Source: an uncultured Dehalococcoidales bacterium (GTDB taxonomy: Bacteria > Chloroflexota > Dehalococcoidia > GIF9 > UBA5629). From it: 64,000 nucleotides of DNA. Made by a program: the position numbers and the translations under genes. The notes under the pieces are model-generated. The model saw nothing but the letters and a program-made list of their open reading frames with translations. It did not search any database and was not told the DNA's origin. The number at the start of each line of letters is the position of its first letter. The stretch's first letter is position 1. Below are positions 1 through 64,000 of this stretch, piece by piece. The stretch covers positions 14,502 to 78,501 of the forward strand of contig CAZSED010000002.1 in NCBI GenBank assembly GCA_964605885.1, in the 5' to 3' direction.

Positions 1-683
1 CCCGTAATGACTCCTGTAATCACCACGTGGTCACCCGGATTGGCCACCAGCGTGTTGGTGCCCGGCTTCAAGAAATTATAGATATACTGCGGCATGATAA
101 TGGCGCGAAAGAAAGAAGTATAGTCGCGCCAGCATTCCACGCAGGGATAGCCCCACTCCCTGCTGCCGCTGGCCCCCTCCCAGATATCCTTCATGAAGAA
201 AATAAATGTCCAGGGTTGAGGCCCCTGCCCTAAAAAGCGCGAGGGCAACCAGCTTGAAACATACGTGACGTCTCCCTCCACCTTCACCTGCTTTCCCGTA
301 TAGCTCAACAGCCTGTCCGTATCCAGGGCCGGGATAACCTGCAGGGGCTCGGCCGGCGGCTGTGCTGCGGGCCGGGGATTTACAGTCAGGTCGGCCGTGC
401 TGGCCAAAGTCGTGGCCCCATTGCTGGCCGTAAGCGTGTAAACCGTGGACCTGTCAGGCGCCACCTGCAGAGTACCCGAGGAAGGCACCTCGCCTATGCC
501 GTTGTCAATGGTGACTCTTGTGGCCCCGGCCGTGTTCCAGCGCAGCGTCGCGTTCTCGCCCTGGATGATCGGCCTGGGCAATACCTCAAAGTAGTTCACC
601 AGGACGGGCGGCGTAGCGCAGCGGATAAAGAGGGCCGGCAGCAGCAGCATCGCTGCCAAGACCAAAATAGATAACCTGTGCAT
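1..683 (-). CDS. Secreted protein, C-terminally truncated by the window edge. Its N-terminal Ig-like domain is paralogous to the N-terminus of the 10780..11994 product.
   Basis: Hand translation of the minus strand shows an open frame from 683 to position 1: MHRLSILVLAAMLLLPALFIRCATPPVLVNYFEVLPRPIIQGENATLRWNTAGATRVTIDNGIGEV... GGAGG sits 5 nt upstream of the ATG. A signal peptide is present. The ORF is absent from the supplied track because it has no in-window stop. Confidence 0.5.
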   Translation of the reverse strand, partial: MHRLSILVLAAMLLLPALFIRCATPPVLVNYFEVLPRPIIQGENATLRWNTAGATRVTIDNGIGEVPSSGTLQVAPDRSTVYTLTASNGATTLASTADLTVNPRPAAQPPAEPLQVIPALDTDRLLSYTGKQVKVEGDVTYVSSWLPSRFLGQGPQPWTFIFFMKDIWEGASGSREWGYPCVECWRDYTSFFRAIIMPQYIYNFLKPGTNTLVANPGDHVVITGVIT

Positions 684-765
684 GGCATCCTCCTGCCCGT
701 TCGCCGGATATACCGGGATTATAATGCCCGCTATTCACGGCGGGCAAATCAGTGGCAGTTTGTCG

Positions 766-1566
766 CTAGGTCAGCTTTATCTTCTTGATAAGCTTGGAGA
801 CGGATTTATTGTAGCGCGGCTCAAAGAACAGGAAGGGCTGTATGGGGTAGCTGGTGCCTTTCTCATCAGTTTCGCGCAGGCCCTCCAGCAGCCCGGGCAA
901 TTTAGACGGCGGCAGTACGAAAACCATCTCGTTGTCTGCGGCCATGCCTATCTGTCGCTCGCCCCTGCCCGGCACTACATAAGCAGCCTTGCCTGATACC
1001 GCAGGCTCGATCATTTCGCCCACACAGGAGATGCCCAGGTGGCCACGCGACTCAATCACACCGCCCTCGGAATAAATCATCGACTGTACCAGCCTGGCCA
1101 TCTGCGCCGGATTGCCATAGATCATAATCACGTCCGGCTCGGCCACAACGCCGGAGTCGATAGGTGCGACCAGGATGCCTTTGGAAGGGCACTTTTTCTC
1201 TCCGGAAAAATATGACTGCTCTGCCAGAGTTGATCTGGCCTTTTCCAGGTCCTTTATATACCCCGCGGAAACCATGAAATTGGCAAGTTCCTCCTTGCGG
1301 TCAAGATCTCCCAGGTCACCCCAGCCAAAGGCCATAAGCGCTGCAGCGCAGTTGACCTCTTCGGGCGTCACAGCCAGCGCCATGTTCCATCTCCTGGCGA
1401 TGGTGTTGGCCTGGCAGAGCGCCATTTTTACGTTAAAGCTGCCGGGCCTGAGTGTGCCCTGGGGAATCTCGGAGACGTCCTGTATGAACTTGATAGCAAG
1501 CGGCCGTGTCTCGACCCTCAGATAGCGCACCAATTGGTCGAATGCATCCTTAAAATTTATAGCCAT
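766..1566 (-). CDS. DUF169 family protein
   Basis: 266 aa; the N-terminus MAINFKDAFDQLVRYL...PLAIKF and the overall length are typical of DUF169 (COG2043). Confidence 0.55.
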   Translation of the reverse strand: MAINFKDAFDQLVRYLRVETRPLAIKFIQDVSEIPQGTLRPGSFNVKMALCQANTIARRWNMALAVTPEEVNCAAALMAFGWGDLGDLDRKEELANFMVSAGYIKDLEKARSTLAEQSYFSGEKKCPSKGILVAPIDSGVVAEPDVIMIYGNPAQMARLVQSMIYSEGGVIESRGHLGISCVGEMIEPAVSGKAAYVVPGRGERQIGMAADNEMVFVLPPSKLPGLLEGLRETDEKGTSYPIQPFLFFEPRYNKSVSKLIKKIKLT

Positions 1567-1587
1567 CCTGACCCCCTCTCGTGGCTT

Positions 1588-2085
1588 TTAAGCCCGTTCA
1601 CTGCCCTCGATGATCAGCTCGCCGGCCAGCCGCGCCGCTTTCTGCGCCGGGGCACGGCATTTTTTACCTGCCTCCAGCTTCACGAACTCAGCCTGATCGT
1701 CGGGATTGACCAGGTTGAAGCTGCGGCCAAAGATATGGTGCTGCACCTGCTGGCAATTGCAGCCGCCAAACTGTTCTTCAAACCGTTTACACAGCTTGCG
1801 TGCGGCACTCGTGGTGCGCTGTACCGCCTTGAAGTCATCCGCCTTTTCCCTGCCGAAGGCCATGCCCAGCGCCATGAGGGCTCCCACTACTGCGCCGCAT
1901 GTCTCGCCCCGCAAAGCGATGCCCGGCATGGCGGTGGCGGCTTTAAGTGTTTGAGCATCACCCAGGCCGAACTCCTCCTGCAGCGCCAGCAGAGTGCCCT
2001 GGGCACAGCTGCCGTACAGTTCTTCGTAATCCCCTGCTTTCCGTTCAAGTCGCTCGAGTCTCTCCTGAGATGATTGATCCGGCAT
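1588..2085 (-). CDS. C_GCAxxG_C_C family redox-active protein
   Basis: Contains the motifs CAQGTLLAL and TCGAVVGALMALG. Start placed at MPDQSS because GGAGG lies 7 nt upstream; the track ORF runs on to 2127. Confidence 0.6.
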   Translation of the reverse strand: MPDQSSQERLERLERKAGDYEELYGSCAQGTLLALQEEFGLGDAQTLKAATAMPGIALRGETCGAVVGALMALGMAFGREKADDFKAVQRTTSAARKLCKRFEEQFGGCNCQQVQHHIFGRSFNLVNPDDQAEFVKLEAGKKCRAPAQKAARLAGELIIEGSERA

Positions 2086-2130
2086 GATGTTGCCTCCTCG
2101 TTGATTCACTGCCTTAGCCAGGTACATCCA

Positions 2131-3408
2131 TTACCCGGCGGAAGAAAAGATATGCCTGGCCAGCATGGCCGTAAGCCCTGGATCGTAAGGCCCGGCCTCG
2201 ATGTTGGCCCTGCATTCTTCCAGTATCCTGTCGGCGTCCCCGCAGATGAAAAATTCCCGCAGCCGGTCTTCACTGCGTATACCCATGGCCTCACCTATCA
2301 CGGTGAGTATATTCTGTATCTGAAAGGGGTACCTGGACTGCAGAGAGATGAACTGAAAATGACAGCCCTGGCAAGCGTCTACCAGCGTCTCGGCGCCCGT
2401 CTTGAGCGCCTCCTCCAGGACCTGCCTCGCCATGGCGCGGCCGACAGCGGGCAGCTTGCGACTGGCCACCGCACCGCAGCACAAGGATTTGTCTCTTGCA
2501 TTAGCCATCTCCATCTGAGTCAGGCCGGGAATGGCCTTTAGTATCGTACGCAGCGAGGTTGTATCTCCCATCAGCCTGCTCATTGAACAGGGATCGTGCA
2601 GCGTGACATTCCTTTTGATAGGGTGGATGAACTTTATATCACTCACCCGGTTGGCCAGGAAATGGAACATCTCCTCATATTGAAAGGGAACCGGGCTAAC
2701 CTCATGGTCGAAGGCCGCTATCCGGCCGGCGCATTCGGCACAGCAAAAGATGACCTGCTCGGGTTTAAATGCAGCCAGAGCCGCCACCAGCTTATGGGCC
2801 AGGCGCTCTGCTACATCCAGGTCCACGCCTGCGTAACGTGCACCGCAGCAGAGCTCACCCCCGGCTACCAGAGCGAAGTCCAGTCCAAGCCGCTTAAAAA
2901 TTTCGCTTACCAGGTAGATCTTATCGGGCATCATTACCAGCGCACAGCCGGTGAAGATAACGATATCCTTTTCCCCGGGGTGGTCCGGCACGCTGCTCAG
3001 CCAGTGTTTCTCCTCCGGACTGACCTGCATGCTGGCCAGAATGTCCGGGATAAACAGGCTGTCTTCACCCAGCCGCAACTCCATTAACGGCCGGCGTTTC
3101 CCGGTGAGCCTTACCATTTCAAGCTGCAGCAGCTCTTGCATTACTACGGGGTCAATATCCAGCGGACAGGCATCACGACAGGACATGCAGTGTGCGCAGC
3201 TGGCCGACCTGATGGAGGCTTCTTCGCAAAGCGTCCCGTCCTTAAGAACGCCCATGACCTTTTCCTGTATATCGCAGGAGGATACCGATTTTAAAGCGGT
3301 CAGGGCAATGGCCGGGCAGGCTTCCACACAGGCGCCGCACAGGTTGCAGTCCTGTATATAATGCAGCTTCCTATCCTGGTATAGATTTCTGAGTGACATG
3401 TTTGGCAT
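2131..3408 (-). CDS. Heterodisulfide-reductase-D-like Fe-S protein with two 4Fe-4S ferredoxin motifs and two CCG domains (HdrD/GlcF-like)
   Basis: CxxCxxCxxxCP appears twice (CNLCGACVEACP, CAHCMSCRDACP), followed by Cys-rich CCG-type regions (CCGARYAG, CCGAVAS). No convincing SD; start chosen at an internal ATG. Confidence 0.6.
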   Translation of the reverse strand: MPNMSLRNLYQDRKLHYIQDCNLCGACVEACPAIALTALKSVSSCDIQEKVMGVLKDGTLCEEASIRSASCAHCMSCRDACPLDIDPVVMQELLQLEMVRLTGKRRPLMELRLGEDSLFIPDILASMQVSPEEKHWLSSVPDHPGEKDIVIFTGCALVMMPDKIYLVSEIFKRLGLDFALVAGGELCCGARYAGVDLDVAERLAHKLVAALAAFKPEQVIFCCAECAGRIAAFDHEVSPVPFQYEEMFHFLANRVSDIKFIHPIKRNVTLHDPCSMSRLMGDTTSLRTILKAIPGLTQMEMANARDKSLCCGAVASRKLPAVGRAMARQVLEEALKTGAETLVDACQGCHFQFISLQSRYPFQIQNILTVIGEAMGIRSEDRLREFFICGDADRILEECRANIEAGPYDPGLTAMLARHIFSSAG

Positions 3409-3503
3409 ATGACTTACAGAGAATATTTTCAAAGGGGACAATGCAACACAAATCCCATAATACTATAATCTGGTAACTATTATAAACATCGGAGGGGGAA
3501 CCC

Positions 3504-4334
3504 ATGACAAGCGCTGGTGAATCGGCCGGCCCAATTTCCAGGGGTCTGATCTGCTACTATTCAGGCTCCGGCAATACCAAGCTGGCCTGCCAGTATATAG
3601 CGGGCCGGATAAAGAGTGTACGCTTCGACCTCTTCAATGTTTTTCGCGGAGGCACACCGCCGATAGACAATTACGACATCTTGGGCTTTGCCACCTTTAC
3701 AGATTTCCTGGACCCGCCGCAGCTCATGCGGCTTTTTATGCACAGCCTGCCGCGGCAGAAGGGCAAACCGGCTTTTGTATTCAACACCTTCGGCAACGTC
3801 AGCGGAAAGACGTTGTGGACCCTTTGCAGGTGGGCCTCCTCGAAGGGGTTCCGCCTGCTGGCAGCACATTCGTTGCACGTGCCTGAGAGCTACCCTCCCA
3901 TGGTGGCCGGGGGTCACGGCAATGAGGAGCACCCTACAATCGGGGAGCTTGAAGCTTTTAACAGCTTTATAGCCGGTCTGGAATGGGACTTCGAGCAGTT
4001 CAGGCATAACGGAAGGAGTCACTCTACCAGGACGCTGGCAGGCATGCTCCTGGGCTGGCTGCCTTTACTACCGCGCACGCTCTCGAAGAACGAGATGGGA
4101 GCCAAATACGTTGACGCCTCGCTCTGCGACGAATGCGGCATCTGCCGCAAGATATGCCCCTACAGCGCCATAGAGCTCGACCCCAAGCCCGTCTTCGACC
4201 TTTCAAAATGCTACGGCTGCTGGAGCTGCTACAACCACTGCCCGCAAAAGGCAATATACACTGCAAAATATCGCGGACGGGGACATTATCCCAGGCCCAT
4301 TGAAAGCCTCAAGGACAAGCTAAAGGTATCCTGA
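3504..4334 (+). CDS. Flavodoxin-like domain fused to a 2x[4Fe-4S] ferredoxin domain (EFR1-type)
   Basis: N-terminal ICYYSGSGNT flavodoxin signature; C-terminal CDECGICRKICP and CYGCWSCYNHCP. A TATAAT and a GGAGGGGG RBS lie upstream. Confidence 0.65.
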   Translation: MTSAGESAGPISRGLICYYSGSGNTKLACQYIAGRIKSVRFDLFNVFRGGTPPIDNYDILGFATFTDFLDPPQLMRLFMHSLPRQKGKPAFVFNTFGNVSGKTLWTLCRWASSKGFRLLAAHSLHVPESYPPMVAGGHGNEEHPTIGELEAFNSFIAGLEWDFEQFRHNGRSHSTRTLAGMLLGWLPLLPRTLSKNEMGAKYVDASLCDECGICRKICPYSAIELDPKPVFDLSKCYGCWSCYNHCPQKAIYTAKYRGRGHYPRPIESLKDKLKVS

Positions 4335-4371
4335 GCCACGTGCGGCACCTTCCAATGTTGATCGCACCATA

Positions 4372-4400
4372 TTGACATCGACCAGAAAATACACTAAACT
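4372..4400 (+). promoter_or_regulatory. Sigma70-like promoter (TTGACA, 17-nt spacer, TAAACT) upstream of the 4456 gene
   Basis: Hexamers read directly from the sequence: TTGACA at 4372-4377, a 17-nt spacer, then TAAACT at 4395-4400. Confidence 0.4.
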
Positions 4401-4455
4401 CGGGCCAGTCCGCCGCAAGTAAAAGGCGGGCACCAGTACTGCGAGGAGGGGCTCT

Positions 4456-5484
4456 ATGAAAAGATTTATTCCGCTGCTGGTCTTATTGCTGGTCCTGTTG
4501 TCAGTGCCGATCTCCGACAGGGTCAACGGGTTCCCCAATATCTGTGGCTCTGCAATCACGCAGGCCGCCACGGACATAACCCCCACTACCGCCACGCTCA
4601 ACGGCCAGGTTCTAATTCCCGAGCTATCGTTGCATGACAGGCACGGCGACATCATCCCGGCGGATTATGAGCTTGCAGACGTGGCTCCTGAAACATGCAC
4701 GGTCTACTTCCAGTACGGCACGACTTCTGGCGTCTATCCCCTCTCTACCCCGCCGGTCGCCAATCCACACAGTTCGACTATAAGATCGGTATCCAGGGCT
4801 GTGGGGGACCTCACGCCCTGTACTACCTATTTTGCGCGCATTGTCATACATTGCTCCTTTTCCCTTATACAGCGCCAGAGCCCGCTGGAATCCCTGTTTG
4901 CACTGGCTTCGACGGATTCCTGGTCAGCCTTCCCGCGCGGCCTTGGTTTCGGCTTTAGCGGCATCCCGGCAAGGGGCAGTCATTATACAGTTGCTGAGTG
5001 CACCGCGCCTGGCAACGAGATATCATTTACCACCCTGGGCTGCCAGGTGGGCAATGTCCACTCATCTCTGGCCACCGGCGGCGTGGGCCAGGGCGGCGTG
5101 CCCACCAATTTATCCAACATAGTTACCTCCGCCGCCACGATTTCCAATACAAAAGTGTCGCCGGGTGAGCAGGTGGACGTCATCGCAACCCTTATCAATA
5201 AGGGCAATGCCAACGGCGCTCTCAAAATCAACCTTTATGTAAACGACGAGCTGGCCGATTCCAGGGGCGTTACTCTGTCCGCCGGCGAGAGCGCACCCGT
5301 TCATTTTTATGTCACGCGCAATGAGCCGGGCACCTATACGGTCAGGGTGGGCAACATTCCAGCCGGCAGCTTTACCGTGGATCTTTTCAGCAACAACGAT
5401 ATCCTGATCTACGGCGTCATCGCTGTCTTCACGCTGGGCATCGTAGGTGTCATCATCCTGCTGTCAAGGAGGCGTCGGGCCTGA
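4456..5484 (+). CDS. Secreted CARDB-like domain protein with a C-terminal TM anchor
   Basis: N-terminal signal peptide; a CARDB-like segment (GEQVDVIATLINKGNANGALKINLYVND...YTVRVGN); C-terminal hydrophobic helix followed by a basic tail RRRRA. Confidence 0.5.
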   Translation: MKRFIPLLVLLLVLLSVPISDRVNGFPNICGSAITQAATDITPTTATLNGQVLIPELSLHDRHGDIIPADYELADVAPETCTVYFQYGTTSGVYPLSTPPVANPHSSTIRSVSRAVGDLTPCTTYFARIVIHCSFSLIQRQSPLESLFALASTDSWSAFPRGLGFGFSGIPARGSHYTVAECTAPGNEISFTTLGCQVGNVHSSLATGGVGQGGVPTNLSNIVTSAATISNTKVSPGEQVDVIATLINKGNANGALKINLYVNDELADSRGVTLSAGESAPVHFYVTRNEPGTYTVRVGNIPAGSFTVDLFSNNDILIYGVIAVFTLGIVGVIILLSRRRRA

Positions 5485-5554
5485 CGCAAGCCTGCAAAAG
5501 CCAGGGGGCGCATCCTGGGATGCGCCCCCTTTTCATTTACGTTCCCGGCGTGAG

Positions 5555-6697
5555 CTACTGGCCGAGGAAGAGGTTCTTGGGATTGGTGACCATCATGGTC
5601 GTTATCTGCTCGTCTGTCACGCCCTGCGCTTTAAGGGCAGGCAGTATATCCTTGGATATGTGGTCTATCCTCCAGTCCTTGAACAGGCCCATGGCCGCTT
5701 CAGGCACTGCAATGGGCCGTCCCACCCAGTAGTTGACCGTATCATGCGAAAGCTCCAGCTGGTTGGCGAAGCCCTCTTTGCACAGCTGGGCAATGTTCGA
5801 AACGGTGACATCATCCGGCACGCCGTAAAGAGGCGTCAGTCCAATGCGGTCGAAGGCGACCTTGGTGCCTTTGGCCAGTATGGCCCGGTGGTAGGCGATA
5901 TCCCGCGAGTTGTTGACATGACCGATCTGAATTTTCTTGGGGTCTGCGCCCTGGCTGATAAGGAATTCAGCCTGCTCCGGGCCGCCCGTGGGGCCCTCTG
6001 TGTGGGTCACAATAGGCACGCCGGTGGCCTTCTGGGCGATGGCCGCCGCCTTGTGCACGGCCTGCTCGTACTCGGTCATTTCGCCGCTGGAGCCCACTTT
6101 GATGGCGCCGGCCTTAACTCCGGTGTTGCCGATGCCCACGGTGATCTCCTTGATAAACAGCTCGGAAATCATCTTGGAGAGGTCCGTGCCAAATATCGTC
6201 CTGGTCTTCCAGTAGGCTGGTGAGCCTTCCTTTTCCGTGTAGAGGCCGGTGGTGCAGATTATGTTGATGCCCGTCCTCTTTGAAAGCTCGGCGTAAAGTA
6301 CGGGGTCGCGCCCGCCGGTATCATTGGGCGTGGGATCGATGACGCTCTTGATGCCGTTGGCCTTGAGCGTGTCGCATACCTTGAGGCCAACCTGCAGTGC
6401 GGCCTCGCGGTCGTAGGGCGCTACGGTCGCATCTGCGAACCAACCGGGGTAAGCGAAGGCAAAGTGTTCATGTACCAGCGTGACCCCTAGCTGGTCGGGT
6501 GAAATAGGCCCCAGCGCCGAGTTGATCATGCCGGGCGGCGTGGGGGGCAGCGGCGGGGCCGCCGCCGTTTGCTGGGCCGGCGGAGTCGTGGTAGCCGCAG
6601 GGGCTGCAGGCGTACAGGCCGCTACTGCCAGCGTAAGTATTAGGATAAGGGAAAAGAATGCTGCCGTAAGGAATCCTGTTGACCGATGCATAGACAC
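5555..6697 (-). CDS. Phosphotriesterase-family (amidohydrolase) lipoprotein
   Basis: GVTLVHEHFAF matches the PTE HxH metal motif. Lipobox LAVAAC and a Thr/Pro/Ala-rich linker. Confidence 0.55.
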   Translation of the reverse strand: MSMHRSTGFLTAAFFSLILILTLAVAACTPAAPAATTTPPAQQTAAAPPLPPTPPGMINSALGPISPDQLGVTLVHEHFAFAYPGWFADATVAPYDREAALQVGLKVCDTLKANGIKSVIDPTPNDTGGRDPVLYAELSKRTGINIICTTGLYTEKEGSPAYWKTRTIFGTDLSKMISELFIKEITVGIGNTGVKAGAIKVGSSGEMTEYEQAVHKAAAIAQKATGVPIVTHTEGPTGGPEQAEFLISQGADPKKIQIGHVNNSRDIAYHRAILAKGTKVAFDRIGLTPLYGVPDDVTVSNIAQLCKEGFANQLELSHDTVNYWVGRPIAVPEAAMGLFKDWRIDHISKDILPALKAQGVTDEQITTMMVTNPKNLFLGQ

Positions 6698-6913
6698 CTC
6701 CTCTGCCTGAATTATGGCCCATTATAACACCTTTTTTACCACGGTTAAGCGTGGGAAAATGCCACTTTATAACTTCTCAGGCCACCGCAGGCAGGGCGCT
6801 GCATCGTTTGATCGGCGCCGCTTTCAATATGGGGAATGCGTTGTGCCCTGTTGACTGCCGCATATATAATGGTCGCGGCTATAAAATAAACCGCAGAGCA
6901 AGGCGGCAGGAGG

Positions 6914-8386
6914 TTGATGATGTTCAGACCATCTCATGTTTTCACCATCCTGATTATTGCAGTAGTCATTGCTGCTGTGCTGATATCCTGCGCCGCCCCG
7001 GCCGCCAAGCAGTCGGAGCCGGGCAGCGGCCTGGAAGGGTTCATTTCCTCCCTGCAGAAGGGCGGCTTCACGCTCAAACCTGTACCGTTCATACCCGTTG
7101 ACCTGATCAGGCTGTACGAGTCCGGCAGGCTGGCCAACGCGGCAGGCAATAATGCCGGTGCGCCTTACAGGGCGGTATTCGCCGCCGGGCCAGAGAACCT
7201 TCAAATGTCGGATATAAAACAGCTGTCCAACGCCGACGTATGGGAGAAGATGGAGACGCAACTGTACGGGATACATACATTGATACAGGGCTGGCAGCTT
7301 AACCCGGATGAGGCTCTTGTCATCGTGGGCAGGACGCCCCCGCAATGCGCCTACTTCAGCTACTGCGGCTTCGTCTTCTACAAGTATTATGAAAAGGAGC
7401 AGGGACGCAAATGGGTCTGGGCCAGCTTCAACGATCCGCTGAACAACCTCACTATCAAGACACTGGGCACGCGTGGCGGGAAAAAAGGCAACCCCTTCGA
7501 CCAGGATGTCATCATTGTCATCACTGCCGACCGGGGCACCGACAAGCAGGTGCGTAATGCCGCCGCCGCGGCGGGATACTCCAGGGATATCATCAATACC
7601 TACGTTGTCCCGGGCTCGCTGCTGAAGCTGGGCACCGGGCCCGACTGTGACAGTATTGTCTTCGGCCAGCGCATGGCGCTCTTCGCCGACGAGAACAAAG
7701 GCCAGGAATATGTTAATACGATTTCAGTCGCTATCAAGGTTACACCCACCGCGCAGGGCAAGCCCGACCCGTTCCCCGCGCCCGAGGTGCGCGTGAGGGG
7801 CACGGGCAAAACAGAGGTGGGCCTGCAGCCGGCGCTGGACGAGCTGCGCCGGGCCATACTGGCTAAATACAGCAGCCTGGCAGCCAGCGAGCTGGAGACG
7901 CACCAGTGGCTGTCCGAGTCTTATGACGCCATCCAGAGGGGCGAATACGTCGCAGGAGAAAGCCGCGACACCGTCTACCTGCGTTCCAGCACTTTCACGC
8001 TGGGTGATGCTGCAGATGAGTTCGCCGTCGCCTACGGCGTCAACCATGCCGCCAGCGGCAAGGCCACCTACTCCAACTGCTCCTTCTACGGCGAGGCAGG
8101 ATGGAACGGCGTGGCCGGCATTTATAGCCCCGATTTAACAGGCAGCGCCGATGCCTTTCTGCCGGGCAACCCACTGGCCAAATATCTATACGTCTGCAAG
8201 TTTGCCCGCACCTGCAACGGCGAAAAGACCTGCGTGGCGGTGGCGACCGGCCCTGTGGCCCACGGCGTTAAGCTGGACGAGCCGGCCTTCATCGGCTTCC
8301 GCGCCTACATGGAACCGTCCACGCGGGTCGGGCCGGCATATTCTGAGCTTCTTTACGACCGCGTAATCAAGTTTAGCCCGCGCTGA
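6914..8386 (+). CDS. Hypothetical secreted lipoprotein (490 aa)
   Basis: GGAGG RBS; signal peptide with lipobox LISCAA; no recognised domain. Confidence 0.55.
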   Translation: MMMFRPSHVFTILIIAVVIAAVLISCAAPAAKQSEPGSGLEGFISSLQKGGFTLKPVPFIPVDLIRLYESGRLANAAGNNAGAPYRAVFAAGPENLQMSDIKQLSNADVWEKMETQLYGIHTLIQGWQLNPDEALVIVGRTPPQCAYFSYCGFVFYKYYEKEQGRKWVWASFNDPLNNLTIKTLGTRGGKKGNPFDQDVIIVITADRGTDKQVRNAAAAAGYSRDIINTYVVPGSLLKLGTGPDCDSIVFGQRMALFADENKGQEYVNTISVAIKVTPTAQGKPDPFPAPEVRVRGTGKTEVGLQPALDELRRAILAKYSSLAASELETHQWLSESYDAIQRGEYVAGESRDTVYLRSSTFTLGDAADEFAVAYGVNHAASGKATYSNCSFYGEAGWNGVAGIYSPDLTGSADAFLPGNPLAKYLYVCKFARTCNGEKTCVAVATGPVAHGVKLDEPAFIGFRAYMEPSTRVGPAYSELLYDRVIKFSPR

Positions 8387-8415
8387 AACTACATTGTCTA
8401 AACGCAAAATAAATA

Positions 8416-8437
8416 CCGGCCCCTTCGAAGGGGCCGG
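8416..8437. terminator. GC-rich hairpin between convergent genes (bidirectional terminator)
   Basis: CCGGCCCCttcgaaGGGGCCGG is a perfect inverted repeat between the 3' ends of the 6914..8386(+) and 8471..8833(-) genes. Confidence 0.5.
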
Positions 8438-8470
8438 TACCTTTAAACTCAATCTTGCCCTCGGGCAGCC

Positions 8471-8833
8471 TTACATCTTTACGCGTTCGCCGAAGCCTAC
8501 GCTCAGCAGCACCTTGATGGCTGCAATGAGCGCCACGGGCGACATCAGGGCGGCGAAGTACACCAGTATGCTGGCGGCTATCTTGCCGATGCCCAGGAAG
8601 GTGATGGGTGCAAAGGCCGCTGTCATGGCCAGCAGCGCGATGGTGGCCAGCAGCAGCGTGTTGATCTGGGCGCTGTCCTTGACCATTATCACGTGTAGGA
8701 CGCCGATGATCACGCCGATGATCACCAGGGTGATGCCCACCGCGGCGTTCTCAGGGAGCAGCAGGCCTCCCACCACGGCCAGAAGCAGCCCGATGCAGAA
8801 CAGGATGAAACTGATGAGTCCCCATGCTTTCAT
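8471..8833 (-). CDS. Small integral membrane protein (about 4 TM)
   Basis: Highly hydrophobic 120-aa product. Confidence 0.5.
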   Translation of the reverse strand: MKAWGLISFILFCIGLLLAVVGGLLLPENAAVGITLVIIGVIIGVLHVIMVKDSAQINTLLLATIALLAMTAAFAPITFLGIGKIAASILVYFAALMSPVALIAAIKVLLSVGFGERVKM

Positions 8834-8981
8834 TGTTCAACTCCTCCTTTATTAATGCGCCATACTCTATCAAGGCCTGTTTGCAAAATATATACGTAGA
8901 ATTACTTACTTCCACGGGCGGAGGGTACTAAATCCCGCCCCCAACCGTTGCCGTCACCGGATAAAAAACAATAGAATATTA

Positions 8982-9539
8982 ATGGGCTTAGTGGCGGGAA
9001 AAAGCATGATAAATCGTGTATCTATCGCATTTATTTTAATGGTTGCTCTTACGGCTGTTATGCTGCAGCCAGGCTGCAGCCCCAACCCATTGCCGGGAGG
9101 CATCAAATCGTATTCCGGGGTTGAGAAGGGACAGGAGGAGCCGGTGCCCTCAGCACCGCCTCCCGCCAGCCCGGCCCCGGCTCAGCAGGACAACACCAAT
9201 GAGCGGCATATCGTGGTAACCCAGGCCAACAGCGTCTTCTCCATCGGCGTGCCGGCCGGATACCGCGAGGAGCGGCAGGTGGCGGCGGAGAAACCGGTCA
9301 ATTTCTGGTTCGAATACCTTACGCCGGATGTCACGCTGGAGATTAACGGCGCGGCAGTGGAGATACCGGCCTCCAGCTACCGCAATCCAAAGCTGGGCTA
9401 CACAGCCGGCGTGATGTCCTTCAGCTATGTGATCAAGAACCCCACAACCCAGCCAATTTCCTATAACCTGCACATGGAGCCGGCTGTGGCCGGCCAGTCG
9501 GTCCCGGCGGTTACCAGGGAAAAATGGGTGGCGCCTTAG
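8982..9539 (+). CDS. Hypothetical lipoprotein
   Basis: Signal peptide with LQPGCS lipobox and a Pro/Ala-rich linker. Confidence 0.45.
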   Translation: MGLVAGKSMINRVSIAFILMVALTAVMLQPGCSPNPLPGGIKSYSGVEKGQEEPVPSAPPPASPAPAQQDNTNERHIVVTQANSVFSIGVPAGYREERQVAAEKPVNFWFEYLTPDVTLEINGAAVEIPASSYRNPKLGYTAGVMSFSYVIKNPTTQPISYNLHMEPAVAGQSVPAVTREKWVAP

Positions 9540-9593
9540 ATTAAAAGAGTGCCTGTGCTACAATTCCTTTAAAGACCAGGGAGGTTAGCGGAT

Positions 9594-10055
9594 ATGATTG
9601 CAGTAGGTGAACGTGCTCCTGATTTCGTGCTGAAGGACCAGGACGGCAAGGACTTCAAGCTCTCCTCTTTCAAGGGCAAGCGGGTGCTGCTTTCATTCAG
9701 GCCACTGGCCTGGACGCCGGTCTGCACCGACCAGATGTCGGGGCTCGAGCAGAATTTCGACCGCTTCAAGGCTTTGAACACGGTCGCTGTCGGCATAGGT
9801 GTCGATTCATCCGCCTCCAACAAGGCCTGGGCCAAATCCCAGAATATCCAGAAGACCAGGTTGCTGGCGGATTTCTGGCCGCACGGAGAAGTCGCCAGCC
9901 TCTATGGCCTTTTCCGCCAGCAGGACGGCTTCTCCGAGCGCGCCAACGTAGTGGTTGACGAGGACCAGGTCATAGTATTCGCCAAGCTCTACCCCATCCA
10001 GGAGCTGCCCGAGCCGGATGAGATAATCAAGTTCCTGCAAGGCCGGGAAAAATAA
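9594..10055 (+). CDS. bcp: Peroxiredoxin (Bcp/AhpC-TSA family thiol peroxidase)
   Basis: PLAWTPVCT peroxidatic-Cys motif; 153 aa; GGAGG RBS. Confidence 0.8.
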   Translation: MIAVGERAPDFVLKDQDGKDFKLSSFKGKRVLLSFRPLAWTPVCTDQMSGLEQNFDRFKALNTVAVGIGVDSSASNKAWAKSQNIQKTRLLADFWPHGEVASLYGLFRQQDGFSERANVVVDEDQVIVFAKLYPIQELPEPDEIIKFLQGREK

Positions 10056-10120
10056 CGTAAAACGGGCGGCTGACCCGGGCTCTGCCGGGGGCTGCCTGAC
10101 CATAAAGCAAAAGGGGGTAC

Positions 10121-10768
10121 ATGGAAATGTCTCAACAGGCAGGAAATATCGATCTCGCTAAATTGTTTCAGTCGGTAACCGGCACGCTGGCCAAGAACAG
10201 GGATAACCTGAATGAAGCCGACACCAACAACCATGACCATGGCGACAACATGGTTGACACATTTGAGGTTATCACCCAGGCTATGAAGGAGAAGAAGGGC
10301 GCCGATCCCGCCGACCAGCTGGCCTACGCCAGCGAGATACTGCGGCAGCGCAAGAGCGGCTCGGCGCAGCTGTACGCCAAGGGGCTTTCACAGGCTGCGC
10401 AGGAGTTCCAGGGGCAGCCGATAAACTCAGGCAACGCCATGACGCTTATCCAGACGCTGCTGGGAGGGGGAGAGGCGCCCGCTCAGCAGCAACAGCAGGG
10501 CGGCCTGGGCAATATCCTGGGCTCGCTTCTGGGCGGCGCACAGCAGGCCCCGGCCCAGCAGTCCGGCGGAGGGCTGGATATGGGCGACATCCTCAACGCC
10601 GGAATGGCCTTCATGAGCACCAAGCAACGCGGCGGAAGCAACCTGGAGGGAATCGTGAACGCCCTTGTATCCGGCAGCGCCATGGGCGGCTCTTACCGCT
10701 CGCAGTCAGGGTCCCTGGTCGCCGGTGCGCTGATGCAGGCCGTGCAAGGCATGCTCAGCAAGAAATAA
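10121..10768 (+). CDS. Hypothetical Gly/Gln-rich protein
   Basis: Low-complexity GGxxQQQ repeats; RBS AAGGGGG. Confidence 0.4.
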   Translation: MEMSQQAGNIDLAKLFQSVTGTLAKNRDNLNEADTNNHDHGDNMVDTFEVITQAMKEKKGADPADQLAYASEILRQRKSGSAQLYAKGLSQAAQEFQGQPINSGNAMTLIQTLLGGGEAPAQQQQQGGLGNILGSLLGGAQQAPAQQSGGGLDMGDILNAGMAFMSTKQRGGSNLEGIVNALVSGSAMGGSYRSQSGSLVAGALMQAVQGMLSKK

Positions 10769-10779
10769 CGCACCCCAGG

Positions 10780-11994
10780 CTATTTAGCAGGATAAGTGCC
10801 TTCGACCCGTATGCACAAATTAAAGGCAAGCGGGTTGGCATAAGAGTCATATAATCTTATCCAGCTGTCAGCCTGGTTCCCATACTCGGAAATAAAGGAC
10901 CGGGTGCTGGCGTCCTTGCTGTTGATTCTCTCATATGCCAGGGCCAGGTAATGATACTGTGGAGATTTGTTCTGCTGGTACATGTTGCTCTCGGTCAATA
11001 TCTCCACGGTAAAATCCCCTTTGACTGTCACGTCCCCGACATCGATGCTTTTCCACACCGCCCCCGGTATATCCGCTGACGGATCGCCTTTAAACATGCT
11101 CCATGGCAATAACTTGTCCCAGACCTTTTTGCCGTTGTCATCGAATATTCTTACTACGAAATGGTACTTATCGTAGTCGTCAGCAATGCCGGTGTCGTTG
11201 GCGGCTGCGGCAATATTAATCTTCTGGATGGTAAAGGGAAGGGCAGTAGGAGAAAAGCTTGTCGCCAGTCCCCAGCCCGGCTGGCTCAGGCGGTCGGTAT
11301 CTTCCATGGTATCGTAATACCAGGTTGTGCCTATCTTGTAGTACAGGTAGGACATGCTGGCGTAGCTCTTTATGATGCAGACCATGCCCTCCCTGTTTGG
11401 CAGGATCAGCAGCGGGCTCTTAACCGGTATGCCCGTGTTGCGGGAAGCGTTGAACGACCTGGTGGCGCTGGCAGCGTAGCCCGCTGAAGCCGTAACTGCC
11501 GACTCGGGCAGCTTGGCATACGTGTGCCAGACGGCGATCTGCTCGGACAGATAGCTATCACTGGAGTCATCCAGATTATCATTTTTCAGCGTTACCGTGA
11601 CCGGCGCACTGGCTGCCTTGCCTGTATCGGGGGTCGTTGTAGCCGGCTGCTGTGTCGGCGTATTGACAGCCTCGGATTCCGGCTTCACTTCTATGGTGAC
11701 AGACTTGCTGCCGCCATTAGGCAGGGTCAGTACGTAAGTCGTGGTTACCCTGGGTACTACAACGGCCCTGCCTGCCGGTATCACATAGCCGATGCCGTTG
11801 TTGATATTGACGCCGTTGGTTCCTGTAGCCTCCCATTCCAGCGTGACAGCCTGCCCGGCCTTAATCGATGTGGGTGAGGCATTAAAGTAATTGATGACGG
11901 CAGGGCTGCCGCATGACAGGGACGTGCCCGAGATCAGGACAAGAGCTGCGAAACAAACAGTATATAATACTGACAACCGTATCCTGTATTTCAT
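10780..11994 (-). CDS. Secreted protein whose N-terminal Ig-like domain is shared with the 1..683 product
   Basis: Signal peptide followed by PAVINYFNASPTSIKAGQAVTLEWEATGTNGVNINNGIGYV..., which aligns residue by residue with the 1..683 product. Confidence 0.55.
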   Translation of the reverse strand: MKYRIRLSVLYTVCFAALVLISGTSLSCGSPAVINYFNASPTSIKAGQAVTLEWEATGTNGVNINNGIGYVIPAGRAVVVPRVTTTYVLTLPNGGSKSVTIEVKPESEAVNTPTQQPATTTPDTGKAASAPVTVTLKNDNLDDSSDSYLSEQIAVWHTYAKLPESAVTASAGYAASATRSFNASRNTGIPVKSPLLILPNREGMVCIIKSYASMSYLYYKIGTTWYYDTMEDTDRLSQPGWGLATSFSPTALPFTIQKINIAAAANDTGIADDYDKYHFVVRIFDDNGKKVWDKLLPWSMFKGDPSADIPGAVWKSIDVGDVTVKGDFTVEILTESNMYQQNKSPQYHYLALAYERINSKDASTRSFISEYGNQADSWIRLYDSYANPLAFNLCIRVEGTYPAK

Positions 11995-12073
11995 CCTCTA
12001 TCACCCGGGGGTTAATTATACCTCATAACCCTGCCAGCTTTGTAAATCCGCAGAGTCAACCGGCTCAAAAACC

Positions 12074-12081
12074 TGTATAAT
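12074..12081 (+). promoter_or_regulatory. Extended -10 promoter element TGTATAAT, with a downstream 5'UTR hairpin CGGTGTgatttttACACCG
   Basis: TGnTATAAT read directly; the inverted repeat lies at about 12088-12106, ahead of the GAGAGGAG RBS of the 12155 gene. Confidence 0.35.
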
Positions 12082-12154
12082 ATGACACGGTGTGATTTTT
12101 ACACCGGAGGCATCTTCTTACTTGCAAAACAACGAAATATAGAGAGGAGTTTTC

Positions 12155-13267
12155 ATGATCAAATCAAGACTGTGTGATATGGTAGAGATCAAGTATCCCA
12201 TAATCCAGGCCGGCATGGGCCCGTTCAGCAACAACAACCTCTGTGTTGCCTCGGCCAACGCTGGCGTCCTGGGACTGCTTTCCACCAGCGGCGTTTTCAA
12301 CAAGAAAACGCAGCCCTGGGTATACAAGGCCTTTGTGGAGACGGCGGAGGCCAACTTCGACGACGATATGGCCACCGTGCTGGAGAAGGTCCTCAAACGG
12401 ACCTACAGGCTGGTTAAGGACAAGGGCGGCATCTTCGGCATCAACGTGATGGTGTCGACCGAGGTCGTCGAGAACTCCCGCGTCATGATCGACACGGCCA
12501 TCAGGGTGCGCGAGGAGAATCCCGACATGAAGAAGCACTTCAAGGTCATCTTCACCTCGGCCGGCGACCCCATGGGATGGAAGGACAAGATAAAGGGGGC
12601 GGGCTTCACCTGGATGCACGTCGTACCCTCGGTCAAGGGCGCAATACGCTGCAAGAAGGCCGGCGTTGACGTGATCGTGGCCTCGGGCCATGAGGGCGGC
12701 TTCCACACTTCATGGGAGCCGGTCCACTCCATGATACTGCTTCCGGCGGTGGTGGAGACGGTGTCCGACAAGGACACGCTGGTCTGCGGTGCGGGCGGGT
12801 TCTGCGACGGCAAGACGCTGGCGGCCGCGCTGGTCATGGGCGCCGACGGCGCCCAGATGGGCACCCGCTTCCTGGCAACGCAGGAGAGCGATTTCCACCA
12901 GATCTGGAAGGAGGGCGTTGTCGAGGCGGGCGACAGGGCGACGCTGGTAGCCCGCGGTTTTGTGGGCCCGGCCCGCTGGCTTAAAACGCCGCGCAGTCAG
13001 GAGCACGCCAAGAACACGCTGCAGAAATCTCCTGGCGTCTTCCTGGGCACCCCCGATGACTACACCACCATCGACATGTCGCTCATCAACTTTGAGATAG
13101 AGTCCATCAAATCCACCTTCGAAGGAAATAAGGAAAAGGCACTCATGGCTGCCGGCGAGGCGGCTCAGCGCATCAAGGACATGCCCAAGGTCGCCGATAT
13201 GGTGCAGGAGATCGTCAAGGAAACCGAAGACATCCTGCGTAACAAGGTGCCCAGGATGCTGGCCTGA
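12155..13267 (+). CDS. Nitronate monooxygenase / NAD(P)H-dependent flavin oxidoreductase family (FabK-like)
   Basis: IIQAGMGPFS FMN-binding signature near the N-terminus; 370 aa. Confidence 0.65.
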   Translation: MIKSRLCDMVEIKYPIIQAGMGPFSNNNLCVASANAGVLGLLSTSGVFNKKTQPWVYKAFVETAEANFDDDMATVLEKVLKRTYRLVKDKGGIFGINVMVSTEVVENSRVMIDTAIRVREENPDMKKHFKVIFTSAGDPMGWKDKIKGAGFTWMHVVPSVKGAIRCKKAGVDVIVASGHEGGFHTSWEPVHSMILLPAVVETVSDKDTLVCGAGGFCDGKTLAAALVMGADGAQMGTRFLATQESDFHQIWKEGVVEAGDRATLVARGFVGPARWLKTPRSQEHAKNTLQKSPGVFLGTPDDYTTIDMSLINFEIESIKSTFEGNKEKALMAAGEAAQRIKDMPKVADMVQEIVKETEDILRNKVPRMLA

Positions 13268-13293
13268 ACGGTCAGCCAAACTGATAAATAAAG

Positions 13294-13327
13294 AAAGCCG
13301 ATGCCTCTTGCATCGGCTTTCTTTGTT
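13294..13327. terminator. Rho-independent-type hairpin with T-tract between convergent genes
   Basis: AAAGCCGATGCctcttGCATCGGCTTT followed by CTTTGTT. Confidence 0.5.
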
Positions 13328-13341
13328 GCAGAGGATTTACC

Positions 13342-13746
13342 TTAAGGGCCCGGAGGGGGCGGTGAGGGCGGTGCGGGGTGCGGCCCGGGCGCTGGCGGGG
13401 TCGGGTGCGGCGAATACCATGTATGAGAATAATAGGTATAGGGATAGCCATAGGTATAAACGTACGGATAGCTCCGGTAGATGACTGTGGGCTCGGAGTA
13501 GGTGGTGTACGTATTCTTTTGCTGCAGCTGGGACTGCGCCTGGGAGAGCGACTGCTGCGCCGAGTTCAGCTGCTGCTGGGTCGAGGAGAGCTGCTGCTGG
13601 GTCGAGCTCAGCTGGTTGCCCAGCGAATTGACCTGGTTCTGCAGGTAGTTAACCTGCTCGGCGCTTGCATAGGACCCGCAGCCCGCGGCCGTCACCGTCA
13701 CTATCAGCACTAAAGCCAGCATGACCATCAGGGATACTTTCTTCAT
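13342..13746 (-). CDS. Lipoprotein with a Q-rich coiled-coil and a Pro-rich C-terminus
   Basis: Start at MKKVSLMV with AGGAGGTGA RBS; AAGC lipobox; repeats STQQQLSSTQQQL; PPAPGPHPAPPSPPPP tail. Confidence 0.55.
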   Translation of the reverse strand: MKKVSLMVMLALVLIVTVTAAGCGSYASAEQVNYLQNQVNSLGNQLSSTQQQLSSTQQQLNSAQQSLSQAQSQLQQKNTYTTYSEPTVIYRSYPYVYTYGYPYTYYSHTWYSPHPTPPAPGPHPAPPSPPPPGP

Positions 13747-13906
13747 TTTTTTCACCTCCTTTTTAAGGTTCTTGTAATCAGTATAGAGACACATTTTGGC
13801 CGCTGCTTGACTGCTCGCTGATAAATGCCTGATATGGGACTGACAGTTCTCTGATGCACAAATCGTGCTATGATTTTTCGCGGGCAGTTAAACTGAGGAG
13901 GCCGCC

Positions 13907-14722
13907 ATGAAGAAGATCACCGACAACGTTTTCGTCGAGACAGGGTTCCGGGGCTGCAACGTGGGCTTCGTGGCCACCACGCAGGGGGTGGTGATGATCG
14001 ATACCCCGCAGCTCCCGCGTGAGGCCGTCAAATGGCGGGATGAGGTGGCAAAATACGGCCGGGTGCGCTACATCATAAACACGGAGCCGCACGGCGACCA
14101 TTACACCGGCAATTACTTCTTCGACGGCACAGTGGTGGCGCACGAAGGCACCAGGGAAATCATCAAGAATTCTTCGCTTGCACAGCTGCGCGATTTCCTT
14201 AAGCAGGACGACCCGCAGAGCCTTGCCCTCATCGACGGATTCAAGTACCGGCCCCCGGACATTACCCTGTCCGAGCGGCTGACCATATACTGCGGGGGCC
14301 ACACCTTCCGGTTGATCAACATGCCCGGCCATACTGCTTACCAGCTGGCCGTCTTCATCCCCGAGGAGCGGGTTATCTTCACCTCGGACAACGTGGTCGG
14401 CAGGGTGCAGGCCTGGCTGCACCAGGCCCTGCCCGACCAGTGGCTGGAGTCGCTCAAGCGGCTGCAGGAGCTCGACGCCGATACGCTGGTCCCCGGCCAC
14501 GGCTCGGTCGTCGGCCCCGACTACCTGCCGGAGATGGCTGACTTCATCCGTGCCTGGGTGGCTGCCGTGCAGGCGGCCGTCGACCAGGGGATGAGCCTGG
14601 AGGAGGCGCAGGAAAAGGTCTCTCTGCTGGACAGGTACCCCGTGGGAGGGGCCTACGAGGCCATGGGCAAAATGATACAGCGCATGAACGTGGCGCGCCT
14701 TTACGAGCTGCTCAAAAAGTAA
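13907..14722 (+). CDS. MBL-fold metallo-hydrolase
   Basis: HGDHYTG (HxHxDH-like) motif and a later PGHG. Confidence 0.65.
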   Translation: MKKITDNVFVETGFRGCNVGFVATTQGVVMIDTPQLPREAVKWRDEVAKYGRVRYIINTEPHGDHYTGNYFFDGTVVAHEGTREIIKNSSLAQLRDFLKQDDPQSLALIDGFKYRPPDITLSERLTIYCGGHTFRLINMPGHTAYQLAVFIPEERVIFTSDNVVGRVQAWLHQALPDQWLESLKRLQELDADTLVPGHGSVVGPDYLPEMADFIRAWVAAVQAAVDQGMSLEEAQEKVSLLDRYPVGGAYEAMGKMIQRMNVARLYELLKK

Positions 14723-14800
14723 AAAACTGGAGAGACGGCTCTCAGGGTCTTGCCAAGCGAGGGGACAAAAGGCATAATCTGATAAAAAAAGGGGGCAGAA

Positions 14801-15166
14801 ATGAGCTGGTATATAGCTGTTTTAAAAAAGTACGCTGTCTTTAGCGGCAGGGCGCGGCGCAAAGAGTTCTGGATGTTCGTTTTATTCAATGTGATTTTTG
14901 CCCTTGTAGCTGCCGTCCTGGACAATATCCTGGGGATCGCCATTAAAAATGTCGGCTACGGTCCTATTTATATTGTTTACGCTCTGGCGGTATTAGTGCC
15001 CGCTCTGGCTGTCGCAGTAAGGCGCCTGCATGATGTGAACTGGAGCGGCTGGTATATCTTGTTGGGGTTGATACCTGTGGTTGGCGCAATCATACTGATA
15101 GTCAAGTACTGTACGGCCGGGACGCCAGGCGACAACAAATACGGGCCAAATCCCAAGTCGGCTTGA
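14801..15166 (+). CDS. DUF805 family inner-membrane protein
   Basis: RARRKEFW...VAVRRLHD signature. Confidence 0.6.
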   Translation: MSWYIAVLKKYAVFSGRARRKEFWMFVLFNVIFALVAAVLDNILGIAIKNVGYGPIYIVYALAVLVPALAVAVRRLHDVNWSGWYILLGLIPVVGAIILIVKYCTAGTPGDNKYGPNPKSA

Positions 15167-15167
15167 T

Positions 15168-15818
15168 TTAACCGGCAGCGTCGCCGCTGCCGCCGGCCTT
15201 GCTCTCAGCCTGCGTCTGCCGGGCTGTTTTAAGCTCCTTGATTGCATGCTCCAATATGATTACAAATATGGCGATTCCCATGCCGTTGGCCACCATCATT
15301 GCCGGTATCGCCGTATAGACAACCTGCAGCGCATCATCGAAAGGACGGGCGATCAAGAGCGCCAGAACGCCGTGAAGCACCTCGACGAAGATGGCTGCCA
15401 GTATGGCGTAACCGATGCTGATGAGCTTTTTCTTGTTTATGAGGTAGATCAGTCCGCCGACCACGCCTGCCAGTATGGTGGCCAGTCCGCATGGTATGGC
15501 GGTGAACCCGCCCATGAAGTAGCGTTGCACGCCGCCTATAAGGCCAGCTCCCAGTCCGACCAGCGGGCCGGCCACAAGGCCGGCCACCAGCGGGCCGAGG
15601 TCCCTGATGCTGCTTATGGCCCCGCCGGGCAGCTCTATGCCCGTGTATGTCCCGAAGATGGAAAATGCGCCGAAGAGCGCCGCCAATAAGAGCAGGTCGT
15701 GCCGGCTGGCCGTCCTCAGCAGCGCCCTGCGGACGGATTCAATGTGGACGATGAGTTCAGCAAAGACATATATAAATACTTCTGTGGTGGCAAAAAGGCC
15801 CAAAATATTATGTATCAC
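15168..15818 (-). CDS. Stand-alone LytS/YhcK-type 5TM receptor (5TMR-LYT) domain membrane protein
   Basis: Five hydrophobic helices with GxxxG-rich packing typical of the LytS sensor domain; no kinase domain follows. Confidence 0.45.
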   Translation of the reverse strand: MIHNILGLFATTEVFIYVFAELIVHIESVRRALLRTASRHDLLLLAALFGAFSIFGTYTGIELPGGAISSIRDLGPLVAGLVAGPLVGLGAGLIGGVQRYFMGGFTAIPCGLATILAGVVGGLIYLINKKKLISIGYAILAAIFVEVLHGVLALLIARPFDDALQVVYTAIPAMMVANGMGIAIFVIILEHAIKELKTARQTQAESKAGGSGDAAG

Positions 15819-15953
15819 TTTGTTTACTTCCTGTATAGTTTGATTCCGGAACGCCGGCCAGCTTCCATTTTACTGTCACTCTTGCCGCCCGTGCAAAAGT
15901 TGGCTGCACGTCATCACGACCCCGATAGAATCGGGGGTGATGTAATCGGAGCG

Positions 15954-16250
15954 GCAATCTCCTTTCCATACGCCATTGCGAGGAGCCCGGAGGGCGACGC
16001 GGCAATCTCCTTTCCATACGCCATTGCGAGGAGCCCGGAGGGCGACGTGGCAATCTCCTTTCTACACGCCATTGCGAGGAGCCCGGAGGGCGACGTGGCA
16101 ATCTCCTTTCCGCACGCCATTGCGAGGAGCCCGGAGGGCGACGTGGCAATCTCCTTTCCACACGCCATTGCGAGGAGCCCGGAGGGCGACGCGGCAATCT
16201 CCTTTCCACACGCCATTGCGAGGAGCCCGGAGGGCGACGTGGCAATCTCC
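15954..16250. repeat. Near-perfect 48-bp tandem repeat of 6 copies plus a partial seventh
   Basis: The unit GCAATCTCCTTTCCAYACGCCATTGCGAGGAGCCCGGAGGGCGACGYG starts at 15954, 16002, 16050, 16098, 16146, 16194 and 16242. The unit carries the GTGGCAATCTCC / CATTGCGAGG core of the dispersed repeat family. Confidence 0.9.
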
Positions 16251-16390
16251 TGATCGAAGGCTACTCTTGTGCCCCAACTCTTTTCGCCTTGGTGAAGCCC
16301 ATGTCCGAGCAGCCCTTTATCTGCGGTAGTGCCATCGCAAGGTAAACAGCCAACCGTTCCTTTCTTATATTGAAACTGTTCCAACCAGAG

Positions 16391-16588
16391 TCAGGCGACA
16401 TAGTAGCCGACAATTACGTAGGCAAAGGTGGCAATGAATCCAACGATACACCAGAGCCAGGCCCACCTGAAATACCTTCGATCTGACTTCCTGCCAAATA
16501 TGAGGCCGTAAACGACTCCTACGGCAAACCCATTGCTGACCAGTGCACCCAGTAATATCAGGATAACCATTCTGACCGTTTCGGACAT
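16391..16588 (-). CDS. Small two-TM membrane protein (65 aa) immediately downstream of the AbrB-like gene
   Basis: GGGGAGAG RBS 5 nt upstream of the ATG; two hydrophobic helices. Confidence 0.5.
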   Translation of the reverse strand: MSETVRMVILILLGALVSNGFAVGVVYGLIFGRKSDRRYFRWAWLWCIVGFIATFAYVIVGYYVA

Positions 16589-16639
16589 CTTGCTCTCCCC
16601 GGGGAACGCTGCGCATTATTTGAGAGCCAGCCTCATAAA

Positions 16640-16885
16640 TCACCTGCGCCCCTTATCGTTAATCGTGGTCTTGATCTCACGGAATAAATCCATGGCGCCG
16701 GACATTGTTTTTTGTATGATGCTCAAGGTGGCTATGCCTATTCCCTGCTCCATGTCTCCAAAGACCAGCAGCTTATCGCCGGTCTTAATGCCGAAATCCC
16801 GCCTGGCATCCGCAGGAATGACAATCTGCCCCCGTTCGCTCACCGTAACCGATCCATAAAATCTCTTGCCTTCAGGTGCTTCCAT
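16640..16885 (-). CDS. AbrB/MazE/SpoVT-family swapped-hairpin DNA-binding protein
   Basis: VTVSERGQIVIPADARRDFGIKTGDKLLV matches the SpoVT_AbrB domain. Confidence 0.65.
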   Translation of the reverse strand: MEAPEGKRFYGSVTVSERGQIVIPADARRDFGIKTGDKLLVFGDMEQGIGIATLSIIQKTMSGAMDLFREIKTTINDKGRR

Positions 16886-17193
16886 ATTTTATACCTCTGT
16901 CATGATTTACATGATATATCTTATTTACAAGATTAATCATACCAATTGGGGCGCTGGCTGTCAAGTTGACTGCAAAATCCGGCATGCGCTGCTTGAAGGT
17001 ATTTGCCTGTTCTGCAGCCGTGCTGTTAAACTGACGTACCCTGAACTATCACGGAAGCGCGAAATGGATTTGGGCGGCACGATTCCCATTCTACGTGCAG
17101 AACTGCTGCGCCTTATCCGCATTGACACCCGGAATCCGGTATCGGCATCCGGCCGCCTGTTTTTATATATGGTTTAAGAAGGAGGGCAGAACA

Positions 17194-17712
17194 ATGGCAA
17201 AAGTAAGGCTCTGTTTGACTGTACTTGTCGTGGTTGCAGCGGCAATGATGCTGGGGGCGTGTTCCAAGGCTGCCACCACTCCCACTACTCCAACCACACC
17301 CGCTGCTCCCGCTACCACCACTACACCGACTACGCCCGACACGCGTTCTGCCCCGCCTATCGGCGGCGGCTGCAAGTATGTGGAGGTACCGGGCATCGCC
17401 AGAATTACATCGGTGGAGACGGCTCCCTCCGGGGAGTATAACTGCAAGGATGCCGTCAAGGTCACCTTCGATTTCATTCCCAACGATCCGGCCGCCGCCA
17501 GCAGCTTCCGCTTCCCCAAGTGGCCAGGCACATTCACGGTTGGCGCCGGCATGAACCCTCCCAGGGCCTGGGTGCTGGAGCGGGGCCTGACGGTGGGCAG
17601 CGAGCATGCCTGCATAAGGTCTGAAATTACTGCGGGGCCATGCACCCCGGTAGGGTTCCGCCTGACCGATATCAACATGGAAGGATGGGACAAATACTGC
17701 TGGGAGAAATGA
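17194..17712 (+). CDS. Lipoprotein with a Thr/Pro-rich linker
   Basis: AGGAGG RBS; lipobox LGAC; TTPTTPTTPAAPATTTTPTTP linker. Confidence 0.55.
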   Translation: MAKVRLCLTVLVVVAAAMMLGACSKAATTPTTPTTPAAPATTTTPTTPDTRSAPPIGGGCKYVEVPGIARITSVETAPSGEYNCKDAVKVTFDFIPNDPAAASSFRFPKWPGTFTVGAGMNPPRAWVLERGLTVGSEHACIRSEITAGPCTPVGFRLTDINMEGWDKYCWEK

Positions 17713-17728
17713 GCAAGGAGCGGAATAT

Positions 17729-18214
17729 ATGAGTAATCCGGCTGTAAAATCGACCGGCTGTTGCGAGCCGTTTGATCCTGTGCCCTGGCAGGACAGGGAG
17801 ATCACCTGGCAGGACAAAATTTTCATCAAAGACCATGTTACCAGCTTTTTACACATACCCCTGAACATGGGACAAAAGGTCGTTAAAAACATGGAGCTTA
17901 TTCAAAAGGCCAATGCCGGGGCGCCCTACCAGTTGATGCTGACCGACGAGAAATCCATGTGGGGGGCGGACATTTATATAGATGTTTCCAAGGAGGTCCC
18001 CGGCGCACAGATGGTCACGCTTTCCGGCAGTTACCTGACCAAAGTTTTTGAGGGGCCGTATAACCATGCCGGCAAATGGGCGGTGGAAATGGCCGAATAC
18101 GTCAAAAACAAGGGAAAGAGCCTGAAGAAGCTTTATTTCTCTTACACCACCTGCCCGAAGTGCGCTAAAGCCTACGGTAAAAATTACGTGGTGCTTTTTG
18201 CGCAGGTAAATTAA
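17729..18214 (+). CDS. Hypothetical protein
   Basis: 161 aa; no domain recognised by eye. Confidence 0.4.
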   Translation: MSNPAVKSTGCCEPFDPVPWQDREITWQDKIFIKDHVTSFLHIPLNMGQKVVKNMELIQKANAGAPYQLMLTDEKSMWGADIYIDVSKEVPGAQMVTLSGSYLTKVFEGPYNHAGKWAVEMAEYVKNKGKSLKKLYFSYTTCPKCAKAYGKNYVVLFAQVN

Positions 18215-18259
18215 AATTGTCTCCGGCATCAGCTACCCTTATACATACTAATAAAAGAA

Positions 18260-18832
18260 ATGAGCACGCCGGTAATAGCAGCCATCATAGCCATCAATAT
18301 ATGCCTGTTTTATTACATTGTCAGCGAGATCATGCTCACTGCCCGCACCAGGCGGGAAAAAACGGCCGACAGGGGTACGCAGCGGCTGGTCTGGATACTC
18401 CTGGCAATCTGCTTCATCCTGGCGTGGGTCCCAGTGATACTGGACCTCGGCCGCCTGCTCCTGCTGGGTCACTGGCTGACATGGGTTGGTGTGGCCGTGA
18501 TGGTCTGCGGCATCGTCTTCCGCCAGTATTCCATTTCAGTGCTGGGGAAGTACTTTACCGGCCAGGTGCAGATTCAGGTGGGGCATGAGCTGATACGCGC
18601 CGGCCCCTACCGTTACATCCGTCATCCGTCCTATCTTGGAATCCTCGTCATAGCCCTGGGACTGGGTATTGCTCTGTCCAACTGGATCTCCATCCTGTTA
18701 TGCCTGGTGCTGCCTTCCATCGGGATAGTGCGCAGGATAAAGGTGGAGGAGAAGGAGATGGAGAAGCACTTCGGCATGCAGTACCGGGACTATCGCAGGA
18801 GCACCCGGGCCATCATCCCCTATATATATTGA
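18260..18832 (+). CDS. Isoprenylcysteine carboxyl methyltransferase (ICMT/PEMT) family membrane methyltransferase
   Basis: RHPSYLG motif; multiple TM helices. Confidence 0.65.
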   Translation: MSTPVIAAIIAINICLFYYIVSEIMLTARTRREKTADRGTQRLVWILLAICFILAWVPVILDLGRLLLLGHWLTWVGVAVMVCGIVFRQYSISVLGKYFTGQVQIQVGHELIRAGPYRYIRHPSYLGILVIALGLGIALSNWISILLCLVLPSIGIVRRIKVEEKEMEKHFGMQYRDYRRSTRAIIPYIY

Positions 18833-18848
18833 GCAGAACTCGCCGTAA

Positions 18849-19380
18849 GGAGGCCAAATTGAAAGGCTGGAAGGAAGAAGAGATCAGAAACACGGACCTG
18901 ATGGCGCCCTGCGGGCTGTACTGCGGCGCCTGCGGGATTTACATTGCCACCAGGAACGGTAACGAGAAATTCCGCACGGTCATGGCCAACCTTTACCAAA
19001 CCAAACCGGAGGAGACGGAATGCTTCGGCTGCATGCAGCCTGATCCCCCCAAAAAGCTCTACGGCTACTGCCAGACATGCCAGATCAGGGACTGCGTCAA
19101 ATCGAAGGGGTTCTACTCCTGCCACCAGTGCCGGGAATGGCCCTGCGCCCTGATTCAGAATTTCTCCCTTGCCACCGGACTGCGGGTAATGAAACGGACC
19201 ATACCCGTATGGCGGGCAAAGGTGGCCGAACACGGCGATGAGGAAGGCAACGTGGAGTGGGTACGGTCGGAATTAGAGCGGTATCACTGCCCGTCGTGCG
19301 GAGAGCCGCTTTTTAGAGGCGCGCAGCGCTGCCGGGCCTGCAAAAGTTCGGTAGCGGATGAGCTGGACGGGTCCTTGTAA
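18849..19380 (+). CDS. DUF3795 Cys-rich protein
   Basis: APCGLYCGACGIY N-terminal signature. Start is likely TTG 18849 after an AGGAGG RBS; alternative ATG at 18901. Confidence 0.55.
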
Positions 19381-19416
19381 GCGAACGCAGCAGGAGGGCA
19401 CGTTATAGTTAAGCAG

Positions 19417-19968
19417 ATGAGAACTGAAGCCATTGCAAAGTCGACGCCTGGAAAGCTCTTTATGCGGCTGCTGGCTTCTGCCATGGAGAGCCGTTTCCGC
19501 TACAGGTTCTTCAGCCCGTTGAGCATCCTGGAAGGTGTCGACAACCTGGCCGGTCGCGCCGTCCTGGAGGTCGGATGCGGCACCGGGTACTTTACACTGC
19601 CGGCAGCTAATTTGATTGGTGACCGGGGGCTGCTGACCTCTATTGATGTCCTGGCCGAGTCAGTCGACCTGGTGAGTAGAAAAGTGCAGTCATCCGGCTT
19701 AGAGAACGTGCGCATTGTCAGGGCTGACGCCCTCAGCACTGGCCTGGACAATGCGGCCTTCGATACGGTCCTGTTATTTGGAGTGATACCGGCCCCCATG
19801 CTGCCGCTGAGCCGTCTGCTTCCCGAAATGCACCGCGTCCTCAAGCCGGGCGGCACCCTGGCGGTCTGGCCCCCCGTCCCGGGTTGGCTGCCGGGCTCGA
19901 TTGTCAGGTCCGGGCTGTTCACGTTCTCACTCAAGCGCAACAGTGTCTACAACTTCAAATGCCTGTGA
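19417..19968 (+). CDS. Class I SAM-dependent methyltransferase
   Basis: VLEVGCGTGYF motif I. Confidence 0.65.
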   Translation: MRTEAIAKSTPGKLFMRLLASAMESRFRYRFFSPLSILEGVDNLAGRAVLEVGCGTGYFTLPAANLIGDRGLLTSIDVLAESVDLVSRKVQSSGLENVRIVRADALSTGLDNAAFDTVLLFGVIPAPMLPLSRLLPEMHRVLKPGGTLAVWPPVPGWLPGSIVRSGLFTFSLKRNSVYNFKCL

Positions 19969-20048
19969 GCGCACATACACAATGCTATAATAGCGTCACA
20001 CTTCAGGGCGACTAATTCCGAAATACTACTAGAGGGGAGAATCTTGCC

Positions 20049-20759
20049 GTGAACACAAATATAAATTGCTCCAAATGTAAAAAAACTGTTTGCTACAGCA
20101 AGTATTATATGAACGGGCCGGAAAACTGCCCGACGAAGACCGAGGCAGAGGTAATCGAAAGGGCGGTTAACGAATATGAAAAGCCGGAGCAAAAGGAATT
20201 TGCACGCCAGGCATCGATTCAGGAATTTGAGAACTACATGAATATGCCGGAAGGACTGATGTCCCGTAATCCCAGGGTGGAGGAGGTGATTCAGTTCGCA
20301 AAAAAGATGGGCTACCGGAAACTGGGAGTCGCCTTCTGCGTCGGCCTCAAAAATGAGGCGGATATATTTGCCGAAATACTGGAAAATCGCGGCTTTGATG
20401 TGGTTTTCGTCTGCTGTAAGGTGGGTGGCATCCCCAAGGAAAGAATTGGAATTAAAGATGAGCAGAAGATTGCCCACACATTCAATATGCCTGACCTGTG
20501 GGAGACGATGTGCAACCCGATTGCGCAGGCCGAAATATTAAATAAATCGGAAGTGGATTTTAACGTGGCTGTGGGACTGTGTGTTGGGCATGATTCGCTG
20601 TTTTTTAAATATGCCAGGGCGCCGGTAACAGTGCTCATTGCCAAAGACAGGGTCCTCGGACATAACCCCGCTGCCGCTCTATACCAGTCAAACGCCTACT
20701 ACAGGCGGCTGATCCGCAAAGAGCCATTTGAGAACAGGCTGCCTTCAGCTTCTGATTAA
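20049..20759 (+). CDS. DUF1847-like Cys-rich metal-binding protein
   Basis: CSKCKKTVCY...CP N-terminal cysteines and GLCVGHD; GTG start with GGGGAGA RBS. Confidence 0.4.
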   Translation: MNTNINCSKCKKTVCYSKYYMNGPENCPTKTEAEVIERAVNEYEKPEQKEFARQASIQEFENYMNMPEGLMSRNPRVEEVIQFAKKMGYRKLGVAFCVGLKNEADIFAEILENRGFDVVFVCCKVGGIPKERIGIKDEQKIAHTFNMPDLWETMCNPIAQAEILNKSEVDFNVAVGLCVGHDSLFFKYARAPVTVLIAKDRVLGHNPAAALYQSNAYYRRLIRKEPFENRLPSASD

Positions 20760-20766
20760 GATATCG

Positions 20767-21311
20767 TCAGCCCTCGGGCACGGCGGGGCCGGCCCGCCGC
20801 TTAATCCGCATGCCGAACAGGAAGCGCGTCACGTTCGTCTGCTTAACCACGAACTGGTACAGTAGCAATATTATTGCGAACGATATAGCTATTATCAGAA
20901 AATACGTGGCAGGCGCCGGGATGTCCCACTGGATGACATAGAATCCGACGCCGACGATGACCGTTTGATGCATGACATAGAAAGGCAGCACCGCTCGTTG
21001 GCATAAGACAGGAAACGGTTGGAAAAAGAAAGAAATTTCCTGGCCATGCCCAGAAAGGCCACCATCCAGAAACAGCACAGCTAGACAGCGAAAAACTCCA
21101 TGTCGCCCACCAGGTTTTTCTCCGCACCGAGCATCGGCATCTGCCACAGGTCGGCAAAGTCATTAAACAGCTGGACCGTGAAGTAATGCTGGCTGTTTTT
21201 CAGGTGCCAGGGCCAGTAGACGAAGAACATTCCGCAGTGGAAGACGAATACCACCAGCATCGTGACAACCCGCACCCAGTCCAGGTCAAAGCGTCTTCCG
21301 TGCCTGTCCAC
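20767..21311 (-). pseudogene. Frameshifted and truncated acyltransferase-3/DUF1624-family membrane acyltransferase remnant
   Basis: One frame gives RFDLDWVRVVTMLVVFVFH (acyltransferase N-terminal motif), a second gives LPFYVMHQTVIVGVGFYV, and a third overlaps both. The whole is only about 180 codons, whereas typical family members are about 350. Confidence 0.45.
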
Positions 21312-21401
21312 AGCCGGGTATTATACATAAAAAGCGCTGCGGTATTGAAGGGCCGTTGTATAATTATCTGGCTTAAGTGTAATAAAAAGGTGGAGGCTGC
21401 T

Positions 21402-22826
21402 ATGAAAAACATTATTCGGCACGGGCATCTGGCTCTCCTTGTCTTGCTCATCCTGGCCTGTTCAATTCCTGCCTGCGCGGGCGCAGCACCGCAAACCATC
21501 AGCCTGCAGGAGGCGCAGCAGATCGCCTTTGATGCCGCGGTCTACGGCTTCCCGCTGGTCGTGATGGACCTCACCCGGCAGGTCATGACGGCGGTCCCCG
21601 CGCCCAGTCAGCTCGGATCACCGGCCAACCAGTTCGGCAACAAGAGGGTGTTCCCGGATGCAACCTTCACCAACGTGGTGAACCCCAATGCCGATACGCT
21701 ATATTCGTCGGCCTGGATCGACACCGCTAAAGAGCCCATCATCCTCTCGGTGCCGGATACCCACGGCCGCTACTACCTGATGCCCATGTTCAACTGCTGG
21801 ACGGACTGCTTTGCCTCGCCCGGCTCGCGCACCACCGGCACCGGCGCCGGCAGCTTTGCCATCACCGGCCCGGGCTGGAGCGGCAAGTTGCCTGACGGCC
21901 TGGCCGAGATGAAGTCTTCCACCCGCTGGGTCTGGATTGTCGGCCGCATCGCCTGTACGGGGCAGGCCGACTACGATAACGTCTGGAAGCTTCAGGACCA
22001 GCTCAAGCTGACGCCGCTCTCCGCCTGGGGCACCAGCTACGTGCCGCCGGCCAGCGTGCCGGTCGATCCCAACGTCAACGCTAAGGTGGCTCCGCTCGCC
22101 CAGTTGCTGGCCATGGATGCAGCCGGCTTTTTCAACAATGCCTGCTCGTTGATGGTTGAAAACCCTCCCTATGCAGCGGATGCCCCCATACTGGCCCTCA
22201 TGGCGAAGATAGGCATCAAGCCCGGGGCCGACTACAAGTCGTACTTTGCCGGGCTGGATGATGGCCTTAAGTCGGCCATTCAGGCCGGCTATCAGTCCGC
22301 CCTGGCCCAGATTCCTGCGTCGGATATGGGGACTCCCAAGAACGGGTGGCAGCTCACTTACGCCACCGGCAACTACGGCACGAACTATGCGGTGAGGGCT
22401 GCCATAGCCTACCGTGGATTGGGCGCCAATCTTGTTGACGATGCTTTCTATGCCTCAGCTTTAACCACCGGCGACGGCGCAAAGTTGTCCAGCGACAACA
22501 AGTATGTGCTCCATTTCGGCAAGGATGAGGTACCGCCAGTCAGCGGCTTCTGGTCGCTCTCCATGTACAACGACAAGATTATGTTCGTGGCCAATCCCAT
22601 CAACAGGTACAGCCTGGGCTCGTTGAGCGACCCGCCGCTGGTCAAGAACCCCGACGGTTCGCTTGACATCTACATACAGCGCGATGCTCCTGATTCTGCC
22701 GTGACGCCCAACTGGCTGCCCGCCCCGGCCAGCGGCAACTTCCAGATGACGCTGCGCCTGTACTGGCCGCAGCAGCCGGTGCTGGACAAGAAGTGGATAC
22801 CGCCGGCGGTGCAGCTGGTTAAATAG
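21402..22826 (+). CDS. Secreted DUF1254-DUF1214 fusion protein
   Basis: PNADTLYSSAWIDT...EPIILSVPDTHGRYYLMPMF (DUF1254) and FWSLSMYN...NPINRYSLGS...NWLP (DUF1214); signal peptide; RBS AAGGTGGAGG. Confidence 0.7.
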   Translation: MKNIIRHGHLALLVLLILACSIPACAGAAPQTISLQEAQQIAFDAAVYGFPLVVMDLTRQVMTAVPAPSQLGSPANQFGNKRVFPDATFTNVVNPNADTLYSSAWIDTAKEPIILSVPDTHGRYYLMPMFNCWTDCFASPGSRTTGTGAGSFAITGPGWSGKLPDGLAEMKSSTRWVWIVGRIACTGQADYDNVWKLQDQLKLTPLSAWGTSYVPPASVPVDPNVNAKVAPLAQLLAMDAAGFFNNACSLMVENPPYAADAPILALMAKIGIKPGADYKSYFAGLDDGLKSAIQAGYQSALAQIPASDMGTPKNGWQLTYATGNYGTNYAVRAAIAYRGLGANLVDDAFYASALTTGDGAKLSSDNKYVLHFGKDEVPPVSGFWSLSMYNDKIMFVANPINRYSLGSLSDPPLVKNPDGSLDIYIQRDAPDSAVTPNWLPAPASGNFQMTLRLYWPQQPVLDKKWIPPAVQLVK

Positions 22827-22859
22827 AGTCAGGGGCAAAGCATAGATATATGCCGCAAT

Positions 22860-23171
22860 TCACCCGCCCAGCGGTTTGCCTGTTATAGCATAATAGATTG
22901 TGGATGCGATCAATGGTACCAGCGGCAGTAATAAAACTCCTGCCAGTATTGCCAGAACTATCAGCCTCCACCCGCGCAATTTTTTCCTGAGGATTATTCC
23001 AATCAGCAATATCGCCAGCCCGGTGGTAAGGATAATAAGTCCGATCAGGTCCGTGTCCATTCCCCACAGGCCGTAAAAAAGCGGAGTGAGCAGGAAAAGC
23101 AGTATGCCGAAGCCCATTATGAAAAATGAAGCCGTTATTAATTTCCCGAATCTCTGCACTAATCTCTTCAT
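22860..23171 (-). CDS. Small membrane protein (3 TM)
   Basis: Hydrophobic 103-aa product; start overlaps the upstream stop (ATGA). Confidence 0.45.
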   Translation of the reverse strand: MKRLVQRFGKLITASFFIMGFGILLFLLTPLFYGLWGMDTDLIGLIILTTGLAILLIGIILRKKLRGWRLIVLAILAGVLLLPLVPLIASTIYYAITGKPLGG

Positions 23172-23509
23172 CTTGCTTCTTGCCCCTTCAGTCCAAGCAC
23201 TTTCCTTGCCCTGGAAACGTCGGACTTGAACACCTGAAGCCTGACTCCCCCTATCGCATAAGAGTATACCCAGTTAACTAGATTTTCATCTGCCACAAAG
23301 GATGGGATGCCAGCTGATTTCAGTTTTGCTGAAAGCAGCTGAGCCTCAGGCGGATGGTAGAAACTGGCGATTGTAACTATTTCGTCATGGTCTTTGCCAT
23401 GGGCTGGTGTTTTAATTTTAGGCAGCTTATCGACTAGAGGGACCTGACAATCATTGCAGACTTGTGCCCAATCCTGGAATTCACTGCGGCACTCCGGACA
23501 AAACTTCAC
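23168..23509 (-). CDS. Zinc-ribbon plus DUF2007-like putative signal-transducing protein
   Basis: CPECRSEF...CNDCQVPL N-terminal zinc ribbon. Confidence 0.4.
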   Translation of the reverse strand: MKFCPECRSEFQDWAQVCNDCQVPLVDKLPKIKTPAHGKDHDEIVTIASFYHPPEAQLLSAKLKSAGIPSFVADENLVNWVYSYAIGGVRLQVFKSDVSRARKVLGLKGQEAR

Positions 23510-23639
23510 ATCCTACCCCCCATACGTCTTGACATTATCATAAGTCTGTAATTGATTGTCAATTACATGCCGTGTGATTAGATAGACGAATACCACGTTG
23601 GTATAATAATGGAAATTAAATTGGGAAACTGATTTCAAC

Positions 23640-24068
23640 TTGAGCTATTTAAATCTGAAAAAATGCAGGGAGTGCCAGCAGGAAATAAGTGAGCAGGCTT
23701 TTACCTGCCCGAACTGCGGCGCGCCCTTTCCCGCCAGGGAAAAATGGGACGGCTGGGGCTATGAGTATAAAAGCAAGGTGGCTGTTATGGGATTGCCCCT
23801 GGTCCATATTTCATTCAAGTACAGCCCCAAAATCAGGCCGGTTGTCGCCAGGGGAATAGTTGCCATCGGGCAGTTCGCCGTCGGCGTAATAACCGTCTCG
23901 CAATTCGGAATAGGCGTTATCAGCATCAGCCAGTTCACCATTGCAGTCCTGGCCCTGGCGCAATTTGCACTGGCCTATTCACTGGTGGCACAGATAGGCT
24001 TATACATTGACCAGGGATACGGGCAGCTGGTCTGGAACCTGATTGATCTGTTGAAGCAGATATTTTGA
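23640..24068 (+). CDS. Zinc-ribbon protein with C-terminal hydrophobic decapeptide repeats
   Basis: CRECQQEISEQAFTCPNCGAPF, then GQFAVGVITV/SQFGIGVISI/SQFTIAVLAL/AQFALAYSLV repeats. Confidence 0.45.
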   Translation: MSYLNLKKCRECQQEISEQAFTCPNCGAPFPAREKWDGWGYEYKSKVAVMGLPLVHISFKYSPKIRPVVARGIVAIGQFAVGVITVSQFGIGVISISQFTIAVLALAQFALAYSLVAQIGLYIDQGYGQLVWNLIDLLKQIF

Positions 24069-24105
24069 TAGGCGTGACAAGAACCCGCGCCCCGGCAGAA
24101 TTGCT

Positions 24106-24330
24106 TTACTCTGAACCCTTTTTATATTTTTGCTGCAGTTCCCTTAATTGCTGCTGCTTTTTTAGCTCTTCCTCAGTCAGGGTTTTGTAGGAAACAAGCT
24201 CGTCGTTCTTGATTTCAACAGTAAAAAGCGCACGGCATTTCCAGCAGCGATAGGGCCCGATATAATCCAGTTCAACCAGGGATATGGTGCCTTCGGTCTG
24301 GCAGGCCGGACATTTAATCTTTTTCAGCAT
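24106..24330 (-). CDS. Small zinc-ribbon protein with a coiled-coil tail
   Basis: CPACQ...CWKCRALF, then a K/Q/E-rich tail. Confidence 0.4.
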   Translation of the reverse strand: MLKKIKCPACQTEGTISLVELDYIGPYRCWKCRALFTVEIKNDELVSYKTLTEEELKKQQQLRELQQKYKKGSE

Positions 24331-24540
24331 ATTTGTTCATCCTTCCAATTCAGCATTATAAAGTAGTATTAAATGCTTCGCAAAATTTCTTATTCAACCA
24401 ACGGGTCATAAATATTGTACCGGATGGCTCTCCTTCGCCGCATGGTTGATTAATTATAATATGTAAAGATCGCGCAACGTTTAACTTACTTGACCGAACG
24501 TTCGCGGTATGCTACACCTAAATTAGGGCGTTTAAGGGAG

Positions 24541-25140
24541 GTGATTAATATAAAAACTATTTATAAGGTGCTCATAGCGGCGGTGATAGCCGTGGTGGCT
24601 GGTGGCGCCATCGGCTTTTTCACCGTCAACCCCATTGCTAAGGCTGTAACCAGTGCGAGCAACGCTACAAGCGGACCATGGTCTGTCAACTATGCATATG
24701 GCAGCGCCGCGGCAAACCCGTATGTCAAGGCATGGGTCGCCGAGACAGGGCTTTTCGCGGTGACAATTAGCACATACTTTGACGCCTACACCGATGACAA
24801 CGGACAACCGATCACAGGCGGCTGCGACTATGTGATACAGGGCCCGGCGCCTACGGCACGATACTGGAATATCACTGTCTACAACCAGGATGGTTTCCTG
24901 ATACAAAACGACCAGAACCGCTGGTCATTCAGCTCCACTGACATCAAGTTCGAGCCTGACGGCAGTTTCAAAATATATCTATCGAGAACGGCGAAGCAGG
25001 GAAACTGGCTGCCGACCGGCAACGCTAAGACGCTGAACGTGTACTTTCGCCTGCATAACGCCGGACCTGATTACCTGAGCGCCAATACATTAAAGTCGGC
25101 GGGACTGCCGCATATTACCAAGGAGGGCTGCCAGCAATGA
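24541..25140 (+). CDS. Membrane-anchored stand-alone DUF1214 domain protein
   Basis: WSFSSTDIKFEPDGSFKIYL...GNWLPTGN DUF1214 signature and an N-terminal TM anchor. The start is ambiguous: an in-frame GTG at 24541 overlaps the GGGAGGTGA RBS, and the track begins at TTG 24490. Confidence 0.5.
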   Translation: MINIKTIYKVLIAAVIAVVAGGAIGFFTVNPIAKAVTSASNATSGPWSVNYAYGSAAANPYVKAWVAETGLFAVTISTYFDAYTDDNGQPITGGCDYVIQGPAPTARYWNITVYNQDGFLIQNDQNRWSFSSTDIKFEPDGSFKIYLSRTAKQGNWLPTGNAKTLNVYFRLHNAGPDYLSANTLKSAGLPHITKEGCQQ

Positions 25141-25670
25141 AAAAGTGGATACCATGGATAGGATGGACGCTCCTGGCCGTCATCGTGGTGGCCGTCATCG
25201 TGAACCTGGTCGTGGCGCTCAGCATTCCAACGGTCATTATGGGAGTAACACTTAACCAGAAGTTCAACTACCCCAGCAACCAGTGGATTTTCGAGCCGCC
25301 GATCTCAGATAATAGCACCGACGTAATCAGGCCGGCTCCTGATGATCTTTACTCAATCCTGGTTTACGACGTTAGCCAGCACCCGCTGCGCGTGACCGCC
25401 GTAACGTCTCCAAACTGGGCTATCTCCGGTATTGCCATCAATACAGATAATTTCTTTAACATCACCGATCTGCAGGCAAAGACGAACCCGGTGGAGATTG
25501 TCCTGATATCAAAGGGACAGACATACAAGGACACAACAGGGAAGGCAGTAGTCATCGAGTCACCTAGCGACAAGGGCATACTTATGATCAGCGCTGTCAC
25601 CCCTAATCAGGCAGCTTTGCCAGGCCTTGTGGAGCAGCAAAAAAAATCCACCGCAGAGTTGGTAAAGTAA
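25137..25670 (+). CDS. Membrane-anchored stand-alone DUF1254 domain protein
   Basis: IRPAPDDLYSILVYDVSQHPLRVTAV DUF1254 signature; its start overlaps the stop of the DUF1214 gene. Confidence 0.55.
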   Translation: MKKWIPWIGWTLLAVIVVAVIVNLVVALSIPTVIMGVTLNQKFNYPSNQWIFEPPISDNSTDVIRPAPDDLYSILVYDVSQHPLRVTAVTSPNWAISGIAINTDNFFNITDLQAKTNPVEIVLISKGQTYKDTTGKAVVIESPSDKGILMISAVTPNQAALPGLVEQQKKSTAELVK

Positions 25671-25777
25671 TCACCTGAGGGCCGAAGTCCGTCTTCACTG
25701 TGTTCCGGTTGGTTGTTACAGGTGGACTTCGGCTCTGCGCAAGGTTGTCATTCAAACACCTGTCGGGAAGACTAAAC

Positions 25778-26137
25778 ATGAGGACACACTACAAGGCTAT
25801 CGATGAATACATAAAGAGTTTTCCTGCCGATGTCCAGGTAATCCTCCAAACAATACGACGGATTGTACGGGAAGCTGCACCTGAAGCTGTGGAAGCAATT
25901 AGCTATGGAATCCCTACATTCAAACTTGGCGGTAATCTGGTACATTTTTCTGCGTACAAGCATCATATTGGCTTTTATCCCACACCATCAGGAATTGAGC
26001 AGTTTGAAGCAGAACTGGCGACATACAAATCATCCAAAGGCGCCGTACAATTCCCGTTGGACAGGCCGGTTCCCTACGACCTGGTGAAAAGAATAGTTAT
26101 TTTCCAGGTAAAGGAGAAAACGGGGGAAAAGCACTAG
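25778..26137 (+). CDS. DUF1801 (YdhG-like) domain protein
   Basis: MRTHYKAIDEYIKSFPADVQVIL...YGIPTFK pattern. Confidence 0.5.
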   Translation: MRTHYKAIDEYIKSFPADVQVILQTIRRIVREAAPEAVEAISYGIPTFKLGGNLVHFSAYKHHIGFYPTPSGIEQFEAELATYKSSKGAVQFPLDRPVPYDLVKRIVIFQVKEKTGEKH

Positions 26138-26284
26138 CAAGCGTGTTTGAGACATCCTGTATACGCAATCCCTGCGCAATAATGACCCCTTCGGGTCACT
26201 GATGTTATCCGTTACGGTTCTATCGCCATAGTAAAAGCCTGCCTATAATGTCCCCGTGTCAAATAATCTCTCACAGGTGATGGC

Positions 26285-26812
26285 ATGAATGCACTCAGGA
26301 ACCTGCACCGCGGACAGAAAGGCATGACCGGCCTTGAAACGGCAATTATCCTCATTTCATTCGTCACCGTTGCGGCCGTATTCGGCTACGCCGTATTAAG
26401 CGCAGGCCTCTTCTCGGCCGAAAGGGGCAAGGAAACCGTCTATAACGCCCTGGATGAGGCAAACAACACCTGCACAGTTTCGGGCTCAGTAGTAGCCACG
26501 AGCGATGACAACATTAACGTAAGAACCATAAGATTCGCGCTCAGGCCCGTGCCGGCCACCTGGGGCGGCGTCACTTCTGCCGTCCTCAGCCTTACGACCA
26601 GGACAGACTATATCAACAATGTGCGGATTTCAGGTTTCCAAGATGATGTAATCATCATTGACTTGACCGACCTTGGCCCCGGCGGTCCGCTCAGCGAGAA
26701 CCTGACTGCAAATGACACCTTCACCCTGCAGGTCAAGCCGTCCAAAGGGGCAAGCATCACCATCAGCAGGCAACTGCCCCCAGCCTTTTACCCGGTGATG
26801 GACCTGCGCTAA
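26285..26812 (+). CDS. Archaellin-like protein (archaeal flagellin N-terminal domain with class III signal peptide)
   Basis: RGQKG|MTGLETAIILISFVTVAAVFGYAVLSAGLF...ERGKET closely parallels archaellin N-termini such as ...KG|LAGLDTAIILIAFIIVASVLAYVAINMGLF...KAKTT; 175 aa; AGGTGA RBS. Confidence 0.6.
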   Translation: MNALRNLHRGQKGMTGLETAIILISFVTVAAVFGYAVLSAGLFSAERGKETVYNALDEANNTCTVSGSVVATSDDNINVRTIRFALRPVPATWGGVTSAVLSLTTRTDYINNVRISGFQDDVIIIDLTDLGPGGPLSENLTANDTFTLQVKPSKGASITISRQLPPAFYPVMDLR

Positions 26813-26916
26813 GGCCCCCGGGAACATTCCCAGTTAACCTGAGAAATGAAGCGCCCTGTGCGAATTGCTACATCCCCAATTGAGTGGGGACTCGTAATGT
26901 TATTTGGAGAGAGGAT

Positions 26917-26953
26917 TGGTGGCAGCGACTGGGATTGAACCAGTGACCAAGGG
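26917..26953 (-). repeat. Direct repeat of the 3' 37 nt of tRNA-Met (att-like partial tRNA copy)
   Basis: TGGTGGCAGCGACTGGGATTGAACCAGTGACCAAGGG is identical to 28181..28217, which is the tRNA 3' half including CCA. Confidence 0.85.
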
Positions 26954-27045
26954 GCGTTACATCCTGTATATGGGGTATTCCATTACGATGTTTACTGATG
27001 TATAATGCTTTTGTTTGCGTTTAAATGGCTTCCTGCCTAAATTGA

Positions 27046-28152
27046 TTGAGGGGGTTGAGTTGGTTTATGAAGAAGGCGCCCAGCAAGCGAAAAAAGACTC
27101 TCATACGACAAAAATATCAAGACTCCTTTGCTGATACACTGAAGAAAATTCCCTTAAACAAATTTACCGTTGAGGCCGCACTCGAAGTTATTCCTGCCAG
27201 TATCAGTAATGCTGTTTCACTTGTAGCTGATGAAACTATCGGTGTTGCCACTGGTGTAATTGCATACCATACCCTTGACTGGATGATAAGTACGTTTACC
27301 CATGTTTATGAAACGGGTGAAGCGCGCCTGTCTACCATATTTGGTGGAACTATACCAGACGCCACATATAATAGTGTTTCCGAATTTTGGGCTAAAGTTG
27401 AACAGCATGGTTTGTCTCACGGTGCACTCATAGAGATTACCGGACTGCTGTCACCATATGGACCGTTGACACCATCACATCCCATGTCTAGGCCAGGTTA
27501 CTCAATTGGTGGCTGGAAAAAAATGGGTGATTTAAAAGCAGATAGCACGGAAGAATACGATAATATGGACGCATTAATATATGGTGATCGTGTTATCCGC
27601 CTTTCTAAACCAAGATATAATACATACTATGCAGGGTTGTATGATGTCTATTACGGCTTGGCAAATGTTGCTATTCCACTTTATTTAGATACCCGGCATA
27701 CGCGTCACTTTTACCAATGGGGGCTGCCTGAACTATGGAAATTGCCTTTAGTTGGCGGAAAAATCGTTACATTAAAAGGTCGTTTACGGAAAATCTCGAA
27801 CTACTATTCCCAATTAAAAAAAGAAGTGCCGTCCAAATATCGAATGTTGCCTTCATATGGTTTGGAGGTTTTTGAGATAACTTATATGCATGAATCAGAC
27901 GGTATTACTCATATATCTGCCTCTATTGGCTGGGATGAAGAAAATCAGGAAAGAATGATGACCAATTATTTTAATATACAAGACAGACAAGAATTTTCTG
28001 TGTCCGAGCACCTGCTAGAAAAAACCAGAAAACAGAAAACCAATTTGCTGCTCTTCAATTATGATGATGTATCCTGTTTGAGTAAAGAGTGGAAACACAA
28101 ACTACCTAAATATAATGAACTACTTCAACCATGGTTAAGCGGTACAAAATAA
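27046..28152 (+). CDS. AT-rich orphan protein of unknown function (368 aa), cargo of the tRNA-flanked mini-island
   Basis: Hand-counted 60-bp samples are about 40% GC, against about 65% in neighbouring genes; no recognisable domain; lies exactly between the tRNA and its partial direct repeat. Confidence 0.55.
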   Translation: MRGLSWFMKKAPSKRKKTLIRQKYQDSFADTLKKIPLNKFTVEAALEVIPASISNAVSLVADETIGVATGVIAYHTLDWMISTFTHVYETGEARLSTIFGGTIPDATYNSVSEFWAKVEQHGLSHGALIEITGLLSPYGPLTPSHPMSRPGYSIGGWKKMGDLKADSTEEYDNMDALIYGDRVIRLSKPRYNTYYAGLYDVYYGLANVAIPLYLDTRHTRHFYQWGLPELWKLPLVGGKIVTLKGRLRKISNYYSQLKKEVPSKYRMLPSYGLEVFEITYMHESDGITHISASIGWDEENQERMMTNYFNIQDRQEFSVSEHLLEKTRKQKTNLLLFNYDDVSCLSKEWKHKLPKYNELLQPWLSGTK

Positions 28153-28180
28153 ATCTTTTGTTCTGGCACACTTAAAAATA

Positions 28181-28255
28181 TGGTGGCAGCGACTGGGATT
28201 GAACCAGTGACCAAGGGCTTATGAGTCCCCTGCTCTACCGCTGAGCTACGCTGCC
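28181..28255 (-). tRNA. tRNA-Met, anticodon CAT (a lysidine Ile2-type cannot be excluded), with CCA encoded
   Basis: The reverse complement folds into a canonical cloverleaf: GGCAGCG-TA-GCTC-AGCGGTA-GAGC-A-GGGGA-CTCATAA-GCCCT-TGGTC-ACTGG-TTCAATC-CCAGT-CGCTGCC-A-CCA. Confidence 0.85.
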
Positions 28256-28308
28256 ACAACAGCCTAAAATTCTAGCCAGTCGGCCTTGCCCTGTCAATGA
28301 CAGGGAGC

Positions 28309-28515
28309 TCATTTTCCCTTGCGCCTGAGCAAAACCAAAATTATGGCAACAAGAAAAGCGATAACAAAGAGATAAACAGAGGCGGCAGAAACCTGCCCCC
28401 AGGTAATCCCAAAGGTCATGTCCGGAAAAAGATATTCAGACGGCTTATGGAGCGCACTGGCAAAAATGGTAATCCAGCTCAGTACCATCAAAATAAAGAG
28501 TATTGCAACAGCCAT
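28309..28515 (-). CDS. Small two-TM membrane protein (68 aa)
   Basis: GGGGAGG RBS 5 nt upstream of the ATG; hydrophobic with a basic C-terminus RRKGK. Confidence 0.45.
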   Translation of the reverse strand: MAVAILFILMVLSWITIFASALHKPSEYLFPDMTFGITWGQVSAASVYLFVIAFLVAIILVLLRRKGK

Positions 28516-28645
28516 TACAGCCTCCCCAATCGATGCTATAAGGGATTATAGCACTGCCACGCTACCGCCCTCACCCTGCCCTCTCCCTAAAGGGCGAGGG
28601 TATTTATTTTTATAAGAGGGGCTGGCGCCCCTCTTAAACGCCTGT

Positions 28646-28694
28646 CATTTTCCTTCGCTCTGGAGATTGCCACGCCCCGTTAAAATCGGGGCTC
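28646..28694 (-). repeat. Nested-hairpin dispersed repeat (GTCATTGCGAG-CCCCGATTTTAACGGGGC-GTGGCAATCTCC) flanked by two copies of the palindrome TAAGAGGrGCTGrCGCCCCTCTTAAAC
   Basis: Read directly from sequence. The palindromes lie at about 28606-28634 and 28716-28744. Confidence 0.7.
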
Positions 28695-28903
28695 GCAATG
28701 ACATGTAAATATAAGAGGAGCTGACGCCCCTCTTAAACACTCCCAAGCCGTTCTGATTTATCTTCTATGTCCAAATCGCACCACGCGAGAACGCCACGCT
28801 TGGATGAGGCTGCTTTGACATGCTATTATTACTGGAGTAAAATATCCGGCAGTTTAATACTTATGCTCATGTGCGCATAAGTAGATAAGGATAGGTCAAG
28901 ACC

Positions 28904-29245
28904 ATGCGTGAGCTCCTCAAAGTCTTCAAAGCCCTGGCGGACGAAACCAGGCTGCGCATTCTCCACCTGCTGCTCGAAAGGGAAGCCTGCGTGCTGGAGA
29001 TCAAGCAGGCCATGCGCATCTCTCAGACCCGCGCCTCCCGCAACCTGGGTATACTGCACGACGCCGGGCTGCTCAAGGCCCGCCGCGAAGGCCCACTGGT
29101 ATTCTATTCACTGGATATGCGCTCCATCAAAAAGAACTGCGCCGGCCTGGACGAAGTCATCAAAGAAGCATTTGCCGGCGACCAGGCTGCCCAGCTCCAC
29201 CGTGAACGCCTCAAGAGGCCGGTGGCCAGGGCCACGGATAGATAG
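28904..29245 (+). CDS. ArsR/SmtB-family metalloregulatory transcriptional repressor
   Basis: ALADETRLRILHLL...CVLEI...SQTRASRNLGILHDAGLL HTH signature. Confidence 0.8.
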   Translation: MRELLKVFKALADETRLRILHLLLEREACVLEIKQAMRISQTRASRNLGILHDAGLLKARREGPLVFYSLDMRSIKKNCAGLDEVIKEAFAGDQAAQLHRERLKRPVARATDR

Positions 29246-29270
29246 AAGCAGATATTTAACTGCGCCAATA

Positions 29271-29299
29271 TTGACATTTGGCACTTTCGGTAGTTTAAT
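29271..29299 (+). promoter_or_regulatory. Sigma70-like promoter (TTGACA, 17-nt spacer, TTTAAT) upstream of mvhD
   Basis: Hexamers read directly, about 40 nt upstream of the 29339 ATG. Confidence 0.45.
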
Positions 29300-29338
29300 T
29301 TATAAGGCCTGTCGTCGGTCAAAATCTTTAATACTGAT

Positions 29339-29764
29339 ATGACAGATTTCGAGCCAAAGATCGTCGCCTTCCTGTGCAATTGGTGTTCTTACCGAGGCGC
29401 AGATCTGGCAGGCACCTCCCGAATGAAATGCGCCGCCAACGTGCGCGCCATCCGCGTCATGTGCTCCGGCAGAGTTGAACCAGCCTTCATACTGCGCGCC
29501 TTCGAGCTGGGCGCCGACGGCGTCCTTGTCCTGGGCTGCCATCCCGGCGACTGCCACTACGCCGAGGGCAACTACAAGGCCCTGCGCCGCATGATGCTGC
29601 TCAAGAAAATGCTCCCCCAGCTCGGCATAGAAGAGGACAGGTTCCAGCTGGACTGGGTCTCCGCCTCCGAGGGCGACCGCTTCTCACATATTGTCAACGA
29701 GATGACCGAGAAGGTCAGGGCGCTCGGCCCCTTCAAGCCCAAACAGGAGGCCAAAGTTGGCTAA
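29339..29764 (+). CDS. mvhD: Methyl-viologen-reducing hydrogenase delta subunit (MvhD family Fe-S protein)
   Basis: KIVAFLCNWCSY and GCHPGDCHY motifs; 141 aa. Confidence 0.75.
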   Translation: MTDFEPKIVAFLCNWCSYRGADLAGTSRMKCAANVRAIRVMCSGRVEPAFILRAFELGADGVLVLGCHPGDCHYAEGNYKALRRMMLLKKMLPQLGIEEDRFQLDWVSASEGDRFSHIVNEMTEKVRALGPFKPKQEAKVG

Positions 29765-30719
29765 GCTCAAGGTCGCCCTTTACTGGGCCGCCTCCTGCGG
29801 CGGCTGCGAAATTGCCACTCTGCTCATAGCTGAAAAGATACTCAAGCTGGCCGAGGCCGCCGACATCGTCTTCTGGCCCGTGGCCATCGACGCCAAGTAC
29901 GCCGACGTGGAGAAGATGGACGACAAGAGCATCGACGCCTGCCTGTTCAACGGCGCCATCCGCAACTCCGAGAACGAGCACCTGGCCAAGCTGCTGCGCC
30001 AGAAATCAAAGATAATGATCGCCTACGGCTCCTGCGCCGTGGAAGGCTGCATTCCCGGCCTGGCCAATTTCTATAACCGCAAAATGGTGATGGACACCGC
30101 TTACCTGGACACCGCCTCCACCGACAACCCGGATAAAATCATCCCGCAGACCAGCATCAAGGTCCCCGAGGGCGAGCTTGAATTGCCCGAGCTGTGGGAG
30201 ACCGTCAGGACGCTGGCCCAGACCGTGGACGTGGATTACTTCGTCCCGGGCTGCCCGCCCGAGGAGCGCACCACCTGGCTGGCGCTGGAGGGCCTCATAA
30301 GCGGCAAGCTGCCGCCCAAGGGCTCCTTCCTGGTGCACCCGGCCAACGCAGTCTGCAACGATTGCCCGCGCGTCAAGCACGAGAAGAAGGTCAAGACCTT
30401 CCACAGGCCTTACGAGCTGGCGCCCGAGCCCGATAAATGCCTGCTGGAGCAGGGCTTCCTCTGCTACGGCGTGGCCACACGCGGCGGCTGCGGCGCCCCC
30501 TGCCCCCAGGCCAACATGCCCTGCACCGGATGCTACGGCCCGGTCGAGGGCGTGCGCGACCAGGGCAGCCACTTCCTCTCGGCTCTTGCTTCAATCATCG
30601 ATTCCAACGATCCCGACGAGATACAGAAGATATTGGACGGCATCCCCGACCCCGCCGGCACCTTCTACCGCTACAGCCTGGCCGATTCCATGATCAACAG
30701 GGCAAGGATCAACCCATGA
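29757..30719 (+). CDS. mvhG: [NiFe] hydrogenase small subunit, group 3c (MvhG-like)
   Basis: N-terminal CGGCE proximal-cluster motif; C-terminal GCPP and CxxC clusters; 320 aa. Confidence 0.75.
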   Translation: MAKLKVALYWAASCGGCEIATLLIAEKILKLAEAADIVFWPVAIDAKYADVEKMDDKSIDACLFNGAIRNSENEHLAKLLRQKSKIMIAYGSCAVEGCIPGLANFYNRKMVMDTAYLDTASTDNPDKIIPQTSIKVPEGELELPELWETVRTLAQTVDVDYFVPGCPPEERTTWLALEGLISGKLPPKGSFLVHPANAVCNDCPRVKHEKKVKTFHRPYELAPEPDKCLLEQGFLCYGVATRGGCGAPCPQANMPCTGCYGPVEGVRDQGSHFLSALASIIDSNDPDEIQKILDGIPDPAGTFYRYSLADSMINRARINP

Positions 30720-32176
30720 AGAAGATAGTGATTGACCCCATCACCAGGCTGGAAGGCCACGGCAAGATAACCATCTTCCTTAAGGACGACGGCAGCGTGG
30801 CCAACGTCTACCTGCAGATACCCGAGCTGCGCGGCTTCGAGCAGTTCAGCGTGGGCCGCCCGGTCGAGGACATGCCCCAGATCACGCAGCGCATCTGCGG
30901 CGTCTGCCCCGAGGCGCACCACATGGCCTCCGTCAAGGCGCTGGACGACATGTTCCACGTCGAGCCCACCAGCACAGCCAAAAAGCTGCGCGAGCTGTTC
31001 TACTCCGCATTTTACGTCACCGACCACACCACGCATTTTTATATTCTGGCTGGCCCCGATTTCGTCATGGGCCCGGACGCACCCGTGGCCGAGCGCAACA
31101 TACTGGGCGTCATCGCCAAGGTAGGCCTGGAGCTGGGCGGGCAGGTCATAAACACCCGCAAGGAGAACCACTGGGTAATACAGGCTATAGGCGGAAGGCA
31201 GATACACCCGGTCTTCGGCCTGCCGGGCGGCGTGAGCAAGCGCATCAGCGAGGATGAGCGCAAGCAGATCGAGGACATCGCCAAGAGGTCGGTGGAGTTC
31301 GGCAGGACCTCGCTCAAGGTCTTCAATGACATCGTGCTCAAAAACAAGGCCTACGTGGATTTAATTGTCAGCGACGCCTACACCCACAAGACCTACTATA
31401 TGGGCCTGGTGGACGATAAGAACAGGGTCAATTTTTACGACGGCAAGGTAAGGGTGGTGGACCCCGACGGCAAGGAGTTCGTCAAGTACGCTCCCAATGA
31501 GTATCTGGATAACGTCGGCGAGCACGTGGAGCCCTGGAGCTACACCAAGTTCACCTTCCTCAAGAAGGTCGGCTGGAAGGGCTTCACGGACGGCAAGGGC
31601 AGCGGCGTTTACCGCGCCACCCCGCTCTCCCGCCTGAACGCGGCCGAGGGCATGGCCACGCCGCTGGCGCAGGAGGAATACCAGAAGATGTACTCCACGC
31701 TGGGCGGCAAGCCTGTCCACCATACGCTGGCCACGCACTGGGCGCGCCTGATAGAGCTGCTCTATGCCGCTGAGCGGATGCTGGAGCTCAGCCAGGACAA
31801 GGAGATAACCGGCCCCAACATCAGGAACTTCCCCACGGCCAAACCGACCGAGGGCGTGGGCATCGTCGAGGCGCCGCGCGGCACGCTGACGCACCACTAC
31901 ACGGCCGACGAGAAGGGCTGCATCAAGACCTGCAACCTGATCGTGGGCACAACCAACAACCAGGCGGCGCTGTTCATGTCGGTTAAGAAGGCTGCCCAGG
32001 CGCTGATCAAGCCGGGCAAGGATATACCCGAGGCGCTGCTTAACCAGATAGAGATGGCCTGGCGGCCATACGATCCATGCATGTCCTGTTCCACGCACAC
32101 GCTGCCCGGGACGCTCCCGCTGGACGTGAGCGTCTACGACGCAGAGGGCAATTTAGTCAAGCACCTGTCCCGCTGA
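30716..32176 (+). CDS. mvhA: [NiFe] hydrogenase large subunit, group 3c (MvhA-like)
   Basis: N-terminal RICGVCP (L1) and C-terminal DPCMSCSTH (L2) Ni-binding motifs; ATGA overlap with the small subunit. Confidence 0.8.
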   Translation: MKKIVIDPITRLEGHGKITIFLKDDGSVANVYLQIPELRGFEQFSVGRPVEDMPQITQRICGVCPEAHHMASVKALDDMFHVEPTSTAKKLRELFYSAFYVTDHTTHFYILAGPDFVMGPDAPVAERNILGVIAKVGLELGGQVINTRKENHWVIQAIGGRQIHPVFGLPGGVSKRISEDERKQIEDIAKRSVEFGRTSLKVFNDIVLKNKAYVDLIVSDAYTHKTYYMGLVDDKNRVNFYDGKVRVVDPDGKEFVKYAPNEYLDNVGEHVEPWSYTKFTFLKKVGWKGFTDGKGSGVYRATPLSRLNAAEGMATPLAQEEYQKMYSTLGGKPVHHTLATHWARLIELLYAAERMLELSQDKEITGPNIRNFPTAKPTEGVGIVEAPRGTLTHHYTADEKGCIKTCNLIVGTTNNQAALFMSVKKAAQALIKPGKDIPEALLNQIEMAWRPYDPCMSCSTHTLPGTLPLDVSVYDAEGNLVKHLSR

Positions 32177-32295
32177 GTTTCTAAAGAAATTTAACTTAAT
32201 AGGTTTTTTACACATCTGACGTCTGTTTATGAACATATGTAAATATATGCTGTATATCAGCTTGTCAATACATAAAATAACTGAAGGAGTTGTGT

Positions 32296-33333
32296 ATGCA
32301 GAACCGGGTGATCTCTAAAAAGGACCTGGCGGCATTCGTCGACGCCCTGATCAAGACGAAGGATGCCGGGGAAGTGGTCGGCATCAAGGCCAAGGACGGT
32401 AAGTTCAACTTCGGCCCGCTGGCCAGCGCAGCCGAGCTGCGCCTGGACTACGACATTTCCCTGACGCCGCCCAAGAAGTACTTCTTCCCGCAGATCGAGA
32501 CGGTGCTGAAGTTCAAGCTCGGCGCGGACCCCAAGCCCGAGCCGGTGGTAGCTGAAAAAACGCTGTGCGTGGTGGGTGTGCACCCCTTCGATATCCGGGG
32601 CATAATGCTGTTCGACGCCGTTTACGGCGGCAAGGACCCCGACCCCAACTACTTCCTCAAGCGCAATAACGCCACCATCATCGGCGTGGACTGTCTGAAC
32701 CCCAACCCCAAGTCCTTCGCTGCCAGCATGGGCACCGCCACGGTCAACGAAGGCTTCGACCTGATGCTCACCGATATCGGCGATGCCTATTTCGTCACCG
32801 TGGGCACAACCAAAGGCGAGAACTTGCTCAAGAAGCACGCCAAGGCCAAGGACGCCACAGAGGCCGACGAGAAGAAGCGCGATAAGGCCCGCGCTGACGC
32901 CCTGAAGAAATACCAGGTATCGCTCAAGATGAAGGCAGAGGAGATTCCGGCCCTGCTTACCGCCAACTGGGAGAGCAAGGTGTTCGCCGATAAGGCCTCC
33001 ACCTGCTTCAGCTGCGGCTCCTGCGTGATGGTCTGCCCCACCTGCGTATGCTTCGACGTACAGGACGACCCGGCGCTCAACCTCAAGGAGGGCGAGCGCT
33101 ACCGCCGCTGGGACGCCTGCATGCTGACCGAGTTCGCCAAGGTGGCCAGCGGCGAGAACTTCCGCGAGCACAAGGAGCAGAGGTTCCGCCACCGCATGTA
33201 CCGCAAGGGCAAGTACCTGCTGGAACGGTACAAGCAGCTGGGCTGCGTGGGCTGCGGCAGATGCGGCATCGTCTGCCTGGCGCAGATCGCCCTCCCGGCT
33301 GAGACATACAACCTGCTGAAGGAGGCAAAGTAA
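32296..33333 (+). CDS. hyhB: Group 3b (sulf)hydrogenase beta subunit: 4Fe-4S dicluster protein (HydB/AsrA-like)
   Basis: CFSCGSCVMVCPTC and CVGCGRCGIVC ferredoxin motifs; GAAGGAG RBS; first gene of a beta-gamma-delta-alpha run. Confidence 0.7.
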   Translation: MQNRVISKKDLAAFVDALIKTKDAGEVVGIKAKDGKFNFGPLASAAELRLDYDISLTPPKKYFFPQIETVLKFKLGADPKPEPVVAEKTLCVVGVHPFDIRGIMLFDAVYGGKDPDPNYFLKRNNATIIGVDCLNPNPKSFAASMGTATVNEGFDLMLTDIGDAYFVTVGTTKGENLLKKHAKAKDATEADEKKRDKARADALKKYQVSLKMKAEEIPALLTANWESKVFADKASTCFSCGSCVMVCPTCVCFDVQDDPALNLKEGERYRRWDACMLTEFAKVASGENFREHKEQRFRHRMYRKGKYLLERYKQLGCVGCGRCGIVCLAQIALPAETYNLLKEAK

Positions 33334-34176
33334 ATGGTGATGCAGCTAACGGCCAAGCAATCCATTCACCTGCCGCGCACCGCCGAGCTCGTCCGCGTGG
33401 AGACGCTCAGCGCCCGCGAGAAGGTATTTGAGTTCAAGTTCGACGACGGCAAGGAGCTGGGACACAGGCCCGGCCAGTTCGTCGAGATTTCCATCTTCGG
33501 CGTGGGAGAGGCGCCCATCTCCATCACATCCTCGCCGACCCACAAGGGCTCGTTCGAGCTGGCCGTGCGCGCCACGGGCAGCCTGACCAACAAGCTTCAC
33601 ACGCTGGAGAAGGGCGCCAAAGTTGGCATCCGCGGCCCGTTCGGCAACGGCTTCCCGCTGGACACGCTCAAGGGCAAGGACATACTCTTCGTGGCCGGCG
33701 GCATCGGCCTGTTCCCGCTGCGCTCGCTGATCAATTACGTGCTGGACAACCGCAAGGACTTCGGCGAGGTCACCACGCTCTTCGGTTGCCGCTCGCCTCA
33801 GGAACGTCTGTTCCTCGGCCAGCTGGCCGATTGGAACGTCTGCAAGGACATGTGCTTTATAGAGACGGTGGACACCTGCTCGGACGATTCGTGGAAGGGC
33901 AATGTGGGCGTTATCACCACGCTCTTCCCCAAGATATCCTTCGATCCGGCTAAAACTTACGCCGTGGTGGTGGGCCCGCCCATCATGTACCGCTTCGTCA
34001 TCGCCGAGTGCGTCAAGAAGGGCCTGGCTGACGACCACATCATCATGTCTCTGGAGCGCAGGATGAAATGCGGCGTGGGCAAGTGCGGCCACTGCCAGAT
34101 AAACGGCCTCTACTGCTGCCAGGAGGGGCCCGTCTTCACCTACGCACAGGTCAAGTCACTAAAGGAGGCAGTATAA
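33334..34176 (+). CDS. hyhG: Group 3b hydrogenase gamma subunit: FAD/NAD(P)-binding with C-terminal 2Fe-2S (HydG/AsrB-like)
   Basis: RPGQFVEI FAD-binding region, GGIGLFPLRS NAD fold, C-terminal CGVGKCGHC. Confidence 0.7.
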   Translation: MVMQLTAKQSIHLPRTAELVRVETLSAREKVFEFKFDDGKELGHRPGQFVEISIFGVGEAPISITSSPTHKGSFELAVRATGSLTNKLHTLEKGAKVGIRGPFGNGFPLDTLKGKDILFVAGGIGLFPLRSLINYVLDNRKDFGEVTTLFGCRSPQERLFLGQLADWNVCKDMCFIETVDTCSDDSWKGNVGVITTLFPKISFDPAKTYAVVVGPPIMYRFVIAECVKKGLADDHIIMSLERRMKCGVGKCGHCQINGLYCCQEGPVFTYAQVKSLKEAV

Positions 34177-34914
34177 ATGAAACCCAGAGTCGCTTTCTTC
34201 GATTTTACGGGCTGCGAAGGCTGCCAGCTTGAGGTGCTCAACTTCTACATGGAAGTGGTGGACCTGATCGGCGCAGTCGATATAGTTGAGTTCCGCGAGG
34301 CCAGCTCCGACCACTCCGACGAGTATGACATCGCCTTCATCGAGGGCAGCCAGAGCACGCAAAAGGACGTGGAGAGGCTGCTGAAAATACGGGAGAGGGC
34401 CAAGATACTGGTGGCGCTGGGCGCCTGCTCCTGCACGGGCGGTGTGAACGCGCTCAAGAACCGCTTCCCCATGGAGGAGAACCTGAAGCTGGTCTACGGC
34501 GACGCCGCCAAGTATTACAACACCATACCCATCAAGCCTACCGACGCCTACGTAAAGGTGGACGCCTACATCCCCGGCTGCCCGCCCATCAGGGGCGAGG
34601 TCGTCCGCCTGGTCAAGTGCCTGCTGACCGGCAAGAAGTTCGAACCCTACAAGGACCCGGTCTGCGCGGAGTGCAAGCTCAATGAGAACATCTGCGCCTT
34701 CGAACGCGGCGAGTACTGCCTGGGCCCGGTCACACGCGGCGGCTGTAATTCAGTCTGCGTGAATGCCGGCAGGAAATGTTGGGGCTGCCGCGGGCCGGTG
34801 GACGAGCCCAACGTCAACGCCGAGAAGGAGCTGCTGGCCAGGTACGGCATGACCGTTGATGACATGCTGCTGCAGCTCAAGCTCTTCAACGGAGCACTGG
34901 AGGTTTCAAAATAA
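34177..34914 (+). CDS. hyhS: Group 3b [NiFe] hydrogenase small (delta) subunit
   Basis: FTGCEGCQ N-terminal cluster motif, GCPP, and C-terminal Cys clusters. Confidence 0.7.
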   Translation: MKPRVAFFDFTGCEGCQLEVLNFYMEVVDLIGAVDIVEFREASSDHSDEYDIAFIEGSQSTQKDVERLLKIRERAKILVALGACSCTGGVNALKNRFPMEENLKLVYGDAAKYYNTIPIKPTDAYVKVDAYIPGCPPIRGEVVRLVKCLLTGKKFEPYKDPVCAECKLNENICAFERGEYCLGPVTRGGCNSVCVNAGRKCWGCRGPVDEPNVNAEKELLARYGMTVDDMLLQLKLFNGALEVSK

Positions 34915-36221
34915 TGACGACCAAAGAAGTAAATTTCACCGTACATCACGTTGCACGCGTGGAGGGACACGGCAATATAATTGTCAACGCCAAAGACGGC
35001 AAGATCGAGGAGTGCAAGTGGGAGATACCGGAGTCTCCGCGCTTCTTCGAGTCAATGCTGCGCGGCCTGGACTACCGTGACGTGAACTTCATCGCCCCGC
35101 GCATCTGCGGCATCTGCGCAGTGGCGCACGCCACCGCATCCATCGAGGCCGCCGAGAAGGCCTTTAACGTCAAGCTCACCGAGCAGGCGCAGCTTGTGCG
35201 CCAGCTGCTGTTTGACGCCGAGACCGTCACCAGCCATGTGCTGCACACCTATTTCCTGGTGGCCCCCGATTTCTTCGGGGTAGGCAGCGTTATACCGCTG
35301 GCGGCCACACACACGGACGTGGTGCTGCGGGCGCTGCGCCTGAAAAAGGTGGCCAATGACTGGGCCGACATGCTGTGCGGCCGCAAGACGCATCCCATCT
35401 CCCAGGTGGCAGGCGGCTTCGTGAAGTGGCCGACCATCGAGCAGCTCAAGTGGCTCAAGCAGGCGCTTGAAGGGGACTACATGAAAGACCTGGAGATCAC
35501 AGTCGACCTCTTCAAGACGCTGAAGTTCCCCGATTTCGTTCGCGAGACCGAGTATATAGCCATAACCAAACCCGACGAGTATGCCTTTGTGAGCGGGTCG
35601 ACCGGTATGATCGGCTCCAGCGACGCCAAGCCGACGCCGGTAAACGATTACCTCAAGGTTACCAACGAGTTCTGCGTCCCGCAGTCGACCGCCAAGTGGA
35701 CAAAGCACCTCAGGGAGTCTTACCAGGTGGGCGCGCTGGCGCGCTTCAACGTCAACTATGACAGGCTGCATCCCAGGGCCAAGAAGGTCGCTCAGGCCCT
35801 GGGCATCAAGGCCCCCTGCTATAACCCCTTCTTCATCAGCGTGGCTCAGCTGGTTGAGATCATGCACGCCGTCGAGAACAGCATCATGATACTGGACAAG
35901 CTGCTGAGCAAGGGCATCAAGCAGGAGAAGCCCGAGGTCAAGGTCAAGGCCGGCCGGGGCGTGGGCTGCGTGGAAGCGCCGCGCGGCATCCTGTTCCACG
36001 ACTATACCTTTGACGACAACGGCAAGCTGATAGCCGCCAACATCATCATCCCCACCAACGAGAACCACAACAGCATCCAGCACGACTTCGAGAAGCTGCT
36101 GCCGGAGGTCATTGACCAGCCGCAGGACAAGATAAAGCTCACCATGGAGATGCTGGTCAGGGCCTATGACCCCTGCATCTCATGCTCCACCCACATGCTG
36201 GAAGTGAAGTTCAAGGAATAG
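34914..36221 (+). CDS. hyhL: Group 3b [NiFe] hydrogenase large (alpha) subunit
   Basis: RICGICAVAH (L1) and DPCISCSTH (L2) motifs. Confidence 0.8.
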   Translation: MTTKEVNFTVHHVARVEGHGNIIVNAKDGKIEECKWEIPESPRFFESMLRGLDYRDVNFIAPRICGICAVAHATASIEAAEKAFNVKLTEQAQLVRQLLFDAETVTSHVLHTYFLVAPDFFGVGSVIPLAATHTDVVLRALRLKKVANDWADMLCGRKTHPISQVAGGFVKWPTIEQLKWLKQALEGDYMKDLEITVDLFKTLKFPDFVRETEYIAITKPDEYAFVSGSTGMIGSSDAKPTPVNDYLKVTNEFCVPQSTAKWTKHLRESYQVGALARFNVNYDRLHPRAKKVAQALGIKAPCYNPFFISVAQLVEIMHAVENSIMILDKLLSKGIKQEKPEVKVKAGRGVGCVEAPRGILFHDYTFDDNGKLIAANIIIPTNENHNSIQHDFEKLLPEVIDQPQDKIKLTMEMLVRAYDPCISCSTHMLEVKFKE

Positions 36222-36228
36222 AATCTGT

Positions 36229-36365
36229 CATTGCGAGGCCCGATTTCATCGGGCCGTGGCAATCTCCCTGCCGCAAAACAAGAATAAAAGGGGCCGCCCG
36301 ATGGGCGGCCCTTGTTTGTTTTAAATGTCATTGCGAGCCCCCGATGCAATCGGCGCTCATCGCAT
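36229..36365 (+). repeat. Two further copies of the nested-hairpin dispersed repeat (GTCATTGCGAGG-CCCGATTTCATCGGGCC-GTGGCAATCTCC at about 36229, and a 3'-truncated copy at about 36326)
   Basis: Read directly; the cores are shared with 28646..28694 and with the 48-bp tandem unit. Confidence 0.7.
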
Positions 36366-36479
36366 TTTCCCAACTTGACCGACAGGTTCAAGCGGGTGTA
36401 CCTTCCTGGCTCTTTCTTTTTATGTCACCTTAAAGTAGAATTCAGGAAAGTTACAGCTTCATACAGGTGAATCAGCAAG

Positions 36480-37964
36480 ATGAAATGGCCTGACCTGCGG
36501 CATCTGGACGGCTACCTGCCTGCCGACATGGAGAGGGCATACCGCCGGCACTATCTCAAGGATGATACGCGCACCGCCATCATAACCATGTCCTTCCTGT
36601 GTATTCTGCTGGTGGCCTTCGCCTTCAACGATTACCTGCTCTTCGACCTGACAACCCGTTTCTATCTTCTCATTACCCTGAGGACCGCTTATCTGATTTA
36701 CTTCATTGTCCTTATTGTATTTTTCAGGCGCAATACCAGCCCCCGCAAGTACGACATTAACCTGCTGGTCTGGCTTGTTATGAGCACCATCATGGTGAGC
36801 ATAATCAACCTGACACGGCCCGCTTCCTACGGGGGTAACTTCCTTATAGACGTCATACTTATCCTGCTGGTCTACCTCTGCATGCCCATGCGGCTGGCCT
36901 TCAGGGCGGCGGGAGCGATAGCATTCACACTTGTTGATATTTACATCTTCTTTGTTCTGCGCTGGGCCATAGACACGCCTATCATGGCTTATACGGCTAT
37001 CTTCTCCCTGCTTGCCGCCAATATCGGCGGCCTGTTCGCGTCAGGCCTGCTCTATAGCTTCAGGCGCAGGGAGTTTCAGGCGCGCAGGGAGCGTGAGATC
37101 ATCGCCGACCAGTGGCAGACCACCTTTGACTCCATAACCGACATGATCTCCATACAGGATAAAGACTTCAGGCTGGTAAGGGTGAACAGGGCCTACGCCG
37201 ACCTGTTCGGCAAGAAGCCGGAGGAGCTGGTTGGCAGGCACTGCTATGAGATCGTACACCAGACGTCGCAGCCAGTAGATAACTGCCCTCATGGCCAGAC
37301 CATGCAGACGCTGAAAACGGTAACCGAGGAGGTAGCCGAGCCGCGCCTGGGCGTTGTCCTGGAAGTCACCACGTCGCCCATCATAAACGGAGACGGCGAG
37401 ATCGTCGGCACGGTGCACCTGGCCAAAGACATCAGCGAGCGCAAGCGGCTGCAGGAAAAGCTGGAGAAACTGTCCACGCACGATTTCCTGACCGGCCTGC
37501 CCAACCGACTGCTGCTGATAGACCGTTTTTCTATCGCATCAGCGCATGCTCTGCGGCACGGCGATAAGCTGGCGCTGATGTCGCTGGACCTGGACAAGTT
37601 TAAGCAGATAAACGACACCATGGGCCATGCGGCAGGAGACCAGGTGCTCAAGGCCGTGGCGGAGAGGCTGCGCGGCGCCGTGCGCGGCGATGACACGGTG
37701 GTGCGCATGGGCGGCGATGAGTTTGTAGTATTAATGCGCGACACCGGCAAACCCAAGGACATCGTGCGCATGTGCCAGAGGATACAGCAGGCCTTTGTAA
37801 AGCCTATAAATGTGGAAGGGGAGGAAGTGCACACCGCCGCCAGCATCGGAATCGCTATCTTCCCGGACCAGGGGACGGAACTGGATGAGCTCTCCAAGAA
37901 GTCCGACCAGGCCATGTACGAGGCCAAGAATGCCGGCCGCAACCGCTACACCTTCTATAAATAA
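36480..37964 (+). CDS. Membrane sensor diguanylate cyclase (multi-TM N-terminus, PAS, GGDEF)
   Basis: RMGGDEFVV active-site motif; a PAS-like segment with a Cys-rich HCYEIVHQ...CPHG. Confidence 0.75.
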   Translation: MKWPDLRHLDGYLPADMERAYRRHYLKDDTRTAIITMSFLCILLVAFAFNDYLLFDLTTRFYLLITLRTAYLIYFIVLIVFFRRNTSPRKYDINLLVWLVMSTIMVSIINLTRPASYGGNFLIDVILILLVYLCMPMRLAFRAAGAIAFTLVDIYIFFVLRWAIDTPIMAYTAIFSLLAANIGGLFASGLLYSFRRREFQARREREIIADQWQTTFDSITDMISIQDKDFRLVRVNRAYADLFGKKPEELVGRHCYEIVHQTSQPVDNCPHGQTMQTLKTVTEEVAEPRLGVVLEVTTSPIINGDGEIVGTVHLAKDISERKRLQEKLEKLSTHDFLTGLPNRLLLIDRFSIASAHALRHGDKLALMSLDLDKFKQINDTMGHAAGDQVLKAVAERLRGAVRGDDTVVRMGGDEFVVLMRDTGKPKDIVRMCQRIQQAFVKPINVEGEEVHTAASIGIAIFPDQGTELDELSKKSDQAMYEAKNAGRNRYTFYK

Positions 37965-38051
37965 GTCAACCGGTCCCGCTCTCACAAAATTTGACACATC
38001 CCCAATAATCCATCATAATCATTATGAGCATATGCTCATTATAGGAGTGTA

Positions 38052-38528
38052 ATGACAAGGCCGAGAAAATGCAGGCGTATAGCATTTATTCCAGGAGTGA
38101 CCTATTTCAAACCGGCGGGAATACCGCTCAGGTTTCTCGATGAGGTTTGCCTTTCACTGGAAGAGGCCGAGGCCATCCGGCTGAAGGATATTGAGGACCT
38201 TGACCAGGCAGGCTGCGCCGAGCGCATGAACGTGTCACGCCCGACAGTGCAGCGCATCATTGAATCGGCGCGCAAGAAAATGGCTGATGCCCTGCTTAAC
38301 GGCAAGGCCATCAGGATCGAGGGCGGCAATGTTGAGATGCTGCCAAAACGCTACATTTGCGAAAACGGCCATGAGTGGGATATTCCGCTTAAACAGGCGC
38401 TGGAAGAGTCATCCCTAGCCTGCCCGGTATGCACCAGCCCGGTAATTAATACATTGCCGGAAGTAGATTTCGGCTGGAGGCAGGGCGGGGGCAGAGGCAG
38501 ATGTCACAGGAGAGGTTTAAACCGCTGA
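38052..38528 (+). CDS. DUF134 (UPF0251) predicted DNA-binding protein
   Basis: MTRPRKCRRIAFIPGVTYFKPAGIP N-terminal signature and a C-terminal CxxC zinc ribbon. Confidence 0.7.
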   Translation: MTRPRKCRRIAFIPGVTYFKPAGIPLRFLDEVCLSLEEAEAIRLKDIEDLDQAGCAERMNVSRPTVQRIIESARKKMADALLNGKAIRIEGGNVEMLPKRYICENGHEWDIPLKQALEESSLACPVCTSPVINTLPEVDFGWRQGGGRGRCHRRGLNR

Positions 38529-38581
38529 ACGGGTCGATCAGCAGATATATAAACATTCAAACATTACAAAGGAGGACAAAG

Positions 38582-38857
38582 ATGCCTTACGGAAGAGGAT
38601 ATGGAATGGGAAGAGGATTTGGAATGGGCGGAGGTTTCCGGGGATCCTATGCAGCCTGGCCATATATCGGCCGCGGCAGGGGAGGCCTGCCCAGGTGCGG
38701 ATATTTCTTCGCCGGCCAGCCGTATTTACCGCCGGGATACACTACCCCGCTGCCTGACAACCTCAGTGCATTGAAGGATGAGGCTGCATACTTACAGGAA
38801 CACATGGCCCAGGTGCAGGCCAAAATCAGCGAGCTGGAACAGCAAAAGACCACATAG
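38582..38857 (+). CDS. DUF5320-like Gly/Arg-rich protein with a coiled-coil tail
   Basis: GRGYGMGRGFGMGGGFRG repeats then a coiled coil; AGGAGG RBS. Confidence 0.5.
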   Translation: MPYGRGYGMGRGFGMGGGFRGSYAAWPYIGRGRGGLPRCGYFFAGQPYLPPGYTTPLPDNLSALKDEAAYLQEHMAQVQAKISELEQQKTT

Positions 38858-38913
38858 TCTGCTGCCCACTTAAGGTCAGGCAGGCTCCTGAATAATAAAA
38901 AGGAGGAACTATC

Positions 38914-39183
38914 ATGCCAGGATTTGATGGTACAGGACCCGCTGGTCTGGGTCCGATGACAGGTGGAAGAAGGGGATTTTGCGCCCTGCCGCCGGGCAGC
39001 GCAGGGATCGCCTACCGCGGCAGGGTGGCCGGCGCATACAGAATGGCATACCCTGCTATGCCGGACAAGGAAGAGCTTGAGCTGCTAAGAAATGAATTTG
39101 CCATGCTGCAAAAAGAGCTTGAGGTAATCGAGCGCAGAATAAAAAGCATGGAAGCACAAAAAAGCCAGCAAGGAGGCCAGTAA
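38914..39183 (+). CDS. DUF5320-like protein, second paralog
   Basis: PGFDGTGPAGLGPMTGGRRGF N-terminus then a coiled coil. Confidence 0.5.
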   Translation: MPGFDGTGPAGLGPMTGGRRGFCALPPGSAGIAYRGRVAGAYRMAYPAMPDKEELELLRNEFAMLQKELEVIERRIKSMEAQKSQQGGQ

Positions 39184-39185
39184 AT

Positions 39186-39548
39186 ATGATATTAGCCATT
39201 ACTGCCAGTGGAGACCGCCTGGAATCGGATATTGATCCCCGTTTTGGCAGATGCAAATACTTCATCTTTGTCGATCCGGATACCATGGTTTTCGAGGCTG
39301 TGCCGAACTCTGGCACCGCGGGTGGCGCCGGCATCGCCGCCGGTCAGACCGTGGCTTTGTATAAGGCCAAAGCTGTGCTGACGGGCGACTGCGGGCCCAA
39401 TGCCTACCAGGTGCTGTCGGCCGCCGGCATTGAAGTTTTCACCGGCGTCTCGGGGAAAGTGAAGGACACAATCCGGGACTACAAGGCAGGTAAATTCAAA
39501 CCCATCACCCAGGCCAGTGTGCAGCCCCACCATGGACAACCGGGTTAG
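39186..39548 (+). CDS. NifX/NifB-type FeMo-cofactor-binding domain protein (MTH1175-like)
   Basis: MILAITASGDRLESDIDPRFGRCKYFIFVD is a classic Nitro_FeMo-Co N-terminus. Confidence 0.7.
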   Translation: MILAITASGDRLESDIDPRFGRCKYFIFVDPDTMVFEAVPNSGTAGGAGIAAGQTVALYKAKAVLTGDCGPNAYQVLSAAGIEVFTGVSGKVKDTIRDYKAGKFKPITQASVQPHHGQPG

Positions 39549-39598
39549 CGTCAGTTAAATCAAATACAAAAGGAACTATTTAAAAAGGAGGTCAAGAA

Positions 39599-39823
39599 AT
39601 GCCCAGAGGAGACATGACAGGCCCTCCCACGGGAGGAGCCGGCAGAGGAATGGGCCGCGGCAGGGGCCAGGGAGGCGGCAGGATGGGCGGCAACAGGCCC
39701 GGCGCAGGGCCGGGCGGCGAATGCGTCTGCCCCAAGTGCGGAGCTAAAGTTGCTCATCAGGTAGGTATGCCCTGTTATAACATCAGTTGCCCCAACTGCG
39801 GGACGAAAATGGCGAGAGTCTGA
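39599..39823 (+). CDS. Gly-rich small protein with a C-terminal Cys4 zinc ribbon
   Basis: GRGMGRGRGQGGGRMGG then CPKCG...CPNCG. Confidence 0.5.
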   Translation: MPRGDMTGPPTGGAGRGMGRGRGQGGGRMGGNRPGAGPGGECVCPKCGAKVAHQVGMPCYNISCPNCGTKMARV

Positions 39824-40684
39824 ATGATAGTATCTGTTGCCAGCGGTAAAGGCGGGACAGGTAAGACCCTCGTGGCCACCAGCCTCGCCATATCTATGGC
39901 GGAAAGGGAAAAGGTGCAACTGCTCGACTGCGACGTCGAGGAGCCCAACGATCACCTTTTTCTGAAACCGGTTATCACCGACAGGGAGGCTGTCAGCATG
40001 CCTGTCCCCAGGGTGGACTATGCCAGGTGCAACTTTTGCGGAGAATGTGCACAGGTATGCGCCTATAAGGCTATAGCCGTTGTGCCGGGGAGCGTGCTGG
40101 TTTTCGACCAGCTCTGCCACGGCTGTGGTGCCTGCAGCTACCTGTGCCCCAGGAGGGCAATCGTCGAAGAAAGCAGGGAGATGGGAGTCATTGAGTCAGG
40201 CGTTGCCAATGGCATCGATTTCGTCCAGGGCAGGCTTACCGTGGGTGAAGCGATGGCTGTGCCGGTGATCCGCCGGGTTAAAGCCAAGATTAAACGTGAT
40301 CTACTGGCCATACTCGATGTTTCACCCGGCACATCATGCCCGGTGGTGCAGGCCATCGAGGGCAGTGATTACTGCCTGCTGGTCACCGAGCCTACGCCTT
40401 TCGGTCTGCATGACCTGGAGCTGGCTGTAGAAACAGTCCACCAGCTCGGAATACCCTGCGGCGTGATCATTAACCGCGCCGTCAGCGGTGAGACGCTGGT
40501 GCATGAATATTGCCTGAGGGAGGGCATCCCTGTATTGCTGGAAATACCGCTCGACCGGGAGATTGCCCGCCTCTACTCCGAAGGGGTGACGCTGGCAGAG
40601 GGCAGGCCGCAATGGCAGGCTGAATTCAGGGCCGTATACACTAAAATCGAAGGAGTTGTACATGAAAGAAGTGGCCGTGCTTAG
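39824..40684 (+). CDS. MinD/Mrp-family P-loop ATPase with an inserted 2x[4Fe-4S] ferredoxin domain
   Basis: SGKGGTGKT deviant Walker A; CNFCGECAQVC and CHGCGACSYLCP. Confidence 0.7.
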   Translation: MIVSVASGKGGTGKTLVATSLAISMAEREKVQLLDCDVEEPNDHLFLKPVITDREAVSMPVPRVDYARCNFCGECAQVCAYKAIAVVPGSVLVFDQLCHGCGACSYLCPRRAIVEESREMGVIESGVANGIDFVQGRLTVGEAMAVPVIRRVKAKIKRDLLAILDVSPGTSCPVVQAIEGSDYCLLVTEPTPFGLHDLELAVETVHQLGIPCGVIINRAVSGETLVHEYCLREGIPVLLEIPLDREIARLYSEGVTLAEGRPQWQAEFRAVYTKIEGVVHERSGRA

Positions 40685-41525
40685 CGGCAAAGGCGGCACG
40701 GGAAAGACCAGCATCACCGGCTGCTTCGCTGCGCTGGCCAGCAAAAAAGTGCTGGCGGACTGCGATGTGGATGCGGCCGACCTGCATCTGCTGCTGCAAC
40801 CCGTAAACAGGCAAAGCGAGGAATTCTGGAGCGGGCAGCTTGCCCTGATCGACGAGGACAAATGCACAAAGTGCGGCCTCTGCCAGGAGCAATGCCGTTT
40901 CAATGCCATCCGCAATTTTAAGGTCAATCCTACTTTCTGCGAAGGATGCGGTTTCTGCTCACGCATCTGCCCTGCCTGCGCCATTAATATGCAGGATAAC
41001 CTGGCAGGCAAATGGTATATTTCAGATACCTTTTATGGCCCTCTGGTTCACGCACGGCTGGGCATAGCGCAGGAAAACTCGGGCAAGCTGGTGGCCCTGG
41101 TACGGCAGCATGCCAGGAAAATCGCCGAGGCAAAGGGCTGCACCACCATCATTACCGACGGGCCGCCCGGCATAGGCTGCCCCGTGATATCTTCGCTTTC
41201 CGGCGCCGACCTGGCCCTGCTGGTTACCGAGCCCACCGTGTCAGGCCTGCACGACCTGGAACGCATTATAGGCGTCTGCCGCCACTTTAAAGTTCCCGCC
41301 ACGGTCTGCATCAACAAATACGATATTAACGAGGAGAAGTCCTCAATTATTGAGAAATATTGCACCGGCAACGGGGTTAATGTTATCGGAAAGATACCCT
41401 TCGACACCACAGTTAATTCTGCGGTAGCCCACGGTATCCCGCTGGTCGAATACAAGGATAGCCCGGCGGCCGGGGAGATAAGAAAACTCTGGAAAAGCGT
41501 CAATTCACTTCTTTCAGCAAATTAA
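40662..41525 (+). CDS. MinD/Mrp-family P-loop ATPase with ferredoxin insert, second paralog
   Basis: SGKGGTGKTS; CTKCGLCQEQC and CEGCGFCSRICP. Confidence 0.7.
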   Translation: MKEVAVLSGKGGTGKTSITGCFAALASKKVLADCDVDAADLHLLLQPVNRQSEEFWSGQLALIDEDKCTKCGLCQEQCRFNAIRNFKVNPTFCEGCGFCSRICPACAINMQDNLAGKWYISDTFYGPLVHARLGIAQENSGKLVALVRQHARKIAEAKGCTTIITDGPPGIGCPVISSLSGADLALLVTEPTVSGLHDLERIIGVCRHFKVPATVCINKYDINEEKSSIIEKYCTGNGVNVIGKIPFDTTVNSAVAHGIPLVEYKDSPAAGEIRKLWKSVNSLLSAN

Positions 41526-41541
41526 CAATCAGGAGAACATT

Positions 41542-41778
41542 ATGCCTATTTATGACTACGCCTGCATCGACTGCGGGCACCACTTCGAGCACATGCACGC
41601 CATATCCGAAGCGGGCCGGCCGCAATGCCCATCCTGCGGCAGCAGCTCGGTGACCAAACTGATGTCAACTCCCGGCTTGATACGGGCCGCCAGGCTGCAC
41701 GGCAGCGGCACATGCTGTGGCAGGGAGGAGCGCTGTGACAGGCCTCCCTGTTCAACAGACGGACAGTGTCACAGATAA
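41542..41778 (+). CDS. FmdB-family zinc-ribbon regulatory protein
   Basis: MPIYDYACIDCGHHFE...CPSCGS signature. Confidence 0.7.
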   Translation: MPIYDYACIDCGHHFEHMHAISEAGRPQCPSCGSSSVTKLMSTPGLIRAARLHGSGTCCGREERCDRPPCSTDGQCHR

Positions 41779-41812
41779 TAGACAGCAATATTAAATAATC
41801 AAGGAGTTTAAT

Positions 41813-42151
41813 ATGAAATATGCAATACCCGTCACAGGAGGAATACTATCTGCGCACTTCGGCCATTGCGAACAGTTTGCCCTGATCCAGGCTGATGAAA
41901 AGAGCAGAACCATCCTTAAAAAAGAGCTGCTCCCTTCTCCCGGACACCAACCCGGCTTTTTGCCCCAGTGGCTGGCCGGAAAGGGTGTGGAGGTGGTTAT
42001 TGCCGGCGGCATGGGCGCCAGTGCCATCTCCCTCTTCCAGCAAAACGGCATCAATGTCCAGCTGGGGGCGCCGTCAGCCGATCCCGAGAGCGTGATTGCC
42101 GACTATTTGAACGGCAACCTGGCAACAGGTGATAACCGCTGCGACCACTGA
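41813..42151 (+). CDS. NifX/NifB-type FeMo-cofactor-binding domain protein, second paralog
   Basis: MKYAIPVTGGILSAHFGHCEQFALI...VVIAGGMG. Confidence 0.65.
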   Translation: MKYAIPVTGGILSAHFGHCEQFALIQADEKSRTILKKELLPSPGHQPGFLPQWLAGKGVEVVIAGGMGASAISLFQQNGINVQLGAPSADPESVIADYLNGNLATGDNRCDH

Positions 42152-42229
42152 GGGCGCGGCCATGCTGGCAAATTGTGGATAAATATCGGCAGCCCGGCAG
42201 CAATAAGAAGCAAAACGGACAATAAAACC

Positions 42230-42898
42230 ATGAAAACTGTGAAGGCAGCGTCTCCATTTGATCGGCATGCGGCTGGTTACGACCGCTGGTACGATGAAAA
42301 GGATGGCAAAATCATTTTCGCCACTGAAGTTAAAGCCTTGCAGGAAGTCTTGCCCGGGCTGCCCAAGCCATGGCTTGAAGCAGGGGTAGGCAGCGGCCGC
42401 TTTGCCAGTGCGCTTGGCATTAGGACCGGGATAGACCCGTCAGCCAGGCTCCTGCAGAAAGCTAAATCTCGCGGCATCATCACCATAAAAGGCAGGATAG
42501 AAGACCGGATTATACCTCTGGAAAGCTTCGGAACCGTTTTTCTTATCATGACGCTGTGTTTTCTTGACAATCCGGGCCTTGCGCTGCGCGAGATCCACCG
42601 CATTCTTAAACCCCAAGGAAAGCTTGTGCTGGGAGAGGTGCCGGCTTACAGTCCCTGGGGCCAACTATTCCGTCAGAAAAAGCGTGATGCCCATCCATTC
42701 TATAAATATGCTAATTTCTACACCTTCGATGACTTAGCGAGCATGCTGGAAAATGCCGGTTTTGATATCTGCATGACCGTCTCGACGCTGGTGCAAAAAC
42801 CGGGAAAGCTGCAGGCTGTTGAAATTCCTTTAAACGACTACTGCGAGGACGCAGGATTCCTGGTAATTGTTGGAGTTAAAACAAAGGCTTCGCTTTAA
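42230..42898 (+). CDS. Class I SAM-dependent methyltransferase
   Basis: LEAGVGSGRF motif I; Methyltransf_11-like. Confidence 0.6.
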   Translation: MKTVKAASPFDRHAAGYDRWYDEKDGKIIFATEVKALQEVLPGLPKPWLEAGVGSGRFASALGIRTGIDPSARLLQKAKSRGIITIKGRIEDRIIPLESFGTVFLIMTLCFLDNPGLALREIHRILKPQGKLVLGEVPAYSPWGQLFRQKKRDAHPFYKYANFYTFDDLASMLENAGFDICMTVSTLVQKPGKLQAVEIPLNDYCEDAGFLVIVGVKTKASL

Positions 42899-42906
42899 GG
42901 CATTAT

Positions 42907-43680
42907 ATGTCAATTATTTACGGTCCAGTCCCCTCCTGGCGGCTGAAAAGGTCGCTCGGAATCGACATGGTCTGCACTAAAGGCAAAACATGCTCCTTTG
43001 ACTGCGTTTACTGCCAGCTGGGCGATACACTTAATAAAGAGGCCTGCAGAAGTGAGTTCGTTACAATCGATAGCCTGCAGAAGGAGCTGGAACTGTTGCC
43101 GCCTGTGGAGGCAGATTATGCCACCTTTTCCGGTGTTGGAGAGCCGACGCTCGCCGCCAACCTCGGCAAGGCCATTGAAACAGTAAGAAGTTCGCTGCAA
43201 ATCCCCGTGGCGGTATTAACCAATTCCTCTCTGCTGTATGACAAGAGTGTACGTGGAGATCTGGCCGGTGCTGACACAGTGGTAGCCAAGCTGGATGCGG
43301 CTGATGACGATATGCTGCGACGGTTGAACAGGCCTGTATTCAGCCTGTCGGTTCACCAGATAATTGATGGCTTGAAGGCATTTCGCTATATCTTTTCCGG
43401 CAAGCTGGCTATCCAGATTATGTTTATACAAATCAACCGCGAAAAAGCTGCTGAACTGGCCTCGCTGGTGAAAGAACTGGCGCCGGACGAAATTCAGATC
43501 AATACTCCTCTCAGACCGTGCGCAATTAAACCTTTAGATCCGGCTGATCTATCACAAATAAGCAGCCATTTCTCCGGCTTGAAAAGCGTCATCACGGTGT
43601 ATGAAGCTGAAAAAAGGGCTGTTGCGCCACTGGACCGGCAGCAAACGGAACGACGCAGGCCTGAAGCGAAGCAGACATGA
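42907..43680 (+). CDS. Radical SAM domain protein
   Basis: CSFDCVYC (CxxxCxxC) near the N-terminus; GVGEPTL glycine-rich SAM motif. Confidence 0.65.
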   Translation: MSIIYGPVPSWRLKRSLGIDMVCTKGKTCSFDCVYCQLGDTLNKEACRSEFVTIDSLQKELELLPPVEADYATFSGVGEPTLAANLGKAIETVRSSLQIPVAVLTNSSLLYDKSVRGDLAGADTVVAKLDAADDDMLRRLNRPVFSLSVHQIIDGLKAFRYIFSGKLAIQIMFIQINREKAAELASLVKELAPDEIQINTPLRPCAIKPLDPADLSQISSHFSGLKSVITVYEAEKRAVAPLDRQQTERRRPEAKQT

Positions 43681-43844
43681 ACGCCATAGGGTCGGCAGTG
43701 ACTTCCTGTCCGGACAACTATTATATGCTGCTTACCCTGACAGGGAGTATAATTTTTATGAGGCTGGCTTCAGGCGCAAGCATGATACTGGCCCCAACTG
43801 AATCTGTGTGATATCACTGGGTAAACTATGTGACGGTGTAAAAT

Positions 43845-44135
43845 ATGGACAATTTTGATCTCGAACCCAAATATAGTTCCAACGAGGTGCCCGGCAAATG
43901 CCTCAAGTGCCTGGCGGAGAAAGAGCTGAACAGCTGCCTGTTCGGATTGCTGGGCGAGCAGACCAGTGACGCCGAGCTGCAAGAGCGGTATTCTGCCCTG
44001 CTGGCACTGCTGCAGTCTCCCAACTTTGAAAATCTGCGCAGCCAGGCCGAGAGACTGCTTTCGGAGGGCAAGCAGGTCAAGGTTAAAGTCAATTTTAATA
44101 AAGATGGTCTTCAGTGTGAATTAATTTCCGAGTAA
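43845..44135 (+). CDS. Hypothetical protein
   Basis: 96 aa; CLKCL pair only. Confidence 0.35.
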   Translation: MDNFDLEPKYSSNEVPGKCLKCLAEKELNSCLFGLLGEQTSDAELQERYSALLALLQSPNFENLRSQAERLLSEGKQVKVKVNFNKDGLQCELISE

Positions 44136-44150
44136 AAAGGGAGTGTCAAT

Positions 44151-44549
44151 ATGAAAATAGCAGTAGTGACTGATGACGAGACCACTGTCAGCCAGCATTT
44201 TGGCCGGGCTGAGTATTACGAGGTTTTTACCGTTGAAGACGGTCAAATCACGGCGAAAGAGCGGCGCGATAAAATGGGGCACCGCCATTTCGTCCACGGT
44301 GAGGGCGGCCACGGCGCAGGTGAGGGTCAGCACGGCTATGATGCCGATTCCCAGAGAAAGCATGCCAGCATGGCCGAAACCATCAAGGATTGCCAGGTAT
44401 TGATTGCCGGCGGAATGGGCATGGGGGCTTTCGACAGCATGAAAAGCTATAACATCGAGCCTGTCATAACCGACGTCACCGACGCCGAGACGGCCGTTAA
44501 ACTGTATGCCGAAGGCAAATTGCCCAACCTGATAGGCCGTTTGCACTAG
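44151..44549 (+). CDS. NifX/NifB-type domain protein with an internal His-rich insertion
   Basis: MKIAVVTDDETTVSQHFGRAEYYEVF...VLIAGGMG scaffold interrupted by HRHFVHGEGGHGAGEGQHGYDADSQRKH. Confidence 0.6.
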   Translation: MKIAVVTDDETTVSQHFGRAEYYEVFTVEDGQITAKERRDKMGHRHFVHGEGGHGAGEGQHGYDADSQRKHASMAETIKDCQVLIAGGMGMGAFDSMKSYNIEPVITDVTDAETAVKLYAEGKLPNLIGRLH

Positions 44550-44606
44550 CTCGCCGGGCATTGCCATCAGGCCGGCGGGCTTGGCCTTATCTACCCTGCC
44601 GGCGAT

Positions 44607-45443
44607 TTGTATATGGAAGTCAAAATCACCACTCTGAGCGAGAATACAGCCACCCGCGGCAGCCTGGCTGAATGGGGTTTGAGCCTGCTTGTAGAGGCTG
44701 ACGGCAAGAAGATACTAATGGATACCGGCAGCGGCATAGCTGCCACTCACAACGCCGACCTCATGCACATAGACCTGGCCGATACTGACACCATCATCCT
44801 GAGCCACGGGCATAGAGACCATACCGGGGGACTGCTTCAGATATTGAAAAGGACCGGAGCAAGGGAGATCATCGCCCACCCGGATATAAACAAATCCAGA
44901 TATGTCCGCATTGGGGACATGTATGATGATATCAGCATGCCCTTTACGGAAAAAGAATTAGTAAGTGCGGGGGCACATTTCAAGTACAGCAGGGAGCCTG
45001 TCAGCATTACAGAACACATAATTACAACTGGTGAAATAGCCCTGCTGTCAGACTTCGAGGCTATTGACGAAAACCTGTTTATTAAAGAAGATGGTGAATT
45101 CAAACCTGATGATGTGCAGGACGACCTGGCCCTGATAATCAATACCGCAAAGGGGCTCGTGGTTTGCTGCGGATGCACACACAGGGGTTTGATAAACACT
45201 CTTAGCAGGGCGCGCCAGCTAACCGGTGAAGAAAGAATCTATGCGGTCATCGGCGGAATCCATCTGGTCCGCGCCGGGACTGAGCGCATCGAGAGGACGA
45301 TAGCCGAGCTGCAGGAATGGGATATCAAGCGATTATATGTATCACACTGCACCGGGTTTGCAGCTTCCGCCCGCCTAGCGCAGGCCTTCGGCAGCGCTTT
45401 CGCGCTGAATAACGCAGGCACCCGGATTGTTTTACCTGCTTAA
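44607..45443 (+). CDS. MBL-fold metallo-hydrolase
   Basis: ILSHGHRDHTGG motif. Confidence 0.65.
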   Translation: MYMEVKITTLSENTATRGSLAEWGLSLLVEADGKKILMDTGSGIAATHNADLMHIDLADTDTIILSHGHRDHTGGLLQILKRTGAREIIAHPDINKSRYVRIGDMYDDISMPFTEKELVSAGAHFKYSREPVSITEHIITTGEIALLSDFEAIDENLFIKEDGEFKPDDVQDDLALIINTAKGLVVCCGCTHRGLINTLSRARQLTGEERIYAVIGGIHLVRAGTERIERTIAELQEWDIKRLYVSHCTGFAASARLAQAFGSAFALNNAGTRIVLPA

Positions 45444-45527
45444 ATACAGCGTGGCCAGGTTGCCGTGTTCCATTTTTCGCCTGCCTTGCCCGCAGCTAGC
45501 CCTTCAAGTACAATTCAACTGAACCCG

Positions 45528-47825
45528 ATGGCAAAAGGCACACAAATTCAACTTGCCCGCATCAGCGCACGCGGCGTCGTGCAGGGAGTCGGCTTCAGGC
45601 CCTTCGTCTACGGGCTGGCTAAAAAACACAAACTCAACGGCTGGGTCTGCAACACCTCGGAGGATGTGAAGATCGAGGTCGAGGGCGACAGAAAAACACT
45701 CGACCTTTTTATCTCGGACCTGGAGCACAAGGCCCCGCCGCTGGCGCGTATAGAGGGCATATCCGTCAGCTTTGACGCACCGGCCGGCTACAAGGGGTTC
45801 GAGATACGCCACAGCATGGCGCAGCCGGGCAAGTACCAGCTCGTCTCACCGGATATAGCAACCTGCAGGCCCTGCCTGGAGGACGTGTTCACACAGGGCA
45901 ACCGCCGCTGGCATTACCCCTTCACCAACTGCACCAACTGCGGCCCGCGCTTCACCATCATCAAGGACATCCCCTATGACCGGCCACTGACCACCATGTC
46001 GGTCTTCAAGATGTGCCCGGACTGCCAGCGCGAGTACGAGGACCCGCTGGACCGCCGCTTTCACGCCCAGCCCAACGCCTGCCCGGTCTGCGGCCCCCGC
46101 CTTGAGCTGACCGACAGCCGGGGGGTGCCCTTGGAATGCGAAGATATCATAGAAAAAACGGCCTCCCTGCTGCATGAGGGCAGGATTATAGCCATCAAGG
46201 GCCTGGGAGGCTTCCTGCTGGCCTGCAGCGCCGAAAATCAGCAGTCTGCAACTCTGCTCAGGCAGCGCAAGAGAAGGCCCTCCAAGCCCTTCGCCGTCAT
46301 GCTCAGGGACATTGATGCAGTCAGGTTGCACTGCGGGATCACTGCGGAGGAGGAGAAGCTGCTGCTCTCACCGCAGAGCCCCATCGTGCTTCTGCCGTGG
46401 AAGCCCGGCTCGAGCATCTGCCGGGAGGTGGCGCCGGCGCTCAAATACCTGGGCGTGATGCTGCCCTATACACCGCTGCACCATTTAATACTCAGGGAGT
46501 CGGGCCTCCCCCTAATTATGACCAGCGGTAACATCAGCGAGGAGCCGATAGCCGGCGAGAACAACGAGGCGCTGCGCAGGCTGGGCAATATAGCCGACTT
46601 CTTCCTGCTGCATAACCGTGATATCTACTCGACCTACGACGACAGCGTGGCCATGGTAGTGGAGGGCGCGCCGCAGCTTGTGCGGCGGGCCAGGGGCTAC
46701 GCACCCTATCCGGTCCATCTCGATTTCAACGTCCCCCAGATACTGGCCTGCGGCGCTGAGGAGAAGAACACCTTTTGCCTCACGCGTGACAACCACGCCT
46801 TCGTCAGCCAGCACATCGGCGATATGGAGAACCTGGAGACCATGCAGCACTTCGAGCGCACGGTGGAGCTGTATAAGAAGCTGTTCAGAATAGAGCCGCA
46901 AGTAATAGCTTACGACAAGCACCCCGAGTACCTGCCCACCAAGTACGCACAGGAACAGGCCGGAAAGCTGGGAATCAGGGCGGTATCCGTCCAGCACCAC
47001 CACGCACACATTGCCTCCTGCATGGCGGACAACGGCCTGCAGGAGCCGGTCATCGGCCTGGCCTTCGACGGCACGGGCTACGGCATAGACGGCCATATCT
47101 GGGGCGGCGAGTTCCTGGTGGCAGACTATAAGGGGTTCGAGCGCGTGGGGCAGCTGGAGTACCTGCCGCTTCCGGGCGGCGCGCTGGCCATCAAGAAGCC
47201 CTACCGCATCGCCGTGGGCTACATGCTTTCGCTGCTGGGGCCCGAGGCCTTCGACCGAAGGCTGGGCTTTCTCAGGGCCATCGAGCCGGACGAGCTGCCG
47301 CTGATCAGCCGCCAGATAGAATCGCACATCAATACCCCGCTGACCTCCAGCCTGGGCAGGCTGTTCGACGCCGTATCCGCCCTGGCCGGCGTGCGCTCCG
47401 CCATAGATTATGAGGCGCAGGCCGCCATCGAGCTGGAGATGAGGTCATACGAAGCTCCTGACGAGAAGGGCATCTATCCCTTCTTCGTGACCGCGGACGA
47501 ACACTATCACGTCGTGCTGCTGCACGGCCTGATATCTTCCGTGGTGGACGACCTGCTCAGGGGCTGCAGCGCCGCCACGGTGGGCATGCGCTTCCACAAC
47601 ACGCTGGCGGTCATGGCGCGCGATGTCTGCCTCAGGATACGGGAGCAGCATAAAATTGATCGGGTGGCGCTGAGCGGCGGCTGCTTCCAGAACCGCCTGC
47701 TGCTGGTCAAAACGATGGCGGCGCTCAAGGAAGCGGGCTTCAGGGTGCTGACCCACAGCCAGGTGCCCTGCAACGACGGCGGCATATCTCTGGGCCAGGC
47801 CGTGATAGCGGCATCTATGAATTAG
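45528..47825 (+). CDS. hypF: [NiFe] hydrogenase maturation carbamoyltransferase HypF
   Basis: Acylphosphatase-like N-terminus (VQGVGFRPFVY), two CxxC...CxxC zinc fingers, YrdC and Kae1-like regions; 766 aa from MAKGTQ. Confidence 0.85.
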   Translation: MAKGTQIQLARISARGVVQGVGFRPFVYGLAKKHKLNGWVCNTSEDVKIEVEGDRKTLDLFISDLEHKAPPLARIEGISVSFDAPAGYKGFEIRHSMAQPGKYQLVSPDIATCRPCLEDVFTQGNRRWHYPFTNCTNCGPRFTIIKDIPYDRPLTTMSVFKMCPDCQREYEDPLDRRFHAQPNACPVCGPRLELTDSRGVPLECEDIIEKTASLLHEGRIIAIKGLGGFLLACSAENQQSATLLRQRKRRPSKPFAVMLRDIDAVRLHCGITAEEEKLLLSPQSPIVLLPWKPGSSICREVAPALKYLGVMLPYTPLHHLILRESGLPLIMTSGNISEEPIAGENNEALRRLGNIADFFLLHNRDIYSTYDDSVAMVVEGAPQLVRRARGYAPYPVHLDFNVPQILACGAEEKNTFCLTRDNHAFVSQHIGDMENLETMQHFERTVELYKKLFRIEPQVIAYDKHPEYLPTKYAQEQAGKLGIRAVSVQHHHAHIASCMADNGLQEPVIGLAFDGTGYGIDGHIWGGEFLVADYKGFERVGQLEYLPLPGGALAIKKPYRIAVGYMLSLLGPEAFDRRLGFLRAIEPDELPLISRQIESHINTPLTSSLGRLFDAVSALAGVRSAIDYEAQAAIELEMRSYEAPDEKGIYPFFVTADEHYHVVLLHGLISSVVDDLLRGCSAATVGMRFHNTLAVMARDVCLRIREQHKIDRVALSGGCFQNRLLLVKTMAALKEAGFRVLTHSQVPCNDGGISLGQAVIAASMN

Positions 47826-47924
47826 GCGTTAAGGAAGGGCGCAAATGAAACCTTTGTTTCCCTGTGTTACAATAGCCCAAAACTGTTGTCGGAAAGAGCA
47901 GCAGAAAACGGAGGTAGGAAGAAG

Positions 47925-48359
47925 ATGCCACAAAAGAACCTGGTTATATGTGCAATATATATCTCGGACAAGAAAGAACCCAGCTTGAATCGGGCAGATA
48001 TTAGTTTTATAGCTGCTAGATATAAGCCCGGTACCTCAAATACGACTGCGCTTGCCAGGAAATCGTTTTACAAGCTTCCCAAGAAGGATATGAATAAATG
48101 GATTCAGCTAAGCGTGGATATAACCGCCCCCTCGGTGCTGCTTGGGCCCAATCAGCGTGTAGCGTTCTTGTTGTACGAGCATGATCCCCACCCGGACAAA
48201 AGCTGGACATACGATGCCAGCTATGCACCCCTCCACTATACCTCCTTGGATTCGCCTTATGGCAGCATTTATATGAACTACAATGATTTCGCAGGCAATC
48301 CAACCAAAGAATATGCTCTAAGCGGTGCGAAGGTCAAAATACGCAGCTATGATGTATAG
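47925..48359 (+). CDS. Hypothetical protein
   Basis: GGAGGTAGG RBS before MPQKNL; no recognised domain. Confidence 0.4.
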   Translation: MPQKNLVICAIYISDKKEPSLNRADISFIAARYKPGTSNTTALARKSFYKLPKKDMNKWIQLSVDITAPSVLLGPNQRVAFLLYEHDPHPDKSWTYDASYAPLHYTSLDSPYGSIYMNYNDFAGNPTKEYALSGAKVKIRSYDV

Positions 48360-48529
48360 TGGTCCATTAATGAATCTTAAGTCTACTTAGTCAGGCGTAC
48401 ATCCTGCTGGCACGACAACTCTTAAGTATCATAAATTGGCTATTAATCATTGACTATTAAGTCAATGGGATATTATTATGGCCCATCGCGCGGTATGACA
48501 CGATAGCCAAATTGAGCTATACTTCTGGC

Positions 48530-48763
48530 ATGTGTCTGGCAGTTCCCGTAAGAATTACCTCTGTTGAAGGCGACCAGGCCGAGGTGGACATAGGAGGTGT
48601 AGGCCGCCGCGTCAGCATTGCACTCACGCCTGAAGCCAGGGTGGGCGACTACGTGCTGCTGCACACCGGCTATGCCATCAACGTGCTGGACGAGGCGGAG
48701 GCACAGGAAACGCTCAGCCTGCTGGAACGCATGGTTGAAGCAGACACTTCCGGCGGCACATAG
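48530..48763 (+). CDS. hypC: Hydrogenase maturation factor HypC
   Basis: MCLAVPVRI N-terminus (essential Cys2); 77 aa. Confidence 0.8.
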   Translation: MCLAVPVRITSVEGDQAEVDIGGVGRRVSIALTPEARVGDYVLLHTGYAINVLDEAEAQETLSLLERMVEADTSGGT

Positions 48764-48805
48764 CCTGCCGGAGCCAAAGCTGCATTTCCGATGAAAAGGA
48801 GGCCT

Positions 48806-49831
48806 ATGATGTCCTTTAAGAAATTTACCGTGCTCAGCGCCGTAGTGATAATCGCCCTGAGCAGCCTGGCAGACGGCTGCTCTGCTCAGCAGGCACAGCC
48901 GCCCGCCGGGCCGGACGGCTCGCAGCCATCCAATAAGCCCCCGCTGACGCTGCCTGTAACCCCTACAGAGAACAAAAGCGCTATCACACCGCCGCAATCA
49001 TCGGCACTGCCCAACTTCAGCGGCAAGCTGGTGTTCAACTCGGGCACGGGAGACCAGGGCGGGCCGCAGATATATACATCAACCGCCAACGGCACCAACT
49101 GGACCAAGCTGACCAAGGGCAATGTAGGCGGTGACCGCTTCCCCAAATGGTCGCCTGACGGCAGCAAAATTGTCTTCTTCTCAGACCGTGACGGCACGCA
49201 GCAGATATATGTCATGAACGCCGACGGCAGCAACCAGGTAAGGCTGACCAACAATACTGCCAACGACCTGCTGCCATCCTGGTCTCCGGACGGCAAAAAG
49301 ATTGCCTTTACCTCGAGCCGTGACAATAACGAGCAGATATACGTGATGAACGCTGACGGCAGCAACCAGGCAAGGCTGACCAAAAACTCCGACAACGATG
49401 CGGCACCCGTCTGGTCACCTGACGGCAAGAAGATCGCCTTCCAGAGCGACCGTGACCAGAACACCGAGATCTACGTGATGAACGCCGACGGCAGCAACCA
49501 GGTCAACATCACCTCCGACGCCGCGGTGGATGATTTCCCGGCGTGGTCGCCGGACGGCAAGAAGATCCTCTTCCAGTCCAATGACAGCGGCACCTTCCAG
49601 ATCTGCGTTATCAATCCCGACGGCACAGGCCGGCAGCGGCTGACCTTCGGCCAGAACGAAAATAAATACCCGGACTGGTCTCCGGACGGCAGCAAGATAG
49701 TCTTCTATTCCAAGCGCGACTGCGATAACGATAACGGCGAGATATATATTATGAACGCCGACGGCAGCGGGCAGACCCGCATTACCCACAGCGACTGCAC
49801 GGACGCGGGCCTGGCCTCCTGGCACAATTAA
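48806..49831 (+). CDS. Periplasmic WD40-like beta-propeller (PD40/TolB-like) repeat protein
   Basis: Six to seven repeats of the type WSPDGKKIAFxSxRDGNxEIYVMNADGSNQxRLT; signal peptide. Confidence 0.75.
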   Translation: MMSFKKFTVLSAVVIIALSSLADGCSAQQAQPPAGPDGSQPSNKPPLTLPVTPTENKSAITPPQSSALPNFSGKLVFNSGTGDQGGPQIYTSTANGTNWTKLTKGNVGGDRFPKWSPDGSKIVFFSDRDGTQQIYVMNADGSNQVRLTNNTANDLLPSWSPDGKKIAFTSSRDNNEQIYVMNADGSNQARLTKNSDNDAAPVWSPDGKKIAFQSDRDQNTEIYVMNADGSNQVNITSDAAVDDFPAWSPDGKKILFQSNDSGTFQICVINPDGTGRQRLTFGQNENKYPDWSPDGSKIVFYSKRDCDNDNGEIYIMNADGSGQTRITHSDCTDAGLASWHN

Positions 49832-49885
49832 GCCGGGTCAAACGCATTGCAGAGGTGGTAATATCTCCGGCGGACTGACAGTTGA

Positions 49886-50980
49886 ATGAAGTTCATTGAC
49901 GAGTTCCGTGACGCCGGCCTGGCCCAGAAGCTGGCGCACAGGATTGCCGCCATCTCCACCAGGCCGGCCAGGCTGATGGAGTTCTGCGGCGGGCATACCG
50001 TAGCCATCATGCGCAACGGCATCCGCCAGCTACTTCCGCCCAATATCGAGATGCTCTCCGGACCGGGCTGTCCCGTCTGCGTCACGGCCAATGCGGATAT
50101 AGATAAAGCCATAGCTCTGGCGGCACTGCCGGATGTTATCATCACCACCTTCGGCGATATGCTCAAGGTGCCGGGCAGCTACTCCAGCCTGCAGAAAGCG
50201 CGCGCCGCCGGCTCGGATATACGCGTGGTGTACTCCACGCAGGACGCGCTGCAGATAGCGGCTGATAATCCCCGCAGGCCGGTCATCTTTCTGGGCATCG
50301 GCTTCGAGACGACCGCACCCACCGTGGCCGCCGCAGTGCTGCAGGCCGACCTGAAAAACCTGAGGAATTTTTATGTGCTGTGCCTGCTCAAGACCACGCC
50401 GCCGCCCATGAAGGCCCTGCTGGACCTGGGCGAGGTGAAATTGAACGGCATTGTCTGCCCCGGGCATGTCAGCTCCATCATCGGCACAAAACCGTATGAA
50501 ACCTACGCCCGCAACTACGGCATTGCCTGCGTGGTAGCCGGGTTCGAGCCCGTGGACATCCTGCAGGCGGTTGAGATGCTGATAGCGCAGATCGAGAGCG
50601 GCAAACCGGATGTAGAGATAGCCTATAGGCGCGGCGTCAGGCCCGAGGGGAATCCCAGGGCGCTGGAGCTTATGCGCAACGTATTTGAAGCGTCCGCGGC
50701 GGACTGGCGCGGCATTGGGACTATACCCGGCAGCGGCCTCAAGCTGAAAAAAGAATATGCCACCTTCGATGCCGCCCTGGAGTTCGAGGTTGAACCTCCG
50801 CCGGCCAGGGAGGCGCCCGGCTGCCGCTGCGGAGAGGTGCTGAGAGGCGTGGTCAGGCCTCCACAGTGCGGGCTGTTCAGAAAGGTTTGCACGCCTGAAA
50901 ATCCCATCGGCCCCTGCATGGTCTCTTCGGAAGGCACCTGCGCCGCCTATTACCAGTTTGGAGGCATGGATGGAAGATAA
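49886..50980 (+). CDS. hypD: Hydrogenase maturation factor HypD
   Basis: GPGCPVCV, FETT and CPGH motifs; 364 aa. Confidence 0.85.
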   Translation: MKFIDEFRDAGLAQKLAHRIAAISTRPARLMEFCGGHTVAIMRNGIRQLLPPNIEMLSGPGCPVCVTANADIDKAIALAALPDVIITTFGDMLKVPGSYSSLQKARAAGSDIRVVYSTQDALQIAADNPRRPVIFLGIGFETTAPTVAAAVLQADLKNLRNFYVLCLLKTTPPPMKALLDLGEVKLNGIVCPGHVSSIIGTKPYETYARNYGIACVVAGFEPVDILQAVEMLIAQIESGKPDVEIAYRRGVRPEGNPRALELMRNVFEASAADWRGIGTIPGSGLKLKKEYATFDAALEFEVEPPPAREAPGCRCGEVLRGVVRPPQCGLFRKVCTPENPIGPCMVSSEGTCAAYYQFGGMDGR

Positions 50981-51974
50981 GATTCTGCTGGCGCACGGCA
51001 GCGGCAGCAAGCTCAGCCACGACCTGGTGGAGAAGATACTGGCCCCGCCCATCGATAACCCCATACTGGCGCGCATGGACGATTCGGCGGTGTTCGACCT
51101 GGCAGGCAGGCTGGCTTATACCACGGACAGCTATGTGGTCAACCCCATATTTTTCCCCGGCGGCGATATAGGCAGGCTGGCCATCTGCGGCACGGTCAAC
51201 GACCTCTCCATGAGCGGCGCACAGCCGCTCTATCTCAGCCTGGCGCTGATTATCGAGGAAGGCCTGGAGATAGCAGACCTGCGCCGCATAGTTGAATCCA
51301 TCCGCGATACGGCCGAGGAGGCCGGCGTGCAGATAATCACCGGGGATACCAAGGTGGTCAACCACGGCAAGGCCGACCGGCTGTTCATCAACACCTCCGG
51401 CATCGGCGTCATCGGCGAAGGCGTGGATATATCCGGCTCCAACGCCAGGCCGGGCGACAGGATCATACTCAGCGGCGGCATCGGCGAGCATGGCATGGCG
51501 GTAATGAGCCGGCGTGAGGGGCTGGAGTTCAAACTGCCCGTGGCCAGCGATTGTGCCCCGCTCAACAAGCTGGTGGCCGGCATGCTGGCGGCCAGCAGCA
51601 ACATCCACAGCCTGCGCGATCCCACCCGCGGCGGGCTGGCCTCCACGCTCAACGAGTTCGCACGCCAGTCCGGTGTTGGCATCAACATCGAGGAAGATAA
51701 AATACGCGTCCACGACGGCGTGAGGGGCGCCTGTGAGCTGCTGGGGCTTGACCCGCTTTATATTGCCAACGAGGGCAAGCTGGTGGCCTGCGTGACTCCG
51801 GCCGATGCGGATAGGGTGCTGGCCGCCATGAAAAAGAACCAGTATGCCGCTCAGGCCGCTGTAATAGGCGAGGTCACAGCCGAGCACCCGGGCAGGGTGG
51901 TGATGAAGACCGGCATCGGCTCATCCCGTATAGTGGACATGCCGACCGGCGAGATCCTGCCGCGCATCTGTTGA
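50970..51974 (+). CDS. hypE: Hydrogenase maturation factor HypE
   Basis: KILLAHGSGS N-terminal motif; AIR-synthase-like fold; overlaps the hypD end. Confidence 0.85.
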   Translation: MEDKILLAHGSGSKLSHDLVEKILAPPIDNPILARMDDSAVFDLAGRLAYTTDSYVVNPIFFPGGDIGRLAICGTVNDLSMSGAQPLYLSLALIIEEGLEIADLRRIVESIRDTAEEAGVQIITGDTKVVNHGKADRLFINTSGIGVIGEGVDISGSNARPGDRIILSGGIGEHGMAVMSRREGLEFKLPVASDCAPLNKLVAGMLAASSNIHSLRDPTRGGLASTLNEFARQSGVGINIEEDKIRVHDGVRGACELLGLDPLYIANEGKLVACVTPADADRVLAAMKKNQYAAQAAVIGEVTAEHPGRVVMKTGIGSSRIVDMPTGEILPRIC

Positions 51975-51978
51975 ATCC

Positions 51979-52443
51979 ATGGACAAGAAACCCTCCAGGG
52001 CTGTTCTGGGCATCGGCAACCCCCTGCGCCGTGACGACGGGCTGGGCATCCGCATTATCGAGGAGATGCGCCGCATGCCCGGATATGATGACTTTGAACT
52101 TATCGACGGCGGCACGTCGCCGGACCTTCTTTCGCTGCTGGATGAGAGTATAAAGAAGCTCGTTATCGTGGATTCTCTCCGAGGCAGCGGCCCGCCGGGA
52201 ACGATTTACCGGCTGGAGGTGGGCCAGGAGAACATCACCGGGGGGACGGCCTCATCGCACGGCCTGGGCGTGCTGGATACCGTCAGCATCATGCCGAAGC
52301 TGGGGCTCAAGCCTCCGCAAATCATCATCATCGGCGTGGAGCCGGAGGATGTCTCCCACGGACTGGGCCTGACAGCCCGCATTGAAAGGCTGCTTCCGGA
52401 AATTATCCGGGCGGTGGACGGCGAGCTCAAGGCAGCAGATTGA
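51979..52443 (+). CDS. Hydrogenase maturation endopeptidase (HycI/HoxW family)
   Basis: VLGIGNPLRRDDGLGIRI signature. Confidence 0.8.
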   Translation: MDKKPSRAVLGIGNPLRRDDGLGIRIIEEMRRMPGYDDFELIDGGTSPDLLSLLDESIKKLVIVDSLRGSGPPGTIYRLEVGQENITGGTASSHGLGVLDTVSIMPKLGLKPPQIIIIGVEPEDVSHGLGLTARIERLLPEIIRAVDGELKAAD

Positions 52444-52512
52444 AATGGGCCGCGCGTTATGCTTAAATTAATCTAAATCACATATAAAGTATAGCAGCGG
52501 TATACAGAACTT

Positions 52513-52782
52513 ATGAGCCCCAAAGAATTTACGCAGGAAGTTAAGGACAAGGCCTTCATCAGGCAGAGAAAGGTCTGCGCACATTGCGGCGCTGCTGTTG
52601 AGGTGGATTCAGGGTTCTCCCATTTTAAGAAGCCGGTGGAGCTGGGCGGGGATACTTCGCTGGCCAACTGCGTAATACTCTGTCAAAAATGCCACGTGAA
52701 GTACGGCCACATCTCCAGGTGGGACAAGTTCGTTATCACCCAGGACTACCCCTATTTCTCAGCGGATGGTCTGCCGCACTAG
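52513..52782 (+). CDS. Small HNH-endonuclease-like protein
   Basis: CAHCG...H...N...CQKCH spacing. Confidence 0.4.
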   Translation: MSPKEFTQEVKDKAFIRQRKVCAHCGAAVEVDSGFSHFKKPVELGGDTSLANCVILCQKCHVKYGHISRWDKFVITQDYPYFSADGLPH

Positions 52783-52802
52783 GCACGACGGAATCTACGG
52801 AG

Positions 52803-53981
52803 CTATTTCACCAGCTTTAAAAAGCTAACCGTCTGACCGGTCATGACGAAGGTGTACTGCATGCCTTCTTCTTTCACTTTCCAGACCCCGTATGTTCCCC
52901 CTGTGCGCCCGCCGGCCTGGTCAAAGGTGATCGTGCCGCTTGTGCCCGGATATTCCCTGCCCACTTCGGCCAGCGCATTCTTAATTGCTCCACCGTTGTA
53001 GACATTGGCCTTTTTCAGCGCGGCGGCAATCATGTTCACTGCGTCATAGGTTGTGTCGCAATACACCGTCGGGGGTAAACCATAGGCATATTTATAGGCC
53101 GTCACAAAATATTTATAGGTCGGTGATTCCTCGTCGGGAATAGGCACCGTGCCTGTCACGGCTTTCTCCATGAATTTGGCGGCGTCACCGTACTTGTCCA
53201 GCGGCAAATCAAAGGCGCCGTCGGTTGTGAACCAGGGTATGTTATCCATGCCCCGCTGCAGCGCCTGCTGGAAGATGACGGCGCTGTCATCGTATGCGCC
53301 TGCATGCAGCACGCAGCTGGGTATAGTATCCTTGATGGCGTTCAGCTCCGAAAAATAGCTGAGCTTGGTGGGGTCGTAGCGGATAGAGGATACCACCTGC
53401 GTCCTGCCCTTGAGGTACTCTTTCGCCACAGTCTCAATGCCCTGCCCGTATATGGTATCCACCACCAGTATCGCCACCTTCTTGTAACCGGCGTCGGTTA
53501 TCAGCTTGGCTACAACGCCGCCTTGCAGCGAGTCGTCCGGGGATACGCGGAATACCCAGCCGGACCAGTTAAAGCGCCCCAGTGCGCTGGACGTCGCTGA
53601 CGGCGAAACCATCACCACGCCTTTATCGGCCATGTACGGGCCGGCGCCCATTACGGCCTCACTGGTAGTGCCGCCGATAACCACCTGCACACGCGACTCA
53701 TCAACCAGCTTATGCGCGGCGTAGAGTGCCGTAGCCGCGGTCGGACCCTCGTCCTCAACTACCAGGGACAGCCGTTTCCCGTCAATGCCGCCGTTGTCAT
53801 TTATTTCTTTTACGGCAAGTTGTGCAGCCTTTATCAGGTTCGGGCCCCCGGTCGGCGCGGCCGAGGTGGCCATAAGGCAGCCCACCGGTATATCCGCCGG
53901 CAGTTGCTGCGCCGGAAGAAAGCACGCCGTAACTGCCAGCAGCAGCGCAGTAGCAATCAGTGCAAAAAAGACCACTTTCAT
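52803..53981 (-). CDS. ABC transporter substrate-binding lipoprotein, branched-chain amino acid (LivJ/LivK) family
   Basis: Start at MKVVFF with GGAAGGTGA RBS; lipobox LAVTAC; Peripla_BP_6-like sequence. Confidence 0.65.
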   Translation of the reverse strand: MKVVFFALIATALLLAVTACFLPAQQLPADIPVGCLMATSAAPTGGPNLIKAAQLAVKEINDNGGIDGKRLSLVVEDEGPTAATALYAAHKLVDESRVQVVIGGTTSEAVMGAGPYMADKGVVMVSPSATSSALGRFNWSGWVFRVSPDDSLQGGVVAKLITDAGYKKVAILVVDTIYGQGIETVAKEYLKGRTQVVSSIRYDPTKLSYFSELNAIKDTIPSCVLHAGAYDDSAVIFQQALQRGMDNIPWFTTDGAFDLPLDKYGDAAKFMEKAVTGTVPIPDEESPTYKYFVTAYKYAYGLPPTVYCDTTYDAVNMIAAALKKANVYNGGAIKNALAEVGREYPGTSGTITFDQAGGRTGGTYGVWKVKEEGMQYTFVMTGQTVSFLKLVK

Positions 53982-54148
53982 TTCCAACTCACCTTCCGGC
54001 AGGCTCAAGCCGGCTGCTATTATAGCATTTCCCCTTCTCTGCCAGTATATGTAGTTTTTACTCATTTTGCCAATCGGGGTAAAATAGTGCCTGAGAAAAT
54101 TAACGGTCCCGTATTTGTTTCGGCCCCCGGTGAGCACGTGAGGCGGTG

Positions 54149-56959
54149 ATGGTGACCGAGAGCAGATTTATGGATGTGATCTCTGACAGGACAGATGTCC
54201 TGAAAATATTACCTGAGGCGGCTGCAGAGCTTTGCACCGCCCTCTTCAGAAATTCGCCTGCCGGTATTTATATAACACGCGACGGCAAGTTCATTTATAC
54301 CAATATCGAGTTCCGGCGCATCACCGGCTACAGCCAGGACGAGCTCTCCGGCAAGGATTACATGCGGCTGATCAACCCCCGCTATCGCCAGCGACCCAAG
54401 CAGAACGCCGCCTTCCTCCTGCCGGAAGATGACACCACAGGCCACGAGTTCAAGATCACCACGCACGAAGGCAAGAAAAAGTGGATATCTGAAAAGATCA
54501 CCTATTTTAAATACGGCGGCAACTGGCTGACGCTCGGCCACTGGCTGGATATCAGCGAGCACCACTCGATTGAAAAAGCCTGGCATGAGGCCGAAAGGCG
54601 CTTCCAGGCTGCCTTTGAAGACCTCTCTACCGGGCTGAGCATAATCGGCACCGACGGCATCTTCCTCAAGGTCAACAAGTCTTTCTGTGACATGATCGGC
54701 TATGAAGAACAGGAGATCCTGGAATCGCGCTTCGACCAGGTGCTCTGCCCCGAAGACAGGGCTGAGAAAGGCGACCTAATGCAGCTTTTCCTGTCGCTGG
54801 AAAAGCCCGACAAGCTTATGCAGATGAGGCTGGAGTGCAAGGACGGCCGGGCCATCTGGGTGTCCATGAGCATATCGTTGATAGGTGACAGCGAGGACGG
54901 CCCATCCTATTTCATCGTCAATTTCCAGGACGTGACCGAGCAGAAGCGCATTGAGCAGGGCCTGAAAGAGGAGGAGAAGCTTTACCGCTCGCTGGTGGAC
55001 ATGGCGCTTGAGCATGTTGCAGTTGCCGACCTGGACTGCCGTTTCACACACGCCTCGCAAAAGTTCGTTGAGCAGATGGGTTACAGCAGCGAAAAAGACC
55101 TGCTGGGCAAGACTATCGGCGGCCTGGTGGTTCCGGCTGAAAGCCAGATGGTGCAGGCCAGTGTCATGGATTTGCTCAAGCAGGACAGGCCGGGAAGCTT
55201 CGATTGCTCCCTGGTCAAGAAGGATGGCAGCGCCTTTCGGGCGGCAATGAACATATCCTGGATAAACAATAGCCAGGGCTCGCCTTCCTGCATCGTTGTC
55301 AGGCTGCTGGATAAGACGGCGGAGAGACCACACCCCGCGGCCGCCGTTCTTATGGAGCAGCCGGCGGTCAGGGCGGAAGCCCCGGCGGTCATTGAACCCA
55401 AGCCGCAGGCTGTGGTCCAGGTGCCGGAGCCGGCCCAACCCGGGCCGGAACAGAAGGTGGAAGAGCCGGCAGCCAGTGCTGCGCCGGCTGCAGAGGAAAC
55501 GGCAGCGCCGGCAGCTGCAGTTGCGGCACCCCCGGAGGAAGCGGCCCCGGCGGAAAAGCACGAGGTTGAACAGTCTCCTATGGCTCAGGCCCTGGAGAAT
55601 ACCTCCACCGCCATAATGTTGATAAATGACGACACCAAGATAGCTGCAGTTAATGCAGCCTTTGAAAGGCTGACCGGCCTGTCCAGGGAAGAGACCGAGG
55701 GGAAGAAAAGCTGGATAGAGTTCGTAGCGGCTGAAGACCAGCCCAGGCTGAAGAAATATTACCTCCTGCGCCGGCTCGATCCGGCCTCCGCTCCGGACAC
55801 TTATGAGTTCAAGCTGGTGGACAGGCAGGGCAACACAAAGGACGTGCTGATCAACGTCAGCCCGGTCGCCGGCACCAAAATGCTGGCAGCCAGCATGCTG
55901 GATATCACCGACTACCACCGTGAGAGCAAAGGCGAAACCTTCTCCGAGCAGTATAAATACCAGCAGCAGGTAGTCGGCAATTTAAAGAGCATGGTCTTCA
56001 TACTGGGCATGGACCTCAAGCTACTGTGGGTCAATCCCTTCGGCACCAAGAGGCGTGGCTTCAGCGTAGATGAGCTCATGTCCATGCCGCTGGATCGCCA
56101 GGTCACGGCCGATACCCTGCAGAGGGCTTTAAAAATCCTGGAGGAAGAGCTGAAGCTGGAAAAGGCAGGGACGGCTGATCCCGACCGTTACCGTAAAATT
56201 GAGCTGGAGTTCTACAACAAGGACGGCTCAACCTACTGGTCGGAAAATATATTCTCCGGCATTCGCGACGATAAGGGTGAGCTTATCGGCCTGCTGAGCG
56301 AGGGCAGGGATATATCGAACCGCAAGCGTTCTGAAGATCTGCTCGAGCGCAGCCTGGCCATGCTGGAACGCACGCTGCTCAGCGTGATAGAGGCCATGGC
56401 CAGGGTGGTGGAGATGAAGGATCCGTACACGGCCGGCCACCAGGAACGCGTGGCCGAGCTATCCAGGGCTATCGCAGTGGGCATGAACCTTCCGGACGAC
56501 CTTGTGCAGGGAATTACCCTGGCGGCCAAGATCCACGACATCGGCAAGGTTTACGTGCCGGTGGAGATATTAAGCAAGCCGGTTGTGCTGACCGGCATCG
56601 AGCGGGAGATTATCAAGGCACACGCCCGCGGAAGTTATGACATTTTAAAGTCAATAGAATTCCCCTGGCCCGTGGCCGAATCTGTCTATCAGCACCACGA
56701 GAGGATGGACGGCTCCGGCTATCCGCGCGGCCTCAAGGAGCACGAGATCATACTGGAGGCCAAGATCATTATGGTGGCTGACGTGGTGGAAGCCATGGCT
56801 TCGTACAGGCCCTACCGTCCGGCCTGCGGCATAGATGCTGCACTGGATGAGATATCAGCAAACAGCGGCATTCTCTATGACCCTGAAGTAGTGAAAACCT
56901 GCGTGCGGTTATTCCGAGAAGAAGGCTTTTGCTTTAAGGAGCCTACCGTTGCCTCCTGA
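54149..56959 (+). CDS. Multi-PAS sensor HD-GYP c-di-GMP phosphodiesterase
   Basis: Several PAS-like segments, an 80-aa Ala/Pro/Glu-rich linker, and a C-terminal HD-GYP (HDIGK ... HHERMDGSGYP). Confidence 0.75.
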   Translation: MVTESRFMDVISDRTDVLKILPEAAAELCTALFRNSPAGIYITRDGKFIYTNIEFRRITGYSQDELSGKDYMRLINPRYRQRPKQNAAFLLPEDDTTGHEFKITTHEGKKKWISEKITYFKYGGNWLTLGHWLDISEHHSIEKAWHEAERRFQAAFEDLSTGLSIIGTDGIFLKVNKSFCDMIGYEEQEILESRFDQVLCPEDRAEKGDLMQLFLSLEKPDKLMQMRLECKDGRAIWVSMSISLIGDSEDGPSYFIVNFQDVTEQKRIEQGLKEEEKLYRSLVDMALEHVAVADLDCRFTHASQKFVEQMGYSSEKDLLGKTIGGLVVPAESQMVQASVMDLLKQDRPGSFDCSLVKKDGSAFRAAMNISWINNSQGSPSCIVVRLLDKTAERPHPAAAVLMEQPAVRAEAPAVIEPKPQAVVQVPEPAQPGPEQKVEEPAASAAPAAEETAAPAAAVAAPPEEAAPAEKHEVEQSPMAQALENTSTAIMLINDDTKIAAVNAAFERLTGLSREETEGKKSWIEFVAAEDQPRLKKYYLLRRLDPASAPDTYEFKLVDRQGNTKDVLINVSPVAGTKMLAASMLDITDYHRESKGETFSEQYKYQQQVVGNLKSMVFILGMDLKLLWVNPFGTKRRGFSVDELMSMPLDRQVTADTLQRALKILEEELKLEKAGTADPDRYRKIELEFYNKDGSTYWSENIFSGIRDDKGELIGLLSEGRDISNRKRSEDLLERSLAMLERTLLSVIEAMARVVEMKDPYTAGHQERVAELSRAIAVGMNLPDDLVQGITLAAKIHDIGKVYVPVEILSKPVVLTGIEREIIKAHARGSYDILKSIEFPWPVAESVYQHHERMDGSGYPRGLKEHEIILEAKIIMVADVVEAMASYRPYRPACGIDAALDEISANSGILYDPEVVKTCVRLFREEGFCFKEPTVAS

Positions 56960-58370
56960 ACGGGGGAGCAGGCATAGCCGTCATAAAGTCACCCGCAGTG
57001 ATATTGCAGCCTTTTCGTCCATCGTCGGCGCGTCCAATGTAATTACCTCACCGGCCGGGCTGCATGACTACGGCCGGGATGAAACGCCGCTGCTCAAGCC
57101 CAGGCTTCCCGAGCTTGCAGTTAAGCCGCGGGATACGGCCCAGGTATCTGAGATACTGCGCTACGCTAACAGAAAAGCTATTCCGGTCACCACGCGCGGG
57201 GGCGGGACGGGCCTGAGCGGCGGATGTGTGCCGCTGCACGGCGGGATAGTCCTCTCCCTGGAGAAAATGAATAAAATACTTGAGATCGACCGGCGCAACT
57301 TCGTCGCGGTCGTCCAGCCGGGCGTCCAGCTGGGCGAGCTGCGCCAGCACACGGAAGCGGCCGGCCTGAGCTATCCCGTCGCCCTGGGAGAGATGACGGC
57401 CAGCGTCGGCGGCAGCATAGCCACCAACGCCGGGGGCCTGAACGCCGTCAAGTACGGTGTCACCAGGCATCATGTACTGGGCCTGGAAGCAGTGCTGGCC
57501 GGAGGCCAGGTCATACGCACCGGCGGTAAATTCGTAAAGTGCTCGTCCGGCTATGACCTGACCCAGCTGCTGATAGGATCGGAGGGCACGCTGGCGGTTA
57601 TAACCGAGATCACGCTCAAGCTCAACGCCAGGCCGGCCAACCGCGAGGCCTTATTCGTTCCCTTTCACAGCCTGCAGGATGCCATCGACTCGGTGCCGGA
57701 TCTTCTGCTGCTTGACCGCGCCCCGGTAGGGCTGGAGTTCATGGAGGAGAGCATCCTGCAGATCGCCGAGTGGTACACCGGCAAGAAGCTACCATATCAT
57801 GGCTTCCGGGCCTTCCTGCTGGTGCTGTCTGAGGCGCCCGGCCAGGACGATATAGCGGACTATTTCTATCAGGTGGAGAAGGTAGTAAAAAAGCACGGCG
57901 CGGCCGATGCACTGGTGCCTCCCGGCCAGCTGGCCATGCGCAGGCTGCTGGAAGCCAGGGAAGGCTTTTACCACGCCATTAAAAAATATGCCCCCATGCA
58001 GATACTAGACGCCGTTGTCCCCAGGAGCGAGATAGCTTCCTTCGTAGCCGCAGTGAAAAAGCTTGAACCGAAATACGGCATCCCCATCGTCATCTACGGC
58101 CATGCCGGCGACGGCAACGTGCACCTTCACCCGGTGTGCAGGGACATGGCCGCGTTAGCCTGGAAAAGGAAACTGCACGCCCTGATGAGGGACATCTACT
58201 CCCTTTGCCGTCAGCACGGCGGCGCAGTATCGGGAGAGCACGGCATCGGCCTGGATAAGAAGGAGTTCTTCAACGATACCGCCGACGCCGCGCTGCTGGA
58301 TGCCATGAAGAAGATAAAATCCGCCCTCGATCCAAAGCACATTCTGAATCCGGGTAAAATATTCGATTGA
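56949..58370 (+). CDS. FAD-binding oxidoreductase (GlcD/D-lactate dehydrogenase family)
   Basis: FAD_binding_4 region TRGGGTGLSGG; TTG start after a TAAGGAG RBS. Confidence 0.65.
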   Translation: MPPERGSRHSRHKVTRSDIAAFSSIVGASNVITSPAGLHDYGRDETPLLKPRLPELAVKPRDTAQVSEILRYANRKAIPVTTRGGGTGLSGGCVPLHGGIVLSLEKMNKILEIDRRNFVAVVQPGVQLGELRQHTEAAGLSYPVALGEMTASVGGSIATNAGGLNAVKYGVTRHHVLGLEAVLAGGQVIRTGGKFVKCSSGYDLTQLLIGSEGTLAVITEITLKLNARPANREALFVPFHSLQDAIDSVPDLLLLDRAPVGLEFMEESILQIAEWYTGKKLPYHGFRAFLLVLSEAPGQDDIADYFYQVEKVVKKHGAADALVPPGQLAMRRLLEAREGFYHAIKKYAPMQILDAVVPRSEIASFVAAVKKLEPKYGIPIVIYGHAGDGNVHLHPVCRDMAALAWKRKLHALMRDIYSLCRQHGGAVSGEHGIGLDKKEFFNDTADAALLDAMKKIKSALDPKHILNPGKIFD

Positions 58371-58455
58371 GCTGCCGCTTTAGTCGTATGGACACATTGA
58401 CAGCAAACATATCGGGTTTATAATACAGTCAAATCACAGAGGAGGCGTACCGATT

Positions 58456-58713
58456 ATGGACCCCGTAATTGTCACCAATTTAATACTGTGCCTGATCATA
58501 CTCGCCATGGGCATCTGGGAGTATATCAGGACAAAGGCACGGCTGGAGCTGTATATTGGAGTTGCCTTCGGCCTGTTCGCAGTATCGCACCTGATAACAC
58601 TGCTCGGGCTGGCCCCCGGTCTGACCGTACCCCTGATTATTATCAGGTTGCTGGCATATTTGACGGTTATTTACGCCCTTTATACAGCCATCGCCAAGAA
58701 AAGCAAGGCCTGA
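58456..58713 (+). CDS. Small membrane protein (3 TM)
   Basis: Hydrophobic 85-aa product. Confidence 0.4.
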   Translation: MDPVIVTNLILCLIILAMGIWEYIRTKARLELYIGVAFGLFAVSHLITLLGLAPGLTVPLIIIRLLAYLTVIYALYTAIAKKSKA

Positions 58714-58740
58714 TAACCGGCCCGTCTGAATGAACTGCCT

Positions 58741-60192
58741 TTACCTTCGCAGATATTCGCTATAGCTGGCTAATGCATCCAGAGCCCGGGCGGCCTGATG
58801 CGGCATGTGGTGTATAATCAGTTCCCTCTGTCCCAGGGCATAAGCGATATTAATATCCTGAACAGCATCCGCAAACAGCAACTCAGAGGCCACGACCAGG
58901 GGCTTGGCATATTTTTGGGACAGGGCGTTAAATTCCTCCATAGCAGCCAGCGTGGCCTCGGTCACGATGCTGCCCCAGTTTTGCTTTTCTTCTTCACTGG
59001 ACGGTGAAAGGAAGCTCCTGATGCGCAGCGCCGGCATTATGCTCAGGAAGGCCATCGCATCCACCTCCGGGCATCTCATCACCACCTCCACCGCCTTATA
59101 AATATTGTCTGCCCTGGCGCCGGCCACCAGGTCGACCGGGTTGCCGCGGTTCCACCAGGCGGGCAGCAGCTTGTCCAGCTCGCTGATCACCTCGTCCGGC
59201 AGCTTGACAACGTCAAATCCCCGTTCGGCGCAGGCATCCGCCGCCAGCACGCCCCAGCCGCCCCCGGCGGTAACGATTCCCAGCCGGCGGCCTCTGGGCA
59301 GCGGCTGCCGGAGAAAGGCAATGGCGGTGTCCAGCATCTCATCCAGGCTGCCGGCCCGGATCACACCGGCCTGTTTGCAAACTGCATCAAATATCCTGTC
59401 TGAGCCTGCAATCGAAGCAGTATGCGATGCGGCCGCCCTGGCGCCTGCCTGCGTCTTGCCCACCTTGACCATGATGATGGGCTTCTTTTTGCTCACCTCA
59501 GAGGCCACCCTGAGAAAACGCCGTCCATCCTTGAATCCCTCGGTATAGCACATGATGACCCTGGTGTGTGGATCGTCGCCCATGTACTCCAGGTAGTCCT
59601 CGGTATGCAGGTCGGCCTCGTTGCCGCTGGCCACGCAGGCGCTGCAGCCCAGGCCCTTGAGCATGGCCTGGCGTGCCAGCACATCCATCACATTGCCGCT
59701 CTGCGCCACCACAGCGAACTTGCCGGGAGGCGTAAAAAAGGGCGGGAACTGCACGTACTGCCTGTTCCAAGGGCTCATCACGCCGTTGCAGTTGGGGCCG
59801 ACCAGCGCCATGCCGCCCTTGCGCGCCTCTGCCACCATCTCGGCCTGCAGCCGGGCGCCTTCATCGCCCAGCTCGGCAAAGCCTGCCGTGATCACTATGC
59901 CGGACCGGATGCCCTTGCCCACGCACTGCCTGATGACCTGCACCACGGCAGGCGGCGGGACTATCACAACCGCCAGGTCAGGCTTTTCAGGTATATCCGC
60001 AATATCGCGATAGACCGTCCGTCCCAGCAGCTCATCTTCGTTAGGATTCACCGGATAGATGTGTCCCTTAAAGCCCCCGTCGATCAGGTGCTTCAGCACG
60101 TTAAATCCCCACTTGGTTACGTCCCTGGAAGCACCGATTACGGCTATGGAGCCGGACGTGAATAGCGGAGCAAGCCTGTCAGCATTTATCAT
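58741..60192 (-). CDS. Acetyl/acyl-CoA synthetase (ADP-forming) alpha-type CoA-binding protein
   Basis: CoA_binding N-terminus (IAVIGAS), succinyl-CoA-synthetase-like flavodoxin domain, GPNCNG motif. Confidence 0.65.
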   Translation of the reverse strand: MINADRLAPLFTSGSIAVIGASRDVTKWGFNVLKHLIDGGFKGHIYPVNPNEDELLGRTVYRDIADIPEKPDLAVVIVPPPAVVQVIRQCVGKGIRSGIVITAGFAELGDEGARLQAEMVAEARKGGMALVGPNCNGVMSPWNRQYVQFPPFFTPPGKFAVVAQSGNVMDVLARQAMLKGLGCSACVASGNEADLHTEDYLEYMGDDPHTRVIMCYTEGFKDGRRFLRVASEVSKKKPIIMVKVGKTQAGARAAASHTASIAGSDRIFDAVCKQAGVIRAGSLDEMLDTAIAFLRQPLPRGRRLGIVTAGGGWGVLAADACAERGFDVVKLPDEVISELDKLLPAWWNRGNPVDLVAGARADNIYKAVEVVMRCPEVDAMAFLSIMPALRIRSFLSPSSEEEKQNWGSIVTEATLAAMEEFNALSQKYAKPLVVASELLFADAVQDINIAYALGQRELIIHHMPHQAARALDALASYSEYLRR

Positions 60193-60258
60193 AGGGCCGA
60201 AGTTCCTTTCTGCAGATTATTAGATTATATATGATGCCGGCCGGATAGAAGCAACGCC

Positions 60259-60936
60259 CTATTCCAGTCCGTATTTCTTAATGTCAAGCAGCCAGTAGCC
60301 GTCCCTGGACTGCAATTCGCTCTGGCCGATGGCGATCCTGCGCCTGAAGATCGGCCCTGCCGTCACTAGCGTGTGGTATTCGCCTTTTTCTCCGCAGGGG
60401 TCGATGCCGCGGGCCTTGGTGTAGTCAGCAAACGCCCGGTCAAGCTTTTTGCCCAGCCAGTGGCTTTCGATGAGTTCGGCCTTGGCGCCGATGATCACGG
60501 CTTCAAAGCCCGCTTCCACGAAGGAAGAATACAGCTCTCCCGTATCCCTACCCCACAGCGGCTCCACCGCCTCGATGCCGATCTCACTGCAGACCCGCTG
60601 CACCCAGTCCAGGTGTTCCTGCAGATAAATATCGCCGAACACCATGCCCTTTATGCCCAGCGGGACCATTCCGCCCACGGCGGCTTTAAAGTCACGCTCG
60701 TATCCATCCCAGGTGGTCTCCGGCTGATGCACCGGTATGCCCAGTGCCTCCCCCTGCAATTGGATTAACCCGGGATTGGTGCCGTGAAAGCGCACCCGCT
60801 TCGGGTCGGTGGAGATGAAATTCATCAGCCGTGAAACCCTGTAGCCGAGCCTGAGCGCTTCATACAGGGCCAGGCAGCTGTCCTTGCCGCCGCTCCAGGA
60901 CATAAGGTAGCTTCGATTCTTGTCGTCTTTATCCAT
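60259..60936 (-). CDS. PP-loop ATP pyrophosphatase of the MJ0570/Dph6 (diphthine-ammonia ligase-like) family
   Basis: SWSGGKDS PP-loop. Confidence 0.55.
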   Translation of the reverse strand: MDKDDKNRSYLMSWSGGKDSCLALYEALRLGYRVSRLMNFISTDPKRVRFHGTNPGLIQLQGEALGIPVHQPETTWDGYERDFKAAVGGMVPLGIKGMVFGDIYLQEHLDWVQRVCSEIGIEAVEPLWGRDTGELYSSFVEAGFEAVIIGAKAELIESHWLGKKLDRAFADYTKARGIDPCGEKGEYHTLVTAGPIFRRRIAIGQSELQSRDGYWLLDIKKYGLE

Positions 60937-60974
60937 GATTAGTGTGTGGTAAACGATAATGCCGTTGCGCAGTC

Positions 60975-61532
60975 TCAGAGCGGCGTTTCGCTCAGGCTGA
61001 TAATGCGTTCCTTGTTGATGGCTATGAAATCGAACTTGGAACCGCCACCCGGCAGCGGAGGGTCAATCTCTACCTGCGTCAGCGGCAGGAACCTGCTGGG
61101 ACTCTCAATGGTATCCGCCACCTGCCCCCAGGTATCCACATAAATGCGCCCCTTCACTTTATAGGGCGCTGCATAGACCTGGGCCGCTACAATGGTCACA
61201 CCTATGGGCAGCTTCTCCCTGAAGGGATACGTGCTCAGTGGCTTTTCCCTGGCCTTGCTGCTGACCTGGCCCACAAATATGATGTTGTTCTTGGCGATAT
61301 AGATCAGGGACTGTTTTGTTTCCTTGCCCTTGCGGTCGATGATCGTGGCATCCGTCAGCGGCAGAAAGCCGACGATCTTGGTGGCGGCATTGGAGCGTAT
61401 GCCTTCGTTTAAACCGTCGATCAGGCGCTGGTCGAAGCCGTATTTAAAGCTGCCGGTATACACCAGGTCTCCGGTGCAGACCAGCACCTCATAGTTCTTT
61501 TGCTGCTCGTTGCCTTCAGCTTCGACCGCCAT
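60975..61532 (-). CDS. Hypothetical protein
   Basis: 185 aa; no recognised domain. Confidence 0.4.
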   Translation of the reverse strand: MAVEAEGNEQQKNYEVLVCTGDLVYTGSFKYGFDQRLIDGLNEGIRSNAATKIVGFLPLTDATIIDRKGKETKQSLIYIAKNNIIFVGQVSSKAREKPLSTYPFREKLPIGVTIVAAQVYAAPYKVKGRIYVDTWGQVADTIESPSRFLPLTQVEIDPPLPGGGSKFDFIAINKERIISLSETPL

Positions 61533-61657
61533 TTAAACTCCTATGGGCAAATAGCGACTATATAATAGTCCAGAAGGGCGCATCGCTGTCAAGCCTTGAA
61601 CGCAAGGAGGTTTTGCAGGCGCTGTATAAAGTGTATCATTAGTATTAGATAGGCTTT

Positions 61658-63649
61658 TTGAGGAATGGGTGGCGACGGCCTATGGAAGACGAGGCCAAGA
61701 CTAAAAGACAGCTTATCGACGAGCTCGAACAGCTTCGCAGCAGGTTAGAATCACTGCAGTCCGGGCCTGGCGATGAAGGGGTGGACATACTGACCGGGTC
61801 CCTTGAAAACAAGTGTAATATAAGCCGGATAATTCCCCACGCCCTGTGCACCATTGACACGGCCCTGAACATTATATCGGCCAATCCCAACATGGAATCG
61901 ATGCTGGGCTACGGCAACGGCGAGCTCTCCGGCAAGAACCTGGTAATGCTGATGGGCCAGCCCTTCCGGCAGGACTTCCCGGAGTTCGTCATCAGGGCTT
62001 CCCAAACACCGGCAGGCAACTATGAGGCAGAGCTGGTCAGGAAGGACGGCATCAATATCTGGGCGGCCATCAGCGCCACGCCCATCGCCGGACGTAAAGG
62101 GGAATTCCTGGGAGCCCTGGTCAGCCTCACTGAGATCACCGATTACAAACGCATGTTCGAGGAGCTGCTGCTGGGCTCCAGGCTGCTTGATTCAGCCTCA
62201 GACTCCATTTTTCTGCGGGACCTGGAAGGCAATTTCGTCTATGTCAACGAGGCCGCTTACAAGACACGCGGCTTCACCAGGGAGGAGCTGTTGAACGCCA
62301 GCATCTACCAGGTCGTCGCACCGGAGTACCACCAGCTAGTTGAGGACAAGGTCAAGGAGCTTTTCAAGAAAGGCAAAGCCAGCTTTGAAGCTGCCCATCT
62401 GAAGAAAGACGGCAGCACATTTCCTGTGGAGATACATATGAGCATTGTCGAGATGGGAGGCAAGAAGCTCATCCTGAGCATAGCGCGCGATATAGCGCAG
62501 CGGAAAAAGATAGAGGCCGAGCTGATGCGCGCCCTTAAAATGGAGTCGGTAGCCATGATGGCCGGCGGCGTGGCAGGGCAGTTCAACTCTCTGCTTACCC
62601 GCATTACCGGCAACCTGGCCGTAATGATGTCTGAGATGGAACCCAGGACGCAGCTCTATCATCTGCTGCAGGAAACCGAAAAATCGGCTTCCCGCACCCG
62701 AGACCTGGCCAGGCACCTGCTGGCCTTTTCACACAAAGGAACGCCGGTTAAAAAGACGGCGTCGATTGGGACGCTCATCAAGGATACGGCGGACTTTGTC
62801 CTCAGCGGCGCCAACGCCTGGTGCAATTTCTTCATTGCGGAAGACCTGCACCAGGTGGAACTGGATGAAGGTCAGTTCAGCCAGGCGCTGAGCAACATCA
62901 TACTCAACGCCAGCCAGGCCATGCCCAACGGCGGCGTGATCAACATAAGCGCCCGCAACTTGAAGCTGGAGGACAACGAGATATCCAACCTTAAAGAGGG
63001 GAGCTACGTCGAGATATCCGTGGAGGACAGGGGCCAGGGCATCCGCTCCGCCTACCTTCAGCGTGTATTCGATCCCTATTTCACCACCAGGGAGGGGCAG
63101 CTAGGCCTGGGGCTGAGCATTGCCTACACCATAATCAGCAGCCACGGAGGCACCATCACCGCGGCATCCGAGGAGGGCAAGGGCAGCACCTTCCGTATTT
63201 ATTTACCGGCAGCCGAAAGCAAGGCCACGAAGGAAGCCGAGAAAAAGCCCGCCAGGCCGGACGTTAAAATGTTGATTGTGGACGACGAATCGGTCATACG
63301 CAACGTCGGCAAGCGCATGCTCAACAGGCTGGGATACAACAACGTTGAATTTGCCAGCAACGGTATCGAGGCGGTGCAGAAATACGGCGACGCAGTTGCA
63401 CATGGCGACCCTTATAACGTCGTTATTGCCGACCTTACGCTTCCCGGCGGCATGGGGGGTAGAGAGGTGGTGAAGTCCATTCTGAATATAGATCCCAAGG
63501 CCAATATCATCATATCCAGCGGCTATTTCGACGCGCCGCTGCTCAACGATTTCCAGCGCTACGGGGTAAAGGGCGTGCTGGCCAAACCCTACCGGCTGGA
63601 AGAGCTGAAGCTGCTGCTCCAGGATATCTCCGAAAATAAAACGGCCTGA
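61658..63649 (+). CDS. Hybrid PAS sensor histidine kinase-like protein with a C-terminal receiver; the H-box histidine appears to be replaced
   Basis: PAS segments; AGGVAGQFNSLLT sits where AHDFNNLLT is expected; intact N (ILNASQAMPNGG), G1 (DRGQGI) and G2 (GLGLSIA) boxes; receiver with VDDE...IADLTLPG. Confidence 0.65.
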   Translation: MRNGWRRPMEDEAKTKRQLIDELEQLRSRLESLQSGPGDEGVDILTGSLENKCNISRIIPHALCTIDTALNIISANPNMESMLGYGNGELSGKNLVMLMGQPFRQDFPEFVIRASQTPAGNYEAELVRKDGINIWAAISATPIAGRKGEFLGALVSLTEITDYKRMFEELLLGSRLLDSASDSIFLRDLEGNFVYVNEAAYKTRGFTREELLNASIYQVVAPEYHQLVEDKVKELFKKGKASFEAAHLKKDGSTFPVEIHMSIVEMGGKKLILSIARDIAQRKKIEAELMRALKMESVAMMAGGVAGQFNSLLTRITGNLAVMMSEMEPRTQLYHLLQETEKSASRTRDLARHLLAFSHKGTPVKKTASIGTLIKDTADFVLSGANAWCNFFIAEDLHQVELDEGQFSQALSNIILNASQAMPNGGVINISARNLKLEDNEISNLKEGSYVEISVEDRGQGIRSAYLQRVFDPYFTTREGQLGLGLSIAYTIISSHGGTITAASEEGKGSTFRIYLPAAESKATKEAEKKPARPDVKMLIVDDESVIRNVGKRMLNRLGYNNVEFASNGIEAVQKYGDAVAHGDPYNVVIADLTLPGGMGGREVVKSILNIDPKANIIISSGYFDAPLLNDFQRYGVKGVLAKPYRLEELKLLLQDISENKTA

Positions 63650-63842
63650 CATTTGAATTACAGGTTTTAACACATTAGTTCTTCCCGGCTTCCCAAAGCT
63701 GACCCACGATCCCCGACTAAACATTTTCTGTCCGGCTGCGTTATTAGTTTCATGACTCAACAGACGGAGGTTCAAATGTGTATTTAAGAGAGTTAATTAA
63801 CGCCGCACGGGCATAAATCTAAGCTGTACAAAGGAGGAGTCA

Positions 63843-64000
63843 ATTGATAAGGATTATTTCAGGAGTTTTATCCCTGGCGCTGGCGTTGCCCTTCATACTC
63901 CCGGCTTCCGCGCCCGCCTATGCAGACACGGGCCAGCAACCTAAAATGCTGCCCGCCTTCAATGCCGTGCTGTCTGTCAGGGCGCCGGGCTCGGCTGAAG
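63843..64000 (+). CDS. Secreted protein, N-terminal fragment (runs off the window)
   Basis: AAAGGAGGAG RBS then a TTG start; the signal peptide LALALPFILPASAPAYA. Confidence 0.35.

Follow-up and report, generated by a model that had tools for sequence, protein, structure and literature searches.

An intergenic nested-hairpin repeat of Dehalococcoidia and its probable affiliation with the CGTC/TGTC-tagged REP superfamily

In an uncultured Dehalococcoidales bacterium, short palindromic sequences lie on both sides of a double [NiFe]-hydrogenase operon. This raises the question of whether they serve the operon or belong to a repeat family that happens to reside next to it. We analyzed the window, i.e. 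the whole stretch of 64 kb, in which the operon occupies ~28.9-36.2 kb and encodes a hydrogenase 85-86% identical to proteins named from Dehalococcoidia MAGs. An initial annotation had described a dispersed family of nested hairpins of REP- or MITE-like architecture and had considered roles as transcription terminators, mRNA stabilisers or IS targets.

Copies of the element in the window

The hairpin repeats of the window were confirmed, and their extent turned out to have been understated. The arms of the element read Y-GTCATTGCGAG ... CGWR-GCAATCTC. When up to one mismatch was tolerated, GTCATTGCGAG and GTGGCAATCTCC each gave nine matches in the window, compared to 1.4 and 0.45 expected, respectively. 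The two-arm pattern CATTGCGAG-N5-35-GGCAATC occurred eight times, as opposed to 0.00 times in 100 shuffles of the window. The notion of a dispersed REP-like family was thus borne out, and the arms were found where they had been placed. Altogether, the window contains the complete copies A and C, the decayed copies B and D and one tandem array of six 48-bp units (Table 1). The four single copies had already been recorded, while the array following copy D had been missed. Every copy sits between Pfam-supported genes, in agreement with the intergenic position assigned to all of them before, and copies A, B and C indeed flank the hydrogenase operon. The load of the window amounts to three loci with ~10 units per 64 kb; relatives carry 1-4 copies per 21 kb. 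Inverted dimers were not found within the 64-kb window.

Table 1. Repeat copies and associated features of the window
Feature	Position	Strand	Remarks
Copy A	36226-36267	+	Complete; match of the two-arm pattern; tag TGTC
Intrinsic terminator of the hydrogenase operon	36289-36322	+	Hairpin 36289-36313 (11-bp GC stem), then GTTTGTTTT; outside the repeat family
Copy B	36326-36370	+	Decayed; tag (TGTC) and 5' arm TGTCATTGCGAG intact
Copy C	28662-28703	-	Complete, inverted; upstream of the hydrogenase operon, downstream of tRNA-Met; tag TGTC
Copy D	15909-15962	+	Degenerate; tag CGTC; inner hairpin CCCCGAT-AGA-ATCGGGG
Tandem array	15953-16251	+	6.2 units of 48 bp, 96% matches, score 556; tag of units CGCC
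Lineage-specific 3' extension TGATCGAAGG	16251-16260	+	After the last array unit

Past the TAG stop codon of the hydrogenase large-subunit gene (34914-36221; PF00374), the sequence reads AATC-TGTCATTGCGAG-GCCCGATTTCATCGGGC-CGTGGCAATCTCC, and copy A begins 5 nt beyond this stop codon. Copy A is composed of the tag T-GTC, the outer stem ATTGC/GCAAT, the internal loop GAG/CGTG, the inner hairpin GCCCGAT-TTC-ATCGGGC and the tail CTCC. The operon terminator is located 22 nt downstream of copy A, between copies A and B. The element itself was also considered as an intrinsic terminator, a role proposed in the initial annotation. This is unlikely because the element is followed by CCCTGCCGC without a T-run and a separate canonical terminator lies downstream, whose hairpin was the only one detected by a terminator scan.

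Copy B contains the inner hairpin CCGAT-GCA-ATCGG (TGTCATTGCGAG-CCCCCGATGCAATCGG...GCATTTTCC) plus extra bases. Its 3' arm, earlier taken to be truncated, is present in a degenerate form (GCATTTTCC instead of GCAATCTCC) and has decayed. Copy C corresponds to TGTCATTGCGAG-CCCCG-ATTTTAA-CGGGG-CGTGGCAATCTCC and is 90% identical to copy A over 42 nt; one inner-stem pair has changed from G-C to C-G in a compensatory manner. A compensatory change was also detected in the outer stem of copy D (CATCAC...GTGATG), whose 3' arm GCGGCAATCTCC runs into the tandem array. Each array unit consists of a full two-armed element, GCCATTGCGAG-GAGCCCGGAGGGCGAC-GTGGCAATCTCC, and a 9-nt spacer, TTTCCACAC; its inner helix comprises a tandem G.A/A.G mismatch and a GGA triloop. 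A CRISPR array was rejected as an explanation for the 48-bp repeats since the 9-nt spacers are constant (near-identical, TTTCCAYAC) and the whole unit is repeated at 96%.

Beyond the last array unit there is a 3' extension to which related sequences were found after copy C (28652-28661, reverse complement) and after copies in related Dehalococcoidia (GGCAATCCTTTGATCGAAGG; lineage form TTTGATCGAAGG). In addition, ~9 nt past the 3' arm are common to copy A and the array spacer. Since copies share these nucleotides beyond the arm, the copied unit may extend slightly past the hairpin in this lineage. Target-site duplications were not seen at the copies. In a Rfam search of the window, the tRNA alone reached the gathering threshold, and permissive scans gave weak hits driven by the terminator hairpin.

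Anatomy and fold of the wider family

For the search of larger collections, the pattern GAGATTGC-N5-35-CTCGCAATGRC was used. The two-arm pattern was detected on at least 120 viral and metagenomic contigs (IMG/VR) and at no fewer than 120 loci in species-representative genomes, compared to three matches of a reversed-arm control of the same composition in the whole viral collection. The supposition that further copies exist outside the window has thereby been substantiated. Among the matches listed, 348 copies were analyzed, of which 256 were unique. They were 26-54 nt long, and the length distribution had maxima at 28, 34 and 38 nt. The unit is made up of five parts: an unpaired Y-GTC tag, an invariable 5-bp outer stem (ATTGC/GCAAT), a conserved and purine-rich internal loop (GAG/CGWR), a freely variable inner hairpin and a short unpaired tail (CTC or CCA). 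In the listed matches, position -1 was mostly T (65%), less often C (27%), and was followed by an invariant GTC, while the four bases preceding the 3' arm were CGAA, CGTG or CGCG in 84% of the unique copies listed. The stretch enclosed by the arms varies almost freely, yet is self-complementary. Conservation was sharply bounded in these matches, as upstream of the unit a bias existed at position -1 only and downstream of the 3' arm there was none. The window and most phyla have a CTC(C) tail; the copies of Novosphingobium and Methylosinus carry CCAG in its place.

Single copies fold as nested hairpins comprising the 5-bp outer stem, the purine-rich internal loop and an inner stem of 8-9 bp, and their energies were significantly below those of shuffled sequences with RNA and with DNA parameters (z -2.5 to -4.2). 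For copy A, the RNA fold yielded -20.6 kcal/mol (z -3.0) and the DNA fold -12.5 (z -4.2). Copy C gave a z of -2.5 and copy D -22 kcal/mol with a z of -2.2. By comparison, the operon terminator reached -27.6 kcal/mol (z -5.4). Copy B did not fold better than shuffles (z -1.2). With standard nearest-neighbour parameters, neither did the unit of the array or the frequent forms of 29 and 35 nt.

Covariation of the inner stem was studied on the ungapped class of 31 unique 38-nt copies among the listed matches, in which six out of seven pairs exhibited double changes. In this class 52 compensated cells were counted, as against 15±3 in shuffled data (none of 500 shuffles reached 52) and 9-20 in controls with slid partners, which marks the structure as selected. 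The outer arms of the collection copies are uninformative in this respect because the search pattern had fixed them. Nevertheless, the outer stem covaries too, as is evident when ATTGC/GCAAT is set against copy D and against two sibling families, ATTCCC/GGGAAT and ATTCCG/CGGAAT, which reside on the same contigs (25 matches versus 2 in a reversed-sequence control). The frame GTCATT...AATC is constant throughout.

The fold is strand-specific and markedly better on the tag strand; part of this could reflect inherited sequence rather than independent selection. On the tag strand of the listed copies, purine-purine mismatches (281) were far more numerous than pyrimidine-pyrimidine mismatches (79), and G.A and A.G were by far the commonest. 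There were 69 G.T versus 45 A.C mismatches, an asymmetry that is modest by itself. Of 189 single-hairpin folds of listed copies, 57 had triloops of the type C-GNA-G, more than any other class of loop. As is known from mini-hairpins, GNA triloops and tandem G.A pairs are extra stable in DNA. The energy model did not reproduce this additional stability.

Distribution, turnover and search for a partner enzyme

The genome matches listed were all bacterial and belonged to ~25-30 phylum-level groups. They include many Chloroflexota as well as Planctomycetota, Nitrospirota, Desulfobacterota, Bacteroidota, Firmicutes, Patescibacteria, Atribacterota, Zixibacteria, Omnitrophota, Armatimonadota, Rickettsiales, Leptospirales, Margulisbacteria and others, and, on the proteobacterial side, Alpha-, Gamma- and Campylobacterota-type sequences. 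Cultured hosts among them are Flavobacterium, Chryseobacterium, Mucilaginibacter, Sporomusa and Chloroflexus. In an annotated plasmid collection, the element was identified, unannotated and intergenic, on replicons of Methylosinus trichosporium OB3b, Methylocystis, Novosphingobium, Calothrix, Trichormus, Halomonas and Legionella. Copies in named genomes lie 15-22 nt past stop codons. The arms are not lineage-specific. Nor is the element universal, as 5,426 complete E. coli genomes are free of it. A literature search with the arm strings and with peptides encoded by the repeat in spurious ORFs disclosed nothing relevant.

Of the copies in the matches listed, 66% were intergenic, compared to ~18% expected, where both figures rest on crude longest-ORF gene calls in the collection loci. 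Single units are the commonest state. Close pairs (≤200 nt) among the listed matches were arranged with the tags outside in 28 cases, with the tags inside in three and in tandem in 28. Relative to a confident upstream gene, 70 listed copies had the sense and 48 the antisense orientation (p ~0.05), again on the basis of these crude gene calls. Partial copies that kept the 5' arm were often situated immediately upstream of a full copy (L108, L115, L126), an arrangement that resembles that of copy B in the neighbourhood of copy A.

Related Dehalococcoidia share the gene order tRNA-Met, HTH gene, FlpD gene and double [NiFe]-hydrogenase operon, which made it possible to compare orthologous sites. 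In the relatives, the stop codon of the last operon gene is followed after ~20 nt by the terminator, and the element is absent there; copy A of the window occupies this spacer between stop codon and terminator. The spacer between tRNA and operon contains three, one or no copies depending on the genome. The inner hairpin of an orthologous copy is CCCGATAGAATCGGG in one relative (L241), while another (L247) has a CGAAG mini-hairpin there, accompanied by an additional minimal unit. On related phage contigs, filled and empty sites are likewise both present. This presence and absence indicates turnover at orthologous sites, which could be due to deletion instead of insertion, the junctions being too diverged to define boundaries or a target motif. 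Alignments of empty sites gave a hint that TGTC is retained there, and they are too diverged for such a claim. The adjacency to the hydrogenase genes is incidental, given that the copy downstream of the operon is missing in relatives that have this operon.

Attempts were also made to identify an enzyme associated with the repeats. Clustering of 1,660 neighbouring proteins from the loci listed revealed neither a transposase cluster nor a candidate enzyme. The large clusters represented a phage capsid/portal/terminase module (~34 viral contigs of one related phage group) and ubiquitous ABC and response-regulator genes. A DinB-like gene was situated beside the element at three loci; these represented two lineages, and the gene was discarded as a chance neighbour. 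On a Patescibacteria contig, a 2.2-kb segment bracketed by copies encodes glycosyltransferases. The RAYT gene for which a search had been recommended in the initial annotation did not come to light. For this screen, which served as a lead only, approximate sequences of IS608 TnpA and the E. coli RAYT were employed as queries. No Y1/HUH transposase was found in the window, and the 1.9 Mb of flanks of the loci listed yielded a single Y1_Tnp gene (L208; verified as PF01797). This gene is truncated, lies 2.5 kb away from the element, possesses its own GTAG-tagged hairpins and is not flanked by the element.

Affiliation with known repeats and possible mode of propagation

The initial annotation had not recognised the consensus. 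It fits one of the two REP superfamilies, GTAG-tagged and CGTC-tagged, that were distinguished by Di Nocera, De Gregorio & Rocco (2013, BMC Genomics 14:522; PMC3733652). According to the text of that paper, the tag of CGTC-tagged REPs is often TGTC, with CCTC as a variant, the stems almost always begin with A-T, T-A and measure 8-9 bp with a loop of 4-5 nt, and an unpaired tail of 3 nt, approximately CCA, follows. Tag-outside (HH) dimers predominate, tag-inside dimers and clusters are rare, and no transposase is associated. The superfamily was reported from five phyla and includes dRS3 of Neisseria and RPE-4/RPE-6 of Rickettsia. Where CGTC-positive species possess RAYT genes, CGTC repeats reportedly never lie at their sides. 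In the text, Chloroflexi are listed for GTAG repeats only, and Novosphingobium aromaticivorans is named for CGTC repeats.

The window element shares with these repeats, as there described, the tag, the A-T/T-A base of the stem, the unpaired tail and the intergenic location. Its dimers are mostly of the tag-outside type (28:3 among the matches listed), and a flanking transposase is missing as well. Moreover, classical members of the superfamily (TGTCATTCCCGC...GCGGGAATCCA) occur on the same contigs as the element. In Novosphingobium aromaticivorans and Methylosinus, the ATTGCGAG element reads CGTCATTGCGAG...GCAATCCAGG and forms tag-outside dimers; these alphaproteobacterial copies have the canonical CGTC tag and a CCA tail. 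Unlike the simple hairpins portrayed in the text, the element is nested, with a 5-bp outer stem, an internal loop and a hypervariable inner hairpin within 26-54 nt. In Dehalococcoidia it has a CTC(C) tail. Tandem arrays of the element are common. It was found in ~25-30 phylum-level groups among the listed matches and on phage contigs, as compared to the five phyla published. Because of the nested structure, which replaces the stem of 8-9 bp and the loop of 4-5 nt, it represents a divergent architecture inside the frame of the superfamily. The string ATTGC does not appear in the accessible text and supplements of PMC3733652; the ATTGC/GCAAT stem may yet be one of the four CGTC families of that paper. 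As far as this source goes, the element is not a new kind of repeat and belongs to an already described superfamily, from which its architecture partly differs and whose published distribution it greatly exceeds.

Two further systems are similar in part. The REP/BIME elements of E. coli and the REPIN/RAYT system of Pseudomonas resemble the element in size, in the tagged imperfect hairpin, in their intergenic or 3'-UTR location, in the formation of inverted dimers and arrays and in their presumed action on a folded single DNA strand. However, they have a GTAG tag, a species-specific consensus and a cognate RAYT flanked by the repeats, whereas the element has a YGTC tag and arms conserved across phyla and is absent from E. 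coli. With the subterminal hairpins of IS200/IS605, the element has in common imperfect hairpins with unpaired bases; these IS hairpins are recognised on one strand and cleaved at an offset from the hairpin. The ~9 nt shared by copy A and the array past the 3' arm are what an offset 3' cleavage site would predict. The IS hairpins, though, flank a transposase (and tnpB) as a left and right pair, while the units of the element are solitary and gene-less.

We are thus dealing with a multicopy family that has invariant arms and a covarying inner stem, is intergenic and subject to turnover, forms tag-outside dimers and arrays and lacks an adjacent transposase. We think it rather probable that this small (26-54 nt) non-coding and non-autonomous REP-type palindromic repeat represents the CGTC/TGTC-tagged REP superfamily in Dehalococcoidia and is a selfish element that is mobilised in trans as folded single-stranded DNA. 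By analogy with related systems and in view of the strand asymmetry, the tag-bearing DNA strand would be recognised and copied in its folded state, presumably by a trans-acting enzyme encoded elsewhere, and the element would persist as DNA that is selfish or near-neutral. Locally, it would do no more than add a stable hairpin to an mRNA when it is co-transcribed, as would be the case for copy A, situated between the hydrogenase stop codon, 5 nt away, and the real terminator. Copies C, D and the array occupy spacers, so that the practical effect of the repeats in the window is small. The superior fold of the tag strand together with ~40% antisense copies is the combination that an HUH-type enzyme, or a similar enzyme acting on ssDNA hairpins, might be expected to produce. 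More tentatively, the YGTCATT...AATC frame could mark the substrate of a very widely distributed enzyme other than a RAYT that copies or processes a tagged ssDNA hairpin.

Some E. coli REPs have been shown to act on the RNA level, and the element might accordingly be a 3'-UTR hairpin selected to stabilise the upstream mRNA or to modulate termination or translation. The window copies are strong hairpins, copy A lies within a transcribed 3'-UTR 5 nt past the stop codon, copies in named genomes are found 15-22 nt after stop codons, and a weak sense bias (70:48 among the listed matches, p ~0.05) points in the same direction. We regard this as unlikely, since a primarily RNA-level function is hard to reconcile with the fact that ~40% of the copies would be transcribed as the other strand, despite the much better fold of the tag strand. 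Besides, a T-run is lacking and copy A has a terminator of the operon behind it, the element is also met with in divergent spacers and in the form of inverted dimers and tandem arrays, relatives have the same operon without copy A, and Rfam gave no match to the element. The invariance of the arms next to a freely varying inner stem would also suit a recognition site, either a site-specific insertion target of phages or IS110-type elements or a site for a nucleoid or topology protein. The Neisseria repeat dRS3 is reported to be such a target of phages and IS110 elements, and insertion is reported for E. coli REPs too. In the window as well as in relatives, the element is located beside a tRNA-Met integration hot spot, which would agree with this, as would its presence in phage contigs. 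On the other hand, none of the window copies was seen to adjoin an IS or prophage junction, a role as target leaves the multiplication of the element itself unexplained, and the patchy distribution including the absence from E. coli argues against a core chromosomal role, so that we give this possibility little weight.

It is quite doubtful as well that the repeats are a classical REP/REPIN moved by a cognate RAYT (Y1 HUH transposase) whose single gene is located elsewhere in the genome. The logic of an unpaired tetranucleotide tag on an imperfect hairpin, with inverted dimers and arrays, is the same, and a single-copy RAYT gene would rarely be caught in 8-kb flanks, for which reason its absence is weak evidence. 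Yet the tag is YGTC and not GTAG, the window is devoid of Y1 genes, the only one in 1.9 Mb is 2.5 kb away from the element and accompanied by GTAG hairpins of its own (L208), and, according to PMC3733652, the RAYT genes of CGTC-positive species never have CGTC repeats at their sides. The least probable explanation, which we consider very remote, is a MITE composed of fragments of IS terminal inverted repeats. Tag-outside dimers superficially look like a MITE with terminal inverted repeats, but single units prevail, conservation ends exactly at the unit, and target-site duplications are missing. Distant inverted copies bracket glycosyltransferase or hydrogenase genes, i.e. ordinary genes and not transposases, the 1,660 proteins neighbouring the listed loci do not include a transposase cluster, and no full-length IS ending in YGTCATTGCGAG arms was found. 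The initial annotation had named an origin as fragments of a known IS terminal inverted repeat as a ground for refutation, and this is not borne out by these observations.

For the Dehalococcoidales genome, interpretation as members of a selfish REP-type family explains the odd intergenic hairpins and the 300-bp array of the window. The repeats should not be read as regulators of the hydrogenase, and caution is also advisable with spurious ORFs that run through the array (e.g., 15699-16253). Many of the 'hypothetical proteins' that look conserved in annotated metagenomes are likely to derive from elements of this kind. As to the family, a single stem type with near-identical arms and a hypervariable, covarying inner hairpin occurs in most bacterial phyla, in CPR bacteria and on phage contigs. 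CGTC-type REPs have been 'orphans' since 2013 because no mobilising enzyme is known. The breadth of this one stem type combined with clear absences offers the contrast needed for finding the missing enzyme. If the frame is really the substrate of a non-RAYT enzyme, the cross-phylum catalogue, in which E. coli is negative and Chloroflexota are rich in copies, would make this enzyme findable by phylogenetic profiling. With such a catalogue, the question of what copies the CGTC-type repeats becomes more tractable.

REP units in tailed phages and in bacterial genomes

About a quarter of the IMG/VR (viral) contigs bearing the YGTC element, i.e., approximately 34 of the contigs L001-L120, possess one common set of capsid, portal and terminase genes (among them L002, L004, L005, L006, L007, L012, L032, L034, L077 and L083). 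Because of this common gene set, we concluded that the REP units reside within intergenic spacers of one group of related tailed phages. Related phages differ in the presence or absence of the units.

Variation was also found within a single copy. An orthologous REP copy was compared by alignment of Dehalococcoidia relatives (L241, 3780-3860; L247/L248, 3770-3870). The L241 version harbors the long inner hairpin CCCGATAGAATCGGG, whereas the close relative represented by L247/L248 contains the CGAAG mini-hairpin alone plus an extra minimal unit, GGCATTGC-TTCA-GGCAATCC. Judged from this alignment, the arms are constant and the inner module has been exchanged or lost wholesale.

In an Oscillospiraceae MAG (locus L208), the YGTC element is present alongside a truncated Y1 transposase gene, within which a perfect inverted pair of GTAG-tagged hairpins is located. 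This gene is a decayed RAYT with a REP type of its own (GTAG).

Surroundings of copies A and C

The complete copies A and C flank a double [NiFe]-hydrogenase operon of 7.3 kb (28904-36221), which is adjoined by a tRNA gene. Both copies are mutually inverted with their tags pointing inward, an arrangement that might suggest a composite mobile unit. Since relatives contain the same hydrogenase operon without copy A, the bracketing is probably coincidental.

Copy C lies within the 71 nt enclosed by two hairpin-forming 28-nt repeats (ATAAGAGGRGCTGRCGCCCCTCTTAAAC). These two copies beside copy C are the only ones in the whole window, and none was found in the 253 loci searched. The repeats may stem from a local duplication event, or they may represent a target duplication of unusual length. 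Furthermore, a stray TGTCATT (28643-28649), which is oriented towards copy C, could be what is left of its partner in a dimer.

The 3′ part of the tRNA-Met gene is exactly repeated, and the 1.26 kb between both repeats contain a single ORF, for whose product searches of Pfam, PHROGs and NCBIfam yielded no matching family. The repeat pair and the bracketed segment, in which no recognisable integrase was detected, look like an att-type integration footprint.

Features in the window and in locus L208
Feature	Position	Strand	Size	Remarks
Tandem array ORF	15699-16253	+		mechanical ORF
Tandem array ORF	15808-16245	-		mechanical ORF
Tandem array ORF	15914-16384	-		mechanical ORF
Tandem array ORF	15976-16329	+		mechanical ORF
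tRNA-Met repeats	26917-26953; 28181-28217		37 nt	direct, exact
ORF	27046-28152	+	368 aa	
tRNA-Met	28181-28255	-		
Repeats at copy C	28612-28639; 28711-28738		28 nt	direct, 26/28 identical
Coding repeats	49141-49790		132 bp (~44 aa each)	about five
Y1 transposase gene	L208 3110-3469			IS200-like, PF01797
GTAG-tagged hairpins	L208 3211-3238; 3328-3355		28 nt	

Coding repeats and array ORFs

The coding repeats at 49 kb exhibit the recurring motif ...WSPDGKKI.F...D...IY.MNADGSNQ..., by which the gene looks like one encoding a beta-propeller (PD40/TolB-like) repeat protein. The 48-bp array is crossed by four ORFs of 117-184 aa in differing frames, which are almost certainly spurious. They exemplify the repeat-derived 'hypothetical protein' entries that REP elements seed in automatic annotation.

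Follow-up and report, generated by a model that had tools for sequence, protein, structure and literature searches.

A probable self-contained ORP-type system beside [NiFe] hydrogenase genes in an uncultured Dehalococcoidales bacterium

In the window analysed here (64,000 nucleotides from an uncultured Dehalococcoidales bacterium), a run of genes for NifX-like proteins, MinD-type ATPases and small Cys-rich proteins lies between two [NiFe] hydrogenases and the hyp maturation genes, raising the question of whether it serves these hydrogenases or constitutes a system of its own. A preliminary description presented the assembly as lacking an assigned function; this overlooked the literature on the orange protein (ORP) complex, which itself leaves the function unsettled. 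We consider it probable that the operon spanning 37991 to ~45443 is a self-contained ORP-type system. The cluster is a Chloroflexi version of the ORP complex, in its non-deltaproteobacterial form; the complex, carried by most strict anaerobes, probably serves iron-sulfur or metal-sulfide cluster handling. The ORP machinery is anaerobe-specific and was first described in Desulfovibrio (Orp3, 4, 5, 8 and 9), and known clusters of this type are orp3-5 and orp7-9 of Desulfovibrio and AF2378-2380 of Archaeoglobus.

Sequence comparison demonstrated that the core parts are homologous to ORP, to MrpORP's Di-Nase domain and to the Orp3/Orp4 architecture. The families named in the preliminary description were all confirmed on the + strand, coordinates included, with significant Pfam or NCBIfam scores. 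The first NifX-like protein, an Orp8 homologue (39186-39548; PF02579 E 4.7e-20), is a single-domain NifX-like/Di-Nase protein whose best solved-structure match was 2WFB, the ORP of D. gigas (E 5.4e-16), with MTH1175 next. The second (41813-42151; PF02579 E 1.5e-19) scored 121 bits against the NCBIfam MrpORP model, aligning to positions 265-365 in the Di-Nase region, and has both motifs, HFGHCE and a C-terminal CDH, that characterise the MrpORP Di-Nase domain (PMC6345978). The third (44151-44549; PF02579 E 6e-16) bears a His-rich insert that was kept in its orthologues at three other loci (L004, L008 and L011), where the gene invariably comes after an AF_2379 gene.

Both MinD-type ATPases (39824-40684, CbiA E 1.5e-17 plus Fer4 families; 40656-41525, CbiA/MinD) carry an inserted 2x[4Fe-4S] ferredoxin and share the architecture of the Desulfovibrio Orp3/Orp4 type (COG1149). 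ATPase 1 has a deviant Walker A motif (GKGGTGKT) and eight ferredoxin cysteines, with C36, C172 and C230 invariant, and its AlphaFold model (pLDDT 90.5) adopts a MinD/SIMIBI fold; none of the solved structures searched belonged to the MinD-ferredoxin ATPase family. ATPase 2 is its paralogue, with 32% identity. Unlike Desulfovibrio, in which the N-terminal domain of Orp9 is an Mrp P-loop partner, the window encodes no such partner and contains no NifU, which counts against the ORP reading.

The core is accompanied by small proteins, most of them Gly/Arg- or Cys-rich. DUF5320 protein a (38582-38857; Pfam DUF5320 E 1e-8), whose start was inferred from orthologues since the reading frame opens at 38501, combines a Gly/Arg/aromatic-rich N-terminal half (residues 1-50: G 32%, R 12%, aromatic 22%) with a C-terminal coiled coil, while protein b (38914-39183; E 1.9e-12) pairs an MPGFDGTGP...GRRGFC motif with a coiled coil and has orthologues with long GRGWGRG repeats in many phyla. 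A third protein previously grouped with them (39599-39823) lacks both a Pfam DUF5320 match and a coiled coil, and has only an N-terminal MPxxDxTGP...GRG motif in common with the other two. It is a Gly/Arg-rich double-ribbon protein with six Cys and one His (CxCPxCG...H...PC...CPxCG; zinc-ribbon Pfam matches below threshold) and represents a separate conserved family, present in 26/80 genome loci and 21/36 metagenome loci; L031, L062 and L082 encode fusions of this type of ribbon with a NifX-like domain. For the FmdB-type zinc ribbon (41542-41778; Zn_ribbon_8 E 4e-17, TIGR02605 E 2e-18), an orthologue alignment revealed conservation of the Cys-rich tail (TCCGRxERCxxPPCSxxGxCxR). Its gene occupies the place of orp5, directly behind the two ATPase genes (PMC8359166), so that by analogy of position it may correspond to Orp5. 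Overlooked by the preliminary description was a CxxC protein of 96 aa that belongs to the AF_2379 family (43845-44135, + strand; orthologues annotated PF27306 AF_2379) and shows a conserved GKCxKCL motif in alignment; AF2379 of A. fulgidus sits between NifX and CbiA genes (PMC3949148).

Three enzymes complete the unit. A class I SAM-dependent methyltransferase (42230-42898; Methyltransf_23/_11 E 1e-14) is a recurrent accessory gene; L001, L002, L010, L012 and L085 also have it paired with a radical SAM gene. The radical SAM gene of the window encodes a small COG0731-type enzyme (42907-43680; PF04055 E 9e-11) with CX3CX2C at residues 29-36; its matches to MoaA, W-cofactor maturase and viperin were all weak, and its closest folds were viperin-like (TM about 0.6). 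Among the 79 related loci of at least 12 kb, a radical SAM gene was found in 25, archaea included, and an MBL-fold gene near 21; the unit here probably extends to the MBL-fold metallo-hydrolase gene at 44607-45443 (+ strand; Lactamase_B E 1.5e-12).

We fetched 160 related loci from the genomes of many anaerobic bacterial and archaeal phyla, including 80 species-representative genome loci and 36 metagenome loci. The gene order recurs in these 160 loci, placing the cluster far beyond chance, and the cluster is kept across many anaerobic phyla. A MinD2 homologue accompanied MinD1 in 78/80 genome loci (adjacent, with a gap of <400 bp, in 72), a NifX-family gene was present in 75/80, and all 36 metagenome loci contained the ATPase pair together with a NifX-family gene. 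The commonest extra neighbours in the 79 longer loci were Mrp/ApbC (45) and NifU/IscU (29), followed by DUF364 (18) and Fur (13). Elsewhere, PF02579 was reported in 65% of anaerobes vs 7.5% of aerobes (PMC13386939), expression of the orp genes is confined to about -425 mV (PMC8359166), and AF2378-2380 expression is constitutively high (PMC3949148).

The genes are preceded by a promoter of their own and by a conserved palindromic operator. A sigma-70-type promoter (TTGACA-17-CATAAT, 37991-38019, + strand), matching 11/12 consensus positions, was the best site in 12.5 kb, and an alignment of 16 orthologous upstream regions showed its TTGACA and spacing to be conserved. The palindrome ATGAGCATATGCTCAT (38024-38039) follows the -10 element and precedes the ribosome-binding site; even with up to 3 mismatches allowed, it is matched nowhere else in the window. 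Allowing <=2 mismatches, it was found upstream of 36/44 DUF134 genes, compared to 1.5% of random windows, and its conservation spans four phyla: Chloroflexota, Zixibacteria, Ignavibacteria and Desulfobacterota. This phylogenetic footprint predicts that the palindrome is the binding site of the DUF134 protein (UPF0251; 38052-38528; Pfam DUF134 E 1.6e-25, Sigma70_r4_2 E 3e-7), in which a helix-turn-helix is combined with a Cx3H...CPxC ribbon at the C-terminus and a tail rich in Gly/Arg. In an alignment of 24 orthologues, C103, C124 and C127 were kept in 16-17 and the tail was also conserved; a DUF134-ORP fusion gene occurs in L046. We predict that DUF134 is probably an autoregulating repressor and sensor; alternatively, the palindrome could be bound by a Fur-family protein, which some clusters encode. 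The Desulfovibrio counterpart in this role differs, being OrpR, an Fe-S-containing sigma-54 activator.

These findings support a general metal-sulfur trafficking role for the cluster. Proposed in general form by the preliminary description as metal or Fe-S trafficking or scaffolding, this idea is supported by the ORP-complex homologues, by the Mrp/ApbC and NifU/IscU neighbours, and by the in vitro passage of Fe-S clusters from MrpORP to Orp3-Orp4-Orp8 (PMC6345978). A NifX-like domain is common to IssA, NifX and NifB, and in IssA this domain is extended by a cationic Gly/aromatic tail, which binds thioferrate (PMC5524996). In the mechanism we envisage, the two MinD-type ATPases would form an ATP-dependent dimer whose ferredoxin inserts transfer electrons, and the NifX-like proteins would act as non-covalent carriers or scaffolds of anionic Fe-S or metal-sulfide species. 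The Gly/Arg/aromatic-rich DUF5320 proteins may bind such anionic species electrostatically, as the IssA tail does, while the FmdB-type, Gly/Arg-Cys ribbon and AF_2379 proteins may hold or hand over simple clusters. The radical SAM enzyme and methyltransferase would together modify a substrate, and DUF134 repression at the palindrome would be lifted by a redox or metal-sulfur signal.

An alternative view is that the MinD-like ATPases are spatial regulators in a cell-division or positioning system whose metal centres do no more than sense redox state. The authors who studied the Desulfovibrio complex favour a link to cell division; OrpR inactivation causes morphological defects, MrpORP is found at the poles, and Orp3 and Orp4 have a MinD-like C-terminal amphipathic helix (PMC6345978, PMC8359166). 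MinD and FleN were the closest solved folds of the ATPase here, and its model ends in a long C-terminal helix (residues 262-284). However, no MinC, MinE or other division gene was found in any neighbourhood examined, the recurrent neighbours being Mrp, NifU, Fur, ferredoxins and the radical SAM enzyme; the system is also present in archaea, whose division machineries differ, and the Desulfovibrio authors themselves termed the role unclear (PMC8359166). We regard this explanation as unlikely.

Similarly improbable is a role in Mo/W-sulfur handling, with NifX-like proteins binding thiomolybdate-type clusters for Mo/W/Cu sulfide storage, detoxification or supply to cofactor enzymes. ORP as isolated contained a Mo-Cu sulfide cluster, [S2MoS2CuS2MoS2], according to work cited in PMC6345978; the A. 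fulgidus authors suggested a Mo cofactor role (PMC3949148), a molybdopterin oxidoreductase flanks L002, and the best NCBIfam matches of the radical SAM protein, albeit far below threshold, were W-cofactor maturase and MoaA. Nevertheless, mod, moa and moe genes were absent among the recurrent neighbours, the frequent partners instead being Fe-S scaffold or carrier genes and Fur; no Moco or other riboswitch was detected in 28-53 kb of the window, and in MrpORP it is an Fe-S cluster, not Mo, that the Di-Nase domain binds (PMC6345978).

Returning to the ORP-type system and its hydrogenase surroundings, the context given in the preliminary description was confirmed, with MvhDGA and a four-subunit group-3b-type [NiFe] hydrogenase upstream, and hypF, hypC, hypD, hypE and a HycI-type protease downstream. 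It was also correct that hypA and hypB are missing from the window (no trace with the probes used), and the HypA/HypB Pfam families were absent among called genes ~10 kb past either end on near-identical contigs. From this position it had suggested a dedicated cofactor system that could stand in for HypA/HypB. In a module of this kind dedicated to the hydrogenases, the MinD-type ATPases and zinc ribbons would replace HypB and HypA in nickel insertion, or the cluster would supply Fe-S clusters or the Fe centre specifically to the adjacent enzymes. As a precedent, a Mrp/MinD-type ATPase serves as HypB in Thermococcus. This ATPase-type HypB was among the fold matches (3VX3/5AUQ, TMt 0.71), and NifX-like 3 has its conserved His-rich insert. 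In the window, L001 and L085, hypF comes after the cluster in the same orientation, and Mvh genes are found no more than 10 kb away in the window, L001 and L130.

Nonetheless, neighbourhood counts, L084 and the transcriptional signals make this reading very improbable. HypF, HypC and HypD occurred in 0/80 species-representative loci, HypF and Mvh in 2 each of the 79 longer loci, and hydrogenase or hyp genes within 10 kb in 3/15 well-flanked Dehalococcoidia-like loci and 2/26 from other phyla; besides the window, only four related contigs had them near the cluster, and of the distant cases one was real and two doubtful. L084 (MinD 78% identical) has the cluster, NifU and Mrp without a hydrogenase, and in both L084 and L002 the complete cluster is accompanied by NifU, Mrp and Fur instead; the AF_2379-NifX-like 3 pair also occurs in loci without hyp genes. 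The ATPase fold is no nearer to ATPase-type HypB than to MinD or FleN, its sequence scored 47 bits against the former vs 74 bits against MinD, and FmdB matched the HypA model below threshold, over the ribbon only and lacking the MHE motif.

Moreover, the cluster is not wedged directly against the hydrogenases, as had been claimed: a strong bidirectional intrinsic terminator (36289-36313, + strand; 11-bp stem with 9 G-C pairs, then a T run, on both strands), a PAS-GGDEF gene (36480-37964) and the dedicated promoter lie in between. The terminator closes the upstream sulfhydrogenase-type operon, making the hydrogenases a separate transcription unit, and together with the separate promoter and unique operator it sets the cluster apart from them. 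The adjacency is a local quirk inherited within a small Dehalococcoidia sub-lineage, reflecting no more than joint expression in strongly reducing conditions and not a role in nickel insertion, although hypF behind the cluster in three related contigs, and Mvh genes near it in three, leave room for a lineage-specific functional tie. After the MBL-fold gene, a weak hairpin (45448-45469) precedes a promoter-like site (45486-45514), and since the hairpin is weak, read-through from the MBL gene into hypF is possible.

The cluster is a variant of the known orange protein (ORP) complex type of system and is not confined to this genome; the window does not reveal a new route of hydrogenase maturation. 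Among the window ORFs, 14 densely spaced genes lie on the + strand between 38052 and 45443, and Pfam and NCBIfam searches bore out the families listed in the preliminary description, with four corrections. These searches assigned a DUF134 protein (38052-38528), two DUF5320 proteins (38582-38857 and 38914-39183), three PF02579 NifX-like proteins (39186-39548, 41813-42151 and 44151-44549), an FmdB zinc ribbon (41542-41778), a class I methyltransferase (42230-42898) and a radical SAM enzyme (42907-43680). Two further genes (39824-40684 and 40656-41525) encode P-loop ATPases of the CbiA/MinD type that both have a two-cluster ferredoxin as an insert. The product of 39599-39823, previously taken for a third DUF5320-type protein, has only an N-terminal MPxxDxTGP...GRG motif in common with that family; it contains a six-Cys, one-His double ribbon and belongs to a distinct, strongly conserved family of its own, here called the Gly/Arg-Cys ribbon protein. 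The families named earlier stand, but the list was incomplete, having overlooked a 96-residue AF_2379-family CxxC protein (43845-44135). An MBL-fold gene (44607-45443) is probably part of the unit.

The two ATPases are paralogues of 32% identity, and the nearest named homologues of the first come from metagenome-assembled genomes of Dehalococcoidia (Chloroflexota; 77-78% identity). Both carry the deviant Walker A motif GKGGTGKT, which is typical of dimeric SIMIBI ATPases, and in both the eight ferredoxin cysteines are invariant together with three more (C36, C172 and C230). In the AlphaFold model, which is confident (pLDDT 90.5), C172 opens the helix that comes after the Walker B strand. Its nearest solved folds, with TM-scores alike, were MinD/FleN, ApbC, the Thermococcus ATPase-type HypB and NifH/BchL; no member of the ferredoxin-bearing ATPase family was found among the solved structures searched.

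The DUF5320 proteins consist of a Gly/Arg/aromatic-rich N-terminal half followed by a coiled coil, with 32% G, 12% R and 22% aromatic residues in the N-terminal half of the first. Among related loci fetched from other genomes and metagenomes (numbered L001 onward), the DUF5320 protein of L031 has long GRGWGRG repeats, and the L004 orthologue of the first DUF5320 gene encodes a ferredoxin fused to DUF5320. Best NCBIfam matches of the radical SAM protein were to the W-cofactor maturase, MoaA and viperin, all far under cut-offs, and a profile search against PDB sequences returned weak viperin-like matches alone. Its AlphaFold model is mediocre (pLDDT 69.7) and matches generic radical SAM cores, the nearest being viperin-like. 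The third NifX-like protein bears a His-rich insert, GHRHFVHGEGGHGAGEGQHGYDADSQRKHA, which may be a metal site; the His positions are kept in the orthologues of L004, L008 and L011, and there the gene always follows an AF_2379-family gene. Our literature search found nothing on the function of DUF134, DUF5320, UPF0251, COG1149, COG1433 or COG1342.

Assignment to the ORP system draws on the solved ORP of D. gigas, the MrpORP model of NCBIfam and what has been published on the Desulfovibrio proteins. The NCBIfam search of the cluster proteins led to MrpORP, which serves as Fe-S carrier in the orange protein complex of Desulfovibrio: the second NifX-like protein (41813-42151) scored 121 bits, against a cut-off of 450, over positions 265-365 of this model, its Di-Nase half. 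The same protein has xHFGHCE near its start and CDH at its end, the Di-Nase domain signatures given by the MrpORP authors (PMC6345978). For the first NifX-like protein, ORP1 (39186-39548), the best solved-structure match was the D. gigas orange protein (2WFB; E 5.4e-16, residues 3-99), followed by MTH1175. The ORP complex comprises Orp3, Orp4, Orp5, Orp8 and Orp9 (MrpORP), and the operons are orp3-orp4-orp5 and orp7-orp8-orp9 (PMC6345978, PMC8359166); the founding work of 2011 is taken here as conveyed by PMC6345978, PMC8359166 and PMC3897727. Orp3 and Orp4 are paralogous ATPases with two [4Fe-4S] motifs each (PMC6345978), and the window likewise has tandem MinD-type ATPases, both with CbiA and Fer4 families. 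Also shared are a single-domain NifX-like orange protein (Orp8) and a Di-Nase domain with the HFGHCE...CDH motifs. In Desulfovibrio the ATPases are followed by Orp5, a small Cys-rich protein homologous to a [2Fe-2S] protein (PMC6345978, PMC8359166); in the window an FmdB ribbon with a conserved five-Cys tail occupies the Orp5/Dde_3197 position and is a candidate counterpart, judged by position and description. Both forms occur in anaerobes only: all 80 genome loci (80/80) came from anaerobic lineages, and PF02579 is found in 65% of anaerobes versus 7.5% of aerobes (PMC13386939).

The window and Desulfovibrio forms differ in several respects. The former is one operon, while the latter consists of two divergent operons. 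The Di-Nase domain of the window is free-standing, whereas Desulfovibrio Orp9 fuses it to an Mrp/NBP35 P-loop; neither an Mrp homologue nor its P-loop domain was found in the 64-kb window, and related loci carry Mrp as a separate gene. Relative to Desulfovibrio, the window adds the two DUF5320 proteins, the Gly/Arg-Cys ribbon, the radical SAM enzyme, the methyltransferase, the AF_2379-family protein, the third NifX-like protein and the MBL-fold protein. Equivalent genes in A. fulgidus, AF2378 (NifX), AF2379 and AF2380 (CbiA family), show constitutive high expression (PMC3949148), the 96-residue window protein being of the AF_2379 family.

Regulation differs as well. Desulfovibrio relies on the sigma-54 activator OrpR with IHF, whereas the window has DUF134, a sigma-70 promoter and a palindrome, and no sigma-54 enhancer-binding protein was found at the cluster. 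A near-consensus promoter (TTGACA-17-CATAAT, 37991-38019; 11 of 12 positions) lies 33 bases ahead of the DUF134 start, and directly after its -10 element stands the perfect palindrome ATGAGCATATGCTCAT (38024-38039). This 16-bp palindrome occurs in a single copy in the 64-kb window, even at three mismatches, and was not found at the hydrogenase and hyp promoters of the window. In the fetched loci, ATGNNCATATGNNCAT was present upstream of 36 of the 44 DUF134 genes having enough upstream sequence (within 160 bp of the start, at most two mismatches in 12 fixed positions), mostly 31-88 bp before the start, while only 1.5% of random 170-bp windows drawn from these loci gave an equally good match. 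When aligned, the upstream regions of loci in Chloroflexota, Zixibacteria, Ignavibacteria and Desulfobacterota have one layout: TTGACA, ~17 nt, an A/T-rich -10, the palindrome, a ribosome-binding site and ATG. Changes at the inner variable positions are symmetrical in some loci (GAGC/GCTC, GGAC/GTCC, GAAC/GTTC), and in L001 and L011 these positions are unpaired between the halves. An RNA hairpin was rejected, since the L001 and L011 halves would form A-C mismatches; the unpaired positions better fit a dimeric or degenerate protein site. Location over the transcription start suggests that the predicted operator acts in repression.

The most economical candidate for the operator-binding protein is DUF134. 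This HTH protein shows a relationship to sigma-70 region 4, and its gene is the first one 3' of the operator. Most orthologues have a Gly/Arg tail together with a Cx3H...CPxC ribbon at the C terminus, and in one Desulfobacterales genome (L046, 665-1462) DUF134 is fused to an orange-protein domain. Alternatively, a Fur-family protein, encoded in 13 of 79 listed clusters, might bind the palindrome; the window, however, carries the operator with no Fur homologue in 64 kb, and the position of the operator follows the DUF134 start codon. A second exact copy of ATGAGCATATGCTCAT in L084 (6078-6093), ~160 bp upstream of a DUF364/DUF4213 gene, hints that the putative DUF134 regulon may reach past the core cluster. 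By analogy, the same logical place in Desulfovibrio would be filled by OrpR, an Fe-S-containing activator that turns on the orp operons only at ~-425 mV and is reported as confined to Deltaproteobacteria (PMC8359166).

A further likeness is to IssA of Pyrococcus furiosus, an iron-sulfur storage protein that is known for thioferrate nanoparticles and belongs, like the window proteins, to the IPR003731/PF02579 domain clade. MTH1175 has been placed in the clade of IssA, which binds Fe and S through its NifX-like domain and has a cationic Gly/aromatic tail that was proposed to wrap anionic thioferrate (PMC5524996). In the window, too, a cationic Gly/Arg/aromatic-rich disordered sequence goes with the domain, a likeness seen in genes and domain descriptions, with the thioferrate particles belonging to IssA itself. 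Unlike in IssA, the domain and the Gly/Arg-rich segments are encoded by separate genes, the segments bear a coiled coil or a Cys ribbon, and ATPases and Cys-rich proteins accompany them. Three genomes (L031, at 9428-10000, L062 and L082) nonetheless encode the Gly/Arg-Cys ribbon and the NifX-like domain in one polypeptide, fused as in IssA. Such domain fusions point, by analogy, to IssA-like electrostatic binding of anionic metal-sulfide species.

The nitrogenase cofactor line (NifB, NifX/NafY and NifH) similarly combines a radical SAM enzyme, NifX-like carriers and a dimeric SIMIBI ATPase bearing Fe-S clusters, and the window ATPases have an invariant Cys 7 residues past the Walker B Asp, presumably the same spacing as that of NifH Cys132. 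NifB, however, usually unites radical SAM and NifX-like domains, and the window radical SAM protein was rejected as NifB because it had no nifB NCBIfam match and its nearest folds were viperin-like. In addition, the window ATPases belong to the MinD/CbiA family whereas the nitrogenase line uses NifH, and no NifEN or NifDK-like scaffold is present at the cluster. With the Mrp/NBP35/ApbC carriers the window ATPases share the deviant Walker A motif (GKGGxGKT) and an Fe-S context, but they are devoid of the FeS_assembly_P domain and the CxxC bridging motif and have a full ferredoxin domain per subunit instead.

MrpORP passes Fe-S clusters to Orp3-Orp4-Orp8, and its own Di-Nase domain binds an Fe-S cluster (PMC6345978). 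For the window, we propose that an ATPase dimer, driven by ATP and with electron input, would load or unload an anionic Fe-S or metal-sulfide species carried by the NifX-like proteins and stabilised by the Gly/Arg-rich proteins. Small Cys-rich proteins would serve as cluster donors or acceptors, and Mrp and NifU would feed the system in those loci that encode them alongside. A more specific version pictures an IssA split into separate parts, in which the orange-protein domain and the free-standing DUF5320 and Gly/Arg-Cys ribbon proteins would nucleate, store or pass anionic iron-sulfide, e.g. thioferrate, while the ferredoxin-bearing MinD ATPases would power and reduce the process. DUF134, which has a Cys ribbon and a Gly/Arg tail like that of the cluster proteins, would sense the same iron-sulfide species and autoregulate the operon via the palindrome, and the setting of the operon upstream of hypF in this Dehalococcoidia lineage would bring hydrogenase maturation under the same signal. 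Taken as a whole, comprising function, sensing and hypF placement, this version is tentative and rather unlikely to be right. A role with Mo- or W-sulfide would fit the Mo-Cu cluster of native ORP and the weak radical SAM similarities, but the cluster has neither a Moco riboswitch nor Mo-cofactor genes, and we consider such a role quite improbable; an Rfam scan of 28-53 kb returned one tRNA and no riboswitch or regulatory RNA. The cell-division role that has been suggested for Desulfovibrio appears to us similarly improbable here, as none of the neighbourhoods contains a division gene.

The preliminary description saw the cluster as wedged between hydrogenase and maturation genes. It is flanked by both, but the hydrogenases do not directly abut it. 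The upstream side holds the genes of MvhD, MvhG and MvhA (29339-32176) and of a four-subunit sulfhydrogenase-type (group-3b) [NiFe] enzyme (32290-36221), making two [NiFe] hydrogenase operons in tandem (29339-36221), an arrangement also retained in the relative L001. A strong bidirectional terminator (36289-36313; 11-bp stem, 9 G-C pairs, T run) closes the hydrogenase operon, and a PAS-GGDEF gene for a membrane-anchored diguanylate cyclase (36480-37964) lies between this terminator and the cluster promoter. Together, the terminator and the separate promoter indicate that the cluster is transcribed apart from the hydrogenase structural genes. The MBL gene is followed only by a hairpin (45448-45469) and a promoter-like site, both of them weak, and read-through into hypF (45528-47825) is conceivable. 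The hyp gene run is itself broken up (47886-49831), by a 157-aa ORF (47886-48359) between hypF and hypC (48530-48763), the latter preceded by a terminator-like and a promoter-like site, and by a PD40 beta-propeller lipoprotein gene (48791-49831) between hypC and hypD; hypD, hypE and a HycI-type protease gene follow.

As noted previously, hypA and hypB are missing from the window: tblastn with approximate probes found neither, the best match of the E. coli HypB probe having E 0.02 over 18 residues, and both were absent among Pfam-annotated genes ~10 kb past either window end in near-identical contigs. A zinc-ribbon ORF (23168-23509, 113 aa) that weakly matched the HypA probe was on reading not HypA. 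HypA (Pfam PF01155) has an N-terminal MHE nickel site plus a zinc ribbon, and the FmdB protein was rejected as HypA: its score of 16.5 bits falls short of the cut-off (28.9) and comes from the ribbon alone, and its sequence starts with MPIYDY, not MHE. None of the cluster proteins gave a Pfam or NCBIfam match to the CobW/HypB/UreG GTPase domain, which in GTPase-type HypB (G3E family) has a Cys-His metal site. The cluster resembles the HypA/HypB system in its SIMIBI P-loop fold (TMt 0.71 to 3VX3/5AUQ), its zinc-ribbon protein and its adjoining hyp genes. The ATPase-type HypB of Thermococcales, which is encoded beside hypA and acts together with it, was also rejected as an identity for the window ATPases, given that the window is without hypA, the fold likeness is generic, the sequence score falls below that to MinD and a ferredoxin insert is present which, to our knowledge, occurs in no known HypB.

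The species-representative scan (one genome per species) yielded 80 loci, scored with all window proteins by tblastn, the counts of small low-complexity proteins being lower bounds. The loci span Dehalococcoidia, Desulfobacterota, Omnitrophota, Ignavibacteria, Zixibacteria, Clostridia, Planctomycetota, Bathyarchaeia, methanogens, Altiarchaeota and others. The ATPase pair was present in 78 of the 80 (tandem in 72) and any NifX-family gene in 75, followed by FmdB (29), the Gly/Arg-Cys ribbon (26), DUF134 (20), the radical SAM enzyme (18) and MBL (15). HypF, HypC and HypD were each found in 0/80, MvhA in one (a Bathyarchaeota contig) and a weak HydA-like match in one. At least 84 more loci came from a metagenome scan and four look-ups of close homologues. 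L001 (78% identity) keeps the window order of Mvh and Hyd, cluster and HypF, with no PAS-GGDEF gene at the corresponding position; L085 (70%) has the order cluster-Mrp-MBL-CCG-HypF with no hydrogenase upstream; L130 (67%) has Mvh downstream and convergent; and L066 (Bathyarchaeota, 51%) has a real MvhA homologue (63% identity) ~6 kb upstream. Weak matches in L031 (HydA-like, 23% identity) and L027 (HypE-like, 22%) are probably paralogues. Among well-flanked listed loci (at least 6 kb upstream and 8 kb downstream), hydrogenase or hyp genes lay within 10 kb in 3 of 15 Dehalococcoidia-like loci and in 2 of 26 from other phyla, the latter being about the level of chance proximity. In L084, which is as close to the window as L001, the cluster is flanked by NifU, AF_2379, Mrp, a CsoR-type repressor, DUF364 and ferredoxin, and no hydrogenase was found at the locus. 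Among the additional neighbours in the 79 listed loci of at least 12 kb, the most frequent were Mrp/ApbC (45), NifU/IscU-like (29), DUF364 (18), ferredoxin (16) and Fur (13), compared with HypF (2) and Mvh (2). Thus, the hydrogenase neighbourhood is a trait of a small sub-lineage and not of the system. Although hypF linkage in three related contigs, the local absence of hypA/hypB and the precedent of a MinD/Mrp-type HypB in Thermococcales favor a hydrogenase-specific role, we judge it very improbable, because the cluster, unlike HypA/HypB, is distributed independently of hydrogenase and hyp genes, has a separate promoter and contains no HypA/HypB family signature. For these same reasons the earlier proposal, made from position, that the cluster replaces HypA/HypB at the nickel-insertion step is not supported; the evidence does support the more general reading, a system for trafficking metal or Fe-S cofactors.

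The NifX-like/MinD-ferredoxin gene set is among the most widespread anaerobe-specific modules. If confirmed, the proposed function would be relevant to the way in which strict anaerobes make or store Fe-S clusters directly from sulfide, and an IssA divided among separate genes, if true, would give these organisms a route of Fe-S supply that starts from sulfide and runs alongside ISC and SUF. What is new, and provides testable handles, is the predicted DUF134-ATGAGCATATGCTCAT regulator-operator pair, kept across four bacterial phyla; the fusions by which the orange-protein domain is linked with Gly/Arg-rich proteins and with the regulator; and the extended parts list of the non-Desulfovibrio form, namely DUF5320, the Gly/Arg-Cys ribbon, the FmdB ribbon with its Cys tail, AF_2379, and the radical SAM and methyltransferase pair.

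Elsewhere in the window, a low-GC stretch (24000-28300; 0.46-0.49 versus ~0.56) adjoins a tRNA gene (28184-28255, - strand) and may represent an acquired island; encoded there are a DUF1214/DUF1254 pair, a DUF1801 protein and, at 26285-26812, an archaellin-like protein (PF01917). Outside the cluster there is another gene of the AF_2379 family (L166, 1376-1654), ~8 kb past the 3' end of the window on a near-identical 295-kb contig.
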